From: Candidatus Oxydemutatoraceae bacterium
GTDB taxonomy: Bacteria > Pseudomonadota > Gammaproteobacteria > Poriferisulfidales > Oxydemutatoraceae
Assembly: GCA_965218975.1 (NCBI GenBank)
Contig: OZ244717.1
Coordinates: forward strand, 1,088,001 to 1,152,000
Length of the DNA: 64,000 nucleotides
Reading direction: 5' to 3'
The notes beneath the pieces are model-generated. The model was given only the letters and a program-made list of their open reading frames with translations, was not told where the DNA came from and did no database searches. This document shows, piece by piece, positions 1-64,000 of the stretch; position 1 is the first letter of the stretch, and every line of letters begins with the position of its first letter. Position numbers and translations under genes: made by a program.

Positions 1-1121
1 TTTGAGAATCTCGTGGAGTTGTGTCGGCGAACCCACGAGGAAACACAACGCTCGGCGGCGCGAGCCGTCGACTGCTCACTTGTAGTGCGAAACTATTTGT
101 GTTTGGCTGGTATATCGTCGAGTATGAACAGCATGGCGCGGATAGGGCGGAATACGGCAGTCAACTCTTGGCCAAGATCGCCAGTCGCCTGCAAAGGATC
201 GGGATAAAGGGCAGTTCGGTGACCCGTCTGAAGCTCTACCGACGTTTCTACCAGAAGCAGAAGGAAATTGGTCCGACACTGTCGGCCCAATTGGCATCCT
301 TAGCGTCCGTTGACGGAACTCCTGCAATTCGACCGACAGTGTCAGACGAATCGATTCCCTTGGAAAACACAATTGTTCTGCTCAAAGATCGGTTCTCCCT
401 CGGCTGGTCCCACTATGTCACCCTTCTGACCATCGACAATCCCGAGGAGCGCCGCTTCTACGAGCTTGAGGCCGCGGGCAACGGTTGGAGTGTGCGCGAG
501 TTGGAACGGCAGATTGCCAGCTCCCTATACGAGCGGCTCGCACTCAGCCGCGACAAGGAGGAAGTTCGTCGACTTGCCGGCGAGGGACAGGTGGTCGAGA
601 AAGCATCAGACCTAATCAAGAACCCGCTGGTGCTGGAGTTTCTCGATTTGGCGGAAAAGCCAGCCTATTCCGAGAGCGAACTGGAAACTGCGATCATTAA
701 CCGGCTTCAGCACTTCTTGCTGGAGTTGGGCAAGGGATTTCTGTTCGAGGCGCGGCAGAAGCGGTTTACTTTCGACAACAGTCATTTCCGCGTAGATCTC
801 GTTTTCTACAACCGGCTACTGCGCTGCTATGTTCTGATTGACCTCAAACGCGGCGAATTGACCCATCAGGACTTGGGCCAGATGCAGATGTACGTCAACT
901 ACTTTGACCGCTATGTGAAGACTGACGACGAACTTCCGACCATCGGTATTATGCTCTGTGGCCGCAAGAACGATGCCGTGGTTGAGCTGACGCTACCGGA
1001 AGAAGCCAATATCTACGCATCGAAATACCAGCTCTATCTGCCGTCTAAACAGGAACTTGTAGCCCAACTGGAGAGCATCCAGAGAGAGTTGAACTATCAG
1101 GAAGGCGAGGACGATGAATAG
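1..1121 (+). pseudogene. DUF1016/YhcG-family PD-(D/E)xK nuclease, 5'-truncated by the window and frameshifted near 97-101
   Basis: The N-terminal motif (RSAARAVD..LVVRNYL) is in frame 1, while FGWYIVEYEQ, WSHY, WSVREL, IKNPLVLEFL, FLLELGKGF, DLVFYNRLLRC, DLK and GQMQMY are in frame 3. Removing an extra TG in ttgtgttt joins them. Confidence 0.75.
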
Positions 1122-2379
1122 CGAGCAAGGGACAATGGGCAGTGCCCTTGGAAATAGACGCCGTGTGCTAGCGGAAGAAGTGCCAGTGGGTTACAAGCGG
1201 ACTGAGGTGGGGGTGATTCCGGAAGATTGGATAGTACGGCCTCTCAGTTCATGCCTGAGTTGTGCTCCCGGGTACGGAATCAATGCGGCCGCCGTTCCGT
1301 ATGACGACAGATTGCCGACTTACTTACGAATTACAGACATCAGCGAGGATTGTCGATTTCGGCCTTCTCCACGGGTCTCTGTCAGGAATTCAAGTGTGCC
1401 GATGTTCTTCCTCAGGGAGGGAGATTTAGTTTTTGCCCGTACAGGAGCAAGCGTAGGTAAATCGTACCGCTACAAAAAAAAAGATGGACCGTTGGTTTTT
1501 GCAGGATTCCTTATCCGTATAAGCCCAGATCCTGAGAAGCTTGAACCAGCCTTTTTGGCATACTGCGTTCAGTCAGGACGTTATTGGGAATGGGTCGCAA
1601 CTATGTCGATCCGAAGCGGTCAACCGGGAATCAATGGACAAGAATACGCTATGTTCCAGATCCCGTTCCCACCCATTTCCGAACAACGCGCCATTGCCGA
1701 GGTCTTGTCGGATGTGGATGGGCTGCTCGCGGCGTTGGAGGCGCTAATCGCCAAGAAGCGGGCCATCAAACAGGCCGCCATGCAGCAACTCCTCACCGGC
1801 AAGACCCGCCTGCCGGGGTTTAGTGGGGAGTGGAAGACGCAGAGCTTGGGCAGTCTTGCGCGGATCAAAACTGGCACACGAAACAATGAAGACAAAGTCC
1901 GGGGCGGTCGGTATCCGTTTTATGTGCGTTCTAATGAAGTCGAACGCATCAACTCCTATTCGTACGACTGCGAGGCCATACTCGTACCAGGAGAGGGACG
2001 AATCGGAGAAATCTTTCACTACGTTAGGGGGCGGTTTGACATACATCAGAGGGTGTATTCAATTTCTCATTTCGTGCCGACCGTCTGCGCCAAGTTTCTT
2101 TACTTATTCATGATGAAGAACTTCGGAGCTTGGGCGCTGCAGAACACCGTCAAAGCCACTGTGGACTCTCTTCGCCTCCCGACCTTTCAGAAATTTGAAA
2201 TGCATATCCCATCGAGTGCTATTGAGCAAATCGCCATTTCCGCTGTCCTCTCGGACATTGAAGCCGACATCGTCGCGCTGGAGCGCCGCCTCGCCAAAAT
2301 CCTAGCCATCAAGCAAGGCATGATGCAGCAACTCCTAACTGGCCAAGTCCGGCTGGTCAAATCAAGGGAGGGTCAATGA
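1114..2379 (+). CDS. hsdS: Type I restriction-modification specificity subunit
   Basis: EVGVIPEDW, two TRDs, conserved PPISEQRAIAEVLSD..KQAAMQQLLTGK and KQGMMQQLLTG repeats. Confidence 0.95.
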   Translation: MNSEQGTMGSALGNRRRVLAEEVPVGYKRTEVGVIPEDWIVRPLSSCLSCAPGYGINAAAVPYDDRLPTYLRITDISEDCRFRPSPRVSVRNSSVPMFFLREGDLVFARTGASVGKSYRYKKKDGPLVFAGFLIRISPDPEKLEPAFLAYCVQSGRYWEWVATMSIRSGQPGINGQEYAMFQIPFPPISEQRAIAEVLSDVDGLLAALEALIAKKRAIKQAAMQQLLTGKTRLPGFSGEWKTQSLGSLARIKTGTRNNEDKVRGGRYPFYVRSNEVERINSYSYDCEAILVPGEGRIGEIFHYVRGRFDIHQRVYSISHFVPTVCAKFLYLFMMKNFGAWALQNTVKATVDSLRLPTFQKFEMHIPSSAIEQIAISAVLSDIEADIVALERRLAKILAIKQGMMQQLLTGQVRLVKSREGQ

Positions 2380-4967
2380 TGTCTGATGTGCGACAGGAAA
2401 TTCGTAGCTGGCTTCACCAGCAACAGGATTGGCTGCAGCTAGCGGCTGAGAAACTGTTGTCGTTGGGAAGCTTGACCGAAGCCGATATCGAATTCATCGC
2501 CGAGCATCTGAAGACTCCTGCCGGGCAAGAGGTAACTAGCCACCGAAATTTCGACGGCCTGAACGGACCAACTGATTCGGAAGCTGGGCTTTGCCTCATC
2601 GAAATTGGAGAGATTGCGGGAATCGAAAACTTGGTTCCTGGTAGTCCACTCACCTTTGGCGAAGGGAACCTCTCAGTAATCTTTGGAAGCAACGGTTCCG
2701 GCAAATCCGGCTATACGCGTATTCTCAAGAGCGCCTGCGGAAAACCCCAAGCAAAGACGCTGCAGTCAAACGTATTCAAGTCTCCGCCCGAGAAGCAACA
2801 ATGCACGATCAGGTACAGGCTATCAGGAACAGATCGGTCCATTGTGTGGATGGCGAACAACACACCTATCGACGAAATTAGAGCCGTCGATATCTTCGAC
2901 GCAGATGCAGACACCCTATACCTACGCCAAGAAACGGAAGCTTCCTACACCCCACCATCAGTAGCACTGTTCAGGTCATTGGCGACTGTTTGTGATCGGG
3001 TCAAAGCGAGGCTTCAAGAAGAGCAGAATCGTCTTGTCAGCGCGTTGCCCACGCTTCCTCCTGGATTTACAGACACAGTCGTTGCGACCGCCTATGCGTC
3101 TTTGAATCCAGACATCGATAAGGTCACGTTCCAGCTACTTACCGGCTGGACCGAAAATAACCAGAACACCATGGGTCAACTGGAGACACGCCTCCGGACC
3201 GCTGATCCAGCAGCGTTGGCGCAAGAGAAACGAAATACGAAATTTCAACTCGAACAATTCGCAACACAGTTGAGAAATGCGGTAACCGCCGTTAGCCCAG
3301 AACAGTTGGAAACCATTTGCAATGCGCGTACAAAGGCACAGACAAAGCGGCAGATTGCCATAGAGTCGGCCCAAGTAGAATTGGCCCAGCTCGATGGCAT
3401 AGGATCCAACACATGGGAGGCTCTCTGGCGCGCCGCCCGAGAGTACTCGCAATTGGCCTATCCGGGGCAGGATTTTCCGGTGACCGATAACGATGCACGG
3501 TGTGTGTTGTGTCATCAGTTGCTGACCAAGAAAGCGCCGCAACGCCTTCATGATTTCGAGGCGTTTGTACAGGGCAAGGTTGAGGCCGAAGCGCAGGAAG
3601 CTGAACATGCCCACAGGACGATGCTGGACAACCTACCCGGCATAATGAATCAGGAAGACATTCGCACACGATGCGAGGCGGCTGGTTTGACCGAAAACGG
3701 CTGGCCAGAGAGATTTAGGGCTGTGTGGGCAAGGGTCTCAAAGGCGCGCGAGTGTCTCCTGGATGGCGAGTCGAAAGAAAAAGCAGTCGCTGTAGAGGCC
3801 CCGGACGAAATCCTTAGTGAGTTGGCGCGACGCGCCAAGGAAATAGAGTGCAAGGCGAAACAGTATGATGATGACGCGAAGAAGTTTGATCGGAACATGG
3901 TTCAGAGCAAAAACCTGCATCTAGAAGCCCGACGCTGGACGAGTCAACAAGCTGGTGCCATCGAAACTGAGATCAACCGCCAAAAGAAAGTGAAGGCGTA
4001 TGAAGGTTGGAAGAATCTGGCAAACTCATTTGGTATCTCCCGGCAGGCCGGGAAGATCGCTGCGCGTGTCATCACGCAAGCGTATGTCGACCGGTTCAAC
4101 GGGGAACTTGCAAAGCTTGGCGCTTCACAAATCAGGGTCGAGTTAGTTAAGTCACGAACACGGAAGGGGAAAGCACTTCACCGTTTGCGTCTCAAAGATG
4201 TTCAAAGTGGCCGTCAAGACTTTCCGGAAGTGGTTCTGAGCGGAGGGGAACGCCGTATTGTCTCGCTGGCGGCGTTCCTGGCGGATGTCGCAGAAAAACC
4301 CTACGCCGCCCCATTTATCTTCGACGACCCTATTTCTTCTCTGGATCAAGACTTCGAGTGGCTCGTGGCTACGCGGCTTGTGCAGCTTGCAAAAGAACGT
4401 CAGGTTATCGTATTCACGCACAGGCTCTCTCTCTATGGTGCAATGGAGGATGCTGCAAAAAAGGTTGGCGACGTTTGGAGGAACAAACATCTACACCAAC
4501 TCTGCATTGAATCCTTTTCGGGGGTTGCAGGCCACCCGGCAGATGAAGCTGTTTGGAATACCAACACCAAGAAAGCCAACAACATCTTGTTGGATCGCCT
4601 TGGTCAGGCTAGAAACGCTGGCCGATCAGGCGGAGATAGCGAATACAAAGCCCTAGCGCAAGGAATTTGCACGGATTTCCGAAAACTCCTGGAGCGAACG
4701 GTCGAAGATGATCTTTTGAACCAGATCGTAAGACGCCATCGGAAAAGTATCACTACCGACAATCGGCTTGCGTCTCTCGCGCATATCACCCCTAAAGACT
4801 GCAAGTTCATCGATGACTTGATGACCAAGTACTCACGCTACGAACACAGTCAATCATCGGAAACGCCGAGCTTCCTACCCGAGGAGCCTGCACTACGTTC
4901 AGACCTGGAAGCGCTCAAGGACTGGCGCGAGAAATTCAGGAAGCAGTCAAACAAAATCGGCGCATGA
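2376..4967 (+). CDS. RloC-like SMC/Rad50-type ABC ATPase with zinc hook and putative C-terminal HEPN-like domain
   Basis: Walker A GSNGSGKS, coiled coil with CVLC hook, LSGGE signature, FIFDDP Walker B, VFTH, and a C-terminal FRKLLE...SRYEH region; located directly after hsdS. Confidence 0.7.
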   Translation: MMSDVRQEIRSWLHQQQDWLQLAAEKLLSLGSLTEADIEFIAEHLKTPAGQEVTSHRNFDGLNGPTDSEAGLCLIEIGEIAGIENLVPGSPLTFGEGNLSVIFGSNGSGKSGYTRILKSACGKPQAKTLQSNVFKSPPEKQQCTIRYRLSGTDRSIVWMANNTPIDEIRAVDIFDADADTLYLRQETEASYTPPSVALFRSLATVCDRVKARLQEEQNRLVSALPTLPPGFTDTVVATAYASLNPDIDKVTFQLLTGWTENNQNTMGQLETRLRTADPAALAQEKRNTKFQLEQFATQLRNAVTAVSPEQLETICNARTKAQTKRQIAIESAQVELAQLDGIGSNTWEALWRAAREYSQLAYPGQDFPVTDNDARCVLCHQLLTKKAPQRLHDFEAFVQGKVEAEAQEAEHAHRTMLDNLPGIMNQEDIRTRCEAAGLTENGWPERFRAVWARVSKARECLLDGESKEKAVAVEAPDEILSELARRAKEIECKAKQYDDDAKKFDRNMVQSKNLHLEARRWTSQQAGAIETEINRQKKVKAYEGWKNLANSFGISRQAGKIAARVITQAYVDRFNGELAKLGASQIRVELVKSRTRKGKALHRLRLKDVQSGRQDFPEVVLSGGERRIVSLAAFLADVAEKPYAAPFIFDDPISSLDQDFEWLVATRLVQLAKERQVIVFTHRLSLYGAMEDAAKKVGDVWRNKHLHQLCIESFSGVAGHPADEAVWNTNTKKANNILLDRLGQARNAGRSGGDSEYKALAQGICTDFRKLLERTVEDDLLNQIVRRHRKSITTDNRLASLAHITPKDCKFIDDLMTKYSRYEHSQSSETPSFLPEEPALRSDLEALKDWREKFRKQSNKIGA

Positions 4968-5275
4968 ACGAAGACCAGAACATCGAGTGGAAAACGTCCT
5001 GGCGAGACGAATATTTCAAATGGATTTGTGGATTCGCCAACGCTCAGGGCGGCGTGCTGGAGGTCGGCAAGAACGACAAGGGCGAAGTGGTCGGCGTAAA
5101 GAATGTGTTGCGGCTCCTCGAAGAAATACCCAACAAGGCGCTGGCGCTGCTCGGCATCGTCGTGGACGTGAACCTTAAATCGGAGGATGGCGGAGAGTAC
5201 ATTGAAATCGTGGTTGAACCCCACCCGAATCCCATCAGTTACAAAGGAAGAATTTACTATCGAAGCGGCAGCACC

Positions 5276-5598
5276 AAACAAGTGCTCAAGGGGGCCGCGC
5301 TGAGCCGTTTCCTGCTGAAGAAATATGGAAGAACCTGGGACGATGCGCCCTTGCCGAGCATCCGCCTCAAGGACCTGGACAGGCACGCGCTGAACAGCTT
5401 CCGCCGCCGCGGTGCGGAAACGAAACGCTTGCCAAAGGACATCCTGAAGGAATCCGACGGCGAGGTGATTGAGCGGCTTCAGTTGCGGGAAGCGGATTCG
5501 CTGAAGCGGGCGGCGGTACTCCTGTTTCATCCAAGGCCGCATCGGTTCGTGATGGGAGCTTACGTGAAGATCGGCTATTTCCGGGGTTCTGAACTGCT
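5276..5598 (+). repeat. 323-bp target-site duplication, left copy
   Basis: aaacaagtgctc...gaactgct is repeated at 7511-7833 on the other side of the IS. Confidence 0.95.
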
Positions 5599-5736
5599 CT
5601 TGACTTCGTAGGTTTTGACCTTTGGGCAAAAAATAAATCCTTTATTATCATAGGGTTACCCGGACGCTGCCGAAAAACCCTATTGTAGTGCCTCCAGGCT
5701 TGTTTTATCTTGGATTTTGGGTTATCATTCGGGTCT

Positions 5737-7413
5737 ATGTACTTGCGTGAAAAATATGATCCCGAACGTGGCCGCACTCGCTTGCAGATCGTGCGCTCCG
5801 TGCGCACTGCCGATGGTCCGCGTCAGCGTGTGGTTCGGCATATCGGCGCTGCCGACAGTCCCGAGCAGCTTGCATCTTTGCGCAAGCTCGGCGAGGTCAC
5901 CTTGGAAGAGCTGCGCCAAGCCGGTACAGCACAACAGTCGCTGTTCACACCGAAGCAGTACGCGGATCTCGCAGCTGAGGCACGGCACGCACCGCGTTTG
6001 GCGCGCTTCGGGGTAGATCTTGCCGAATGCCGTGAGGAGATGCGGCTGATGCTTGGGGTGCGCGAGGCGTTCACGCAGATTTATTCGCACTTGGGTTGGA
6101 ACCAGGTGTTGGGGGCGCGGCGCACAGTAGCGAACCGCATCCTGCGCGAGCTGGTACTGGCGCGTATCGCGCAGCCGCAGAGCAAGCGCGCTACGGTGTG
6201 CGAGCTCGAACGAAGCGGCGTTTCGCTCAATCTCGACCGGGTTTACCAGACTATGGATCACCTTGAGGAGGCGGTGATCGCACGCATCCGGGAACAGTCT
6301 CATCAGGCGGCACAGAAGTTGTATGATCAGCCCCTCAAGGTGTTCTTCTTTGATTGCACGACCCTGTACTTCGAGAGCGAGCAAGAGGACCCGTTGCGCG
6401 CGAAAGGTTATAGTAAGGACGGCAAGCCGCACCGCTGCCAGGTGTTACTGGCACTGATGACGACCTGCGACGGTCTGCCGGTGGACTACGCACTGTTGCC
6501 GGGCAACACCTTTGAGGGCAAAACCTTGATGCAGGCAGTGACAAGTCTGCAACAGAGACATCCGGGTGCTGTATTTACAGTAGTGGCCGATGCGGCGATG
6601 CTGAGCCGTGAGAACCAGACATTCCTGCAGGAGCAGGGCTTGGCCTATGTGCTCGGCTATCGTCTCAAGTCGGCCCCGGCCAAGATCAAGCTGCAGGCCC
6701 TCAGTGCAGCAGACGATCAAGGCTGGCTCAAAACGCAGGACCTGCGTTACCGGATGATTCGCCACGAAGGCCGGCGGATCATAGTCACCTATTCACGCCG
6801 GCGCGCGCGCAAGGATCAAGAAGTTCGGGAACGCATATTGTCACAGTTGCGCCGGAAGTATCAACGCAGCGAGCGCCCGGCAGGTTTCGTGGCGCGCGGC
6901 TATGCCTGTTACTTAAGCTTCCCCGCAAAGGGCCGGGTTAAGATTGATGCGGCCAAGGTGGCCGATGCGGCGCGTTGGGACGGCCTGCGCGCAATCATCG
7001 CACACGGCAACGAGGAGATGGCGCCAAAGGAATTGCTGTCGCAGTACCGTCGGTTGTGGGAAGTAGAACATTGCTTTCGCACTAACAAGCATGACCTTTG
7101 CATCCGCCCGATCTTTCACTGGAAGCCGCGGCGTATCCAGGCGCACATTGCGATCTGCTATATGGCCTTCTGCTGCTTGCAGCAGCTGCGCCGGCGGCTC
7201 AAAGCGCTGGGCTTCCCGATGAGCGCGGAGCGGATCCGGCGCGAGCTCGACACCTTGCAGTTGAGCATCTTGGTACGTACCGACACACAGAAGCGGTATG
7301 CGATGCCGAGCCGCGCGAGCGCAGACGCCAACAGGATCTACCGTAGTGTCGGCCTGAAATGGAACGAAGCTCCGTTCCCGCTTCCCGACAAGTCACGCCC
7401 TGGGGGAAGCTGA
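5737..7413 (+). CDS. IS1634-family DDE transposase
   Basis: FFFDCTTLYFE, GYSKDGK, VVADAAM, LWEVEHCFR..KHDL.IRPIFHW, AHIAICYMA; ATG at 5737 preferred over TTG at 5710. Confidence 0.93.
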   Translation: MYLREKYDPERGRTRLQIVRSVRTADGPRQRVVRHIGAADSPEQLASLRKLGEVTLEELRQAGTAQQSLFTPKQYADLAAEARHAPRLARFGVDLAECREEMRLMLGVREAFTQIYSHLGWNQVLGARRTVANRILRELVLARIAQPQSKRATVCELERSGVSLNLDRVYQTMDHLEEAVIARIREQSHQAAQKLYDQPLKVFFFDCTTLYFESEQEDPLRAKGYSKDGKPHRCQVLLALMTTCDGLPVDYALLPGNTFEGKTLMQAVTSLQQRHPGAVFTVVADAAMLSRENQTFLQEQGLAYVLGYRLKSAPAKIKLQALSAADDQGWLKTQDLRYRMIRHEGRRIIVTYSRRRARKDQEVRERILSQLRRKYQRSERPAGFVARGYACYLSFPAKGRVKIDAAKVADAARWDGLRAIIAHGNEEMAPKELLSQYRRLWEVEHCFRTNKHDLCIRPIFHWKPRRIQAHIAICYMAFCCLQQLRRRLKALGFPMSAERIRRELDTLQLSILVRTDTQKRYAMPSRASADANRIYRSVGLKWNEAPFPLPDKSRPGGS

Positions 7414-7473
7414 GCGCGGAGGGCTACAAACAACACCGTAATGTAGTGCCCTTGAGAATCCTGAAGGCAATAA

Positions 7474-7486
7474 TATCAATCACTTA
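7474..7486 (+). promoter_or_regulatory. Putative IHF site in the IS right end
   Basis: TATCAATCACTTA matches WATCAANNNNTTR exactly; a one-mismatch site TATCATAGGGTTA lies at 5646-5658 in the left end. Confidence 0.5.
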
Positions 7487-7510
7487 CGAGACAAAACCTA
7501 CGAAGTCAAG

Positions 7511-7833
7511 AAACAAGTGCTCAAGGGGGCCGCGCTGAGCCGTTTCCTGCTGAAGAAATATGGAAGAACCTGGGACGATGCGCCCTTGCCGAGCATCCGC
7601 CTCAAGGACCTGGACAGGCACGCGCTGAACAGCTTCCGCCGCCGCGGTGCGGAAACGAAACGCTTGCCAAAGGACATCCTGAAGGAATCCGACGGCGAGG
7701 TGATTGAGCGGCTTCAGTTGCGGGAAGCGGATTCGCTGAAGCGGGCGGCGGTACTCCTGTTTCATCCAAGGCCGCATCGGTTCGTGATGGGAGCTTACGT
7801 GAAGATCGGCTATTTCCGGGGTTCTGAACTGCT
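7511..7833 (+). repeat. 323-bp target-site duplication, right copy
   Basis: Direct repeat of 5276-5598. Confidence 0.95.
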
Positions 7834-8446
7834 GTATCAGGACGTTGTTGAAGGCAGCTTGTTTTCGCAGGTTGATCGGACAATGGACTTGCTTTATTCC
7901 AAGTACATGCGGGCGTAGATTTCTTACGACGGCGTTTACCGGGTGGAAACCTTCCCGGTGCCGAGCGAAGCCATGCGCGAGGCGGTAATCAACGCCGTCA
8001 TCCACCGGGATTACGCCAGTCCCACCACGATTCAGATTCGTGTATGCGACGACCGCATCATGATGTGGAACGCCGCGCAGTTGCCACCAGAATGGGGCGC
8101 GGTTGGTCTTGACGGGGAGCGGCCGTCCAACCCACACAACTCGCGCATCGCCTACGCGTTCTTCCGGGCCGGGATGATGGAGGCGTGGGGGCGCGGCATT
8201 CGCCGAATTACGGATGTTTGCGCGGAGGCCGGCAACCCCGCGCCCGCGTGGGAATTGGAACCAACCGGTGGACTTTGGGTGAGATTCCCGTTTTCGGCCG
8301 CCTACTGTGAGGCCGATGCCGTTGCAAGCAGGCGCTTTGGCGGCGACACCGGATCGGATGCAAAACGCGAACGGGACGGCTCCGGCGGGATCGATGGTGG
8401 AAAAAGACTTCAGGAAAATCTTGGGGAAGAAACCAAGGAAGAAACT

Positions 8447-8527
8447 GAAACTATCCAAGAAATCCAAACCACTACCGAAGAAACTATCCAAGAAGCCCTC
8501 CCTACTACCCGAGAAACTACCCAAGAA
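8447..8527 (+). repeat. Coding tandem repeat with 33-bp period (three GAAACTAYCCAAGAA cores)
   Basis: Cores at 8447, 8480 and 8513 encode ET(I/T)QE in the linker before the HTH. Confidence 0.8.
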
Positions 8528-8890
8528 AGAATCCTGGCCTTACTCCGCGCCGAACCGGAGATCACTCAGCGTATTCTGGCGGAACGTATCGGCATTACGC
8601 GGGCAGGCGTTAAGTACCACATAACTAAATTGCGGGCCTCTGGAACCATCCGGCATGTGGGAGCCACCAAGTCGGGCCGCTGGAAAGTGCTGAAGTAAGC
8701 GCTTTATCGTCGACAAGCACTCCGAGCTGATTGAACTCGCCGAAGACTTGGGTATCCAGACCTTCACCGAAATATTGGATCTGGCGCAGTCCCTGGCAGC
8801 CGACCCGAATTGCTGGTACGAGTACAAGGCGGAGAATCAGGATGTAGGTGAGTCGACCAGAGCGAAGCGCAGGCTCAAATGCACTTGTGT

Positions 8891-9868
8891 TCAATATCCG
8901 CGCAGTTTGCGCACAGCACGGGGCGTTCGGCCCGAGTAATCGGCATTCTGCCAAGACTTCAGTCTGGTGATAACCTTGGACGCATCGTCCTTGCTCGACA
9001 CATGTTCGCCGTCTAGTATCTCCCACTCGGCTTCGAAACGGTCGATTTCGAGTTCGTCGCACAGACCATCGATGTAAGCGGACTGCCGCTCCGTTTCCGG
9101 CTCAAGCTTTGCGGGCATGGCAGCGCCCTCCTTGGTCGACGCCATTCGCATCACGGCCAGCGTAGTCGCGATGTCACCTCGCGCCGTATGCTCATCTTTC
9201 GTTCTAACCCTCAGCAGTTCCGCGATATCCGCTAACCTATGCCTACCGCCTGGCATCCCTTGTCTGAATGCGCCAAGCAGACCCGTGAACCTACTATTGT
9301 CGGATTCCAGTCCATGCTTCGCCGTTGTCTGATTAAGCATCCGCGCATCGAACTCAGCGTTCCAAGCCAACACAGTGTTCGCACCCTCAAGAAGTGCTTT
9401 GAGTTCAGGCCATTTCCTCGCAAAATCCGACGCGTTCAATTCCTTTAGGCGCTCACGTGTCAGACCATTCACTCTGGATGCACCTCGTGTAAACCGAGCT
9501 CCTTTCGGTAGCATGAAGTAGGAGTGAAAGCGTTGCGCGCCGGTCGTATCGCAGACTGCGGCTTCCACGACAATCGCATTTTCATTCAGGCCTGTTGTCT
9601 CGACATCAATGATTAGTACATCGCGTCGATCCAATAGATTGCGTAAGACTAAATCCAGCGGCGCGCTCTTGCGCCCCGTCGTCTGTGACGTTTTCTTGCC
9701 TGATGATCTGGCAGGGGCGGATGTTGGTTTGCTCCTTTTGCGCAGTTTTCGAAAAAGCCATACAGTCGCAGATATCGAGAATGCCGCCCATGCAGCCGTA
9801 CCAGAATCGGCGCCGAAGACTACGAAGCTAACCCATACGAGGACCAGAGTTGCAATTGCGATTTTCAT
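8891..9868 (-). CDS. DEDDh (DnaQ-like) 3'-5' exonuclease with N-terminal hydrophobic segments
   Basis: IIDVETTG, AWNAEFD, HTARGD motifs; two N-terminal hydrophobic stretches followed by a basic linker. Confidence 0.85.
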   Translation of the reverse strand: MKIAIATLVLVWVSFVVFGADSGTAAWAAFSISATVWLFRKLRKRSKPTSAPARSSGKKTSQTTGRKSAPLDLVLRNLLDRRDVLIIDVETTGLNENAIVVEAAVCDTTGAQRFHSYFMLPKGARFTRGASRVNGLTRERLKELNASDFARKWPELKALLEGANTVLAWNAEFDARMLNQTTAKHGLESDNSRFTGLLGAFRQGMPGGRHRLADIAELLRVRTKDEHTARGDIATTLAVMRMASTKEGAAMPAKLEPETERQSAYIDGLCDELEIDRFEAEWEILDGEHVSSKDDASKVITRLKSWQNADYSGRTPRAVRKLRGY

Positions 9869-10022
9869 GCTCGAACCCCCTCCGTTCTCGCGGAGTATTT
9901 CTTGTTTGAGTCAACCTATCCCTGCTTGACTCCAGAAATCGAAACAGAAGAGATGCACCAACCGCACCGACTCGGCGCCCGGGCATCATAATACGGACTT
10001 CAGGCAGCCATCGGCGTAAGCG

Positions 10023-12020
10023 ATGATTCCTCTCCGCATCTTCATAAGCAGCGTGCAGAGCGAGTTCGCGCGGGAGCGCGAGGCCTTGCGCGCCTATCTG
10101 CGCGAAGACCCGATGATGCGGCGGTTCTTCGAGGTGTTCCTGTTCGAGGACGTCCCGGCGACAGACCGGCGCCCCGATGAGCTTTACCTGGACGAAGTTG
10201 AACGGTGCGATCTCTATGTGGGGCTGTTCGGAAAGGATTACGGGGCCGAAGACGACACGGGGATGTCGCCGACGGAGCGGGAGTTCGACCGCGCCACGGC
10301 GCTTGGCAAGCATCGCCTGATTTTCCTGAAGGCCGTGCATTCTGGTGTTCGGCATCCGAAAATGCGATCGTTGATCGGCAAGGCGCAAGGCAGGCTGATC
10401 CGAAAGCAATTCAACACTCGGGCGGAGTTGTTGGCCAGCTTATACGCGGCATTGGTGGAGTTCCTTGAAGGCAAGGAACTGCTGCGCTTCGAGCCGTTTG
10501 ACGCGACGCCTTGTGAGGGGGCCACGCTTGATGATCTCGATGCTGCACGGATGACCCGGTTCATCCGCACGGCCCGCAGAATTAGACAGTTTCCACTGGA
10601 CGAAGACACTCCGCCGGAGGACTTGCTCAAGCATCTGAACCTGTTGAACAAAGGGCGGCTGAGCAATGCCGCCGTGTTGCTGTTTGGTAAAGCGCCGCAA
10701 CGGTTTCTAATCTCGTCCGAGATCAAGTGCGCCCACTTCCACGGCACGGAAGTTGCCAAGCCTATTCCCTCCTATCAGGTCTACAAGGGAACGGTGTTTG
10801 ATCTGGTGGATCAGGCGGTGGACTTCGTATTGAGCAAGATCGCGTTGTCGATAGGCACGCGGGCGAAGAGCGTTGAAGTCCCGACAGCCTATGAGATTCC
10901 GAAGGAGGTAGTGACCGAGGCTATCGTAAACGCGGTGGTCCATCGCGACTACACAGATAACAGCAGCGTGCAGGTGATGCTCTTCGCGGACCGGTTGGAT
11001 GTGATGAATACGGGCCGACTGCCGCCGCCGCTGACTGTAGAGAAACTACGCGTTGCGCACGAGTCGTTGCCCGGCAATCCCCTGCTGGCAGATTCCATGT
11101 ACTTTGCCAGGTACATTGAAAAGATGGGAACGGGAACGGTGGATATGATCAAGCGCTGTGTGGCGGCCGGTCTGCCGGAGCCAGAGTTCGTTGCCAGCGG
11201 GGGCTTTGTCGCGACCGTACGGCGGCCGCGGAGTCATGCCTGCACTGTGACGGCGTATTGCGGCCGCGAGCCGCTGGCTGATGTCAACATACTGGCACTG
11301 TTTCCCGACAGAACCTGGAAGCGCTCAAGAACCGACGAACATGGAGAGGCACATATCGAACTGCATTCCCTCCATCTGCCTATGACGGTGTTCGCGGCTG
11401 CGGCGGGCTTTGCCGCATGCACAGAGTACGGCTGGACACCCTTAGAACAAGCACTCTCGCTGGAACTTAATTCGTTAAATGACGGCGGCGCGGTTATCTT
11501 CCCCAATGCGACCGGCTACCTCCCTAGGCTTGAAGGTAGATTGAATCCTATTCGGGATACCCATGGCCGCACCTATCTTTATGCTTCAAACATCTCCATC
11601 AACGACGGCCAACCGCAACCGGTTCACTTCGTCCTTGGCGAGGAACTGCGCCTCACTGACGCTGACGGGAACGAACTTCTGGCACGCGTTGTTGACATCG
11701 TAGGTCGGTCAGCGCTGATAGAGTATCGTGCGACTCGGGCTTCATCGGTAACACGGCCAGAGTCACGGCCAGAGTCACTGGAGGCGAAGGTGCTAAGCCT
11801 GTTGGCCGTAGGGCCGATGTCGAAGACCGAGTTGTCCAGGAACTTAGGGCAGAAGAAAATCTCCGGGCAACTCAACAAGGTCGTTCGGCTGCTTGTGACT
11901 GAACGGTTGATTGAGTACACGCTGCCGGACAAACCTCGCAGTCGGCTGCAAAAATATCAGCTGACGGACAAGGGGCGCGCCGCTGTTGAAAACATCAGAA
12001 CAGAAGGCACAGAATCATGA
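10023..12020 (+). CDS. DUF4062-domain plus RecG-like ATP-binding domain plus C-terminal HTH protein
   Basis: RIFISSVQSEFARER, CDLYVGLFGKDYG, SPTEREF, EAIVNAVVHRDY, IEKMGTG, YTLPDKPRSRLQKYQLT. Confidence 0.85.
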   Translation: MIPLRIFISSVQSEFAREREALRAYLREDPMMRRFFEVFLFEDVPATDRRPDELYLDEVERCDLYVGLFGKDYGAEDDTGMSPTEREFDRATALGKHRLIFLKAVHSGVRHPKMRSLIGKAQGRLIRKQFNTRAELLASLYAALVEFLEGKELLRFEPFDATPCEGATLDDLDAARMTRFIRTARRIRQFPLDEDTPPEDLLKHLNLLNKGRLSNAAVLLFGKAPQRFLISSEIKCAHFHGTEVAKPIPSYQVYKGTVFDLVDQAVDFVLSKIALSIGTRAKSVEVPTAYEIPKEVVTEAIVNAVVHRDYTDNSSVQVMLFADRLDVMNTGRLPPPLTVEKLRVAHESLPGNPLLADSMYFARYIEKMGTGTVDMIKRCVAAGLPEPEFVASGGFVATVRRPRSHACTVTAYCGREPLADVNILALFPDRTWKRSRTDEHGEAHIELHSLHLPMTVFAAAAGFAACTEYGWTPLEQALSLELNSLNDGGAVIFPNATGYLPRLEGRLNPIRDTHGRTYLYASNISINDGQPQPVHFVLGEELRLTDADGNELLARVVDIVGRSALIEYRATRASSVTRPESRPESLEAKVLSLLAVGPMSKTELSRNLGQKKISGQLNKVVRLLVTERLIEYTLPDKPRSRLQKYQLTDKGRAAVENIRTEGTES

Positions 12021-12342
12021 GCACCGTCGGAGAACGAGAAATCCGCACGCAACAGCGTGTCGTCAAGTTCTTCCGTGACGCGCTCGGCTATGTCTATCTC
12101 GGTAACCGGAAGGACCGCTCCGACAACCGCAATGTCGAGAAAGACCGGGTTGCCGACCGACTCAAACGCCAAGGGTACAGAGATAAAATCATCGGCAAGG
12201 TGCTGTTTGAGCCGAACAAGGCAACGACGCTTGGCAGCAATAAGAATCTCTACGATGCCAGTTGTGAGGTCTATGGTCTGCCGCGCTATGGCGTGACCGA
12301 GACACCGGAGAAGTACTGGTTGCATTGGAAGGAAGCCGATAC
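12017..12342 (+). pseudogene. hsdR 5' remnant with internal deletion
   Basis: MSTVGEREIRTQQRVVKFFRDALGY...RYGVTETPEKYWLHWKEAD aligns to the HsdR N-terminus with the nuclease segment missing. Confidence 0.9.
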
Positions 12343-12417
12343 AAGACCCGCGCCGTCAAGCAGGGCATGATGCAGCAGCTTCTCACCGGGCGGGTAAGGC
12401 TGGTCAAATCGGAGTAG
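12343..12417 (+). pseudogene. hsdS 3' remnant
   Basis: Translates to KTRAVKQGMMQQLLTGRVRLVKSE*, matching the C-terminus of the hsdS at 1114-2379. Confidence 0.9.
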
Positions 12418-12419
12418 TC

Positions 12420-12905
12420 ATGGCGGTAACGTACTTAGACCAAAAGATCGATTCGTTGGTACAAGAACGCAAGCCCGCATCTGCCGATTGGCGCAATCGG
12501 ATTCGGCTAAAACCTAAGCGGGGACCCCTATGGCAGTCGCAACTGGATCTGACCGGTGATGCAGGTAGTGAGTTCCGTTTGATCTTTAGGCAGAACAAGA
12601 TCAACCTGCTCGACTTCTCGGTCATCCTGGCTGTTCGAGTTCCGGAGTCGAATCAGATATTCCGCCTCCGGCGTTACAATGGCAAGAGTCACGAACACAC
12701 CAACCATATTGAAGCCATCACATTTTATGATTTCCACATTCATGTTGCGGCGGAGCGGTATCAGGAGTACGGAACACGAGAGGATGCCTACGCCGAGCCG
12801 ACTGATCGTTACGGCGACTTCCAATGCGCTCTTCGCTGCCTAATTGACGATGCGAATCTCAAAGTTCCGCCTGAATCGCAGGGTGACCTTTTCGAGGAGC
12901 GCTAA
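12420..12905 (+). CDS. Hypothetical protein, DUF6978-like (His-rich HxN...HxH)
   Basis: RLRRYNGKSHEHTN...FHIH motif; abuts the following DUF1828-like gene. Confidence 0.6.
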   Translation: MAVTYLDQKIDSLVQERKPASADWRNRIRLKPKRGPLWQSQLDLTGDAGSEFRLIFRQNKINLLDFSVILAVRVPESNQIFRLRRYNGKSHEHTNHIEAITFYDFHIHVAAERYQEYGTREDAYAEPTDRYGDFQCALRCLIDDANLKVPPESQGDLFEER

Positions 12906-13685
12906 GTGATGTCCGCCGAGACCATAGAACGAGATTTCCACCGGAAGGTTTCGGCGAAGGTTCGGTTAGCGGCCGAGGGTATGGAACGCTTCCGCGTGTT
13001 TACTCCGTTCCTGTTCGAGGACGGTGATCACTTAACCATTGTCCTGAAGAAAGAGGGCCCTCGGTGGGTATTGTCCGATGAGGCGCACACATACATGCAC
13101 CTAACCTATGACGTTGATGAAAGGGAGCTTCACAGCGGAACACGCCAGAAGATCATATCAAACGCATTGTCCATGTTCCAGATCGAGGACCGGGATGGCG
13201 AGTTGGTACTCGATGTTCCGGATGAGCGTTACGGAGACGCCCTTTATTCCTTCATACAGGGGCTTCTCAAAATCTCCGACGTATCCTACCTGTCACGGGA
13301 ACGGGTTCGGTCCACGTTTATGGAGGATTTTCGGGCACTGCTGAGTGATGCTGTCTCGGAAAAGCGCAGAAGTTTCGACTGGAGCGACCCCAGACATGAC
13401 CCTAAAGGGATTTACACTGTGGACTGCCGAATCAACGGCATGCACCGGCCACTTTTTGTTCACGCCCTTGCGAGTGACGATAGGACCCGCGACGCTACGA
13501 TAACGCTGCACCAGTTCGAGAAGTGGGGGATTCGGTTCCGGTCCCTGGCCATCTTCGAGGATCAGGAGTCGATCAATCGCAAGGTGCTGGCACGCTTCAG
13601 CGACGTCTGCGAGAAGCAGTTCTCCAGCCTTACCGCGAACCGTGAAAGGATCGCGTATTTTCTGGATGAACGCATCTCGGGATGA
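12906..13685 (+). CDS. DUF1828/DUF1829-like protein
   Basis: [13 protein letters not shown]...[10 protein letters not shown]-terminus and a C-terminal restriction-fold-like region (YTVDCRI). Confidence 0.7.
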
Positions 13686-13701
13686 GACGTATCTGACCTT
13701 G

Positions 13702-13979
13702 ACGTTGAGAAGATGCGCCTCACCCGCTGGTTGAGACGTTAGGGTCACGGCGACAAGATCATCAACAAGGCATTGTGCGAGATGGATAAGGCAGTAGCGT
13801 TCGGTGGCAGTAAGAACCTTCACGATGCCAATTGCGAGACCTACAGCCTGCTCCGCTATGATACGATCGAGACACCGGAGAAGTACTGGCTGCGTTGGAA
13901 GGAAGCCGAGGCCGCCTCGGATGCTAGCGACAACCCGTTACTCCGTGAACTGGGGTAGCTTTGCGACAAGGAGCGGCTT
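13702..13979 (+). pseudogene. Second hsdR 5' remnant with the same internal deletion and in-frame stops
   Basis: WLRR*GHGDKIINKAL...KNLHDANCETYSLLRYDTIETPEKYWLRWKEAE...LLRELG*LCDKERL. Confidence 0.88.
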
Positions 13980-14014
13980 TTCAAACCTGAAACTCTGGGA
14001 AAAAAGATGACGAC

Positions 14015-15595
14015 ATGAGCGAGAGTCAGAACATAGAATGGAAAAAGACGTGGCGGGACGAATACCTAAAATGGATCTGCGGCTTCACCAATGCTCAGGG
14101 CGGCGTACTGGAAATCGGCAAGAATGACCGGGGTGAAGTGGTCGGAGTGAAGGGTATTCTCCAGCTGCTTGAGGAGACCCCCAATAAGGTGCAGGCATTG
14201 CTCAGCATCGTGGTTGACGTGAACTTGAAGTCGGAAGACGGTAGGGAATATCTGGAAATCGCGGTTGATCCTTATCCGAATCCAATCAGCTACAAAGGCG
14301 AATTTCACTATCGAAGCGGCAGCACCAAGCAGGTGCTCAGAGGTGCGGCGCTTAGCCGTTTCCTGTTGCAGAAATATGGCCGAACGTGGGACGATGCACC
14401 CCTGCCGGGTGTCGGCCTCAAGGACTTGGACAGTCGTGTCTTTGATAGGTTTCGCCGGCGGGGCGCCGACAGTGAACGCTTGCCGCGAGACATCTTGGAC
14501 GAATCCAATGAGAGAGTGATCGAAAGGCTGCAACTGCGAGAGGCGAGTTTCCTGAGACGCGCCGCGGTACTGCTTTTTCACCCAGCGCCGGACCGGTTCG
14601 TGATGGAAGCCTATGTGAAGATCGGCTATTTCCGCGGTTCGGAGCTGTTGTATCAGGATGTTGTCGAAGGCGACTTGTTCACTCAGGTCGATCGGACGAT
14701 GGACTTGCTGTACACAAAGTACACGAAAGCATTGATTTCCTACGACGGCGTTTACCGTGTGGAGACTTTTCCCGTGCCGCGCGAAGCTATGCGCGAAGCG
14801 GTGATCAACGCCATTATTCACCGGGACTACGCTAGTCCCACCACGATTCAGATTCGCGTGTACGACGATCGGGTCGCGATCTGGAACGCGGTGCAGTTGC
14901 CGCCTGAATGGACCGCTGCCGGTCAACGTACTGGGGAATTTTCGTCAAAGCCGTACAACCCACGGATTGCTTACGCATTCTTCCGAGCCGGAATGATTGA
15001 AGCTTGGGGACGAGGCATCCGGCGAATCGTGGAAATGTGCAAGGAGGCCGGCAATCCCACGCCAAAGTGGGAATTGGAACCGGGTGGTGACGGTTTATGG
15101 TTGAAGCTTCCATTCTCTGCCGCGTATCAAGTGGCCGATTCTCTTGTTGGCAGTGTCGCTACCCCCAAGACTACCTCAAAGACTACCCAGGAACGAATCC
15201 TGGTCTTACTCAAAGCTGAGCCTGAGCTCACCCGGCGTATGCTCGCCGAACGTGTTGGCCTTACGCCGAATGGGCTTAAGTATCACTTGAATAAGCTGCG
15301 TGCTGCCGGAGCCATCCGGCATGTCGGACCGACCAGAACAGGTCGCTGGGAGGTGCTGACTACCCCAAAGACTACCCAAAAAACTAGCCAAGAACAAGAG
15401 AAAACTAGGGAGAAAATTTTGGCCATGATTGCCGCTGATCCCTCAATTACTACGGCAGAGCTGGCGAACCGACTCGGAATCACGTCAAAGGGCATTGAGT
15501 GGCAGATCAGCAAGCTGAAACAAACGGGCATTCTTAAACGAATTGGGCCCGCCAAGGGCGGTCATTGGAAAGTGGTGGAAACAAAGGATGAGTAA
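14015..15595 (+). CDS. AlbA_2/RecG-like ATP-binding protein with two tandem C-terminal HTH domains
   Basis: ESQNIEWK, REAVINAIIHRDY, EAWGRGI, and two HTH units each ending in G.W (GPTRTGRWEV; GPAKGGHWKV). Confidence 0.88.
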   Translation: MSESQNIEWKKTWRDEYLKWICGFTNAQGGVLEIGKNDRGEVVGVKGILQLLEETPNKVQALLSIVVDVNLKSEDGREYLEIAVDPYPNPISYKGEFHYRSGSTKQVLRGAALSRFLLQKYGRTWDDAPLPGVGLKDLDSRVFDRFRRRGADSERLPRDILDESNERVIERLQLREASFLRRAAVLLFHPAPDRFVMEAYVKIGYFRGSELLYQDVVEGDLFTQVDRTMDLLYTKYTKALISYDGVYRVETFPVPREAMREAVINAIIHRDYASPTTIQIRVYDDRVAIWNAVQLPPEWTAAGQRTGEFSSKPYNPRIAYAFFRAGMIEAWGRGIRRIVEMCKEAGNPTPKWELEPGGDGLWLKLPFSAAYQVADSLVGSVATPKTTSKTTQERILVLLKAEPELTRRMLAERVGLTPNGLKYHLNKLRAAGAIRHVGPTRTGRWEVLTTPKTTQKTSQEQEKTREKILAMIAADPSITTAELANRLGITSKGIEWQISKLKQTGILKRIGPAKGGHWKVVETKDE

Positions 15596-18500
15596 GGTCG
15601 GCCAGCGGGAAATCCAAACCCAGCAAGAGGTAGTTGCCTTCTTCCGGGACACGCTCGGCTACAGGTATCTCGGTCACTGGCAGGACCGGTTCGGCAACTG
15701 CAACGTCGAGATAGGGCTGGTTGAAGACTGGCTTAAGCGCCAGGGGTGCAGCGATAAGATCATCGAAAAGGCGCTACTCGAGCTGAATAAGGTAGCGGGG
15801 TTCGGTGACGGTAAGAACCTCTACGATGCCAATCACGAGACCTACAGCCTGCTTCGTTACGGTGTGAAGGTGCAGCCGAACGTGGGCGAAAGAAACGAGA
15901 CGGTCTGGCTGATTGATTGGAAGGACCCCGCCAACAACGACTTCGCCGTCGCCGAAGAGGTGACGGTTATCGGCGAGAATAACAAGCGACCCGATCTCGT
16001 GCTCTACGTCAACGGCATTGCCTTGGGGGTGCTGGAACTAAAGCGCTCGACAGTGTCGGTGACCGAGGGCATCCGCCAGAACCTCGACAGCCAAAAGAAG
16101 GAATTCATCCAGTCATTTTTCGCCACCGTGCAGCTCGTGATGGCGGGCAACGACACCGAGGGCCTGCGCTACGGCGTGATCGGGACGTCGGAGAAATACT
16201 GGCTGCACTGGAAGGAAGCCGATGCCGACCCGGGCGCCAGCGATAAATCGCTGCTGCTCCGCGAGCTGGGGCAGCTCTGCCGCAAGGAGCGGCTGCTGGA
16301 GATCATCCACGATTTCGTCGTCTTTGATACGGGTACCAAAAAGATCTGCCGCCACAACCAGTACTTCGGCGTGAAGGCGGCGCAGGCCCGCGTGGAGCAC
16401 CGCGAGGGCGGCATCGTCTGGCATACCCAAGGCAGCGGCAAGAGCCTGACCATGGTCTGGCTGGCCAAGTGGATCCGCGAGCACGTCACAGACGCTCGGG
16501 TACTACTCATCACCGATCGCACCGAACTGGACGAGCAGATCGAGAAGGTCTTCAAGGGCGTCAGCGAGGACCTCCATCGCACGGAAAGCGGTGCCGACTT
16601 GGTGCGTGTGCTCAACACCAGCGACGAATGGCTGATCGCTTCGCTAATCCACAAGTTCGGCGCGTCCGAAGAAGGCGACGTCGATAAATTCGTCGAGGAC
16701 ATTCGCAGCCACCTGCCCAAAGACTTCCGCGCCAAGGGCGATATCTTCGTCTTCGTAGATGAGTGCCACCGCACTCAGTCCGGCAAGCTCCACGACGCGA
16801 TGAAGGCGCTGCTGCCGGGAGCCATGCTGATCGGTTTCACCGGAACGCCTTTGCTCAAGAGCGACAAGCGACAGAGCATCGAAACCTTCGGGCCGTACAT
16901 CCACACCTATAAGTACGAAGAGGCAGTGAGAGACCGCGTAGTGCTGGACTTGCGCTACGAGGCGCGCGACATTGATCAGAACATCACCTCGCAGACCAAG
17001 ATTGATCAGTGGTTTGATCTGAAGACTTGTGGACTGGCCGATGTGGCTAAGGCCCGGCTTAAGCAGCGTTGGGGCACGATGCGGAGGGTCCTGAGCGCGC
17101 GCGAACGGTTGGAAAAAATTGTCGCTGATATTCTGCTCGACATGGAGACGCGCGACCGTCTCAAGAGCGGCCGCGGCAACGCCATGCTTGTATCCGACAG
17201 CATCTACTCGGCCTGCCGTTTCTTCGAGAGGTTTCAGGAGCACGGTCTGGCGGGAAAATGTGCCATCGTCACTTCATACAGACCGGCCTGTTCGGACATC
17301 AAGGGAGAAGAAACAGGAGAAGGACTCACCGAGAAGCTGCTGCAGTACTACACCTATCGGAAGATGCTCGCCGTGCACTTCAACGAGCCGGAAGAAACGG
17401 CGATGCACAAGGTCAATACCTTCGAGAAGGAGGTGAAGAGGCGCTTCGTTAAGGAACCAGGGCAGATGAATCTTTTGATCGTGGTAGATAAGCTGCTGAC
17501 CGGTTTCGACGCTCCTCCGGCAACCTATCTCTACATCGACAAGCACATGCAGGACCACGGCTTGTTCCAGGCGATCTGTCGGGTGAACCGCCTCGACGGT
17601 GAAGACAAAGAATACGGCTATATCATTGACTACAAGGATCTGTTCCGGTCGCTTGAGAGATCAATCAAGGACTACACCGGCGAAGCATTCGACGGCTACG
17701 ACAAGGCTGACGTAGAGGGGCTGTTGAAGGACCGACTCCGGCAGGGCCGGAAACAGCTGGAGGGGGCACGCGAGGAAATCAAAGATCTGTGCGAGTTAGT
17801 TGAGCCACCGTACGACATGGAGGCCTATCTGCGTTTTTTCTGCGCGGCCGAAAGCGGCAATGTTCGACAGCTCAAGGAGAACGAACCCAAGCGGGTTAAG
17901 TTGTACAAGCGGAGTGCAGCTTTCCTACGCGCCTATGCCAACTTGGCCAACGAGATGCGCGAGGCCGGCTATTCCGATGCTGAGACTCAGGAGATCAAAG
18001 CCGAAGTGGACCACTACGAGAAGGTTCGCCAGGAGGTCAAGTTGGCCAGTGGCGACTACATTGATCTGAAGGTGTACGAGCCAGCCATGCGTCACCTGCT
18101 CGATACGTACATTCGCGCCGAAGAGAGCGAGCAGCTATCGAAATTCGACGATCTGACGCTTGTGCAACTGATTGTCGAGCAAGGCGAACAGGCGCTCGAT
18201 TCGCTTCCCGAGGGCATCCGCAAGAGCCAAAGCGCGAAAGCTGAGACAATTGAAAACAACGTCCGGCGGTTCATCATCGACAAGATGGCGGTCAACCCAA
18301 AATATTACGAGAAGATGTCGGAGCTGCTGGAAGCCTTGATCCGGCAACGCAAGCAAGAGGCGATTGACTACAAGAAATATCTGGCGCAGATCGTCAGTCT
18401 GATCGGAAAGATCAGCCGGCCGGAGACCCAAGCATCCTATCCTCCGCGCATCAACAGCCCGGCATTGAGAGCGCTTTTCGATAACTTAGATGGCTTAAAG

Positions 18501-18740
18501 GAGCGGGATTTGGCAGTACGAGAGCCAAAAGCAGATTTTGGCGCTGAGCCGGACGCGGACCTCAGAGAGGCGATGGCGCTTGCCTTGGATTGCGCCATCC
18601 GCCTGAAAAAAAAGGCGGACTGGCGGGGCAACAGGCTCAAGGAACGCGAGATCCTCAACGTCATCGAGTCGGAACTCGACGGCGACGAGAGCCTTGCAAA
18701 AGCGATATTCGAGATCGTGAAGGCGCAGGGTGACTACTAA
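15588..18740 (+). CDS. hsdR: Type I restriction endonuclease subunit R
   Basis: RPDLVLYVNG..ELK, HTQGSGKS, DECHR, FTGTP, LLTGFD, QAICRVNR; ATG at 15588. Confidence 0.96.
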   Translation: MSKVGQREIQTQQEVVAFFRDTLGYRYLGHWQDRFGNCNVEIGLVEDWLKRQGCSDKIIEKALLELNKVAGFGDGKNLYDANHETYSLLRYGVKVQPNVGERNETVWLIDWKDPANNDFAVAEEVTVIGENNKRPDLVLYVNGIALGVLELKRSTVSVTEGIRQNLDSQKKEFIQSFFATVQLVMAGNDTEGLRYGVIGTSEKYWLHWKEADADPGASDKSLLLRELGQLCRKERLLEIIHDFVVFDTGTKKICRHNQYFGVKAAQARVEHREGGIVWHTQGSGKSLTMVWLAKWIREHVTDARVLLITDRTELDEQIEKVFKGVSEDLHRTESGADLVRVLNTSDEWLIASLIHKFGASEEGDVDKFVEDIRSHLPKDFRAKGDIFVFVDECHRTQSGKLHDAMKALLPGAMLIGFTGTPLLKSDKRQSIETFGPYIHTYKYEEAVRDRVVLDLRYEARDIDQNITSQTKIDQWFDLKTCGLADVAKARLKQRWGTMRRVLSARERLEKIVADILLDMETRDRLKSGRGNAMLVSDSIYSACRFFERFQEHGLAGKCAIVTSYRPACSDIKGEETGEGLTEKLLQYYTYRKMLAVHFNEPEETAMHKVNTFEKEVKRRFVKEPGQMNLLIVVDKLLTGFDAPPATYLYIDKHMQDHGLFQAICRVNRLDGEDKEYGYIIDYKDLFRSLERSIKDYTGEAFDGYDKADVEGLLKDRLRQGRKQLEGAREEIKDLCELVEPPYDMEAYLRFFCAAESGNVRQLKENEPKRVKLYKRSAAFLRAYANLANEMREAGYSDAETQEIKAEVDHYEKVRQEVKLASGDYIDLKVYEPAMRHLLDTYIRAEESEQLSKFDDLTLVQLIVEQGEQALDSLPEGIRKSQSAKAETIENNVRRFIIDKMAVNPKYYEKMSELLEALIRQRKQEAIDYKKYLAQIVSLIGKISRPETQASYPPRINSPALRALFDNLDGLKERDLAVREPKADFGAEPDADLREAMALALDCAIRLKKKADWRGNRLKEREILNVIESELDGDESLAKAIFEIVKAQGDY

Positions 18741-19464
18741 GGTTAGGCGTTACCGCATTGATATACGCGGGATACCGGTAGAGGTCGTCCGCAAGGACAT
18801 CAAGAACCTCTACATAGGCGTGTATCCGCCGAGCGGTCGGGTGCGGGTGGCCGCACCGCTGCGGCTCGACGATGATCCTGTGCGGCTAGCCGTTATTTTG
18901 CGCTTGGGGTGGATTCGCCGGAAGCGGGCCGAATTCGCAAAACAGGCTCGCCAGTCCCGACGCGAGTTTGTGACCGGTGAGAGCCATTACTTTCGGGGCC
19001 GGCGCTATCGACTCGATGTGATTGAGCGCGACGGCCCCCCGGCGGTTCGTCTGCTTCGCAACACAAAGATGTCGTTGCAGGTCCGCCCGGGCACCGACCG
19101 GGACGCGAAGGAGGCGATTCTAGAGCGATGGTACCGCCGTCAGCTCCGTGACCAGCTGCCGGAACTATGCGGCAAATGGGCGCGGAAAATCAATGTGACG
19201 GTTGATGAGGTACGAATCAAAAAAATGAAGACCCTTTGGGGTTCGTGTAATATCGAAGCCAAGCGCATCTGGCTAAATCTCGAATTGGCAAAGAAACCGC
19301 CCGCGTGTCTCGAATACATCCTGGTGCATGAAATGGTTCATTTTCTAGAACGTCACCACAATGAGCGTTTTCGTGAACTAATGGATGTGTTGATGCCTAC
19401 GTGGCGATCGGTCAAGGATACGTTGAATCAGGCGCCGTTGAGTCATAAAGACTGGCGTTATTGA
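18730..19464 (+). CDS. M48/YgjP-like metallopeptidase (DUF45), type I RM-associated
   Basis: MKTLWGSC, YILVHEMVH..ERHHN. Confidence 0.9.
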   Translation: MTTKVRRYRIDIRGIPVEVVRKDIKNLYIGVYPPSGRVRVAAPLRLDDDPVRLAVILRLGWIRRKRAEFAKQARQSRREFVTGESHYFRGRRYRLDVIERDGPPAVRLLRNTKMSLQVRPGTDRDAKEAILERWYRRQLRDQLPELCGKWARKINVTVDEVRIKKMKTLWGSCNIEAKRIWLNLELAKKPPACLEYILVHEMVHFLERHHNERFRELMDVLMPTWRSVKDTLNQAPLSHKDWRY

Positions 19465-19874
19465 TAAAATAGAATCTTCAGCAGCAATTCTCAGAGGCTT
19501 AGAGAATTGAGCTAGCTATGAAATCAATTTTGTAAATAGAGTACCCGGAGCGGTTTCTTCTCGACCGCCATCCGATTAAAGCAACATGCTACAATAGGCG
19601 AGCCTTATACAAGGCTTTGGTTTCCAACAAAAATACTTAGTATATTTATTGTATATGTGAGCTATACATCCGGCGTCAGCCGTAGCGATAAATTATATTG
19701 TGCATGATTTTTGCAGGACTCACTAATGAATCGTTGGGTATTGTTAGCAAAATGAGTAACGAGTATTCCGCGCATTCACTGTTTCAATATAAAAAGTTAG
19801 CGACTAAAATTCGTAACCGCAATCGGATAGCCGAGAGTTTGAATCTCTTAAGGTTTGCCATCGGAATTTTTTCT

Positions 19875-22060
19875 ATGTTGTTGTGCGGTACATTTGATAA
19901 CAAATCCTCTCTTATTATCGGATTTTTCATTTTGCTGTTGTCTGCGGTGGCTTGTAGCGAAGAAAATGAACGCATTGTAGTTACCGGAAAACGCTTGGAG
20001 CGAGACACCGTCTCAGTGCAACCAATCCACGCAACGAGTGATGTTGCTGCATTCATGCATAGCATTCCAGGCGGCGGAGTTAACCTGAATGGTTCCTTGA
20101 GCGGGCTACCGCAATATCGCGGTATGTTTGGTCCCCGTCTGGGTTTTCGTGTCGAATAAAATGCATATTGCTCCGGCAGGACCGGGGTGGATGGATCCGC
20201 CATTGCATTACGTGCCGACGCCTTTGCTTGATAAGATTGAAGTAAAGCGCGGGGCGACGTCGGTAAGTCATGGTTTCGGTATTGGCGGTTATGTCGATGC
20301 TAAGTTGAAAACCAGTGAGTTTTCTACCGGTGAAAATTTTACCTCGCAAGGTAGTTTTGATTGGATGGGGCACTCGGTTGATGAAGGTTATAATGCCGGG
20401 CTAATGTGGGAATTAGCTAACCGTCGGCATCGCTTCCATTTGTTCGCCGCCCGCGACGAAGGGGATGATAGAGAATCGGGCAGCGGTGATGTCGGTAATA
20501 CCGAATACGAGCGCGATACATTTGGATTCGGTTACGGTTTCCGAAAGGAGCAAAATCATTTTTCACTGAATTATCAACGCACGAACACTGGCGAATCGGG
20601 GGTGCCGGTTCTGCCGATGGACATTCGTTTTTACCATGCGGATTTAAGTAACTTTTCTTATACGACACGGTGGGCGGAGTATGTTGTGGATTTATTTTTT
20701 GCCCGTAAGGAAATTGAACATGAGATGAGTAACTATCATATGCGTACTGCGCCTGATTTTGACAACTTACCGATTCCGGACAATCAAAAACTGCCGCCTT
20801 TCCGCGGTACGGACCGTCGTTATGCCAAAACTGTTACCGACGGCAGTGACATTTTCTTCAAGTTCAAGAGACCGCTTGTGCACGGAAGTTTGAAATGGGG
20901 CGTTGAAAGCTACAGTGACGACTATGGTATGACAGTTTTCGATCCGGATGTTTCGCTTTTCTATATCAATAATTTAAGCGATATAAGTGTGGATAAATTG
21001 AGTGTCTTTACCGAGTGGTCAGGGATGATCAGTCCGAGTTGGGAATTGACGACAGGAGCACGTTACACACACGTGCGTACTTCGAGCGGTCGGGTTGATG
21101 CTTTTCCTGCGGTTCTTGCGGACCGTGGAGTAATTAATCCGGTAACCGATAATGTGCGACAGCTGCGTGATCGCTTCAACGCTTCGGATAGAAGTAAATA
21201 CGACGATAATATCGATGTGGCGGTGGGACTGGAGTACTATTTTGACAAGCAATTAAAAGTTTTGATGAATATATCGCGCAAAACACGTTCTCCCGATTAT
21301 GTTGAGCGTTATCTGTGGATTCCGTTGGAGATTAATCCCGGCTTGGGCGACGGTAGTAACTACGTTGGAGGTCCGGGCTTGGACCCCGAGATATCTCATG
21401 GACTGGAATTTGGTTTTGAATGGCGCAATGCCGGGGCATATTTTTCTCCGCGTATCTATCATCGCCGGATAGATGATTATATTCAAGGTGTCAATGCAGC
21501 CGATGCAAGCGTTATTGCAGTCAGCAATTTGGCTAATGGCGACCCGAGCCCTAAGAAATTTGCCAATGTCGATGCGGAAATCTATGGAATTGACGCCGAG
21601 TTCGGTTATCAGTTCAGTACCGATTGGCGTTTGGATGGTTTGTTCGGTTTAGTGCGTGGTCGGCGGCGTGACATTAGCGACAATCTATTTCGGATTATGC
21701 CGCCGAAGCTAGCATTTACCGTAACCCGCGTATTTGGATATGGGAGTGTAGGCTCGGAAACGGTTATGGTTGATGAACAGGACCACCTTGCGTGCAATTT
21801 GTTGGACGCGGACAACTTAGGTGGTAATTTAGATGCTGATGCAACTCCCGGCTATATGCTGTTTAATCTTCGCGCATCATATCAATTGCAAGGAGAGGAA
21901 AATATTTTGTTAGTCGGCGGGATTGATAATATATTAGATCCGTTATTATCGTGATCATGTCGCAGGCTTTAATCGTGTTAGCGGCAGCGATGTTAAAGCG
22001 GGTGAGAAAATCCCGGGTTCGGGGCGCAACTTTTATTTGAATCTGCAGTACGAATGGTAG
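19875..22060 (+). pseudogene. TonB-dependent receptor (OprC/NosA-like plug motif) with two +1 frameshifts
   Basis: IVVTG TonB box region, QYRGMFG, GPGWMDPPLHY. Removing one A (~20155) and one C (~21940) gives a continuous ORF ending GRNFYLNLQYEW*. Confidence 0.85.
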
Positions 22061-22845
22061 CCATTGAAGATATAAGTTCGCGCCTGCCGGTTGCACTTTT
22101 TATTGTTTGCGCGAGCATTGCTCCGATCGCATTTTCCGACTCGTTGGGTACCGCAATGGAGACCGTAATAGAAAATGCTGCCGATAATACTGAATCCCAA
22201 GAACAAATTAATCAACTAGATGATGAAACACAGCGGATGTTTTCCGAATACCGAACGGTACTGGAGAAAAATCGTCGGTTAGAGGGCTATCTGATACAGC
22301 TAAAAATGTTACTAGAGGATCAGAATCAGGAAATTGCGCGCAAAGAAAGAGAGATTGCCGGCGTGAAAAATTTTGAGCGGGAGATGTTGCCTATGTTGAA
22401 CCGAATGATTATGGGATTAGAGAAGGTGATTGAAAATGATGTACCATTTTTGCCTGATGAACGTGCTGAAAGAGTAGCAAAACTTAATAAAATGATGGTT
22501 GCGTCCGACATCAATGTGGCGGAAAAATTCCGCAGGGTCATTGAGGCATATCAAGTCGAAAGCGATTATGGGAATACTATGGAAACTTATCGCGGTAGTA
22601 TTAGCACATCATCTGATAATAAAGTTGTTGACTTTCTTCGTGTCGGTAGAAATGTTTTTCTCTATCAATCACTTGACGGCAACGAGCATGGGGTGTGGGA
22701 TGCGCGCACACGTCAGTGGCAGACTCTTGACGGCCGTTATCGTACGGCGATACAAGAGGCTATCATGATTGCGCGTAAGCAAGCGGCGCCCAATTTATTG
22801 ATTTTACCGGTACAAGCAGTGCCGTTATCAGGGGAGGCACCGTGA
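22054..22845 (+). CDS. DUF3450 (TtpB-like) coiled-coil protein
   Basis: DVPFLPDER, EKFRRVIEAYQVE.DYG, VDFLRVGR. Confidence 0.85.
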   Translation: MVAIEDISSRLPVALFIVCASIAPIAFSDSLGTAMETVIENAADNTESQEQINQLDDETQRMFSEYRTVLEKNRRLEGYLIQLKMLLEDQNQEIARKEREIAGVKNFEREMLPMLNRMIMGLEKVIENDVPFLPDERAERVAKLNKMMVASDINVAEKFRRVIEAYQVESDYGNTMETYRGSISTSSDNKVVDFLRVGRNVFLYQSLDGNEHGVWDARTRQWQTLDGRYRTAIQEAIMIARKQAAPNLLILPVQAVPLSGEAP

Positions 22846-24200
22846 GACTACGCTATCGACAGTATTTATTGTCGGCATTACTTTTGAGCGTTTTGTGCTT
22901 CTGTCAAGCGTTTGCTCAAGAAGCATCTCCTCCGTTCAATAAATTATTAAATGAAGTACGCCGAATGGTAGATGCGGATAAGCAGACAAATCGCTTGCGC
23001 GAACAAGAGTTTTTACAACGCCGTGACCGACAGCACAAACTTCTGAAAGAAGCAAAAGAAAAATTGCAGGCTTTGCAGGCGAGGAGCGTCGCTTGGGAAG
23101 AACAGTTTGACCAAAACGAAGCACAAATTTCCAAACTTAAAAGCATTTATCGGCAGCGCGTTGGGGATTTCGACGAGCTGTCGGGTTTGATGGGGCAATT
23201 TGTTACCGGTCTGCATGCACAATTGACTAATTCGATGGTTAGCGTTCATATTCCTAATTGGCGGAATCGGGTGGATGCTTTGCAAAAAAAACAAGAATTA
23301 CCTCATGTTGACGATATTGAAAATTTGTGGAGATTATTTCTCGAATACATTGCCGTGCAAGGGCAATCGGTGCGTTTTCAAAGTCAAGTGTTGGAACCGA
23401 ATGGTAGCGTCGCATTGCATGAGGTGGTTAGTATTGGCCCGTTTACTGCAATTGCCGACGGGAAGTTTCTTGAGTACTTGCCTGAAGTCGAGCAGTTTAC
23501 ACAACTTGCTCGCCAGCCGGATTCACGCTACCTCTCATCTGCCGCCAAATATGTTTCGGCGAACGAAAGCTTTGTTGCCGCGCCTTTAGACCCTTCGCGC
23601 GGGGTCTTGTTGTCATTATTAATCGGTACTCCGACGCTTGAGGAGCGGCTACGGCAGGGTGGTTGGGTCGGTTATTTGATTTTGCTAATCGGAGGTGTCG
23701 GTTTGTTTGTCGGAGCTTGGCGTATTGTTGCGCTAAAAAAATTGAACCGCGGCATTCAACGACAAATGCATCAGCTTGAACAAACCGGCAATAATCCGTT
23801 GGCGCGTTTGTTTGCTGTATACCGCCAAAACAAACAAGCGACTATCCAAACATTGGAACTAAAGTTAGATGACGCCGTTATCAAGGAACTGCCCGACTTA
23901 GAAAGAGGTTTAAGCCTGCTAAAAGTGTTTGCCGTTATTGCGCCGTTATTAGGTTTGCTAGGCACTGTTACCGGCATGTTGGAAACTTTTCAGGCAATCA
24001 CTTTATTTGGCACCGGCGATCCTAAATTGATGGCGGGCGGTATCAGTCATGCGTTGGTTACGACTGCGATGGGATTGATGGTGGCGATACCCATCTTATT
24101 GTTGCATACGTACGTGTTATCGCAAAGTCGCACCATTCGCGAAATTTTGCAGGAGCAGAGTGTGGGTTTGATGGCAACACATGTAGAAAAACAGACGTGA
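22842..24200 (+). CDS. TtpC-like long MotA/TolQ/ExbB protein
   Basis: Periplasmic coiled coil, DPSRG, APLLGLLGTVTGM, GDPKLMAGGIS.ALVTT. Confidence 0.9.
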   Translation: MRLRYRQYLLSALLLSVLCFCQAFAQEASPPFNKLLNEVRRMVDADKQTNRLREQEFLQRRDRQHKLLKEAKEKLQALQARSVAWEEQFDQNEAQISKLKSIYRQRVGDFDELSGLMGQFVTGLHAQLTNSMVSVHIPNWRNRVDALQKKQELPHVDDIENLWRLFLEYIAVQGQSVRFQSQVLEPNGSVALHEVVSIGPFTAIADGKFLEYLPEVEQFTQLARQPDSRYLSSAAKYVSANESFVAAPLDPSRGVLLSLLIGTPTLEERLRQGGWVGYLILLIGGVGLFVGAWRIVALKKLNRGIQRQMHQLEQTGNNPLARLFAVYRQNKQATIQTLELKLDDAVIKELPDLERGLSLLKVFAVIAPLLGLLGTVTGMLETFQAITLFGTGDPKLMAGGISHALVTTAMGLMVAIPILLLHTYVLSQSRTIREILQEQSVGLMATHVEKQT

Positions 24201-24203
24201 CAT

Positions 24204-24701
24204 TTGGCGATGTCTGATTTTTTTGCGAGTGGTGGTCAGGTACTTGGTATTATTTTAGTTACTACGTTTGTTATGTGGTTTTTAATAGTTGAGCGTTATT
24301 GGTACTTTTTCTTTCAGAAGGGTGATGCGGTCAATAAAATTCTTATACGATGGGCGGCGATGTCTGATGCGGACACGTGGCGATTGCGCATGATTCGCGC
24401 TTGTTATATTTCACAATTCAAACAACAGGTGACTATGCGAATCGGTTGGATTAAAGTTTTGATTACGGTGAGCATGCTGTTAGGGCTGTTGGGTACGATT
24501 GTCGGCATGATTGATGTATTTGAAGGCATGATGCTAACGCAAGCAAGCGATGTGCGAGTGTTGGCGGCCGGTGTGTCGCGGACGGTGATTCCGGCGATGG
24601 CGGGTTTGGTTGCTGCTCTGTCCGGATTATATTTTTCTTTTCAGCTGGAGCAATCCGCATCGCGTGAAGTTCAAAAACTGGCAGACAAATTGACGGTGTA
24701 G
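24204..24701 (+). CDS. exbB: ExbB-like proton channel subunit
   Basis: LLGLLGTIVGMI, LAAGVS. Confidence 0.85.
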   Translation: MAMSDFFASGGQVLGIILVTTFVMWFLIVERYWYFFFQKGDAVNKILIRWAAMSDADTWRLRMIRACYISQFKQQVTMRIGWIKVLITVSMLLGLLGTIVGMIDVFEGMMLTQASDVRVLAAGVSRTVIPAMAGLVAALSGLYFSFQLEQSASREVQKLADKLTV

Positions 24702-24702
24702 A

Positions 24703-25110
24703 ATGATACGACGTCGCATTCGACATAACGAGGATGACAGCGCTGAAATTAATATCACGCCGCTGCTTGATATTGTTTTCATTATGCTGATTTTCTTTAT
24801 TGTGACCGCAAGCTTTGTTAAGGAATCCGGTATTGAAGTGAATCGTCCGAATGCGCAAACGGTAGTAACGCAGGAATCGGCAGTAATTTTTATCGCAATA
24901 GATGCGAATGATGAAATCTGGATTGATCGTCGGATAGTTGATTTGCGTGCGGTACGTGCGAATGTTGAGCGTTTACGTCTGGAAAACCCTCAAGGCACGG
25001 TCGTTATACAAGCGGATAAGCGATCAAGTAACGGCGCCTTAGTCGGGATTATGGATCAGGTGCGGCTAGCGGGAGTTGAGAGAATTGCAATTGCCGCAAC
25101 AGAGAAGTGA
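24703..25110 (+). CDS. exbD: Biopolymer transporter ExbD
   Basis: INITPLLDIVFIMLIFFIVT, VVIQADK. Confidence 0.93.
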   Translation: MIRRRIRHNEDDSAEINITPLLDIVFIMLIFFIVTASFVKESGIEVNRPNAQTVVTQESAVIFIAIDANDEIWIDRRIVDLRAVRANVERLRLENPQGTVVIQADKRSSNGALVGIMDQVRLAGVERIAIAATEK

Positions 25111-25724
25111 GCGGTCACGCTACAGCTCGTTATCTGATTGCCTTGCTATCCGCGCTGGCAATTACTTACGGTTTATTTTTTATTATGTTTCAGTTAACAA
25201 GAGGGGATAGTTACGACCTTGTGTTGCCGAACTATGATTCCTTGCGGATTGATTTTATCCGACTTCAGGAGAAAAAGGAGGAAGTTGAGCAAAAAAGACA
25301 TTTACCGGAAAAACCAAAATTTACTCAACGACCGGCGTTACCGGATTTCCCGCGACAGAACATTTTGCCGCCATCGCGGTTGGAGATGCTTCCTTTACAT
25401 TTGCCCGAATTGCCACGGTTAAATAGCGGTTTAAACCTCGGCAGCATAGGTAGCGCCGATATTACCCCCTTATATCGTGCTCAACCGATTTATCCGCTGC
25501 GGGCTCAAAGTCGCGGAATTGAAGGATGGGTCAAAGTTGAGTTTTCTATCGATAAATCCGGTAATGTAGTTAATCCGCATGTGGTTGATGCACAACCCGA
25601 AGGTATCTTTGAGCGCGCCGCTCTAAAAGCAATATCGCGGTGGCGTTATCAACCGCGGATAATCAATGGCGTCGCCGTTATGCGTGATCAAGTGCGAGTC
25701 ATGATTGAGTTTAAGCTGGAGTAG
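25107..25724 (+). CDS. tonB: Energy transducer TonB
   Basis: N-terminal TM, Pro-rich linker, PIYP..A..RGIEGWV, WRYQP. Confidence 0.92.
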   Translation: MSGHATARYLIALLSALAITYGLFFIMFQLTRGDSYDLVLPNYDSLRIDFIRLQEKKEEVEQKRHLPEKPKFTQRPALPDFPRQNILPPSRLEMLPLHLPELPRLNSGLNLGSIGSADITPLYRAQPIYPLRAQSRGIEGWVKVEFSIDKSGNVVNPHVVDAQPEGIFERAALKAISRWRYQPRIINGVAVMRDQVRVMIEFKLE

Positions 25725-25727
25725 TGA

Positions 25728-26999
25728 ATGCGGGGGGGGTATGCGGTATGGTTGATTGTGTTATGGATAGCGGTGACGGATGTTGATGCGCGTAGTAAAT
25801 TTGTTTCCGAATCGGTTTATCGTAGTGTAACAGAAGCCGATCAACTGATCGCCAAAAATCGTGAAACGGAAGCGTTGGGTAAGCTACAAAGGCTTCTGAA
25901 AAGAAACACACTGAAAGATTATGAACGTAGTGTGATTTATCGTGTGATCGGCATTATATATACTAATCTTGGGAAGGATGTCGAAGCTACTGATTATTTC
26001 GAACGGGTTTTACGCGATGCGCAGCTGTCCGAGACTTTATTGCGCCGGACCCGTCATCATTTAGCGCATGTTTATGTACAGCAGGAAAATTATGCAGCTG
26101 TTCTGACTCTTTTGTCGCCCGTGATACAGTCGCAGCAAGAACCGACCGCGCAAGAGTCGTTTTTTCTCGCCTTTGCTTACTTCGAGCTTGAGCAAACGGA
26201 ACAGTCTTTGTTATGGGCGGAACGCGCTCTAAAGTTAATGAATGAAATGAAGCCTCCCGAGCATTATTTAAGCCTCGCTATCAACTCCAATTTGACACAC
26301 AAACATTACTCGCGTGCAGCGGAATTATTGGATCGGGTCGTGTATCACTATCCTAATCGTTCGGGATACTGGCGTCAGCTTGTCGCGGTACGATTGGAGT
26401 TAGATGATGAAGCGCGAGCGCTTGCGGCAATGGAACTGGGATATTTGCAAGGTGTGTTAGTTGAAACCCATGATCTGAAAAGATTGGCAAACCTGTATTT
26501 GCAGCAGAATCTACCTTATCAATCGGCACGTATTTTTCAGAAATTACTACGTGGCGGTAATGATGAGGATTATCGTTTACACGAATGGTTGGCTATGGCA
26601 TTGAGACAAGCGCGTGAATATGCTTCGGCCATTCCGTATTTGGTTAAAGCAGCGGAGATATCGGGTGATGGAAAATTATTTCTGTATCTGGCACATTTGT
26701 ATGCCGAGCAGGAAGATTGGACGGCAGCGCTGCAAGCGGTATCTCAGGCTATTGATAAAAATAACCTTCCAAATTCGGCGGATGCACGTCTTCTACAAGG
26801 AATTATTCAGGTGCAGTTAAATCAATTTGACAGCGCCGAGCAGAATTTTCTCTATTGCTTGGGTTTTGATAAAAATCGAAAACAAGCGCTACGGTGGTTG
26901 GAGTCGTTGAGCAATATGCGGGCGAGTAGAAGCCAATGGACAGACTCTCAACGAGGGAGATCAAATACCACTCTAAAGCCTAGAATTGGCGAGCGGTAA
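25728..26999 (+). CDS. TPR protein (TtpD-like)
   Basis: Signal-like N-terminus, repeated TPR-type helices, last gene of the TonB operon. Confidence 0.8.
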   Translation: MRGGYAVWLIVLWIAVTDVDARSKFVSESVYRSVTEADQLIAKNRETEALGKLQRLLKRNTLKDYERSVIYRVIGIIYTNLGKDVEATDYFERVLRDAQLSETLLRRTRHHLAHVYVQQENYAAVLTLLSPVIQSQQEPTAQESFFLAFAYFELEQTEQSLLWAERALKLMNEMKPPEHYLSLAINSNLTHKHYSRAAELLDRVVYHYPNRSGYWRQLVAVRLELDDEARALAAMELGYLQGVLVETHDLKRLANLYLQQNLPYQSARIFQKLLRGGNDEDYRLHEWLAMALRQAREYASAIPYLVKAAEISGDGKLFLYLAHLYAEQEDWTAALQAVSQAIDKNNLPNSADARLLQGIIQVQLNQFDSAEQNFLYCLGFDKNRKQALRWLESLSNMRASRSQWTDSQRGRSNTTLKPRIGER

Positions 27000-28522
27000 T
27001 GCGGTGATACATAGTTATTGAAATCAACGCGAGCAGTTTGTTCGGTCGGAAACAGATAATTACCGCCTTTGGTTATAATTGCATAGCTGCCGTCTACAGT
27101 GGTAACGCTTTGCGTCCATTCGGATACATTTCCGCCCATATCGGCGATTTGTTTCAGTGTAACGTCAATCGGATTACTGCCGGGAGCTTGTAGCCCCGAC
27201 GGAGATGCTTCGTTGTACATTTGATTGCCCCAGGGGTAGATATACTTGCCCCGGTTCGAAGCAATGATTGCCCACTCTTCTGCTGAGAGTAGTCTTCCTC
27301 CGGCCCATTTAGCGAAAGCGTACGCCGACCACCAGTCAATGTTCGTGACCGGTTGCACGGGTTTTTGCATTTGTTGTGCCCAATCAGGCGGACGATAACT
27401 GTGCTCTTGAGGCTGATTTTCATCACCGTATAGCCCAAGTTTAGCGAACCAATCATTCAGAAAATGATCATATTGTTGACGTGTGACTTCATAGCGCATT
27501 ACATGTAATGACGTCTCTCCTGAAGTTTTTTGTTGGTTAAAAATTCGTTCGATCGTATCAATTTGTTTACGTGGAAGTTTCGCTAAAAAAATTGAGATTC
27601 TGGAATCTTCCGGGATTCCGACAGAATAACTGCCGCGACCGATTTTTGCGGTATTGATAGGGATGCGCCATGGTGTTCGTTTGATTTTTCTGTTGTAAAC
27701 ACAGCGAAATCCGACATAAGGAGAGCGATAAGAGGGCGGTGCGGTGCGATAGAATACATTCAGGTTATAAACTTCACGCGGATCATTAAAGGCATTGCCT
27801 CCGACAATTGCCGGTTCCAAAGGGGTATCCGAATTCGTTGCCCACTCCGAAACATTATTTCCCGCCATGCCGTAGATTCGCTTAGGTGTTGCGATTTCTT
27901 TATGCGCTTTGCATTTTTGTGCCGCATTCAGCAGCGGGTCTAAATATGGCAAACCCTCTGTCTGGAATGTGTCTCCCCAGGGGTACAAACGATTTTGTTT
28001 ACCGGCAGCGGCAGCAATCCACTCGGTTTCAAAGGGCAGGCGTCCGCCGGCAGCACGACAGTAGGCGTAGGCGTCGTAATATGTCACACCGTTCGCCGGT
28101 GCGTTTGTTTTCCCGCTGATCAGATGTTTTCTGGTATTACTTTCATAACGCCATTGAATGGGTTGGGTCGGTGCGGCAATATTTTTCTTTTTAACAAGTT
28201 GCTGCCAACGAGCAAATTTATAAAAATCACCTTGTCGCACTTCGCAACGATCAATGTACAGCGGACGTTGAATATTCACTGTGCGTTCTCCTCGTTTAAG
28301 CACATGGTCAAACGAGCGAATATAAGCAAATGATTTAAGGTTTTTTAACAGTACCGTATCAAAGCGTTTGCCTGTGGAATCATGTCTGTCGCGAATGACG
28401 GTGGCGATTTCAACCGTATCGAAATCATACGTCAGCGGATAAAGTCTCAGCGCTGAGGTGCCCGCTAAAGAGAGAACTATCGCGATTAATAGAGTGTTGA
28501 TGAGATGGGAGTTTTTTCTCAC
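26948..28522 (-). CDS. Tandem FGE-sulfatase (SUMF1/CLec-fold) domain protein with N-terminal anchor
   Basis: Two copies of EV, P...V, GGRL..E.EW, YPWG, M.GNV.EW and GFR motifs; likely GTG start at 28522 overlapping the upstream TGA. Confidence 0.85.
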   Translation of the reverse strand: MRKNSHLINTLLIAIVLSLAGTSALRLYPLTYDFDTVEIATVIRDRHDSTGKRFDTVLLKNLKSFAYIRSFDHVLKRGERTVNIQRPLYIDRCEVRQGDFYKFARWQQLVKKKNIAAPTQPIQWRYESNTRKHLISGKTNAPANGVTYYDAYAYCRAAGGRLPFETEWIAAAAGKQNRLYPWGDTFQTEGLPYLDPLLNAAQKCKAHKEIATPKRIYGMAGNNVSEWATNSDTPLEPAIVGGNAFNDPREVYNLNVFYRTAPPSYRSPYVGFRCVYNRKIKRTPWRIPINTAKIGRGSYSVGIPEDSRISIFLAKLPRKQIDTIERIFNQQKTSGETSLHVMRYEVTRQQYDHFLNDWFAKLGLYGDENQPQEHSYRPPDWAQQMQKPVQPVTNIDWWSAYAFAKWAGGRLLSAEEWAIIASNRGKYIYPWGNQMYNEASPSGLQAPGSNPIDVTLKQIADMGGNVSEWTQSVTTVDGSYAIITKGGNYLFPTEQTARVDFNNYVSPHYRSPILGFRVVFDLPR

Positions 28523-30282
28523 GCTGTTTTTCTGCCCCGGCGCAATACTCCTAATAATATCAGTGCGGTAATCAGTCCGTAAAACAATATTTGCCATCTT
28601 TCCTGACGAAATGGCAATATCCGATAGTCCGTTACAATTCTGAGATTAGATATTTTGAGTGCGTTTTCTGCGGATGGGATGAGCAGGTTATCTTCATCCA
28701 CCGCGGCATAAATAAACGCGGTGACAAAATCATCAAGCATCGGACTGACCAAGGTTACGACACGCCAACGAAATGTTTCGGGGCTGGCTTGTTGTGGCGG
28801 CATTAATATTAGCATGTCTTCCAACAGTGGCAACCTCAAGCCTTGATAAATCTCCGGATACAGGCTTAAGCGGCTGGTTATCTCGATTTCAGCAGGCAAG
28901 TCATAGAAGTCGGATTGATTCGGGTCGTTGATTAACGCGGCATTTTGAATGCGCTGATTGACTGCTGCCGATAAAATTCTGCCGGTGATGCTTGTATCAG
29001 TTTGTGTATTGACAAACAATGTTGCTTTTTTTTGCTCGGGAATATTTTGCACAGCGGCGCTGAGCCTTGCAAAGAATTCTTTCTCTTCCTGAGAAAAGAC
29101 TAATGAAAGGTTTGAGATGCGCTGCAAAATATCGCGGTTAAAGTTGTAGTTCGCCAATTTTGAAGTATCGGTACCGTTATCCGATGCGTTTTGCACTTCT
29201 TGCATGAAATCAAATAGCGCCGGGAGTATGGTTTTGAAGTCAACGACCGGATGCTTGCTGAAAAGTGATATTTGCTCCTTTCTTGATTGTAAGTCGGTAC
29301 TGTTAGGATCGGCGCTGCGAAAGCGGCTAAGCGTTGTTTGTTTGCGTTGTCGCGATTTACTGCCCGACATGTTTTCTTTTATCATTTGTGCCAGCGCATT
29401 AAAAACCAAATCGCTTTCTTTCTGTGTCGGATTCTTTTTCTCGCCTGATCCGGGCAAGTCGGTCGGTTCGGTAATTTCCGAAGTGCCGTTGCCGGTATCA
29501 AATGCCAAGTCGTTGTAAGGATAGTTTTCGTCGCCGATCGGTGTTGAGAGTAAAGTGGCTTGTTGAGGAATCATGCTTTGATTTTCATCAGTTAATTCTT
29601 TTAGGGTTTGATCGAAATTATCGGATGTATCTGCAATATTATTACCGCTTTGTTTCTCACTATTATTCTTTTCGTCAGTTTCATCAGGATCGTCTTTGTC
29701 ATCAAAATTTCCTTCTTGCGCAATATCATTTCCTTCGCTGCGGCTCTTTTTTTGTTTATCCGAGCCAGCTGAAAAGTGCCAGTGACGCGGCGAATGATTA
29801 TGAGATTTGAGAATTGACATCACGATATAAAACAGTCTGATACTATAGATATCAATGCGCATACGCAATAATTGCGCTTTTGTCAGACTACGGATATATT
29901 TGTCAAAGCGATTATTTTGTAATAAAAGTTCATGGCGAGGGATTCTTTTCCCGGTGTAATAGTTTTGAATATAGCCATCGTGCAATTCAATAATCGGCAT
30001 CCGCGCATGCTGAGGATTACGATCAAGCGGCGAAGTGTTATAGTCGTGTAACCGTGTCGGCGGGCTATTAGGCAGTGTGTTCATTACAACCGAATGAGCG
30101 ATTTCACGGCTTAATAGTACGGAAACGTCCTCTACTTGTTCAAGTTGTTCTTGTTCCTGTTCATGCTTGATGAAGATTGTGACGACAATCATAATGATGA
30201 TGATGGCAACGCTGTTAGCAAGAATGTCAGCGAGTGCAACACCGGCAAAGCCTGGGAATAAACTATGTTGTCGCGGATTCAT
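28519..30282 (-). CDS. Hypothetical membrane protein with N-terminal Asp-containing TM and C-terminal TM
   Basis: ALADILANSVAIIIIMIVVTIF near the N-terminus, acidic low-complexity middle, hydrophobic C-terminal helix. Confidence 0.75.
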   Translation of the reverse strand: MNPRQHSLFPGFAGVALADILANSVAIIIIMIVVTIFIKHEQEQEQLEQVEDVSVLLSREIAHSVVMNTLPNSPPTRLHDYNTSPLDRNPQHARMPIIELHDGYIQNYYTGKRIPRHELLLQNNRFDKYIRSLTKAQLLRMRIDIYSIRLFYIVMSILKSHNHSPRHWHFSAGSDKQKKSRSEGNDIAQEGNFDDKDDPDETDEKNNSEKQSGNNIADTSDNFDQTLKELTDENQSMIPQQATLLSTPIGDENYPYNDLAFDTGNGTSEITEPTDLPGSGEKKNPTQKESDLVFNALAQMIKENMSGSKSRQRKQTTLSRFRSADPNSTDLQSRKEQISLFSKHPVVDFKTILPALFDFMQEVQNASDNGTDTSKLANYNFNRDILQRISNLSLVFSQEEKEFFARLSAAVQNIPEQKKATLFVNTQTDTSITGRILSAAVNQRIQNAALINDPNQSDFYDLPAEIEITSRLSLYPEIYQGLRLPLLEDMLILMPPQQASPETFRWRVVTLVSPMLDDFVTAFIYAAVDEDNLLIPSAENALKISNLRIVTDYRILPFRQERWQILFYGLITALILLGVLRRGRKTA

Positions 30283-30287
30283 TCCGG

Positions 30288-30800
30288 TTATTTAATAACT
30301 TTCTCTATGTAAGCCGGAATATCATCCAGTGAAACCGATTTCAACAGTTCATTGTTTGCGATGATCCAGCCGATGTGCAGTAGCCGATTAGGCATAATTT
30401 CCAACATACAGTTTCGTGCCTCCGCCATGGTCGTTACACTACCTTCCAATAAGGCAAAAATTAATTGCTGTCGCTTGGCGTTGTAAATTTTTCCGGCATA
30501 TTTGACAAAGGGGCTGTTTGGCAAACAGATTTCGCCTTGCGGTATGGTTTCATTGGTTTCTATAATGCGCAGTTTGTTAGGAAAAGTGATCACCGTGTAG
30601 CCGGAACCGCTGACTCCCCAGTTTACTTTATATAGTCCTTCTTCCGAGCTTGCCTCCAATCGCTCAAGCAAAGTGGCTTGCGAGAGGACATTGATAATTA
30701 AAAATAAAACGAGTAGAAGCGCGAAGATTCCGCCAAAGATTTCAACCATAGGCGCGTTGTTTTCTTTCTGATCATTGAGGGAATCGTGATCTTTTTTCAT
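30288..30800 (-). CDS. Hypothetical single-TM protein, ExbD/TolR-like topology
   Basis: APMVEIFGGIFALLLVLFLII after a short charged N-terminus; ATGA overlap with the upstream gene. Confidence 0.7.
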   Translation of the reverse strand: MKKDHDSLNDQKENNAPMVEIFGGIFALLLVLFLIINVLSQATLLERLEASSEEGLYKVNWGVSGSGYTVITFPNKLRIIETNETIPQGEICLPNSPFVKYAGKIYNAKRQQLIFALLEGSVTTMAEARNCMLEIMPNRLLHIGWIIANNELLKSVSLDDIPAYIEKVIK

Positions 30801-31834
30801 GAGGCATTGAGCGGCATACTACGGATGTGATTTTCATAATCAATGAGCAAGCTATCTTCCCAGCGCTGTAAAGTCGTTTGTAACAACATCAGCAAAACAC
30901 TTAGCGATAGTGCAATCAATGTGGTATCAAATGCAATCCCTAAAGGCGAGATAGCTTTACCTAGCTCGGACGAAAGCTGGCCAAAATTTTGTTGGGTATT
31001 AATAATGTTTTGAATGCCGTCCGCCGCCAATGAAATTCCCAGAACTGTGCCTATGAAACCTAGTATTGGGATTGCCCAATTAATGTAGCGCGGGATGATA
31101 TAAAAGTCGGCGGATTTTTTCCATAGCAGGTCGATATAATGTTCCGGCGAAGTGGCGCCAGTGGCCTGTAGATTTTGGTAATATGTCTGTATCAACACCG
31201 ATTTCTGTGATACCGTGTTACCCGCAATCAGCTTACCTTCGCGCCAAAGAATATAAGCTTTGTTAACAACCATCAATAATCCCCAGCAGAACAGGAATAC
31301 CGTTAGCGGCGGAATGATGCCGCGATTCAAGAACTTACCGGCGATCCAATTCCATGAGGGATGGTTCAGTTGTAGATAATGAATACTCAGCAAAGCGTAG
31401 GTTGCAATTGTGATTGACATGATGAAGGTAAGTGTCGGCGGCGGCCCCGAAAAAAATACTGTCAGCTTATTCGTTACCGAGTCCTTGCGTTTAGAAATAT
31501 TTGTTTGACTTGATAACAAATATAAAATGTACAGGGCTGAAGTTGCCAGTAACAAAGGAATTGATTTTTCAACTTGTACGTTGGTGCCGCCTAATAGCGG
31601 GGCTAACGCCTGCCAAGAAATTATGGCGCTAATAATGATTAACAATGAGATGCTCGACTGTTCAACGAGTTTTACCGGCTGTTGCTTGAATACATTTTGT
31701 ATTGCCATCAAAATGGCAACGATAATTAAGCCTGCTATCAAACCATATCCAATCGGCAGAGATAGTAGATAAGCAAGACTCGTTCCGGTCAAGGCAAATA
31801 AGGCGGAGGATACGAGAGTGATTGTAAGATTCAT
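30797..31834 (-). CDS. MotA/TolQ/ExbB proton-channel family protein with extra N-terminal TMs
   Basis: WAIPILGFIGTVLGISLA and LGIAFDTTLIAL motifs, with several preceding hydrophobic helices. Confidence 0.85.
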   Translation of the reverse strand: MNLTITLVSSALFALTGTSLAYLLSLPIGYGLIAGLIIVAILMAIQNVFKQQPVKLVEQSSISLLIIISAIISWQALAPLLGGTNVQVEKSIPLLLATSALYILYLLSSQTNISKRKDSVTNKLTVFFSGPPPTLTFIMSITIATYALLSIHYLQLNHPSWNWIAGKFLNRGIIPPLTVFLFCWGLLMVVNKAYILWREGKLIAGNTVSQKSVLIQTYYQNLQATGATSPEHYIDLLWKKSADFYIIPRYINWAIPILGFIGTVLGISLAADGIQNIINTQQNFGQLSSELGKAISPLGIAFDTTLIALSLSVLLMLLQTTLQRWEDSLLIDYENHIRSMPLNAS

Positions 31835-31956
31835 AACTTCTGATGGTCGGTGAATGACTAAATAACTTAAACGTGCATTATTTATATGGGTTAAGCTGGT
31901 AATAGCTCAAGCTTATCATGACAATAAAGTTTGAATTATAGAATATATTCGCGTTA

Positions 31957-32553
31957 ATGAAACAGCTAGAACAGATAGTGCTTTCTGAAAAAATTACTTT
32001 GACCCATATTGTGTTAGGTTCCGGTCTATTGCCGCCATATCCGGATAAAACTGAGCAAATAATTTTCGGACTTGGCTGTTTTTGGGGGGCGGAACGTTGT
32101 TTTTGGCGGATTCCAGGAGTATATGTGACAATGGTAGGTTATGCCGGCGGTGATACGGTCAACCCGAGTTATCAGGACGTATGTTCCGGCACAACCAATC
32201 ACTGCGAAGCGGTGCGAGTTATCTATGACCCGCGACAAGTCTCGTTCAATGCTTTGCTGAAAGTTTTTTGGGAAGCGCACGATCCGACACAAGGGCCGCG
32301 TCAAGGGAATGACGTCGGCACTCAGTACCGTTCCGCTATTTATTCTTTAACCGAGTATCAACATCATTGCGCTTTGAAAAGTAAGGTTCGTTATCAAGCA
32401 TTGTTATCTGAGGCCGGGCGGGGAAAAATAACCACCGAGATTCTTTTGAACCGAACATTCTATTATGCGGAAGACTATCACCAACAGTGCTTAGCAAAAA
32501 ATCCTGATGGTTACTGCGGGCTTAGAGGAACCGGAGTTTGTTTTGTTCGTTGA
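31957..32553 (+). CDS. msrA: Peptide-methionine (S)-S-oxide reductase
   Basis: [37 protein letters not shown]. Confidence 0.95.
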
Positions 32554-32639
32554 ACGAAGAAGTATAAGGCTGTTTCGATAGCGCTTTTAGATGTTCATCC
32601 GGAGAGGAGCATCATACTGTTTATCTCATAATGCTTATG

Positions 32640-32755
32640 GGCAACAGATTTATGGCTATATCGGATAGCATGGATGCAATCCGCATCTATGAAATTCCTA
32701 AGTGAATAATGAACACGTGCTTTCATCGGCGGATTGGCTTGCTTGGGATAAAAAT
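32640..32755 (+). repeat. 116-bp target-site duplication, left copy
   Basis: ggcaacagattt...gggataaaaat is repeated at 34668-34783. Confidence 0.95.
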
Positions 32756-34667
32756 CTTGACTTCGTAGGTTTTGACCTTTGGGCAAAAAATAAATCTTTT
32801 ATTATCATAGGGTTACCCGGACGCTGCCGAAAAACCCTATTGTAGTGCCCCCAGGCTTGTTTTCACTTGGATTTTAGGTTATCATTCGGGTCTATGTACT
32901 TGCGTGAAAAATATGATCCCGAACGCGGCCGCACTCGCTTGCAGATTGTGCGCTCCGTGCGCACTGCCGATGGTCCCCGTCAGCGTGTGGTGCGGCATAT
33001 CGGCACTGCCGACAGTCCCGAGCAGCTTGCATCTTTGCGCAAGCTCGGCGAGGTCACCTTGGAAGAGCTGCACCAAGCCGGTACAGCACAACAGTCGCTG
33101 TTCACACCGAAGCAGTACGCGGGTCTCGCAGCTGAGGCACGGCGCGCACCACGGCTGGCGCGCTTCGGGGTAGATCTTGCCGAATGCCGTGAGGAGATGC
33201 GGCTGATGCTTGGGGTGCGCGAGGCGTTCACGCAGATTTATTCGCACTTGGGTTGGAACCAGGTGTTGGGGGCGCGGCGCACAGTAGCGAACCGCATCCT
33301 GCGCGAGCTGGTACTGGCGCGTATCGCGCAGCCGCAGAGCAAGCGCGCTACGGTGTGCGAGCTCGAACGAAGCGGCGTTTCGCTCAATCTCGACCGGGTT
33401 TACCAGACTATGGATCACCTTGAGGAGGCGGTGATCGCACGCATCCGGGAACAGTCTCATCAGGCGGCACAGAAGTTGTATGATCAGCCCCTCAAGGTGT
33501 TCTTCTTTGATTGCACGACCCTGTACTTCGAGAGCGAGCAAGAGGACCCGTTGCGCGCGAAAGGTTATAGTAAGGACGGCAAGCCGCACCGCTGCCAGGT
33601 GTTACTGGCACTGATGACGACCTGCGACGGTCTGCCGGTGGACTACGCACTGTTGCCGGGCAACACCTTTGAGGGCAAAACCTTGATGCAGGCAGTGACA
33701 AGTCTGCAACAGAGACATCCGGGTGCTGTATTTACAGTAGTGGCCGATGCGGCGATGCTGAGCCGTGAGAACCAGACATTCCTGCAGGAGCAGGGCTTGG
33801 CCTATGTGCTCGGCTATCGTCTCAAGTCGGCCCCGGCCAAGATCAAGCTGCAGGCCCTCAGTGCAGCAGACGATCAAGGCTGGCTCAAAACGCAGGACCT
33901 GCGTTACCGGATGATTCGCCACGAAGGCCGGCGGATCATAGTCACCTATTCACGCCGGCGCGCGCGCAAGGATCAAGAAGTTCGGGAGCGCATATTGTCA
34001 CAGTTGCGCCGGAAGTATCAACGCAGCGAGCGCCCGGCAGGTTTCGTGGCGCGCGGCTATGCCTGTTACTTAAGCTTCCCCGCAAAGGGCCGGGTTAAGA
34101 TTGATGCGGCCAAGGTGGCCGATGCGGCGCGTTGGGACGGCCTGCGCGCAATCATCGCGCACGGCAACGAGGAGATGGCGCCAAAGGAATTGCTGTCGCA
34201 GTACCGTCGGTTGTGGGAAGTAGAACATTGCTTTCGCACCAACAAGCATGACCTTTGCATCCGCCCGATCTTTCACTGGAAGCCGTGGCGTATCCAGGCA
34301 CACATTGCGATCTGCTACATGGCCTTCTGCTGCTTGCAGCAGCTGCGCCGGCGGCTTAAGGCACTGGGCTTCCCGATGAGCGCGGAACGGATCCGGCGCG
34401 AGCTCGACACCTTGCAGTTGAGCATCTTGGTATGTACCGACACACAGAAGCGGTATGCGATGCCGAGCCGCGCGAGTGCGGACGCCAATAGGATCTACCG
34501 TAGTGTCGGCCTGAAATGGAACGAAGCTCCGTTCCCGCTTCCCGACAAGTCACGCCCTGGGGGAAGCTGAGCGCGGAGGGCTACAAACAACACCGTAATG
34601 TAGTGCCCTTGAGAATCCTGAAGGCAATAATATCAATCACTTACGAGACAAAACCTACGAAGTCAAG
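32756..34667 (+). mobile_element. IS1634-family insertion sequence, copy 2 (1912 bp)
   Basis: Same 19-bp TIRs and length as copy 1. Confidence 0.95.
32894..34570 (+). CDS. IS1634-family DDE transposase
   Basis: Near-identical to 5737-7413. Confidence 0.93.
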   Translation: MYLREKYDPERGRTRLQIVRSVRTADGPRQRVVRHIGTADSPEQLASLRKLGEVTLEELHQAGTAQQSLFTPKQYAGLAAEARRAPRLARFGVDLAECREEMRLMLGVREAFTQIYSHLGWNQVLGARRTVANRILRELVLARIAQPQSKRATVCELERSGVSLNLDRVYQTMDHLEEAVIARIREQSHQAAQKLYDQPLKVFFFDCTTLYFESEQEDPLRAKGYSKDGKPHRCQVLLALMTTCDGLPVDYALLPGNTFEGKTLMQAVTSLQQRHPGAVFTVVADAAMLSRENQTFLQEQGLAYVLGYRLKSAPAKIKLQALSAADDQGWLKTQDLRYRMIRHEGRRIIVTYSRRRARKDQEVRERILSQLRRKYQRSERPAGFVARGYACYLSFPAKGRVKIDAAKVADAARWDGLRAIIAHGNEEMAPKELLSQYRRLWEVEHCFRTNKHDLCIRPIFHWKPWRIQAHIAICYMAFCCLQQLRRRLKALGFPMSAERIRRELDTLQLSILVCTDTQKRYAMPSRASADANRIYRSVGLKWNEAPFPLPDKSRPGGS

Positions 34668-34783
34668 GGCAACAGATTTATGGCTATATCGGATAGCATG
34701 GATGCAATCCGCATCTATGAAATTCCTAAGTGAATAATGAACACGTGCTTTCATCGGCGGATTGGCTTGCTTGGGATAAAAAT
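34668..34783 (+). repeat. 116-bp target-site duplication, right copy
   Basis: Direct repeat of 32640-32755. Confidence 0.95.
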
Positions 34784-34835
34784 AATGCTTGATACTTTGT
34801 GTTAAATCCGGCAAGTTAAAATTATGCCGATATGG

Positions 34836-36938
34836 TTATACTTTGTTTTCTGCAAAAGCTTTTAAAATAAATGTATACGCTAAAGCAACTTCCTTCAGAT
34901 AATCGAAACGCCCTGCCGCTCCCGCGTGTCCCGCTGTCAGGTTAGTTTTAAGCAGCAGCAAGTTATCGTCGGTTTTCAATGCGCGCAGTTTCGCAACCCA
35001 TTTGGCAGGTTCCCAATAAGTAACGCGCGGGTCGCTCACTCCCGCAGTAACTAAAATTGCGGGATATGCTTGTTGTTGAACATTATCATAAGGTGAGTAA
35101 GCAGCGATGGATTCAAATGTTTCTCGATGAGTTATAGGATTACCCCATTCGTTCCATTCGGGTGGTGTTAATGGCAGTGTGTCATCGCAGATGGTATTTA
35201 GCACGTCAACAAAAGGAACATCGGCAATTGCAGCGCGAAATAATCTGTTCCCTCGATTGAGCACTGCGCCAATTAACATTCCTCCTGCCGAACCGCCATG
35301 GATTGCGATTTGTTCCGATGCACAAAATCGTTTATCTGTCAAATTTTTGGCAACAGCGATAAAGTCATCGAAAGTATTCGTTTTGTGGCGAAGCTTTCCG
35401 GCGGTATACCAAGCATAACCCTTATCAGTACCGCCGCGCACATGAGCAATTGCATAGACAAACCCCCGGTTCACTAACGATAAGCGATTCGGCGAGAAAG
35501 CAGCGGGAACAGAATATCCGTAAGCTCCATAACCGTATAGAAGTAACGGTGAGTTACTATTTGCCGGTGTATCTTTTTTATACAAAATACTAATAGGAAT
35601 ACTTGCTTCGTCATCGGCGACCGCTGTGAGGCGATGTGTGACATAATCTTCCGGACAATGCCCGCTGGGAATTTCTTGTTGTTTAACCAGCATGCGCGTT
35701 TGTTTTTCCATGTGATAGTCATAGGTGCGCTGCGGTGTCGTCATAGATGAATATATAAAGCGCAGCACCGGACTGCGGTAATCTAGCGTTGGAACGATGT
35801 CAAGGTGATAGGTTTCTTCATCAAAGGCAATACGATGCACACCGGTCTCGCTTGCTTCGTTGAGCGATGTTACAAGCAATTTGGGTAAAGCATTTTCTAT
35901 TTCCAAGCAAACAAGAAAATGTTCGCTGATGAAAAAACGTTTGAGCAGAGCATTATTGACCGGCAGATAAAAATCATGCCAATGTTCTCGTCCGGGTGTC
36001 TTGATCGGTGTGGTGCATAGCTTATAGTTTTGCCGTCCGTCGGCATTGGTCATAATAAATAAAACATCGTTTCTTTCTTCCACATTGTATTCAACACCGA
36101 TTTCCCTAGGGTGGACAAGGATTGGCCGGCTCTGCGGTTGAATGGCTGAGAGTAGGCGTACTTCGGAAGTGATGTGGTCGTGGGCATTGATTACGATAAA
36201 ACGCCGCGATCGTGTTTTGCCTAAGTTAATAAAAAATCCCGGGTCGGGTTCACGGTATAGTAAAGTATCGTTTTCCGGGTTATCGCCGAGGCGATGTAAG
36301 CGTACGCAATCCGGTCGGTGGTTTTCATCTAAAGTGACATAGACGATACTGCGGCTGCTTTCAGTCCAAACAAGGTTGCTTTGAATATTGTCAAGGCGGT
36401 CGTCGAGTTGTTTTCCGGTGTGTAAATCGCGAATATATAGTTGATAGGTTTCGCTGCCGCTGGTATCGATATTGTAGGCAAAGTAGCGGTGGTCGGGGCT
36501 GTGCGCACATTCACCATTTTCGAAATAAGCAAATTTCTGCGCTTCGACATTGCAATCGAGTAAAATTTCTTCGTTTGCCGGATTAGTGCCTGAGTAACGG
36601 CAGAAAATCGGATGCTGACGATCTTTGCGCCAACGCGTGTAATAAGCAAATTCCCCATCCCAATCCGGGACCGATTGATCATCTTCTTTAATACGCGCTC
36701 TAAGTTCGCTAAACAGTTCGGCGTGTAGGGTCTGTTCGGATTGCATGACTGCTTCGGTATAATGGTTTTCGTCCTCCAAGTATTGTTTGATTTCCGGTGC
36801 GAGTACACGGGGATTTTTGATCACGTCCTGCCAATTATGCGCGCGCAGCCACGCGTAGTCATCTTTCCATGTGATGCCGTGCAACGTCTGCCATGTGGTT
36901 TTTTTATTTGCTATAGGGGGGCGGATAATCTTTTTCAC
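34836..36938 (-). CDS. ptrB: Oligopeptidase B (S9A)
   Basis: DDYAWLR, YGYGAYG, AHVRGG, GGSAGG, VPFVDV, EWGNP, DPRVTYWEPAKW, AGH. Confidence 0.93.
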   Translation of the reverse strand: MKKIIRPPIANKKTTWQTLHGITWKDDYAWLRAHNWQDVIKNPRVLAPEIKQYLEDENHYTEAVMQSEQTLHAELFSELRARIKEDDQSVPDWDGEFAYYTRWRKDRQHPIFCRYSGTNPANEEILLDCNVEAQKFAYFENGECAHSPDHRYFAYNIDTSGSETYQLYIRDLHTGKQLDDRLDNIQSNLVWTESSRSIVYVTLDENHRPDCVRLHRLGDNPENDTLLYREPDPGFFINLGKTRSRRFIVINAHDHITSEVRLLSAIQPQSRPILVHPREIGVEYNVEERNDVLFIMTNADGRQNYKLCTTPIKTPGREHWHDFYLPVNNALLKRFFISEHFLVCLEIENALPKLLVTSLNEASETGVHRIAFDEETYHLDIVPTLDYRSPVLRFIYSSMTTPQRTYDYHMEKQTRMLVKQQEIPSGHCPEDYVTHRLTAVADDEASIPISILYKKDTPANSNSPLLLYGYGAYGYSVPAAFSPNRLSLVNRGFVYAIAHVRGGTDKGYAWYTAGKLRHKTNTFDDFIAVAKNLTDKRFCASEQIAIHGGSAGGMLIGAVLNRGNRLFRAAIADVPFVDVLNTICDDTLPLTPPEWNEWGNPITHRETFESIAAYSPYDNVQQQAYPAILVTAGVSDPRVTYWEPAKWVAKLRALKTDDNLLLLKTNLTAGHAGAAGRFDYLKEVALAYTFILKAFAENKV

Positions 36939-37058
36939 TTAAGCAGTTTGGATGTTTTTACCGGGTTGAGGTAACATATTGAGAATGATATATGCATATC
37001 TGCTTGTTGAAATTATACGGTCATAATATATCTTTGGAAGAAGCATTTTCAGATTGCT

Positions 37059-37134
37059 GGGGCGGTAGCTCAGTTGGGAGAGCGTCGCGTTCGCATCGCG
37101 AAGGTCGGGAGTTCGAATCTCCTTCGCTCCACCA
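37059..37134 (+). tRNA. tRNA-Ala(CGC)
   Basis: G3-U70 acceptor pair, anticodon arm tcgcg-ttCGCat-cgcga, GTTCGAATC, 3' CCA. Confidence 0.95.
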
Positions 37135-37573
37135 AGGACGATTCATTGTTTCGTTCGATGTTTCATACAGCGAGTTGTACGGTTTTAAAGCTAAGCGGAC
37201 AGTATAGCCGTCTGAAAGACGGCAGGTTGGGGTGGTTAGGTTAATGATTACTTTTTCTCTCGCAAAAAGTCGCTTGATAGATTTGTTCTTGTTTAGATCG
37301 GTATGTCCGTTATGCGCGGGTGTGCATTTTGGAGCCGCAATAGCAATAATAGTCATACGCTGAATGTATTTAACAGCCGCTTATATTTGTCATCAAATGT
37401 TGATTTCAATTAGCCCGCAAGAATTTGATGGTTCGGCGTTGTGCAAAACTATACTCCTTTACTAGTAACGATAGTAAAGGAGAAAGGAGCGAACTCCCGA
37501 CCTTCGCGATGCGAACGCGTATTCTTTTTCAGCCGAATTACCATTCGGAGATTACCGCACTATACTATGGAGT

Positions 37574-38113
37574 ATGCGGAACATGCGGAAACAACGTGCG
37601 CACAAACGGCTGTTTATTGCGATCAAACCTGATGCGTCTGCAATTACATCCTTGCTGGAAGCGCAGCGCAAAATTATTTCAGCGCAAGTGCGCTTGATTC
37701 CGGCAGAAAATTTGCACATGACTTTGGCCTTTATAGGCAACGCGTCTATGAAATACCAACAGTGTCTGAAAACAGCCGCTGCCGAAGTGCGTATGCAGCC
37801 GTTTCCTTTGCAGTTGGATCGATACGGCATCTTTGCCAAACGACAAACTTTATGGGTCGGGACTTCCGTCTCCAACGCAGCGTTGATCGAGTTACACCGG
37901 CGGCTACATCGTGCTTTAGTGTCTTGCGGTTTCAGTTCTAAGCAGAAATTCCGTCCGCATGTGACGCTGCTGAGAAAATCTGCGATAGTAACCATACCCG
38001 AAGATGTGCCGGCGGTTGAATTCTTCGTTGATTATTTCTTGCTGATGCAATCTGTTTTCGCTAAAGATGGCGTTCGTTATCGTTCCCTTTGCGAGTTTGC
38101 ATTAAAGGAGTAG
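37574..38113 (+). CDS. thpR: RNA 2',3'-cyclic phosphodiesterase (2H family)
   Basis: RLFIAI, NLHMTLAF, PHVTL. Confidence 0.9.
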   Translation: MRNMRKQRAHKRLFIAIKPDASAITSLLEAQRKIISAQVRLIPAENLHMTLAFIGNASMKYQQCLKTAAAEVRMQPFPLQLDRYGIFAKRQTLWVGTSVSNAALIELHRRLHRALVSCGFSSKQKFRPHVTLLRKSAIVTIPEDVPAVEFFVDYFLLMQSVFAKDGVRYRSLCEFALKE

Positions 38114-38563
38114 TATACTGATACTACTTCGTGTATCCCGGATGCTATTGACATGGATTTACGCTTTGAGTTGCGGTAGTAATCAACAGCCATGCCAATC
38201 GCGTTGCCGCTAAAATTCCCCAAGTTGATATTCCCGGTGTTCTCCCGTCAGTTTATTTAATACTTATCCAATAACGACAACAAATTTCAAGGTCAATTTG
38301 ATCAAGCCGCTAGATGTATGGCTGCTATTGAGCATCGGTTGACCTATTCCAACTTGAGCGTTTCAGCTGCGCTATATAAGGAGACTTTGTGGATGATGAG
38401 AGGCCATTGTTTACGGATTTGAATGACCTTGACGAATGTTTATGTCATACTTGGGATAATATGACATGCGCCGAGTGCATACCAACTTAGGTCAACAATT
38501 TCCATGCCGGAGGTTGATTTAAAGTGTTCTAAAAATTCGAAACATATTAACATTGCACGTTTT

Positions 38564-38592
38564 TTGACATTTTCCCACTTTCAGCGGATAAT
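38564..38592 (+). promoter_or_regulatory. Sigma70 promoter of the tRNA-tuf operon with GC-rich discriminator
   Basis: TTGACA-17 bp-GATAAT followed by acgccgcc, just upstream of tRNA-Tyr. Confidence 0.8.
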
Positions 38593-38608
38593 ACGCCGCC
38601 TTTAGCCG

Positions 38609-38693
38609 GGAGGGGTACCTAAGCGGTCAACGGGGGCAGACTGTAAATCTGCTGGCTTTGCCTTCGTAGGTTCGAATCCTACCCCCTCCACCA
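38609..38693 (+). tRNA. tRNA-Tyr(GTA)
   Basis: GGAGGGG/CCCCTCC acceptor, ctGTAaa loop, long variable arm, CCA. Confidence 0.96.
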
Positions 38694-38790
38694 GTTTAAT
38701 GTTGCCGATGCATATACTGGGAGGAGGGGTAGGTAGGAATACCGCCCGGGAGTCAGCGATCTAGAATTGGTGAAATACAGAAACTAGATC

Positions 38791-38864
<74 letters not shown>

Positions 38865-38908
38865 TCGGCAGGAAAGATAGTGGGTAAGCTAGCTATTGAT
38901 TGTTTCTT

Positions 38909-38980
<72 letters not shown>

Positions 38981-39034
38981 CCGCAAATTTTTTATTGTGG
39001 CCCGCAAGCGTAATTTTTTGGAAGTGGAACCGTA

Positions 39035-40219
39035 ATGTCTAAAGAGAGATTTGAACGAACGAAGCCGCATATTAATGTAGGCACGATAGGTCATGTTGAC
39101 CATGGCAAAACAACATTGACGGCGGCGCTGACGAAAGTGATGTCGGCAAAGCAAGGCGGTGAATTCAAGCCGTATGAAGATATTGATAATGCGCCGGAAG
39201 AACGCGAACGCGGGATTACAATCGCGACGGCGCATGTTGAGTATGAATCGAACCGGCGTCATTATGCGCATGTGGATTGTCCGGGGCATGCGGATTATGT
39301 CAAGAATATGATTACGGGTGCGGCGCAAATGGACGGTGCGATTCTGGTTGTAAGCGCTGCGGACGGTCCGATGCCGCAAACGCGTGAGCACATTTTGTTG
39401 GCGCGTCAGGTTGGCGTTCCGTATATTGTCGTGTATTTGAACAAGTCGGACATGATGGACGATGCGGAGTTAATGGAGTTAGTGGAAATGGAAGTGCGTG
39501 ATTTATTGAGCCGTTATGAATTTCCTGGAGATGAGACGCCGATTATTTCCGGTTCGGCATTGCAGGCTTTGGTAGGCGACGGTATGGGGGAGGAATCAAT
39601 CGAGAAGTTGGTGGTGGCGATGGACAGTTATATTCCGGAACCGGAGCGTGCGATAGACGGAGACTTTTTGATGCCGGTGGAAGACGTTTTTTCGATATCG
39701 GGTCGCGGGACGGTTGTCACGGGGCGTATAGAGCGCGGCATGGTAAAGATTGGAGATACGGTATCGATCGTAGGAATTAAATCGACTCAAGAGACGACGT
39801 GTACCGGAGTCGAGATGTTTCGGAAGTTATTGGATGAGGGTCGAGCGGGTGACAATGTTGGGATATTATTGCGTGGCACGAAGCGCGATGAAGTGGAACG
39901 CGGTCAAGTATTATGTAAGCCGAACAGTATTACGCCGCATACGAAGTTTGAGGCGGAGGTTTATATTTTGTCGAAAGAAGAGGGGGGGCGACACACGCCT
40001 TTTTTCAAGGGTTATCGTCCGCAGTTTTATTTTCGGACAACGGATGTAACGGGTGAAGTAGAGTTACCGTCGGATGTTGAGATGGTGATGCCGGGAGACA
40101 ATATCAAGATGGTAGTGAATCTGATCGCGCCGATTGCGATGGAAGAGGGTTTGCGTTTTGCGGTACGCGAGGGGGGCCGCACAGTCGGTGCGGGTATTGT
40201 CACAAAAGTGATCGAATAA
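39035..40219 (+). CDS. tuf: Elongation factor Tu
   Basis: [24 protein letters not shown]. Confidence 0.99.
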
Positions 40220-40249
40220 GAATTTTTTGATAAAAAGAGAGTTAAGTTA

Positions 40250-40564
40250 ATGGAAAGCAGACAACGAATCAGGATCAGGTTGAAAGCGTTTGACTATCGT
40301 TTGATCGATAAATCTGCTTTGGAAATTTCAGAAACTGCTCGTCGCACCGGTGCGCGAGTAAAAGGTCCGATCCCTTTACCGACGCGTAAAGAAAGATTCA
40401 CTTTATTGATTTCACCGCATGTCGATAAAGATGCGCGTGATCAGTATGAAATTAGAACGCATAAGCGTTTGATGGACATTCTCGATCCGACGAATAAGAC
40501 GGTGGATTCGTTGATGAAGTTAGATTTACCGGCGGGAGTGGATGTCCAAATTAAACTGAATTAA
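40250..40564 (+). CDS. rpsJ: 30S ribosomal protein S10
   Basis: [24 protein letters not shown]. Confidence 0.98.
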
Positions 40565-40656
40565 CGGAGGCGACTAAACAAAATAGCGTGAGATGCGTTA
40601 TAAACATCGCTTTTTTTAATTGCTATATATGAACTGTGAGCTAAATATAGGAACTT

Positions 40657-41520
40657 ATGATGCCGGTCGGGATGATTGGGAAAAAACTTGGTATGACACG
40701 GGTATTTACCGAAACGGGTGTATCTCTTCCGGTAACGGTTGTACATGCGCCGGTGAACCGGGTTGTTCAGGTTAAAACTCCCGACACCGACGGTTATTTT
40801 GCGCTTCAATTAACTGCCGGCACAGCTAAACCTTCCAAACTTAGCAAAGCGGTCGCTAAACATTACGCAAAAGTTGAAGTAGATTGCGGTAGAGTTTTAC
40901 GCGAATTTTGCATTGCCGAAGAAGAGCAAAGAAAAGTTGGCGACGAGATTCGCGTTACCGTATTTGGCGTTGGAGAGAGTGTCGATGTGGTCGGGATTAG
41001 CAAAGGCAAAGGCACTGCCGGCACGGTTAAGCGACATAACTTTCGGATGCAGGATGCCACTCACGGCAACTCGGTTTCACATCGTGCTCTGGGTTCAACC
41101 GGTCAATGCCAGTTACCCGGGCGAGTATTAAAAGGAAAGAAGATGGCGGGGCGTATGGGTTTTGCAAGAGTAACTGTGAAGAATCTAAAAGTGGTAAACG
41201 TTGATGAAAATCGCGAGTTATTATTAATTCGCGGAGCAATTCCCGGCAGTTGCGGCAGCGAAGTACTGATTCATCATAGAAAGCTGGTTCCTTCGGCGGA
41301 GGAGTTGAAAGATGCACCAGGAGAGCGGCAGGTTAAAGAAACTACGGAAGCGACGATGACAGATACTGAGTCCGGAACAATTGCGGCCGGCCAACAAGCT
41401 GGCGTTTCAGCGGATGATAATATGTCCGTTAAGCAATCTAAAGCCGATGCACCGGATATTCCTTCACCGACAATCGCTAAGACGACTGATGCTAGCGCAA
41501 GTAAAGAAGAGAAAGAGTAA
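40657..41520 (+). CDS. rplC: 50S ribosomal protein L3 with C-terminal extension
   Basis: GKKLGMT, SKGKG, HGNS.SHR, GKKMAG. Confidence 0.97.
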
Positions 41521-42119
41521 TGGAATTGAAACTAGTCAGTGGGAACACAGTGCAAGTTGCGGATGCTATCTTTGCTTGCGATTTTAACGAAGCTTTGGTG
41601 CATCAGGTGGTTACCGCTTTCTTGGCCGGGGCGCGCAAAGGCACCAAAGCCCAAAAAAACCGTGCTTTGGCATCGGGTGGGGGGGCGAAACCGTGGCGCC
41701 AAAAGGGCACGGGGCGTGCACGTGCCGGCACTATAAGAAGTCCTATTTGGCGAGGAGGCGGTCGCGCATTTGCCGCGACCCCCCGGAGTTATAAGCAAAA
41801 GGTAAACCGTAAAATGTACCGCGGTGCGCTCCGGGCTATTTTGTCCGAACTATATCGCAACCGGCGTCTATATGTTGTAGAGGATCTTAATATTGATACT
41901 CACAAAACCAAAAATTTAGTTGCTTTACTTCATTCGTTTCAATTATCCTCAACTTTAATTGTTGATGAGGTGCTATCCCGCAACTTGATTCTTGCAAGCC
42001 GCAATTTACCTAATGTTGATGTATCGGCGATATACGAGTTGGACCCGGTTAATTTATTACGTTTTGATAATGTATTACTCGCTAAATCCGCGGTGGATAA
42101 GATCGGAGAATGGTTGTGA
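41520..42119 (+). CDS. rplD: 50S ribosomal protein L4
   Basis: KPWRQKGTGRARAG. Confidence 0.98.
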   Translation: MELKLVSGNTVQVADAIFACDFNEALVHQVVTAFLAGARKGTKAQKNRALASGGGAKPWRQKGTGRARAGTIRSPIWRGGGRAFAATPRSYKQKVNRKMYRGALRAILSELYRNRRLYVVEDLNIDTHKTKNLVALLHSFQLSSTLIVDEVLSRNLILASRNLPNVDVSAIYELDPVNLLRFDNVLLAKSAVDKIGEWL

Positions 42120-42415
42120 TGCAACGTGATAGATTCAGTCAAGTCTTGCTGTCGCCGCATATCTCCGAAAAAGCGACTGGTTTGGCGGAGACAATCAGGC
42201 AGCATGTTTTTAGAGTTGTGCCTGCGGCAACAAAGGATGAAGTGCGCCAAGCAATTGAATTATTTTTTAATGTCAAGGTCGCCGATGTGAATCTATTGAA
42301 TATGAAAGGAAAAAGGAAAGGGATGGGACGTACGAGAGGGCGGCGCAAACGTTGGAAAAAAGCTTACGTAACTTTGCAGGAAGGCTACGATATTCAATTA
42401 ACCGGAACCGAGTAA
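42119..42415 (+). CDS. rplW: 50S ribosomal protein L23
   Basis: PHISEKA, WKKAYVTL. Confidence 0.97.
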   Translation: MQRDRFSQVLLSPHISEKATGLAETIRQHVFRVVPAATKDEVRQAIELFFNVKVADVNLLNMKGKRKGMGRTRGRRKRWKKAYVTLQEGYDIQLTGTE

Positions 42416-42421
42416 TTTGTG

Positions 42422-43255
42422 ATGTCAACTGCTTTAGTAAAAACGAGACCGACATCGCCGGGGAGGCGTTTTGCGATTAAGGTGATTGACTCCAGCTTAC
42501 GTAAGGGTAAGCCGAAAGCGCGCCGTTTAGTTGTCGGCAAGAATAAAACGGGCGGTAGAAACAACACCGGTCGGATTACGACGCGGCATATCGGCAACGG
42601 GCACAAACGTCGTTACCGAATAATTGATTTTAAACGCGATAAGCTTGGTGTTCCGGGACGAATTGAGGCATTAGAATATGATCCGAATCGTAGTGCAAAC
42701 ATTGCTTTAGTAGTGTATGCGGATGGTGAAAGGCGCTATATGCTTGCGCCTCAGGGCATTACTGTCGGTAGTCGGGTGATGTCCGGCGATGAAGCGCCGA
42801 TTGCTATAGGGAATGCTTTGCTTCTGCGGCATATTCCGGTCGGGACGTTAGTGCATGGAATCGAACTTAAAGTTGGCAAGGGTGCGCAATTGTGTCGATC
42901 CGCAGGCGCGTCGGCGCAATATGTTGCGCGCGAGGGAATGTATGCTACGCTACGTTTACGTTCGGGAGAAGTGAGAAAAGTACCGCTCAATTGCCGTGTA
43001 GTGGTTGGTGAAGTCGGTAACAACAAACATAATTTGCGTAAATACGGGAAAGCAGGTGAAAAAAGATGGCGTGGTGTACGCCCAACAGTGCGTGGCGTAG
43101 CAATGAATCCGGTGGATCATCCGCATGGAGGCGGTGAAGGTAGAACTTCGGGTGGTCGTCATCCGGTATCGCCGTGGGGGATGCCTACCAAAGGGTACCG
43201 CACTAGAAAAAACAAGCACACTAATTATTTGATTGTGCGACGCAGGAAGCCTTAA
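42422..43255 (+). CDS. rplB: 50S ribosomal protein L2
   Basis: [21 protein letters not shown]. Confidence 0.98.
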
Positions 43256-43268
43256 GGCAGGAATTACT

Positions 43269-43547
43269 ATGCCACGTTCGCTATCAAAGGGGCCTTTTGT
43301 TGATCTTCATCTACTGAAAAAAGTTCATAATGCCGCTGATAAAAGGGACAAACGCCCAATTAAAACTTGGTCACGGCGGTCAATGATTATTCCGGAGATG
43401 GTTGGTTTGAATATTGCCGTACATAATGGTCGTCAACATATACCGTTGTACATTACTGAGCAGATGGTCGGGCATAAGCTGGGTGAATTTGCTCCGACGC
43501 GTACTTTTAAGATGCATTCGGGCGATCGCAAAACTAAAATGGTGTAA
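43269..43547 (+). CDS. rpsS: 30S ribosomal protein S19
   Basis: [23 protein letters not shown]. Confidence 0.98.
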
Positions 43548-43554
43548 GGCGCAA

Positions 43555-43893
43555 ATGGAAGTAACTGCAAGATTAAGAAGGGTTCGTGTTTCGCCTCGGA
43601 AGTGCCGGTTAGTGGCGGATCGAACACGCGGGCTATTAGTCGCTAAAGCGTTGGATTTTCTGAAGTTTAGCAATAAGAAAAGTGCGTTTCTGGTAAAAAA
43701 ACTGCTGGAGTCGGCCATTGCTAATGCCGAACATAACGAGGGCGCCGATATAGACGAATTAAAAGTTAGTAGCATTTATGTGGATGAAGGCCCTACTTAT
43801 AAGAGATTTCGTCCGCGTGCGAAAGGACGGGTATCGCCCATTATGAAAAGAACCAGTCACATTACCATCACACTAAGTGACGGGCAGAGCTAG
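43555..43893 (+). CDS. rplV: 50S ribosomal protein L22
   Basis: [15 protein letters not shown]. Confidence 0.97.
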
Positions 43894-43905
43894 TCAGGAG
43901 TTATT

Positions 43906-44589
43906 ATGGGACAGAAAGTTCATCCGACGGGATTCAGACTTGGTATTACTACCGATTGGACTTCTAAGTGGTATGCGGAGAGAAGCAATTTTTCTAAGAC
44001 TTTACACACCGACATTGAAACACGTAATTATTTGCGTAATAGACTTGCGCAAGCGTCGGTTAGCCGAATTCAGATTGAAAGACCGTCTAATTCAGCTTTC
44101 ATTGTGATCCATACCGCGCGTCCAGGTATTGTGATAGGCAAGAAAGGAAAAGACATAGAAAGTTTAAGGTTAGCGGTTGCTCGTCTGATGCGTTTGAATA
44201 AGAATAATGTCAAGATTAATATCGAGGAAATCCGCAAACCTGAGATTGATGCAGCGTTGGTGGCCGATAGTATCGCTCAACAGTTGGAGCGAAGAATTAT
44301 GTTTCGTCGTGCGATGAAACGTGCGGTGCAGAATGCATTAAGACTTGGAGCGTTAGGAGTGAAAATATCGGTTTCGGGGCGTTTAAACGGTGCGGAGATC
44401 GCTCGTTCGGAGTGGTATCGTGAGGGTTGTGTGCCTCTACACACGTTACGTGCGCATATTGATTACAGTGTTGCCGAAGCAAATACGACATACGGGATTA
44501 TCGGTGTCAAAGTTTGGATTTATAAGGGAGAATCAAAAGATGTTCTCGGAAAGGATAATGAGCCGGTGCCTCTAAAACCAAGTAAATAG
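43906..44589 (+). CDS. rpsC: 30S ribosomal protein S3
   Basis: [22 protein letters not shown]. Confidence 0.98.
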
Positions 44590-44591
44590 CC

Positions 44592-45005
44592 ATGTTACAA
44601 CCGAAGAAGACAAAATTTAGAAAAATGCAAAAAGGGCGTAATCGCGGTCTGGCATTTAACAGTAACCGCGTGAGTTTCGGCGAGTACGGTCTTAAATCGA
44701 TCGGACGCGGTCGTATTACGGCACAGCAGATTGAGGCAGCGCGCCGGGCAATGACTCGTCATGTTAAACGCGGCGGCAAAATATGGATCCGTGTTTTCCC
44801 CGACAAGCCAATTACGAAAAAACCGTTGGAAGTACGTCAGGGCAAAGGTAAGGGCAACGTTGAATTTTGGGTAGCGCAAGTACAGCCCGGCAGAATGCTC
44901 TATGAGATGGAAGGAATTAGCGAAAATCTCGCGCGTGAAGCATTTCGGCGTGCAGCGGCAAAATTGCCGGTTAAGACCGCATTCGCGCATCGAGTGATTA
45001 TGTGA
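44592..45005 (+). CDS. rplP: 50S ribosomal protein L16
   Basis: [21 protein letters not shown]. Confidence 0.98.
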
Positions 45006-45217
45006 TGTTAGCGAAGGAATTAGAAAGCAAGACAATTGATGAGTTGCGTAAAGAAGTGGCGGACTTACGTAAAGAGCAATGGAATTTGAAGATGGAAGGT
45101 CGAACGGGTCAATCGACGCGGTATAGCCAATTCAAGAAATTGCGTCGGGATATTGCGCGGATTTATACAGTGATGAATAAAAAGAAAAAACAAATGTATC
45201 AGGACACGACGCGATGA
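45005..45217 (+). CDS. rpmC: 50S ribosomal protein L29
   Basis: [10 protein letters not shown]; operon position. Confidence 0.93.
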
Positions 45218-45474
45218 GCGAAAGCGATAAAAAGCAACGTACATTAGTCGGCAATGTGATCAGTAATAAGATGAATCGTACTGCTGTAGTGGCAGTGCAG
45301 AGACGCGTCAAGCATCCGGTGTATGGCAAGTATATTACCCGTACGACAAAGTTACAGGTGCATGATGCCGAGAATGTTTGCGGTATCGGTGATTTGGTTT
45401 CAATAGCCTCATGCCGGCCGATTTCCAAGCATAAATCATGGGAGCTGCTACAGGTCATTGAGAAAGTGGATTAA
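45214..45474 (+). CDS. rpsQ: 30S ribosomal protein S17
   Basis: [17 protein letters not shown]. Confidence 0.97.
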
Positions 45475-45476
45475 GT

Positions 45477-45848
45477 ATGATGGTGCAGATGCAAACTATA
45501 GTAGAAATTGCCGACAATAGCGGCGCGCGTAAAGTGCAGTGTATTAAAGTGCTGGGCGGTTCACATCGTCGTTATGCAAGTCTTGGCGATGTAATCAAGG
45601 TGAGCGTTAAAGATGCCGCGCCGCGCGGACGTGTCAAAAAAGGCGAGGTATATAATGCGGTTATAGTGCGGACCAAGAAAGGCGTGCGCCATACCGACGG
45701 TTCGCTGATTCATTTTGACGACAATGCTGCGGTGCTTCTTAACGCGCAGCTACAGCCCATCGGCACTAGAATTTTCGGTCCGGTTACTCGTGAGCTTCGT
45801 ACTGAAAAGTTTATGAAGATTATTTCACTTGCGCCGGAAGTGTTGTAA
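45477..45848 (+). CDS. rplN: 50S ribosomal protein L14
   Basis: [20 protein letters not shown]. Confidence 0.98.
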
Positions 45849-45870
45849 AGTCATTAGAAAGCGAATATCA

Positions 45871-46182
45871 ATGCGAAGAATTAAAAAAAATGACGAAGTG
45901 ATTGTGATTACCGGTAAAGATAAGGGTAAGCAAGGCAAAGTATTGCGTACGGCAGGTGATACGGTAATTATCGACGGCGTTAATCTGGTGAAAAAAGCGG
46001 TGCGTCCCAATCCTAACAAAGGAGAATCCGGAGGCATCAAGTCTGAAGAATCGCCAATCCATGTATCTAATGTGCAGTTGTTTAATCCGGCGACCGGGAA
46101 AGGCGATCGGGTTGGGTTTCGAATATCGGACGACGGCAAAAAAGTAAGGTATTTCAAGTCCGGCGGTGAGAAGGTAGATTGA
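45871..46182 (+). CDS. rplX: 50S ribosomal protein L24
   Basis: [18 protein letters not shown]. Confidence 0.97.
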
Positions 46183-46186
46183 AGAA

Positions 46187-46750
46187 ATGATTGGAGCGAC
46201 TGCAAAACCACGGCTGGAACAAATGTATAAAGATGTTGTTTTAAAACGTCTGCAGGAAACGTTGAAGTTGAGCTCAGCGATTCAAGTGCCGCGATTGGAT
46301 AAAATCACCATCAACATGGGGTTGGGCGAAGCGGCGCGCGATAAGAATATTATTGCTGCTGCGGTCGAAGATATGACCAAGATCGCCGGTCAAAAAGCGA
46401 TTGTTACTCGGGCAAGGAGGTCTATTGCAACTTTCGGTATTCGTGCCGGTTGGCCGATTGGCTGTAAGGTGACATTGCGCAAAGCACGCATGTATGAATT
46501 TTTGGATCGTCTGATTAATGTTGCGGTTCCGCGAATTAGAGATTTTCGCGGGTTTACCCCAAAGTCGTTTGACGGCCGCGGTAACTATACATTGGGTATT
46601 TCAGAGCAAATCGTTTTTCCGGAAATAGATTATGACAAAATTGACAAGTTACGCGGTATGGACATTACGTTAACGACCAATACAAATAATGCTCGGTTTT
46701 CTCATGCATTGCTAACAGAGTTTAATTTTCCATTTAAGGAGTCAACATAG
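46187..46750 (+). CDS. rplE: 50S ribosomal protein L5
   Basis: [23 protein letters not shown]. Confidence 0.98.
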
Positions 46751-46760
46751 GATTTTGTTT

Positions 46761-47066
46761 ATGGCGAAAGTTTCTGTTATCGAAAGGGAGAAAAAGCGGA
46801 TTCGGATAGTTAGGAAATATCAATCGGAACGTGTACGCTTGAAAAAACTCATTCAAAGTTCTCAGATAAGCGACGAAGAGCGTTTGCAAGCGATTGCGGA
46901 TTTACAGGTATTACCGCGTAATTCCAGTCCGTGTCGCTTACGTAATCGTTGTGTTGTAACCGGTAGACCGCGTGGTTTTTATCGAAAATTCGGTTTATCG
47001 CGCAATAAATTGCGTGAGCACGCAATGAACGGCGATATACCGGGTTTGGTGAAAGCAAGTTGGTAA
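46761..47066 (+). CDS. rpsN: 30S ribosomal protein S14
   Basis: [17 protein letters not shown]. Confidence 0.97.
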
Positions 47067-47078
47067 GGAGTTGATACG

Positions 47079-47474
47079 ATGTCGATGAGTGACCCGATTG
47101 CAGATATGTTGACACGTATTCGCAATGCGCAGGCGGTGGATATGCCGGATGTGAGCATGCCTCATTCAAAAATGAAACTTGCGATTGCGAAAACTTTAAA
47201 GGAAGAAGGCTATATTCACGATTTCCATGTTGGCAAGCAGGGAAGTCACGCTACTTTGACGTTAATATTAAAGTATTTTGAAAATAAACCTGTGATTGAG
47301 CTAATTTGGCGTGTAAGCCGCCCCGGGCTGAGAATCTATCGTGGTGTTAAGGGTCTACCGACAGTGATGGGGGGGCTAGGTATTGCAATTATTTCAACTT
47401 CAAACGGTGTGATGAGTAACCGTCAAGCAATTGCCGAGCATCAAGGCGGCGAAGTCTTATGTATTGTCGAATGA
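47079..47474 (+). CDS. rpsH: 30S ribosomal protein S8
   Basis: [21 protein letters not shown]. Confidence 0.98.
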
Positions 47475-47481
47475 TGCGGAT

Positions 47482-48009
47482 ATGACACGATTTGCCGACA
47501 AATTAATTAATATTCCGCCCGGTGTCGAAGTACACGTATCCGGCCGTGAAATTATGGCAAAAGGACCGCGAGGAAAAAATCAAATGTCGGTGCATGAGAT
47601 GGTGGAATTTAGCTATAGTGAAAGAGGTCTCAAGTTTAGTCACACTCAAAAAGAAGCATCACCTTTTACTGGTACAATGTATTCGTTGGCAAACAATTTA
47701 CTCATCGGTGTAAGTCAAGGTTTTGAAAAGCGGCTGGAATTGGTTGGTGTGGGCTACCGTGCGCAAGTCAAAGGAAAGGCGCTGAATTTACAATTGGGTT
47801 TTTCCCATCCTATCGATTTTTTGATTCCTGAAGGTATTACGATTGAAACGCCGAGCCAAACAGAAGTGGTAATTAAAGGAGTGGATAAACAAAAAGTCGG
47901 ACAGACAGCCGCCGAGATTCATGCGTTAAGGCCGCCGGAACCCTATAAAGGTAAAGGTGTACGTTATAAAAATGAAAGAATCCTTCGCAAGGAAGGCAAA
48001 AAGAAATAA
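47482..48009 (+). CDS. rplF: 50S ribosomal protein L6
   Basis: [14 protein letters not shown]. Confidence 0.97.
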
Positions 48010-48362
48010 TGGATAAACAGAAGGCTAGATTACGCCGTGCGCGAAAAACGAGGAGCACGATACGGCGGAGTAACATCCATCGTCTGTGCGTGCATCGAAC
48101 CCCGCGGCATATTTACGCTTACATTATATTGGCGGACGGTTCGAAAACGTTGGCTACTGCTTCAACATTAGATAAAGAAATTACTGCCGCAGACAACAAA
48201 GGAAATAAATCGGAACTTGCAGCAAAGGTGGGTGAATTAATTGCTAAGCGCTCTCTTGAGAAAGGAGTGAAAGACGTTGCTTTTGATCGTTCCGGGTTTA
48301 AGTATCACGGACGAGTTAAAGCGCTTGCCGAATCAGCACGTACGAATGGTTTAAACTTTTGA
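48009..48362 (+). CDS. rplR: 50S ribosomal protein L18
   Basis: [12 protein letters not shown]. Confidence 0.97.
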
Positions 48363-48374
48363 TGGAGAAACGAA

Positions 48375-48893
48375 ATGGGAAGGAATGTTCAAACAGCTGA
48401 ATTGACTGACAACCTGCTGGAAAAATTGGTGCATGTGAATCGCGTTGCCAAAGTAGTGAAGGGTGGTAGACAGTTTGGATTCGCGGCGTTGACGGTTGTC
48501 GGGGATAACAATGGCCAAGTTGGTTGTGGTTACGGAAAGGCGCGTGAGGTACCGCTTGCTATTCAAAAAGCGATGGAATCGGCGCGCAAAAATATGGTGA
48601 CGGTACCACTGAAGGACGGCACTTTATATTATCCTGTGATGGTTCGTTATGGTGCGGCAAAAGTCTATATGCAACCGGCATCTTCCGGCACAGGCATTAT
48701 TGCAGGTGGCACAATGCGTGCGGTATTTGAAGTATTAGGCGTTAGAGACGTATTGGCAAAAATCATCGGTTCGTGTAATCCGATTAATGTTGTGCGAGCG
48801 ACGGTAAAAGGACTATCGGAGATGCATTCTCCGGAAAAAATGGCAATGAAACGTGGTAAAACTATTGCAAATTTGATCCATACAGGGAAATAG
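48375..48893 (+). CDS. rpsE: 30S ribosomal protein S5
   Basis: [19 protein letters not shown]. Confidence 0.98.
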
Positions 48894-48907
48894 CACGAGA
48901 TATAAAA

Positions 48908-49090
48908 ATGCCCGAACAGTTAAAGATCACCCTGGTGAAAAGTATGAATGGCCGGTTAAAGTCGCATCAGTTATGTGTTCGCGGACTTGGTTTGAAACGT
49001 ATGCATCAGACAGTAACGGTGGAAGATACATCGGCAAACCGAGGCATGGCGAAGAAAGCCCACTATCTCTTAAAAGTTGAGTCTATTTAG
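48908..49090 (+). CDS. rpmD: 50S ribosomal protein L30
   Basis: LKITLVKS, GLGL; operon position. Confidence 0.95.
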   Translation: MPEQLKITLVKSMNGRLKSHQLCVRGLGLKRMHQTVTVEDTSANRGMAKKAHYLLKVESI

Positions 49091-49091
49091 A

Positions 49092-49538
49092 ATGAGTACA
49101 TCGCTTAAATTAAATACTATCCAACCCGCAAAAGGTGCGAAGCAAGTCGCTAAACGTGTCGGACGAGGTACAGGTTCCGGTTTGGGAAAGACCTGCGGAC
49201 GAGGAAGTAAAGGACAAAAATCACGTGCCGGTAGTTACCGTAGAGTGGGATTTGAAGGCGGGCAAATGCCAGTGCAGAGACGATTGCCCAAGTTTGGATT
49301 TCGTTCGCCGCAAGCGAGCTTGACTGCGCAAGTTCAATTACATGAATTGGCGAATATTACGCAAAATCCGATTGATCATGCGGCGCTGATTGCTGCAGGT
49401 GTCGTACCGAAACGATCGAAAAAGGCGAAGGTAATTTTATCGGGCCGGCTAGATAGGGCAGTGGTGCTTCAAGGCATCGCGGCAACCCGAGGAGCGCGCC
49501 GAGCGATTGAATCTGTCGGCGGCAAAGTGGAGGAGTAG
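49092..49538 (+). CDS. rplO: 50S ribosomal protein L15
   Basis: RVGRG.GSG.GKT, GFEGGQMP. Confidence 0.97.
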   Translation: MSTSLKLNTIQPAKGAKQVAKRVGRGTGSGLGKTCGRGSKGQKSRAGSYRRVGFEGGQMPVQRRLPKFGFRSPQASLTAQVQLHELANITQNPIDHAALIAAGVVPKRSKKAKVILSGRLDRAVVLQGIAATRGARRAIESVGGKVEE

Positions 49539-49541
49539 GCA

Positions 49542-50879
49542 ATGTCTGTAGCGCAACAGGGATTAGCGGCAAGTCTTTCGGGAGTTAAGCGTGCTTCGGA
49601 GTTGCGTAGCCGTTTGTTGTTTGTGTTAATGGCATTAGTCATTTATCGCATTGGCAGTTTTATTCCGGTTCCCGGGATTGACCCTGAACAAATGGCACAA
49701 TTTTTTGAACAGCAAAGCGGCACTATTTTAGATATGTTTAATATGTTTTCGGGTGGTGCGCTGGAACGTCTTAGTTTGTTTGCATTGGGCGTAATGCCGT
49801 ATATTTCAGCATCCATCATCATGCAGCTGACTACAGCGATTATTCCGTCAATGAAGGAATTGAAAAAGGAGGGTGAGCGTGGTCGTCGCGTGATTATGCA
49901 ATATACTCGCTACGGAACGGTAGTTCTTGCCACATTTCAGGCGATTGGTGTTGCCATCGCTCTGCAGAGCCAAGGCGTTGCCTACGTGACTGGTCCCGGA
50001 TTTATTTTAACGGTGGCGATTTCGTTGGTAACCGGAACAATGTTTTTAATGTGGTTAGGTGAGCAGATTAACGAAAAAGGTATCGGCAATGGCATCTCGA
50101 TTATTATTTTTGCCGGCATTGTCGCCGGGCTTCCTTCGGCAGCGGGTGGCACTTTGGAACTTGCGAGCACCGGTGAATTATCTCCGCCGTTGGTCATGTT
50201 GCTTTTTGCGTTGGCGATTGCTGTGACCGGATTTGTGGTTTTCACTGAAAGAGGACAGCGGCGTTTGACGATCAATTACGCAAGACGTCAACGCGGACAA
50301 CGGATTTATGCGGGTCAATCAAGTCATTTGCCGTTGAAATTAAATATGGCAGGGGTCATTCCACCGATTTTTGCATCAAGTATTATTTTATTTCCGGCAA
50401 CTTTGGGGCAGTGGTTTGGTCGTGCTGATGGTTTCGGTTGGTTGAGCAGCTTTTCAACTGCAATTGCGCCTGGACAACCTTTGTACATTACATTTTATGC
50501 GGCAGCAATTATTTTCTTTTGCTTTTTTTATACTGCGATCGTGTTTGATGCAAACGATACGGCAGATAACTTAAAGCGTGCCGGCGCGTTTGTTCCCGGA
50601 ATCAGACCGGGTCGGCAGACGGCAAACTACATTGATAGTGTTACTAGTCGCTTGACGATGGCAGGCGCCATCTATATTACTTTGGTTTGTTTACTGCCTG
50701 AGTTTTTGGTACTGTCATGGAATGTCCCGTTTTATTTCGGCGGAACTTCATTATTGATTATTGTCGTTGTTATCATGGACTTTATGGCTCAAGTTCAAGT
50801 TCATTTGATGTCACACCAATATGAAGGATTGATGAAAAAAGCTAATTTAAAGACGCAACGGCGTTCACGCCGGATATGA
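49542..50879 (+). CDS. secY: Preprotein translocase SecY
   Basis: [30 protein letters not shown]. Confidence 0.98.
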
Positions 50880-50902
50880 TTTAGAAAGCACAGAGGAGTG
50901 CA

Positions 50903-51016
50903 ATGAAAGTACGTGCATCAGTAAAAAAGATTTGTCGACACTGCAAAATTATTCGGCGGAAGGGTGTAGTTCGCGTTATTTGTACCGATCCAAGGCATAA
51001 GCAAAGGCAGGGGTAA
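50903..51016 (+). CDS. rpmJ: 50S ribosomal protein L36 (zinc-binding form; not in the ORF track)
   Basis: [37 protein letters not shown]. Confidence 0.97.
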
Positions 51017-51078
51017 GACCGTCGCATGCGTACCCGGATATTTTCTTTTATAATACATCGCTTTTTTGGGAAGTGACG

Positions 51079-51435
51079 ATGGCACGGATCATAGGCATTA
51101 ATATTCCCGATAATAAGCATGCTACCATAGCATTAACGGCTATTTTGGGTATCGGTAGAAGCACCGCACGTAAAATTTGCATTGCAAGTAAAGTTCGCCC
51201 CGATGTAAAGATAAAAGATTTGGATGAGAAAGATTTGGAGAGGATTCGGAGAGAGGTTGTTCAGTATACGGTTGAGGGCGACTTACGTCGCGAAATTAAT
51301 TTAAACATCAAGCGGTTACGGGATTTAGGCTGTTATCGCGGTTTGCGTCATCGGCGTGGGTTGCCGGTGCATGGTCAGCGGACTCGCACGAATGCCAGAA
51401 CACGTAAAGGACCGCGCAAAATCATTAAGAAATAA
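51079..51435 (+). CDS. rpsM: 30S ribosomal protein S13
   Basis: [16 protein letters not shown]. Confidence 0.98.
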
Positions 51436-51441
51436 TATCTG

Positions 51442-51828
51442 ATGGTAAAAAAAACTAACAGTCGTAAGAAAGTAAAAAAGAATATTACTGATGGTATCGC
51501 CCACATTAGTTCTTCTTTTAATAACACAATCATTATGATCACCGATCGACAAGGGAATGCTTTATGCTGGGCGACTGCGGGTGCTTCCGGATTCAAAGGT
51601 TCGCGTAAAAGCACGCCATTTGCCGCGCAAGTTGCCGCCGAACGTGTCGGTAAGATGGCGAAAGGATTCGGCATACAAAATCTTGAAGTAAATGTCAAAG
51701 GTCCCGGTCCTGGGCGCGAATCTGCGGTGCGTTCCTTAAATGCGGTCGGTCTTAAGATTTCTAGTATCACAGATGTAACGCCAATTCCGCATAATGGTTG
51801 TCGTCCACCTAAACGTCGTCGCGTTTGA
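51442..51828 (+). CDS. rpsK: 30S ribosomal protein S11
   Basis: [22 protein letters not shown]. Confidence 0.98.
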
Positions 51829-51846
51829 CTTCGGAGTTATTAAACT

Positions 51847-52467
51847 ATGGCACGTTACCTCGGACCCACATGTAAATTAAGCAGACGCGAAGGCACCGAT
51901 CTTATGCTGAAAAGTCGGACGCGTGCGCTTGAAACAAAGTGTAATATGGATAAAGTTCCCGGACAGCATGGCGAACGCAAACCCAGAATATCGGATTACG
52001 GTATACAGTTGCGTGAAAAACAAAAATTGCGTCGAATTTATGGCGTGATGGAGAAGCAATTCCGTAACTATTATAAGCGGGCGACGCGGACGAAAGGTTC
52101 AACGGGTGAAAACTTGTTACGTTTGCTGGAGTGCCGCTTGGATAACGTGGTGTATCGGATGGGTTTTGGATCAACGCGCAAAGAATCGCGGCAATTGGTC
52201 AACCATAAAGCAGTGCGAGTTAACGGAAAGCAAGTCAATATTCCCGCGTACCAGGTTATGCCGTCGGATGAAATTAGCATCGCCGATAAATCGTGCGAAC
52301 AACTACGTATTAAGGATTCATTTAATATTGCGAAACAAATTGGTTTCCCGGATTGGATTGAAGTTGATGTTGATGCAATGAAAGCTGTGTTCAAAAGTAT
52401 TCCTGAAAGAGCGGAGTTGTCGCAGGATATTAATGAATCTTTAGTTGTGGAACTTTATTCCAAATAG
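51847..52467 (+). CDS. rpsD: 30S ribosomal protein S4
   Basis: [21 protein letters not shown]. Confidence 0.98.
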
Positions 52468-52497
52468 AAAATTTTTGTACATTAGGAGTCAGCAGCA

Positions 52498-53508
52498 GTG
52501 GCATATATTGAAAACTTATTAACGCCGCGTATTGAGGATATACGCACTATCTCGGACAATTGTATGCGTATTACCATGGAGCCCTTGGAGCGTGGGTTTG
52601 CTCACACCTTAGGCAATGCTTTACGCCGTGTGCTATTGTCGTCAATCCCAGGAGCGGCGGTGGTTGAGGTACGGATTGAAGGCGTTTTACATGAGTACAA
52701 CATCATTGAAGGTGTGGAAGAGGATGTGATTGATATAATGCTGAACTTAAAAGGTCTGGCTATCAAAATGCATAATAAAAATATAGCAAATATTTTGTTG
52801 ACGAAAAAAGGTCCCAGGGTTGTGATCGGTGAAGATTTACAAACCGATAGCGATATTGAAATCGTTAATAAGCAACATGTCATTGCCAATCTAACCGAAA
52901 AAGGCAGTCTTGAGATGATGTTGCTGATAGAGAGAGGACGAGGTTATCAGCCGTCATCCGACCGTAAGAAATTGGAAAGTGAGCAAGGACATACGGTAGG
53001 CAGATTGCTACTTGACGCAAGTTTCAGCCCGGTTCTGCGTGTGACTTACAGTGTCGATACGGCGCGTGTTGAACGACGTACCGATTTGGACAGCTTAATT
53101 TTGGAAGTGGAGACGAATGGCACGATTTCACCCGAAAATGCGGTGCGTGAAGCAGCGCATATTCTGCATCAGCAGATTGAATCCTTTGCCGAATTCGACA
53201 GTAGCAAGCCGGTTCAGGAAGAGCGGGTGACCGATGAGTTGAATCCGTTACTGCTGATGCCGATTGATGAGCTCGATCTTACGGTACGTTCCACTAACTG
53301 TTTGAAAGCCGAGCGTATCTTCTATGTCGGGGACTTAGTGGTTCGTACTGAAGTTGAATTGTTGAAGGCGCCGAATTTGGGCAGGAAGTCGTTGGACGAA
53401 ATTAAATCAGTTTTAGCAGAGCGTGGATTGAGTCTTGGTACCGAGTTGGAAAATTGGACGCCTGCCAGATTGCGTATGGGAGGCGACATAGGGATATTCT
53501 CGCGCTAG
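52498..53508 (+). CDS. rpoA: RNA polymerase alpha subunit
   Basis: [21 protein letters not shown]. Confidence 0.98.
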
Positions 53509-53541
53509 TCGCGTGGTTAGGGTATATAGTGGATAAATATT

Positions 53542-53916
53542 ATGCGTCATCGTTGTTCGGGAAGAAAATTAAATCGTACTGGCAGCCATCGCCAAGCGAT
53601 GTTTGCGAATATTAGCGTGGCTTTAATTGAACACGAGGTGATTCGTACAACATTGCCAAAAGCAAAAGAGTTGAGACGAACGATTGAACCGCTGATTACC
53701 CTGTCCAAAAATGATAGTGTTGCGGCACGCCGAAGAACTTTTGCTAAATTACGCAATAAAGCGGCAGTCGGTAAATTATTTACCGAGCTGGGCCCGCGCT
53801 ATAAGGAACGAAACGGCGGGTACTTGAAGATCCTTAAGCATGGTTTTCGTAATGGCGACAATGCTCCGATGGCTTATGTTGAATTGATTGATCGCCCGAC
53901 AGATTCTTCCGAATAA
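53542..53916 (+). CDS. rplQ: 50S ribosomal protein L17
   Basis: [21 protein letters not shown]. Confidence 0.98.
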
Positions 53917-54081
53917 GAAGATTTTACTAATAAAATTTCCAATCTCTATTTTGTTCGCCGGTTTCCATGAAAGCGGGGATATAGGAATATTGCTATTCCT
54001 TTGTTGTGAACAGATATTCGGATCGATAGAATTTAAGGCTGTAAGCTATTGATTTATGATTTTTATAAAATACGGAAGGGT

Positions 54082-54117
54082 AAAAAAAAGCCGGGTATTG
54101 TTATTACACCCGGCTTT
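54082..54117 (-). terminator. Rho-independent terminator of pstS
   Basis: aaagccgggt...acccggcttt stem with an A8 tract on + (U-tract on -). Confidence 0.8.
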
Positions 54118-54144
54118 CCCTCAGATTATTTTTAATTAAAGACG

Positions 54145-55185
54145 TTATAGAGTTTTGGGCAGAATTTCCATACTGGCCAAAGTTTTGAACAGTGATTGTT
54201 TTTCCTCATCCGGTAATGGGATGAGTCCTTTGTCAATCAGATATCCTTCATCGCCGACGGCTTTATTTGATATGAATTCCTGTGTATATTCCATGATTCC
54301 GGGGATAATTCCGACATGTGCTTTTTTCACATAAAAATATAGCGGTCTTGAAACGGGATAATTCCCGCTTGCAATATTTTTAAATGTCGGTCGAGTCGCT
54401 TCTACTTCAATACCGCGGATGATATTTTTGTTTTGATCCAAGAAACTAAATCCAAAGACTCCCAACGCACTGCGGTTGGTTTTAAGCTTTTGCACGATCA
54501 AGTTGTCATTCTCGCCCGCCTCGATATAAGCGCCGTCTTCCCGAATTGAATGACAACGCGCTTTATAGGTTGATTTGTCTGTAGACTTAATATTTTTAAC
54601 CCAGGCAAACTTTTTGCACCCGCCTTCAAGCGCCAATTCCGCAAATGCATCGCGTGTTCCCGATGTGGGCGGAGGACCGAGTACTTCAATTTTGATGGCG
54701 GGTAATGTGGGATCAATATCACTCCATTTCATATACGGATTAGGAATAAAGCTCTCGGCGCCGTCGGGATTCGGTACATCTTTGGCAAGTGCCAAATAGA
54801 TTTGCTTTAAGCTTACCGCCATTGAATCAGCCTCTTTGGATTGAGCAACGACAATCCCGTCATAGCCGATTTTCACTTCAATAATCTCCAGCACCCCATT
54901 TTCTCTGCATAGATCAATTTCTGATTGCTTGATCCTACGCGAGGAGTTGGTAATGTCGGGAGTATTAACGCCGGCTCCTTCGCAGAATAATTTGAGCCCG
55001 CCGCCGGACCCGGTTGATTCGATCTTAGGCGTTTTGAAATTACTGGCAAGCCCAAAATTTTCCGCAACGATTGTGGCGAACGGATAGACTGTGGATGAAC
55101 CGACGATATTGACTTGGTTGCGTGCTATCGCGCTATGGCTTAAGACAAAGCAAATGGTGAATGCAAAAAACAAAAATTTTCTCAT
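54145..55185 (-). CDS. pstS: Phosphate ABC transporter substrate-binding protein
   Basis: GSSTVYP, TGSGGG, PPPTSGTRDAF, YPVSRPL; ATG at 55185 with an upstream AGAGG. Confidence 0.92.
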   Translation of the reverse strand: MRKFLFFAFTICFVLSHSAIARNQVNIVGSSTVYPFATIVAENFGLASNFKTPKIESTGSGGGLKLFCEGAGVNTPDITNSSRRIKQSEIDLCRENGVLEIIEVKIGYDGIVVAQSKEADSMAVSLKQIYLALAKDVPNPDGAESFIPNPYMKWSDIDPTLPAIKIEVLGPPPTSGTRDAFAELALEGGCKKFAWVKNIKSTDKSTYKARCHSIREDGAYIEAGENDNLIVQKLKTNRSALGVFGFSFLDQNKNIIRGIEVEATRPTFKNIASGNYPVSRPLYFYVKKAHVGIIPGIMEYTQEFISNKAVGDEGYLIDKGLIPLPDEEKQSLFKTLASMEILPKTL

Positions 55186-55247
55186 AATTTCCTCTGTTAG
55201 TGATAGTAAAAAGTCAAAATGATTAAGTATCATTATCGTTAAAAGTC

Positions 55248-55265
55248 ATGACAAAAATATGTCAG
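55248..55265 (-). promoter_or_regulatory. Pho box (PhoB site) upstream of pstS
   Basis: Minus strand CTGACAT-ATTT-TTGTCAT followed 10 nt later by GATAAT, the canonical Pho promoter spacing. Confidence 0.75.
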
Positions 55266-55378
55266 TTTGCTGCCAAACTCTGCTTGTCATTTTCGGTCGT
55301 TAATATTCACTAAAAAGCCGGATAGTTTGCGCTTGAATACAAGGGCTAACAGATTTAATAATCAACAGGAGCAATCAA

Positions 55379-56746
55379 ATTAAAAAAACTTTTTTTACTG
55401 CGGCGTTTGCGATAGGGGCTATGATATTGTTATCTCTAACGGAAGTTACTGCGCAGTCAATGGATCATCGTTTACAAGACTTGGAAAATGTGGTCACGCA
55501 ACTGCAAGATGCTTTAGTTAAAGCACGTTCGGAAATCGCTGAGTTTAAGCAAGCGCGTGAAAAAGATAAAGAAGACAAAATTGAAATTTCTACTACGGGT
55601 GACGGAATTAAGTTCAAGAAAGACGACGGCACTAGTTTTGGCCTCGGTGGTCGAATAATGATTGATTATGACGCTTTCGACGGTATCTTTTATGACGGTG
55701 GTGACAATGATGAAGATAGCTCCGAAAGTGAATTTCGTCGCACTCGCCTGACTGCAAAGGGTAGCGTTAAGAAAGATTGGAAATATGCATTCACGGTTAA
55801 CATTGATGATAAGGATGGATCTGCCGATGTCAACATTGCTTATATTCAATATGCCGGTTTCAAACCTTTGACTTTCACAGTCGGTAAATTCAAAGAACCG
55901 TTTTCCTTAGAACGCCTGACAAGCTCGAAATGGATATCGACGATTGAACGTTCCATGCTGCAGGACGCGTTAGGCGGTAGTCTGGGCGCCGGACAGCCCG
56001 ACTTTGCCGGTATTGCCGTTAGCGGCTATCATGAAGAGCAAAATCATCTGAATTGGTCGGTCGGCGTGTTTGACGACGGTATTGAAGATGAGAATGATGA
56101 TGAGTACGGATTCACCGGTCGAGTTGCGCTAGTACCGCATTTTGGCGAGGACCATTTTCTGCACTTGGCTGCCGCGTATTCGATGCGTGATTTTGAGGGA
56201 AGCGATCACTCTATTAAAACGCGCTTTGGTGTTCACACTGCAGAAAAAGTTGACTTGGGCGGCTCATACTCATTAGACGATGCGGATCAGTTGGGATTGG
56301 AAGCTGCGTATGTCAGAGGCCCGTTCTCATTGCAAGCCGAATATATCGATGTCAGCATGGATGGTGATGAGAAAACAACGGAGATTAATCCTAATGCCAC
56401 TCCCGAAATTGCAGAGGATCTAGACTTTGATGGTTATTATCTGCAAGCGGCTTATACACTCACTGGCGAAACGCGCGGGTATAAGACCAAGGGAGCGGTT
56501 TTTGACAAAATTAAGCCGAAAGGCAGTTATGGCGCGTGGGAGCTGGTCGGTCGCTATGAGAATTTGGAAGTAGAGGATGAAGAAGATCAAAATGCGGAAG
56601 CCGAGAGGTGGGTTTTGGGGATTAACTGGTATGCGAATCAAAACGTTAAGTTTATGGCAAACTATATCAGCGCGGAAGTGGATGATCTGGACGTGGCTGA
56701 GGACGACGGCGACGCATTTTCATTGCGTGCGCAGTATGTTTGGTAG
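55379..56746 (+). CDS. OprO/OprP-family phosphate-selective porin
   Basis: EFRRTRL, GKFKEPFSLE..TSS, LTGE.R.Y, GAWEL, GINWY, C-terminal W; probable start at 55379 (ATT) or 55421 (ATG). Confidence 0.9.
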   Translation: MKKTFFTAAFAIGAMILLSLTEVTAQSMDHRLQDLENVVTQLQDALVKARSEIAEFKQAREKDKEDKIEISTTGDGIKFKKDDGTSFGLGGRIMIDYDAFDGIFYDGGDNDEDSSESEFRRTRLTAKGSVKKDWKYAFTVNIDDKDGSADVNIAYIQYAGFKPLTFTVGKFKEPFSLERLTSSKWISTIERSMLQDALGGSLGAGQPDFAGIAVSGYHEEQNHLNWSVGVFDDGIEDENDDEYGFTGRVALVPHFGEDHFLHLAAAYSMRDFEGSDHSIKTRFGVHTAEKVDLGGSYSLDDADQLGLEAAYVRGPFSLQAEYIDVSMDGDEKTTEINPNATPEIAEDLDFDGYYLQAAYTLTGETRGYKTKGAVFDKIKPKGSYGAWELVGRYENLEVEDEEDQNAEAERWVLGINWYANQNVKFMANYISAEVDDLDVAEDDGDAFSLRAQYVW

Positions 56747-56760
56747 AACATTTGCGCAAG

Positions 56761-56799
56761 AGGGATTGCCAATGCTTCATTGAAGTTTTAGCAATCCCT
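56761..56799. terminator. Stem-loop between the convergent porin and uvrA genes
   Basis: AGGGATTGC...GCAATCCCT inverted repeat with an inner cttca/tgaag pair. Confidence 0.55.
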
Positions 56800-59612
56800 T
56801 ATACTAGATAATTCTTCAGATAGGCGCCGGTGTACGAGCGTTTATTTCGGCTGACTTCCTCAGGAGTTCCCGTTACAATGACTTCGCCGCCGTGGTCTCC
56901 GCCCTCGGGTCCCAAATCTATAATCCAATCGGCTGTTTTGATCACATCCATATTATGTTCAATCACGATAATCGTGTTACCGCTGTCGCGTAGGTAATAT
57001 AGGACTTGCAAGAGTTGCTTTACATCGTGAAAATGCAGTCCCGTAGTCGGTTCATCAAGGATATAGAGTGTTTTCCCGCTTGCTTTCTTGGACAATTCCC
57101 GTGACAGTTTAATTCTCTGTGCCTCGCCGCCGGACAAAGTCGTAGAACTTTGCCCTAATGAGATATAGGAAAGCCCTACATCCATCAGGGTTTGTAATTT
57201 ATTGCGGATTATTCGCACCGCATGAAAAAACTCCAGCGCTCGCTCTACAGTCATTTGCAACATTTCGTGGATATTCATTCCTTTGTAGCGGATATCTAGA
57301 GTTTCTCTGCCATAACGTTTACCGCCGCAGACATCGCATTGCACATGGACATCGGGAAGAAAGTGCATTTCTACGCGAATAATGCCGTCACCTTGACAAG
57401 CTTCGCAACGTCCGCCGCGAACATTAAAACTGAAACGTCCGGGCTTGTAGCCGCGTGACCGCGCTTCGGGGACGGCGGCAAATAATTCACGGATAGGTGT
57501 GAATAGACCGGTGTAGGTTGCCGGGTTGGAACGGGGAGTGCGACCGATGGGACTCTGGTTAATATCAATTACTTTGTCAATTTGCTCTAGTCCGTTAATT
57601 TTTTTGCATGGCGCCGCATTCATTGAACCGCTATGCAATTTATTAAATAGTTGTTTATATAAAGTTTCATTGACGAATGTTGATTTTCCCGATCCTGAAA
57701 CGCCGGTTACACAAATGAATAATCCTAACGGGATATTCACATTGATATTTTTTAAGTTATTTCCGGTTAATCCTATACAATGAATCATTTTTTTGGGATC
57801 GGCAGGTGCCCGCCTATCCGGGATTTCAATACTCAGAGTTTTTGCCAAGTATTTTCCGGTAATGGATTGGCTATTTTGTTCAATTTGTTGCGGGGTGCCT
57901 TGTGCGACGATATTTCCTCCATGCTTGCCGGCGCCTGGGCCTAGGTCAATTACATGATCGGCGGCGCGAATTGCTCCTTCATCATGCTCCACGACAATAA
58001 CGGAATTTTCCAGATCGCGCAGATGGGTTAAAGTGCCGAGCAGACGTTCATTATCACGTTGGTGTAATCCGATTGACGGTTCGTCGAGAATGTACATTAC
58101 TCCGACTAGCCCGGAACCGATTTGGCTTGCTAAGCGAATGCGTTGTGCTTCGCCTCCCGACAATGTTTCCGCGCTGCGATCAAGCGTTAAGTATTCTAAT
58201 CCGACGTTTGCCAAGAATGAAAGCCGTTGTTTGATTTCATCGGTAATTTTCCCCCCGATTGCTGATTTGTTGCCGGGGAGGTTTAATTGATTGAAGAAAT
58301 CAAGCGTCTGTTCAATCGGCATTGCGGTAATGTCGGGCAAAGATTTTTTGTCTATAAATACATTTCTTGCTTCTTCACTCAGACGTGCGCCGTCGCATCC
58401 GGCACATTTTTGTATTGAAATATATTTGTTCAGTTTCTCTCTCAAACTCTCGGAATCTGTTTCTTGAAAGCGCTGTTCCATCAACGGAATAATTCCGGAG
58501 AAACGATAGTATTTGACAGATTTTTTGCCACGGTTGTCATACTTGAAAGGGATTGTGTCATCGTTGCTACCGTAAAGAATTAATTCTCTAACTTTCTTTT
58601 TTAGCGAAGAGAATGGTGCGTTCAGGCTAAAGTTTTGATGTTCTGCCAACGATTTTAAACGCTGATGATTGTAATAACTGCGCTTATCCCATCCGTTAAT
58701 TGCACCGGCAGCCAGACTCAGCGAAGGATTGACAACGATTTTATTCTCATCAAAATACTGCATCACGCCTAAGCCGTCGCATTCCCGACACGCTCCAATC
58801 GGGCTATTAAACGAGAACAAACGCGGTTCAAGTTCACTTAAACTGTAACCGCAGTACGGACAGGCAAAACGCAGCGAAAAAATTAACTCATCACCGCCGT
58901 CCATCGGCGCAATACCAACAATACCGTCCGCCAAATGAGCAGCAGTTTCAAGTGATTCGGTAAGCCGAAGTTCTATCCCGGATTTAATTTTAAGACGATC
59001 AACAATAATTTCAATCGTATGGTTTCTTCTCAAATCAAGTTTTGGTGAAGCATCCAATTCGTAAATTTCCCCGTTAACTCGCGCCCGTAAAAATCCCTGA
59101 GCTTGCATATTTTTAATCAAACGAGCAAACTCACCTTTACGGTTACGTACTATCGGCGCTAATAACATGATTTTTGCATCTTGCGGCAGTGTCATGATCT
59201 CATCGGTAATTTGGCTGAAAGTTTTTGCTTCAAGTTCTTCACCATGGAGCGGGCATTTGGGAGTGCCGACGCGGGCAAATAATAAACGTAAATAATCATA
59301 AACTTCGGTAATTGTGCCGACAGTAGAGCGTGGATTGTGCGAGGTTGATTTTTGTTCAATTGAAATTGCGGGGGATAGACCTTCAATCCTCTCAACATCG
59401 GGCTTTTCCATCCGCGTCAGAAACTGGCGCGCATACGCTGAGAGCGATTCGACGTAACGCCTTTGCCCTTCGGCAAAAATCGTGCCAAAAGCGAGCGATG
59501 ACTTTCCTGAACCTGACAAGCCGGTAATCACCACTAATTTGTTGCGCGGGAATATAATATCAATATTCTTCAGGTTGTGCGTTTTAGCGCCTTTGATGCG
59601 GATGGTTTTCAT
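56799..59612 (-). CDS. uvrA: Excinuclease ABC subunit A
   Basis: GLSGSGKS and GVSGSGKS, two LSGGEAQR, zinc fingers. Confidence 0.98.
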
Positions 59613-59669
59613 TTTTCATTTTCTTTGAAGAAAAATATTTGTACCTACTACCTAATAGAAATATAATTT

Positions 59670-60890
59670 ATGGCGAACGACTTCAGTCTAAGCACGTTTG
59701 AGAGGCGTGCCGCCGCTATCTTAAGCTGCGTTTATATGTCTCGCATGTTTGGCTTGTTCATTTTATTGCCAATTCTAGCACCTGCCGCTGAACAGTTACG
59801 AGAAGCGACATCAATACTGGTCGGCCTTGCTTTGGGGATTTACGGATTACCGCAGATATTTTTACAGGCGCCTCTCGGCGCATGGTCGGATAGGATCGGT
59901 CGTAAACCTGTTATCATCGGCGGATTATTGGTATTCATTGCCGGTTGTTTAATCGCAGCCGCTTCCGATAGCATTTACGGAATTATTTTCGGACGAATTT
60001 TGCAGGGTAGTGGGGCGATTGCCGCCGTAGTGATGGCTTTTGCCGCAGACCTAACCCGCGAAAAGCAAAGGACAAAGGTCATTGCGGTGATTGGGATGAG
60101 TATCGGCGTCGCATTTATTCTTGCGGTTGCATCAGGACCTTTATTTCAAGCGATGATCGGTTTGCATGGGGTATTTTTGATCAGTGCATTGTTTGCTTTG
60201 ATCGCCGGTTTGATCGTGATGTTTGCATTACCCGAGCGAATGAGGCCTCGCTCAACACAGCGTTATTCCGGTAATTTAGTCAAAGAGCGTATGGGTTTTC
60301 GTCAAGTATTGCATAACATTGAGTTAATGCGGCTAAATTTTGGGACATTTACTCTACATATGATTCTGATGGCGAATTTTCTGGTATTGCCAGGTTTAAT
60401 TCGTGATCATTTGGGATTTGACGGAACAAATTCTTGGCAATTATATGCACTAATTCTGGTCGGTTCTTTTCTGTTGATGCTGCCGTTTCTTTTTGCCGCC
60501 GAGAGATATAGGAAGGTTAAACAAGCGATATTGTTTATGGTAGTTTGTCTTGCAATCAGCCAAGGAGCGCTACTTCATTTAAATAGCGGTATCGCGATTA
60601 TTCTATTGATTTTGCTGTTTTTTGTGGCGTTTAATTATTTGGAAGCCAATCTTCCGTCATTGGTCAGTCGACTGTGTGCGGCGGATGCGAAAGGTGTATC
60701 GTTCGGCGTCTTTATGCAGAGTCAATTTTTGGGGACTTTCTTTGGTGGACTACTGGGAGGTATCGTGCTGAATCTATGGTCCGCGACGACAATTTACTTG
60801 ATGAATGTTCTCGCTGCGATTATTTGGCTCATTGCCGCTTGGGGGATGACTCAACCTTGCTTTCATAAAGCAAGTGTCCGATCCGTTTAG
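59670..60890 (+). CDS. MFS transporter (YajR-like)
   Basis: WSDRIGRKP motif A, about 12 hydrophobic segments, uvrA-MFS-ssb synteny. Confidence 0.9.
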   Translation: MANDFSLSTFERRAAAILSCVYMSRMFGLFILLPILAPAAEQLREATSILVGLALGIYGLPQIFLQAPLGAWSDRIGRKPVIIGGLLVFIAGCLIAAASDSIYGIIFGRILQGSGAIAAVVMAFAADLTREKQRTKVIAVIGMSIGVAFILAVASGPLFQAMIGLHGVFLISALFALIAGLIVMFALPERMRPRSTQRYSGNLVKERMGFRQVLHNIELMRLNFGTFTLHMILMANFLVLPGLIRDHLGFDGTNSWQLYALILVGSFLLMLPFLFAAERYRKVKQAILFMVVCLAISQGALLHLNSGIAIILLILLFFVAFNYLEANLPSLVSRLCAADAKGVSFGVFMQSQFLGTFFGGLLGGIVLNLWSATTIYLMNVLAAIIWLIAAWGMTQPCFHKASVRSV

Positions 60891-61093
60891 GTTAAAGTTT
60901 CATAGTTGGTGTGAATAGAAACATCTTTAAAGTGATATTTTTAGATTACAATAGAGCAAAGATAGAAAAATATAGTATCCGTTCAACAGAAAATATAAGT
61001 CGCTTAATTTGAGGATGTTTTGTTTTCAGGCATGACTTTGAATATGACTATGGATTCTGTTCTATATATTGATTTCAACCACTGGAGTTTATT

Positions 61094-61564
61094 ATGGCAC
61101 GAGGAGTTAACAAGGCAATTTTAATAGGAAACTTAGGACAAACCCCCGAAGTTCGGTACACACCTAGCGGAGCGGCTGTATGCAATGTGCCGCTTGCTAC
61201 GACAGAAAATTGGAAAGATAAAGACAGCAGCGAAAGGCGTGAAAGAACTGAATGGCATCGTTTGGTGTTCTTTGGCCGCCTAGCTGAAATTACTGCGGAA
61301 TACTTGCGCAAAGGATCACAAATTTATGCCGAAGGCAGGCTACAAACCAGAAAATGGCAGGATCAATCCGGGAATGACCGTTATACAACGGAGATTATTG
61401 TGTCTGAGATGCATATTCTCGGCAACCGCAACAATGTCGGAAGTCATTATGATAGCGGTCAGGGTGCTAATCAAGAAAGTGATAAGGGTGATTCCACACA
61501 TGATTCTGTTACTAAAGAATCTCATAAATCGCAAGCTGATTTTGACGACGACATTCCATTTTAA
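61094..61564 (+). CDS. ssb: Single-stranded DNA-binding protein
   Basis: [17 protein letters not shown]-terminal DDDIPF. Confidence 0.98.
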
Positions 61565-61622
61565 TCATTCTTTATCGGAGAATTAAAAAAACAATTCGTC
61601 GTTTAGTCGCAATATTTTCACG

Positions 61623-62606
61623 ATGAAAATTTTGGTCACGGGTGGCGCCGGTTATATCGGTAGCCATACGGTTGATTTGCTCGTTAGGATGGAGCATGAA
61701 GTTGTAGTGTATGATAATCTGTCAACCGGCGATACGAGTCTTGTTATCGGCGGGCAGTTGATAGTCGGTGATCTTAGTGACGTAACACAGTTGGAATCGC
61801 TGTTTGCACAACATACTTTTGAGGCGGTGATTCATTTTGCCGCTTCTACTTCGGTTGAAGAATCGGCTGAGAAGCCTGCTTGGTATTATCAAAATAATGT
61901 CTGCAATACATTAAGCTTATTGCGTCAATGCGTAGTGCATAGAGTGCGATGGTTTATTTTCTCCTCAACTGCGGCAGTTTACGGCGCTCCGGATATTTTA
62001 CCGATTCCCGAGACTTGTTTGACATTGCCGAAAAATCCGTACGGTTATTCCAAGCTGTTTGCCGAAAGAATGCTGCGGGATATCGCAGCTTCGTATGGCG
62101 CTCATTATGTAATTCTGCGTTATTATAATGCTGCCGGCGCCGATGCCGATTTGCGATTGGGAGAGATAAGACCTACTGCCAAACATCTGATTACTGTCGC
62201 CTGCAGAGCGGCAGCGGGTATGACTGAAGGTATAGAGATTTTTGGTACTGACTATCCGACTCCCGACGGGACCTGCGTGCGTGATTTTGTGCATGTGACA
62301 GATCTAGCCGACACACATGTTAAAGCCTTGCAATATATAAGCGATGGCGGTGAATCGGTTACCCTAAATTGCGGTTATGGTAGAGGATTTAGCGTGCGGG
62401 AAGTTTTGCATGTTGTCAAAGAAGTATCCGGGGTTGATTTCCCTGTTCGTGAAGGCGCTAGGAGAAAGATGGACGTTGATCCGCCGACTTTAATTGCGGA
62501 TAATACGAAGATCAAGAAAACTTTGGATTGGCGCCCTGTTTTTGACGACATTCGCGCGATTATTGCGACTGCATGGAAGTGGCAATTGAAACGGAACAAA
62601 AGCTAA
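61623..62606 (+). CDS. galE: UDP-glucose 4-epimerase
   Basis: GGAGYIGSH, FSSTAAVYG, PYGYSK, DGTCVRDFVHV. Confidence 0.93.
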   Translation: MKILVTGGAGYIGSHTVDLLVRMEHEVVVYDNLSTGDTSLVIGGQLIVGDLSDVTQLESLFAQHTFEAVIHFAASTSVEESAEKPAWYYQNNVCNTLSLLRQCVVHRVRWFIFSSTAAVYGAPDILPIPETCLTLPKNPYGYSKLFAERMLRDIAASYGAHYVILRYYNAAGADADLRLGEIRPTAKHLITVACRAAAGMTEGIEIFGTDYPTPDGTCVRDFVHVTDLADTHVKALQYISDGGESVTLNCGYGRGFSVREVLHVVKEVSGVDFPVREGARRKMDVDPPTLIADNTKIKKTLDWRPVFDDIRAIIATAWKWQLKRNKS

Positions 62607-62619
62607 TTCCCAATTTACA

Positions 62620-63561
62620 ATGTTACGTGTTTTGATAACCGGCGCAACAGGTTTCATAGGCACTCAATTGGTTTATAACTTATGTGCCGCCGGTTATACA
62701 GTACGTGCGGCAGTGCGTTGTTTGCCCGCTTCCCGGCAAGCGGATATTGAGTATTTTGTTTGCGGAAATATTAATGCGGATTTCGATTGGGACGAAGGGC
62801 TGAACGGAGTTGACGCGGTAGTGCATTTAGCGGGTTGTGTGCGCAATTATAAAACCGCATGGGATGAGAAAATCGCTCAGCAAACGAATACCAGCGCAGC
62901 CGTCAATCTGGCACAGTTTGCCGAAAGAAATTCTGTTCGCCGCTTTATTTACATGAGCTCGATTAAAGTCAACGGTGAGGATAGCGGTTCTAGCGCTTTC
63001 ACTGCCGATGATATTCCGGCGCCGGAGAGCGCTTATGCTCGTTCCAAACTTGCGGATGAAAAGGCGCTGTTTACCTTTTCTCGAAGCGCCGGAATTCAAC
63101 TAGTCGTGATTCGGCCGCCGTTGGTTTATGGGCCAAATGCGCAAGGCAATTTTGCGTCTCTAATGAGTATTATCAAGCGTCAATTGCCCTTACCATTCAA
63201 GTTGATTAAAAATTCGCGTAGCTTGGTTAGTGTGTTTAATCTGTGCGATTTAGTTCGGGTCTGCATTACACATCCGGCGGCGGCGGGAGAAGTGTTTCTG
63301 GTGTCTGATGGTCAGGATGTGTCAACGCCGCAACTGATCGTATTAATTGCCCAAGCGATACACAAGCGATTTATGTTGTTTCCTTTTCCCGTTGGCTTGC
63401 TCCGGTTCATTGCTTTATTGGTCGGAAGACATGAAATGATGCGGCGGTTGTGTGTAAATTTGCAGGTTGACATCAAAAAAACGTGTCGTTTGTTAAAGTG
63501 GAAACCGGTATTAAGCCTTGTACAAGGACTGGAACGTAGTGTTGTCTCTGTCCCCGAATGA
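62620..63561 (+). CDS. NAD-dependent epimerase/dehydratase (WbpV-like)
   Basis: GATGFIG, SSIKVNGE, YARSK, RPPLVYGP. Confidence 0.88.
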   Translation: MLRVLITGATGFIGTQLVYNLCAAGYTVRAAVRCLPASRQADIEYFVCGNINADFDWDEGLNGVDAVVHLAGCVRNYKTAWDEKIAQQTNTSAAVNLAQFAERNSVRRFIYMSSIKVNGEDSGSSAFTADDIPAPESAYARSKLADEKALFTFSRSAGIQLVVIRPPLVYGPNAQGNFASLMSIIKRQLPLPFKLIKNSRSLVSVFNLCDLVRVCITHPAAAGEVFLVSDGQDVSTPQLIVLIAQAIHKRFMLFPFPVGLLRFIALLVGRHEMMRRLCVNLQVDIKKTCRLLKWKPVLSLVQGLERSVVSVPE

Positions 63562-63603
63562 TTGACATAGTGGTTGATCATTATTTTTCTATAGTTCAAT
63601 GAT

Positions 63604-64000
63604 ATGTTTACTGTAGCTCAATGGCTTTTAATTGCGTTTGCGTTTGTGGCGGCATGGGTTGGTACCGCGTGGGTGGGCCATTGGGTTGTACGAAAAAAAT
63701 TGTTGGATATGCCCAATCATCGCAGTTCACATTTAGAGGCAACCCCGCGTGGCGGCGGACTTTCCATCGTGATTGTTTTTACTTTTATTACCGGTTTATT
63801 GTTTATGTCGGATTCCGGTATGGCGATGTCGGTGCAAATGGTCAATGTTTTTGTAACGGGAGGACTTGCAATTGCAATAACGGGTTGGCTTGACGATCAT
63901 TGGCGTCTGTCGCCTATTATCCGTATCACTGTTCATTTTGCCGTAGCATTGTATTGCCTCGCATTGTTGGGTGTGCCGTCGCTACCAATTCTAGGGTCAT
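63604..64000 (+). CDS. Glycosyltransferase family 4 (WecA/WbpL-like polyprenyl-phosphate sugar transferase), runs off the window
   Basis: Open frame from ATG 63604 containing DMPNHRSSH..TPRGGG and GWLDD. Confidence 0.88.
   Translation, partial: MFTVAQWLLIAFAFVAAWVGTAWVGHWVVRKKLLDMPNHRSSHLEATPRGGGLSIVIVFTFITGLLFMSDSGMAMSVQMVNVFVTGGLAIAITGWLDDHWRLSPIIRITVHFAVALYCLALLGVPSLPILGS

Follow-up and report, generated by a model that had tools for sequence, protein, structure and literature searches.

A four-gene cassette for two unlike TolR-like partners, a MotA/ExbB-type channel protein and a double FGE-fold protein, apparently a motor related to Tol, Ton and the flagellar stator but not described before

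In the 64,000-nucleotide stretch analysed here (the window; contig OZ244717.1, positions 1,088,001 to 1,152,000, of a Candidatus Oxydemutatoraceae bacterium), four minus-strand genes form a cassette that seems to be related to the proton-driven Tol, Ton and flagellar-stator motors but not to have been described before; its products include two dissimilar TolR-like partners and a double FGE-fold protein. On balance we lean towards a reading in which the four proteins assemble into a single machine in the inner membrane, an ion-driven motor of the 5:2 type. The features are as follows.

30797..31834, minus strand: g1, 345 aa, predicted MotA/ExbB/TolQ-type channel (A) subunit, from the ORF and profiles
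30288..30800, minus strand: g2, 170 aa, single-pass protein with a TolR-like predicted periplasmic domain (residues 59-149)
28519..30282, minus strand: g3, 587 aa, two-pass protein with an Asp19-bearing N-terminal helix and a predicted TolR-like domain (residues 94-172)
26948..28522, minus strand: g4, 524 aa from a GTG start at 28522, membrane-anchored, with two FGE-sulfatase-fold domains
26948..28597, minus strand: longest ORF of g4, 549 aa from an ATG at 28597
31835..31956, 122 nt: spacer separating g1 from the divergent msrA gene, presumed from position alone to be the promoter region of the cassette

The four-gene cassette of the preliminary description was confirmed, both in its open reading frames and in its junctions, which are an ATGA overlap between g1 and g2 (tcATGAaa), a 5-nt gap between g2 and g3 (TAAccggaATG) and a GTGA overlap between g3 and g4 (gcGTGAga). 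No minus-strand terminator-like sites were found within the four genes. The consensus scan of 31835..31956 gave no promoter, the site counts there being those of shuffles, and a search for RNA or protein evidence for the cassette found none. The gene-neighbourhood check proposed at the outset covered 80 related loci; in 67 of them all four genes recur on one strand with their order unchanged, a linkage far beyond chance. The remaining loci are seven contigs that end early and six genomes with a split cassette, in which every missing gene was found elsewhere, with only one strong g1. Under a start-choice rule that favours overlapping starts, 20 of 34 loci offer a 4-nt start/stop overlap at g2/g3, and 22 of 34 do so at g3/g4. 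Two loci (L075 and L078) carry g3 and g4 fused in one reading frame, with a short Arg-rich loop between the two helices that fits a membrane hairpin. No conserved fifth gene stands beside the cassette in the related loci.

Much as had been proposed, the sequence of g1 is that of a divergent MotA/ExbB/TolQ-type channel preceded by about five additional membrane helices. The Pfam MotA_ExbB model matched g1 with E 0.0012 and 19.1 bits, under the cut-off of 22.9, and the g1 profile had no match by sequence in the PDB; both results were counted against the motor reading. The same model matched 19 of 26 members of the g1 family at E <= 0.01 (best 8.3e-07). With hhalign, g1 reached 97.6% (E 4.5e-12) against a bona fide PF01618 protein from the same genome and 50.5% (E 1.6e-4) against the window's ExbB, with which its aligned helices share a Pro/Gly/Thr motif and a Thr pair. 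The hydropathy scan gave about eight hydrophobic segments, five of them preceding the MotA-like part; the last three (172-192, 253-271 and 300-320) correspond to the ExbB-type helices, and the family alignment has invariant columns at P256, G259, G262, T263, D303, T304 and T305. The great divergence of g1, its score below the Pfam cut-off, its five extra helices and its cytoplasmic loop of just 57 residues would also suit a membrane scaffold or sensor, in which a degenerate MotA-like g1 would only organise the other three proteins, and a periplasmic ligand would be sensed or held by the FGE folds with no input of energy. This explanation seems rather unlikely to us; the channel helices, with their long invariant runs, are the most conserved part of g1, which speaks against it.

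The partner g3 points the same way. The preliminary description had assigned it an Asp-bearing transmembrane helix (ALADILAN) and a C-terminal one, and both were recovered: the motif lies in the N-terminal helix, with Asp19 kept in 74 of 74 loci and L17, D19, L21, A22 and N23 invariant in the family alignment, and a membrane helix at about 559-586 (562-580 by hydropathy) is followed by a basic tail. Such invariance of Asp19 and its neighbours would be hard to explain in a scaffold or sensor lacking an ion-handling role. Neither g3 nor its profile gave a match, the former to any sequence family and the latter in the PDB. In the predicted model (pLDDT 71.8), the TolR-like domain is followed by an acidic/polar linker (about 174-283, roughly 110 residues) of low model confidence and variable length, then by a helical part (285-412) and a beta-rich part (420-545). 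The single N-terminal Asp helix, together with a modelled domain that best matches TolR, would give g3 the features typical of a B subunit.

Among 48,161 solved chains, E. coli TolR (5by4_A) was the top structural match both of g3 residues 94-172 (Z 6.3, rmsd 2.0, 70 aligned) and of the predicted periplasmic domain of g2 (model pLDDT 75.5; Z 7.5, rmsd 2.7, 81 aligned, 1.5 Z ahead of the next row); both matches are middling, as a Z under 8 can mean merely a common arrangement, and this was counted against the motor reading. Foldseek on the two models returned nothing at E <= 0.001, and no sequence kinship of g2 and g3 to ExbD, or to one another, was detectable; these two results likewise told against that reading.

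The motif QExNNAPMVEIFGG stands at the N-terminus of g2 and is followed by one membrane helix. No sequence match of g2 was found in Pfam, NCBIfam or the PDB, and its profile gathered only 42 representatives among 1.84 billion proteins and led to no family of ExbD size, which also weighed against the motor reading. A weak hhalign alignment with ExbD (probability 2.4%) placed ExNNAPMVE on EINITPLLD, Glu21 facing the canonical Asp. The earlier picture of a 170-residue single-pass protein with an acidic membrane residue stood as far as the APMVEIFGG segment is concerned; the acidic residue is not kept throughout the family, since position 21 is Glu in 44-45 of 75 loci, Ala in 28 and Ser in 2. Because the carboxylate is absent in 30 of the 75 loci, a point that also favours the scaffold or sensor, g2 may lie outside the pore. 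The proposal of two B-type subunits thus holds in part: both proteins have a TolR-like predicted domain and g3 keeps its Asp, but a pair of acid-bearing B subunits is limited to one branch of the family. Family-wide, the cassette has one Asp-bearing partner and one partner with a dispensable carboxylate.

The linker of g3 recalls TonB and TolA, whose linkers are variable in length, and a canonical Ton cluster (DUF3450-ExbB-ExbB-ExbD-TonB-TPR) adjoins the cassette convergently. It could be supposed that g3 acts as a TonB or TolA, its linker spanning the periplasm for uptake or outer-membrane upkeep. We consider such a transducer quite improbable: no TonB_C or TolA-like domain is present in g2 to g4, the helix of g3 bears the B-subunit Asp and is not a side-binding helix, and the C-terminal helix with its basic tail brings the far end of g3 back to the inner membrane. 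Nor is the neighbouring cluster kept with the cassette, its TPR gene occurring in 8 of 81 loci.

The last product, g4, appears from its sequence to be a non-enzymatic protein with two FGE folds in which the FGE cysteine pair is replaced. Pfam FGE-sulfatase matched two stretches (E 1.1e-44), and the profile matched SUMF2 (E 4.6e-19), SUMF1 (E 7e-17) and PorK/GldK (E 6.5e-11 to 7.6e-11) in the PDB. In the profile alignments of both domains, non-Cys residues face the MCHRSYC segment of human SUMF1, which we take to be the site of the catalytic Cys pair, and a Cys between GGN and GFRC is absent in 35 of 35 aligned sequences. These results, with an N-terminal membrane helix (7-25 by hydropathy), agree with the membrane-anchored, Cys-less double FGE protein that had been described. 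A surface lectin-like module, by contrast, was not borne out: the family alignment shows no conserved lipobox Cys in g4, and the last helix of g3 re-enters the inner membrane, so that the whole assembly appears to be anchored there. Anchoring of every part in one membrane would suit the scaffold or sensor, and that of g3 and g4 was counted against the motor reading, as it leaves the question of what a motor would pull on.

The PorK/GldK matches, and the presence of an FGE-fold protein alongside a putative motor and its extended B subunit, a combination known from type IX secretion, might also indicate an apparatus for transport or gliding similar to the GldK/L/M/N core. This is quite unlikely: the NCBIfam GldK model gave g4 10 bits against a cut-off of 350, Pfam and NCBIfam found no GldL, GldM or GldN in the cassette proteins, g4 carries a membrane helix but lacks a lipoprotein Cys, and no outer-membrane component is linked.

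The distribution bears on a further explanation, a Zorya-kind anti-phage defence with a MotAB-like membrane sensor of phage attack. The cassette is patchy across orders, the g1 tree mixes taxa, and g1 has weak ZorA matches (PADLOC E 0.0025, NCBIfam E 0.042). Even so, a defence role is highly improbable. There is no effector or nuclease partner, PADLOC matched none of g2 to g4, g1 lacks at 345 aa the long ZorA-type tail, viral contigs and plasmids yielded no relatives, and in the window's family, whose genomes are small (1.4-3.0 Mb), 19 of 19 retain the cassette as a single copy. Within that family g1 occurs in 19 of 19 genomes, as compared to 1 of 34 in sister families. The retention of the cassette in such small genomes was counted in favour of the motor reading. 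So was a second cluster in this genome, where a MotA-like protein, the nearest paralog of g1, is accompanied by a Cys-less FGE protein and by two Asp-helix partners that differ from each other.

For the favoured ion-driven motor we infer the following arrangement. The ion-conducting ring would be built of g1, a pentamer by analogy, its centre occupied by an unlike pair, the N-terminal helices of g3 (with Asp19) and g2, whose TolR-like periplasmic domains would pair over the ring as a heterodimeric axle. From there g3 would run through its long flexible linker to the helical and beta-rich module and back into the membrane, its last helix beside the anchor helix of g4, and the two cysteine-less FGE folds of g4 may bind a periplasmic or envelope ligand. 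Protons passing the Thr-lined channel and Asp19 would turn the ring relative to the axle, and this motion would do mechanical work on the C-terminal module of g3 and on g4. As to the role in the cell, some envelope task connected with a life inside sponges would be the likeliest, which is the weakest point of the reading.

The statement that the cassette fits no named system held, membership tests being negative; Pfam, NCBIfam and PADLOC found no TonB, OmpA-like or Zorya partner in the four proteins, and a full-text literature search found no description of the four-gene cassette. The TolQ-TolR(-TolA) and ExbB-ExbD(-TonB) motors resemble it in the MotA/ExbB-type helix pair with Pro/Gly/Thr motifs, in partners with one N-terminal acidic-residue helix and a TolR-like predicted periplasmic domain, and in translationally coupled genes. 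Unlike them, the cassette has two unlike partners instead of one, both failing the ExbD Pfam model and one often without a carboxylate; it has no TonB, TolA, TolB or Pal; g1 carries about five additional helices, and its invariant membrane Asp303 stands opposite a Val in the window's ExbB; and the output component would be a double FGE-fold protein anchored in the inner membrane. In the type IX system an FGE-fold protein is coupled to a subunit that spans the periplasm and is driven by a 5:2 motor. With GldK/L/M/N (PorK/L/M/N) the cassette would share an ion-driven motor and a non-catalytic FGE-fold protein; however, g1 is of the MotA/ExbB type and not the GldL type, g4 is anchored by a helix and not by a lipid, and the cassette has no linked outer-membrane ring partner. 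The Myxococcus gliding motor AglR-AglQ-AglS likewise joins a single A subunit to two B subunits that differ, but AglQ and AglS are ordinary TolR-type proteins with an Asp in each, whereas g2 and g3 match no ExbD/TolR model and Glt partners are absent.

Unlike partner pairs are, on paper, no longer without precedent, as 'TPH-vWA' pairs have been predicted in silico for TolQ-like motors (Williams-Jones et al., Mol Biol Evol 2025, PMC12204202, section 8); the words sulfatase, FGE, formylglycine, SUMF and sponge are all absent from the main text of that article. Those motors, too, have a TolQ-like channel and two unlike Asp-helix partners without an ExbD family match, and their copy in this genome holds the nearest paralog of g1, beside a Cys-less FGE-fold protein. 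The cassette differs in its predicted TolR-like domains in place of a coiled coil and vWA, in the second membrane helix of g3, and in g4 with two FGE folds and no PEGA domain. As to g4 itself, its best solved-structure match, SUMF2 (pFGE), is aligned to the domain end and also lacks the Cys pair in its FGE fold; SUMF2 is soluble, single-domain and eukaryotic, whereas g4 is a bacterial, membrane-anchored tandem in a putative motor operon.

The four cassette genes lie on the minus strand of the window and follow one another in the order g1, g2, g3, g4:

30797-31834, minus strand: g1, ORF of 345 aa
30288-30800, minus strand: g2, ORF of 170 aa
28519-30282, minus strand: g3, ORF of 587 aa
26948-28597, minus strand: g4, longest ORF of 549 aa (524 aa from the GTG at 28522)

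The tight coupling of these genes, claimed in the preliminary description, was borne out: all ORFs are present, and at the junctions g1 and g2 share an ATGA overlap, g2 and g3 are separated by 5 nt, and g3 and g4 share a GTGA overlap. The G+C content of the cassette region (42-46%) is similar to that of its surroundings. A promoter and terminator consensus scan of this region gave the same site counts as shuffled sequence, with no terminator-like site on the minus strand within g1-g4. At their 3' ends, g4 and a TPR gene convergent to it (25728-26999) overlap by 52 nt. A canonical DUF3450-ExbB-ExbB-ExbD-TonB-TPR cluster, identified with Pfam, occupies 22054-26999 on the plus strand, convergent to the cassette; this adjoining Ton cluster is not kept beside the cassette in other loci. 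Two perfect 117-nt direct repeats (32639-32755 and 34667-34783) enclose a DDE_Tnp_1 transposase gene (32867-34570), and the segment 32639-34783 has about 53% G+C. The 300 nt at 5598-5897 are 97% identical to 32755-33054, and therefore a second copy or a fragment lies upstream. The stretch 4963-16255 (54-59% G+C) contains many diverged direct repeats of 90-300 nt with 60-77% identity, which look like repeated gene segments, together with one 100% repeat pair (5276-5575 and 7511-7810).

The conservation of the four-gene order was analyzed by a pattern scan of one genome per species (185,579 species), which gave 146 stretches encoding g1 relatives; of these, the 80 best were retained together with flanking sequence and sorted by tblastn with the four window proteins. 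All four genes were found in the same order and on the same strand in 67 of these best 80 of 146 loci, two of which carry an insertion, so that the gene-neighbourhood check proposed earlier came out in favour of a conserved unit. Among the same 80, the contig ends before the cassette does in 7 loci, where the genes are ordered up to the end, while 4 loci contain g1 alone and 2 contain g1-g2-g3 with no nearby g4. The four genomes with an isolated g1 have one strong g1 each, and carry g2-g3-g4 together elsewhere with no g1 in about 1 kb upstream; in G001, the one genome whose coordinates were checked, about 1 Mb separates the two parts. In the two genomes with no nearby g4, a full-length copy is present at a distance of about 1 Mb in one and about 0.3 Mb in the other. 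Since the displaced genes were found elsewhere, no cassette member has been lost in any examined genome.

In two loci, L075 and L078, g3 and g4 are continuous in a single reading frame (1118 and 1134 aa), with a junction made of two hydrophobic helices and a short Arg-rich loop between them. The g1 genes of these loci are sisters in the g1 tree (SH-aLRT 98), and the fusion is therefore probably a single event. No longer, fused relative of g3 was found in the range of 1134-3235 aa, the known fusions being at or below its lower edge, so that this negative carries little weight. Three representative proteins taken as candidate g2-g3 or g1-g2 fusions (P0131, P0146 and P0137) were discarded, as they read like frameshifted or merged gene calls. 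Clustering of all flank ORFs from 81 loci revealed no fifth conserved cassette gene; msrA flanked the cassette in 14 loci, and the Ton-cluster TPR gene did so in 8.

The protein encoded by g1 scored 19.1 bits against the Pfam MotA_ExbB model (PF01618), whose curated cut-off is 22.9, and 19 of 26 aligned g1 relatives matched this model at E <= 0.01 (best 8.3e-07). When the g1 profile was compared by hhalign with the ExbB of the window (probability 50.5%, E 1.6e-4), AIPILGFIGTVLG of g1 was aligned on apllgllgtvtg and AFDTT on alvtt. The Pro/Gly/Thr motif of the penultimate helix and the Thr pair of the last helix are invariant in all 26 relatives; conservation in g1 is highest in these last two helices, whose long invariant runs contain T263, D303, T304 and T305. 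The sole other g1 match in the 2.08-Mb genome is a 279-aa protein, 40% identical over residues 247-335, which passes the PF01618 model with 47.5 bits and is aligned with the g1 profile over 78 columns (hhalign, 97.6%, E 4.5e-12). On this transitive evidence we read g1, whose own score is below threshold, as a distant PF01618 member. The g1 profile had no match among PDB sequences. About eight hydrophobic segments were seen in the hydropathy profile, and the Lys/Arg distribution is compatible with both ends being cytoplasmic; on this reading, the three ExbB-like helices would come after five others, and the loop on the cytoplasmic side would be only 57 residues long. The assignment of g1 to the MotA/TolQ/ExbB type, with extra N-terminal helices, is thus supported. 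An invariant Asp, D303 (window about 30926-30928), is found within the last membrane helix (AFDTT), at a position occupied by Val in the ExbB of the window and by Asn in the paralog from the vWA cluster; D303 may be an additional ion-binding site particular to the g1 family.

No meaningful Pfam match was obtained for g2 and g3, and ExbD (PF02472) was absent even at E <= 1. Similarly, hhalign comparison with the ExbD of the window gave 2.4% for the alignment of g2 relatives (A2) and 0.2% for that of g3 relatives (A3), neither profile matched a PDB sequence, and comparison of the two profiles with each other gave 0.7%, so that common ancestry of g2 and g3 is unsupported by sequence. A complete HMMER search of 1.84 billion representatives with the g2 profile retrieved 42 proteins (E <= 0.001), none of which points to the large ExbD family; the g2 family is therefore very small and isolated. 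The predicted structures were informative. That of g2 (pLDDT 75.5) shows a helix followed by a beta/alpha domain, and that of g3 (pLDDT 71.8) a helix, a confident domain (residues 85-170), a low-confidence stretch (174-283), a helical part (285-412), a beta-rich part (420-545) and a last helix (559-586). Against 48,161 solved chains, searched with no Foldseek prefilter, E. coli TolR (5by4_A) ranked first for both models: for g2 residues 59-149 with Z 7.5, rmsd 2.7 A and 81 aligned residues, and for g3 residues 94-172 with Z 6.3, rmsd 2.0 A and 70 aligned residues. These Z values are middling, and a Z below 8 may mean merely a common arrangement. H. influenzae TolR (2jwk) ranked fourth for g2 and fifth for g3. 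Foldseek gave no match for either model at E <= 0.001. It is notable, despite the middling Z, that TolR is the best match for the predicted models of two proteins that are unrelated in sequence and encoded next to a MotA-like gene. As for the rest of g3, the whole-model search (VIA) was dominated by long-helix matches and is uninformative on residues 285-545, and the ESM Atlas gave no usable match for residues 285-560.

The membrane residues of the two partners were compared across the cassette loci. The Asp of the g3 helix (Asp19, described from ALADILAN of the 587-aa protein) is kept within L-[AV]-D-[IV]-L-A-N in all 74 loci with a readable motif. The acidic residue described in the g2 helix (Glu21) is present in 44-45 of 75 loci and replaced by Ala in 28 and by Ser in 2; at locus L040 the pattern gave a false His, since alignment A2 reads PMVEIFG there. 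Asp19 of g3 is invariant, whereas Glu21 of g2 is dispensable, and the description of g2 holds for part of its family. In a weak alignment (2.4% probability), g2 ExNNAPMVE falls on EINITPLLD of ExbD, which would place Glu21 opposite the canonical Asp; we take this as a lead only. The earlier proposal of two B-type subunits thus found a counterpart in the top rank of TolR for both proteins, and is weakened by Z values below 8, by the negative Foldseek result and by the 30 of 75 loci in which the g2 carboxylate is missing. In loci L050-L081, as compared with L003-L049, Ala in place of Glu21 in g2 (PMMAVFG) goes with Val before the Asp of g3 (LVDILAN); in L009, L014 and L021, g2 has Ser or Ala, yet g3 keeps LADILAN. 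This covariation of g2 E21/A21 with g3 A18/V18 was set aside: it follows the single deep split of the g1 tree and, as a single event, carries no statistical weight.

The g4 protein contains two Pfam FGE-sulfatase stretches (E 1.1e-44). Among solved structures, its profile matched the cysteine-less paralog SUMF2 (E 4.6e-19), OvsA (6e-17), SUMF1 (7e-17), CalU17 (1.3e-16) and PorK/GldK (6.5e-11 to 7.6e-11). In the profile alignments, both g4 domains have non-Cys residues opposite the MCHRSYC segment of human SUMF1, which we take to be the active-site cysteine pair of the formylglycine-generating enzyme, and the stretch between GGN and GFRC is free of Cys in all 35 aligned g4 sequences. The loss of the catalytic cysteine pair, noticed previously, is therefore confirmed in both domains. 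The N-terminus is a hydrophobic helix with no conserved Cys nearby, so g4 looks helix-anchored and not lipid-anchored. The possibility that g4 is the target of a diversity-generating retroelement was also considered and rejected: within the 64-kb window no direct or inverted repeat of at least 45 nt, such as a template matching the end of the FGE/CLec domain would give, touches 26948-28597, which counts against a nearby template.

The 279-aa paralog of g1 belongs to a second motor cluster of the same genome, on the minus strand at G000:C1:1706348-1716827 (5348-15827 of locus L088), unannotated neighbours included. Its minus-strand genes within these coordinates encode:

a TPR protein
a 669-aa PEGA and FGE-sulfatase protein with no Cys after the GSSW motif
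the 279-aa MotA_ExbB protein, nearest paralog of g1
two paralogs with a FLDIMS or FLDVIS helix, a coiled coil and a vWA domain

Three of these proteins, the MotA-like one and both vWA partners, correspond to the TPH-vWA class, a prediction of Williams-Jones et al. from genome analysis and AlphaFold 3 (PMC12204202); in the main text of that paper the words sulfatase, FGE, formylglycine, SUMF and sponge do not occur. The cassette and the second cluster are built from different proteins, and one small genome therefore contains twice the pattern of a MotA-like ring, two unlike Asp-helix partners and a Cys-less FGE-fold protein. This twofold occurrence supports the reading that the FGE fold functions together with motors of this kind, and it makes an unlike axle pair more plausible. 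In the same locus, at L088 907-3603, Pfam identified a gene for a LodA-type L-lysine epsilon-oxidase, next to an FAD-dependent oxidoreductase or halogenase-like gene.

The window's family is represented by 19 genomes from six genera (1.4-3.0 Mb), each with one g1, as compared with 0 of 17, 0 of 1 and 1 of 16 genomes in sister families of the same order; the cassette is core in the former and near-absent from the latter. The g1 tree (80 rows; a quick method with no mixture model, many long branches being flagged) splits deeply into one group of 27 rows and one of 53, with Pseudomonadales-labelled rows in both, and single Spirochaetota, Thermodesulfobacteriota and Myxococcota rows are nested among gammaproteobacterial ones. 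This pattern fits horizontal transfer, and mis-binned contigs would give the same picture; the g1 records are nearly all uncultured MAGs. No cassette relative was found in viral contigs or plasmids. Oxydemutator thiolithooxidans is described as a Stylissa symbiont (PMC11685487), and the names Poriferihabitaceae, Porisulfidus and Azotimanducaceae appear in sponge metagenome papers. This link with sponges is suggestive, since it comes from taxon names in record titles, many of which read only 'Gammaproteobacteria bacterium'. Retention by every genome of a reduced-genome symbiont family, and by scattered lineages with names from sponge studies, points to a possible role in host-associated life.

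We put forward, as a possible and somewhat improbable reading, that the cassette is a motor of the 5:2 type, its axle being formed by g2 and g3 as an obligate pair of unlike partners with only one universally kept proton-binding carboxylate, and that it is a habitat-linked, horizontally moving sponge-symbiont module coupling membrane energy to an inner-membrane pseudo-FGE binder, one of two motor-plus-FGE designs in the same small genome. Our main proposal, of moderate probability, is as follows: the g1 ring would encircle the g3 helix with Asp19, and probably the g2 helix too, while the TolR-like domains of g2 and g3 would pair in the periplasm. The flexible linker of g3 would lead to its C-terminal module and then back into the membrane beside the g4 anchor. 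Ion flow would turn the ring relative to the axle, this motion would act on the C-terminal module of g3 and on g4, and the FGE folds of g4 would hold a putative ligand. The linkage of the genes, the kinship of g1, the invariance of Asp19, the folds as predicted, the loss of the FGE cysteines and the g3-g4 fusion are observations, and the stoichiometry, the unlike pair, ion flow, contacts and function are inferred from them. The main difficulties are that the TolR matches are middling, that the g2 carboxylate is missing in part of the family, and that the assembly would lie entirely in the inner membrane, with no obvious object to be moved. A less probable alternative is that the cassette is a scaffold or sensor and no motor; the conservation of the g1 channel helices and the invariance of Asp19 argue against it.

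To our knowledge, the ion-driven 5:2 motors that are understood are a handful (flagellar stators, Ton, Tol, gliding and type IX motors, Zorya), and every new set of partners has so far led to a new use of membrane energy. Three features make the cassette unusual: two unlike partners with predicted TolR-like domains, a carboxylate that is dispensable in one of them, and a double FGE fold that is non-enzymatic and is the likely output. In g2, an entire branch of the family has Ala at the carboxylate position. The cassette offers a natural experiment on the need for both axle Asp residues in rotation. If the unlike-pair reading is true, two equivalent Asp residues would be unnecessary for rotation in the 5:2 class, and the cassette would provide a natural setting in which to test the alternating-site model of MotAB, ExbBD and TolQR. 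To the preliminary description the present analysis adds the contrast between Asp19 and Glu21, the top rank of TolR for both partners, the g3-g4 fusions, the retention of all genes in split cassettes, the family-core distribution, the tiny g2 family and the paralog in a second motor-plus-FGE cluster.

No description of the four-gene cassette was found among the open-access full texts searched, and the main text of the MotAB phylogeny paper (PMC12505986) contains no occurrence of sulfatase, FGE or sponge. The compared systems bear on the remaining alternatives. The single N-terminal Asp helix typical of ExbD/TolR is present in g3 (74 of 74 loci) and partly in g2, where Glu stands in 44-45 of the 75 loci and is replaced by Ala or Ser in 30. 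Against a Ton/Tol-like transducer, the TonB_C domain is absent from g1-g4, TolA, TolB and Pal domains are absent from g2-g4, and no fifth neighbour is conserved in 81 loci. An OmpA-family match of the peptidoglycan-binding type, as in the flagellar stator MotAB, is lacking in g2 and g3, and the absence of a TonB or OmpA-like partner reported earlier thus agrees with the Pfam results. For a Zorya-like defence system, which had been set aside for want of a partner, PADLOC gave a weak ZorA match for g1 only (14.6 bits, E 0.0025) and nothing for g2-g4, while the NCBIfam ZorA model gave g1 12.9 bits against a cut-off of 100; no NCBIfam model came near its cut-off for any of g1-g4. As for a T9SS-like apparatus, the cassette has the 'motor plus FGE-fold protein' theme in common with the type IX secretion core; the likeness to PorK is limited to the FGE fold of g4, which scored 10 bits against TIGR03525 (GldK/PorK, cut-off 350) and has an N-terminal helix with no conserved Cys. 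A catalytic formylglycine-generating enzyme differs from g4 in its active-site cysteine pair. The TPH-vWA motors differ in their vWA domain, which has no match in g2 and g3, and the true TPH-vWA example of this genome is the separate cluster. The cassette fails the defining tests of TolQR/ExbBD, of TPH-vWA and of the type IX core, in agreement with the earlier view that it fits no named system. By analogy, and as known here from genes and models, it would work most like TolQR/ExbBD, and its nearest design is that of the predicted TPH-vWA motors.
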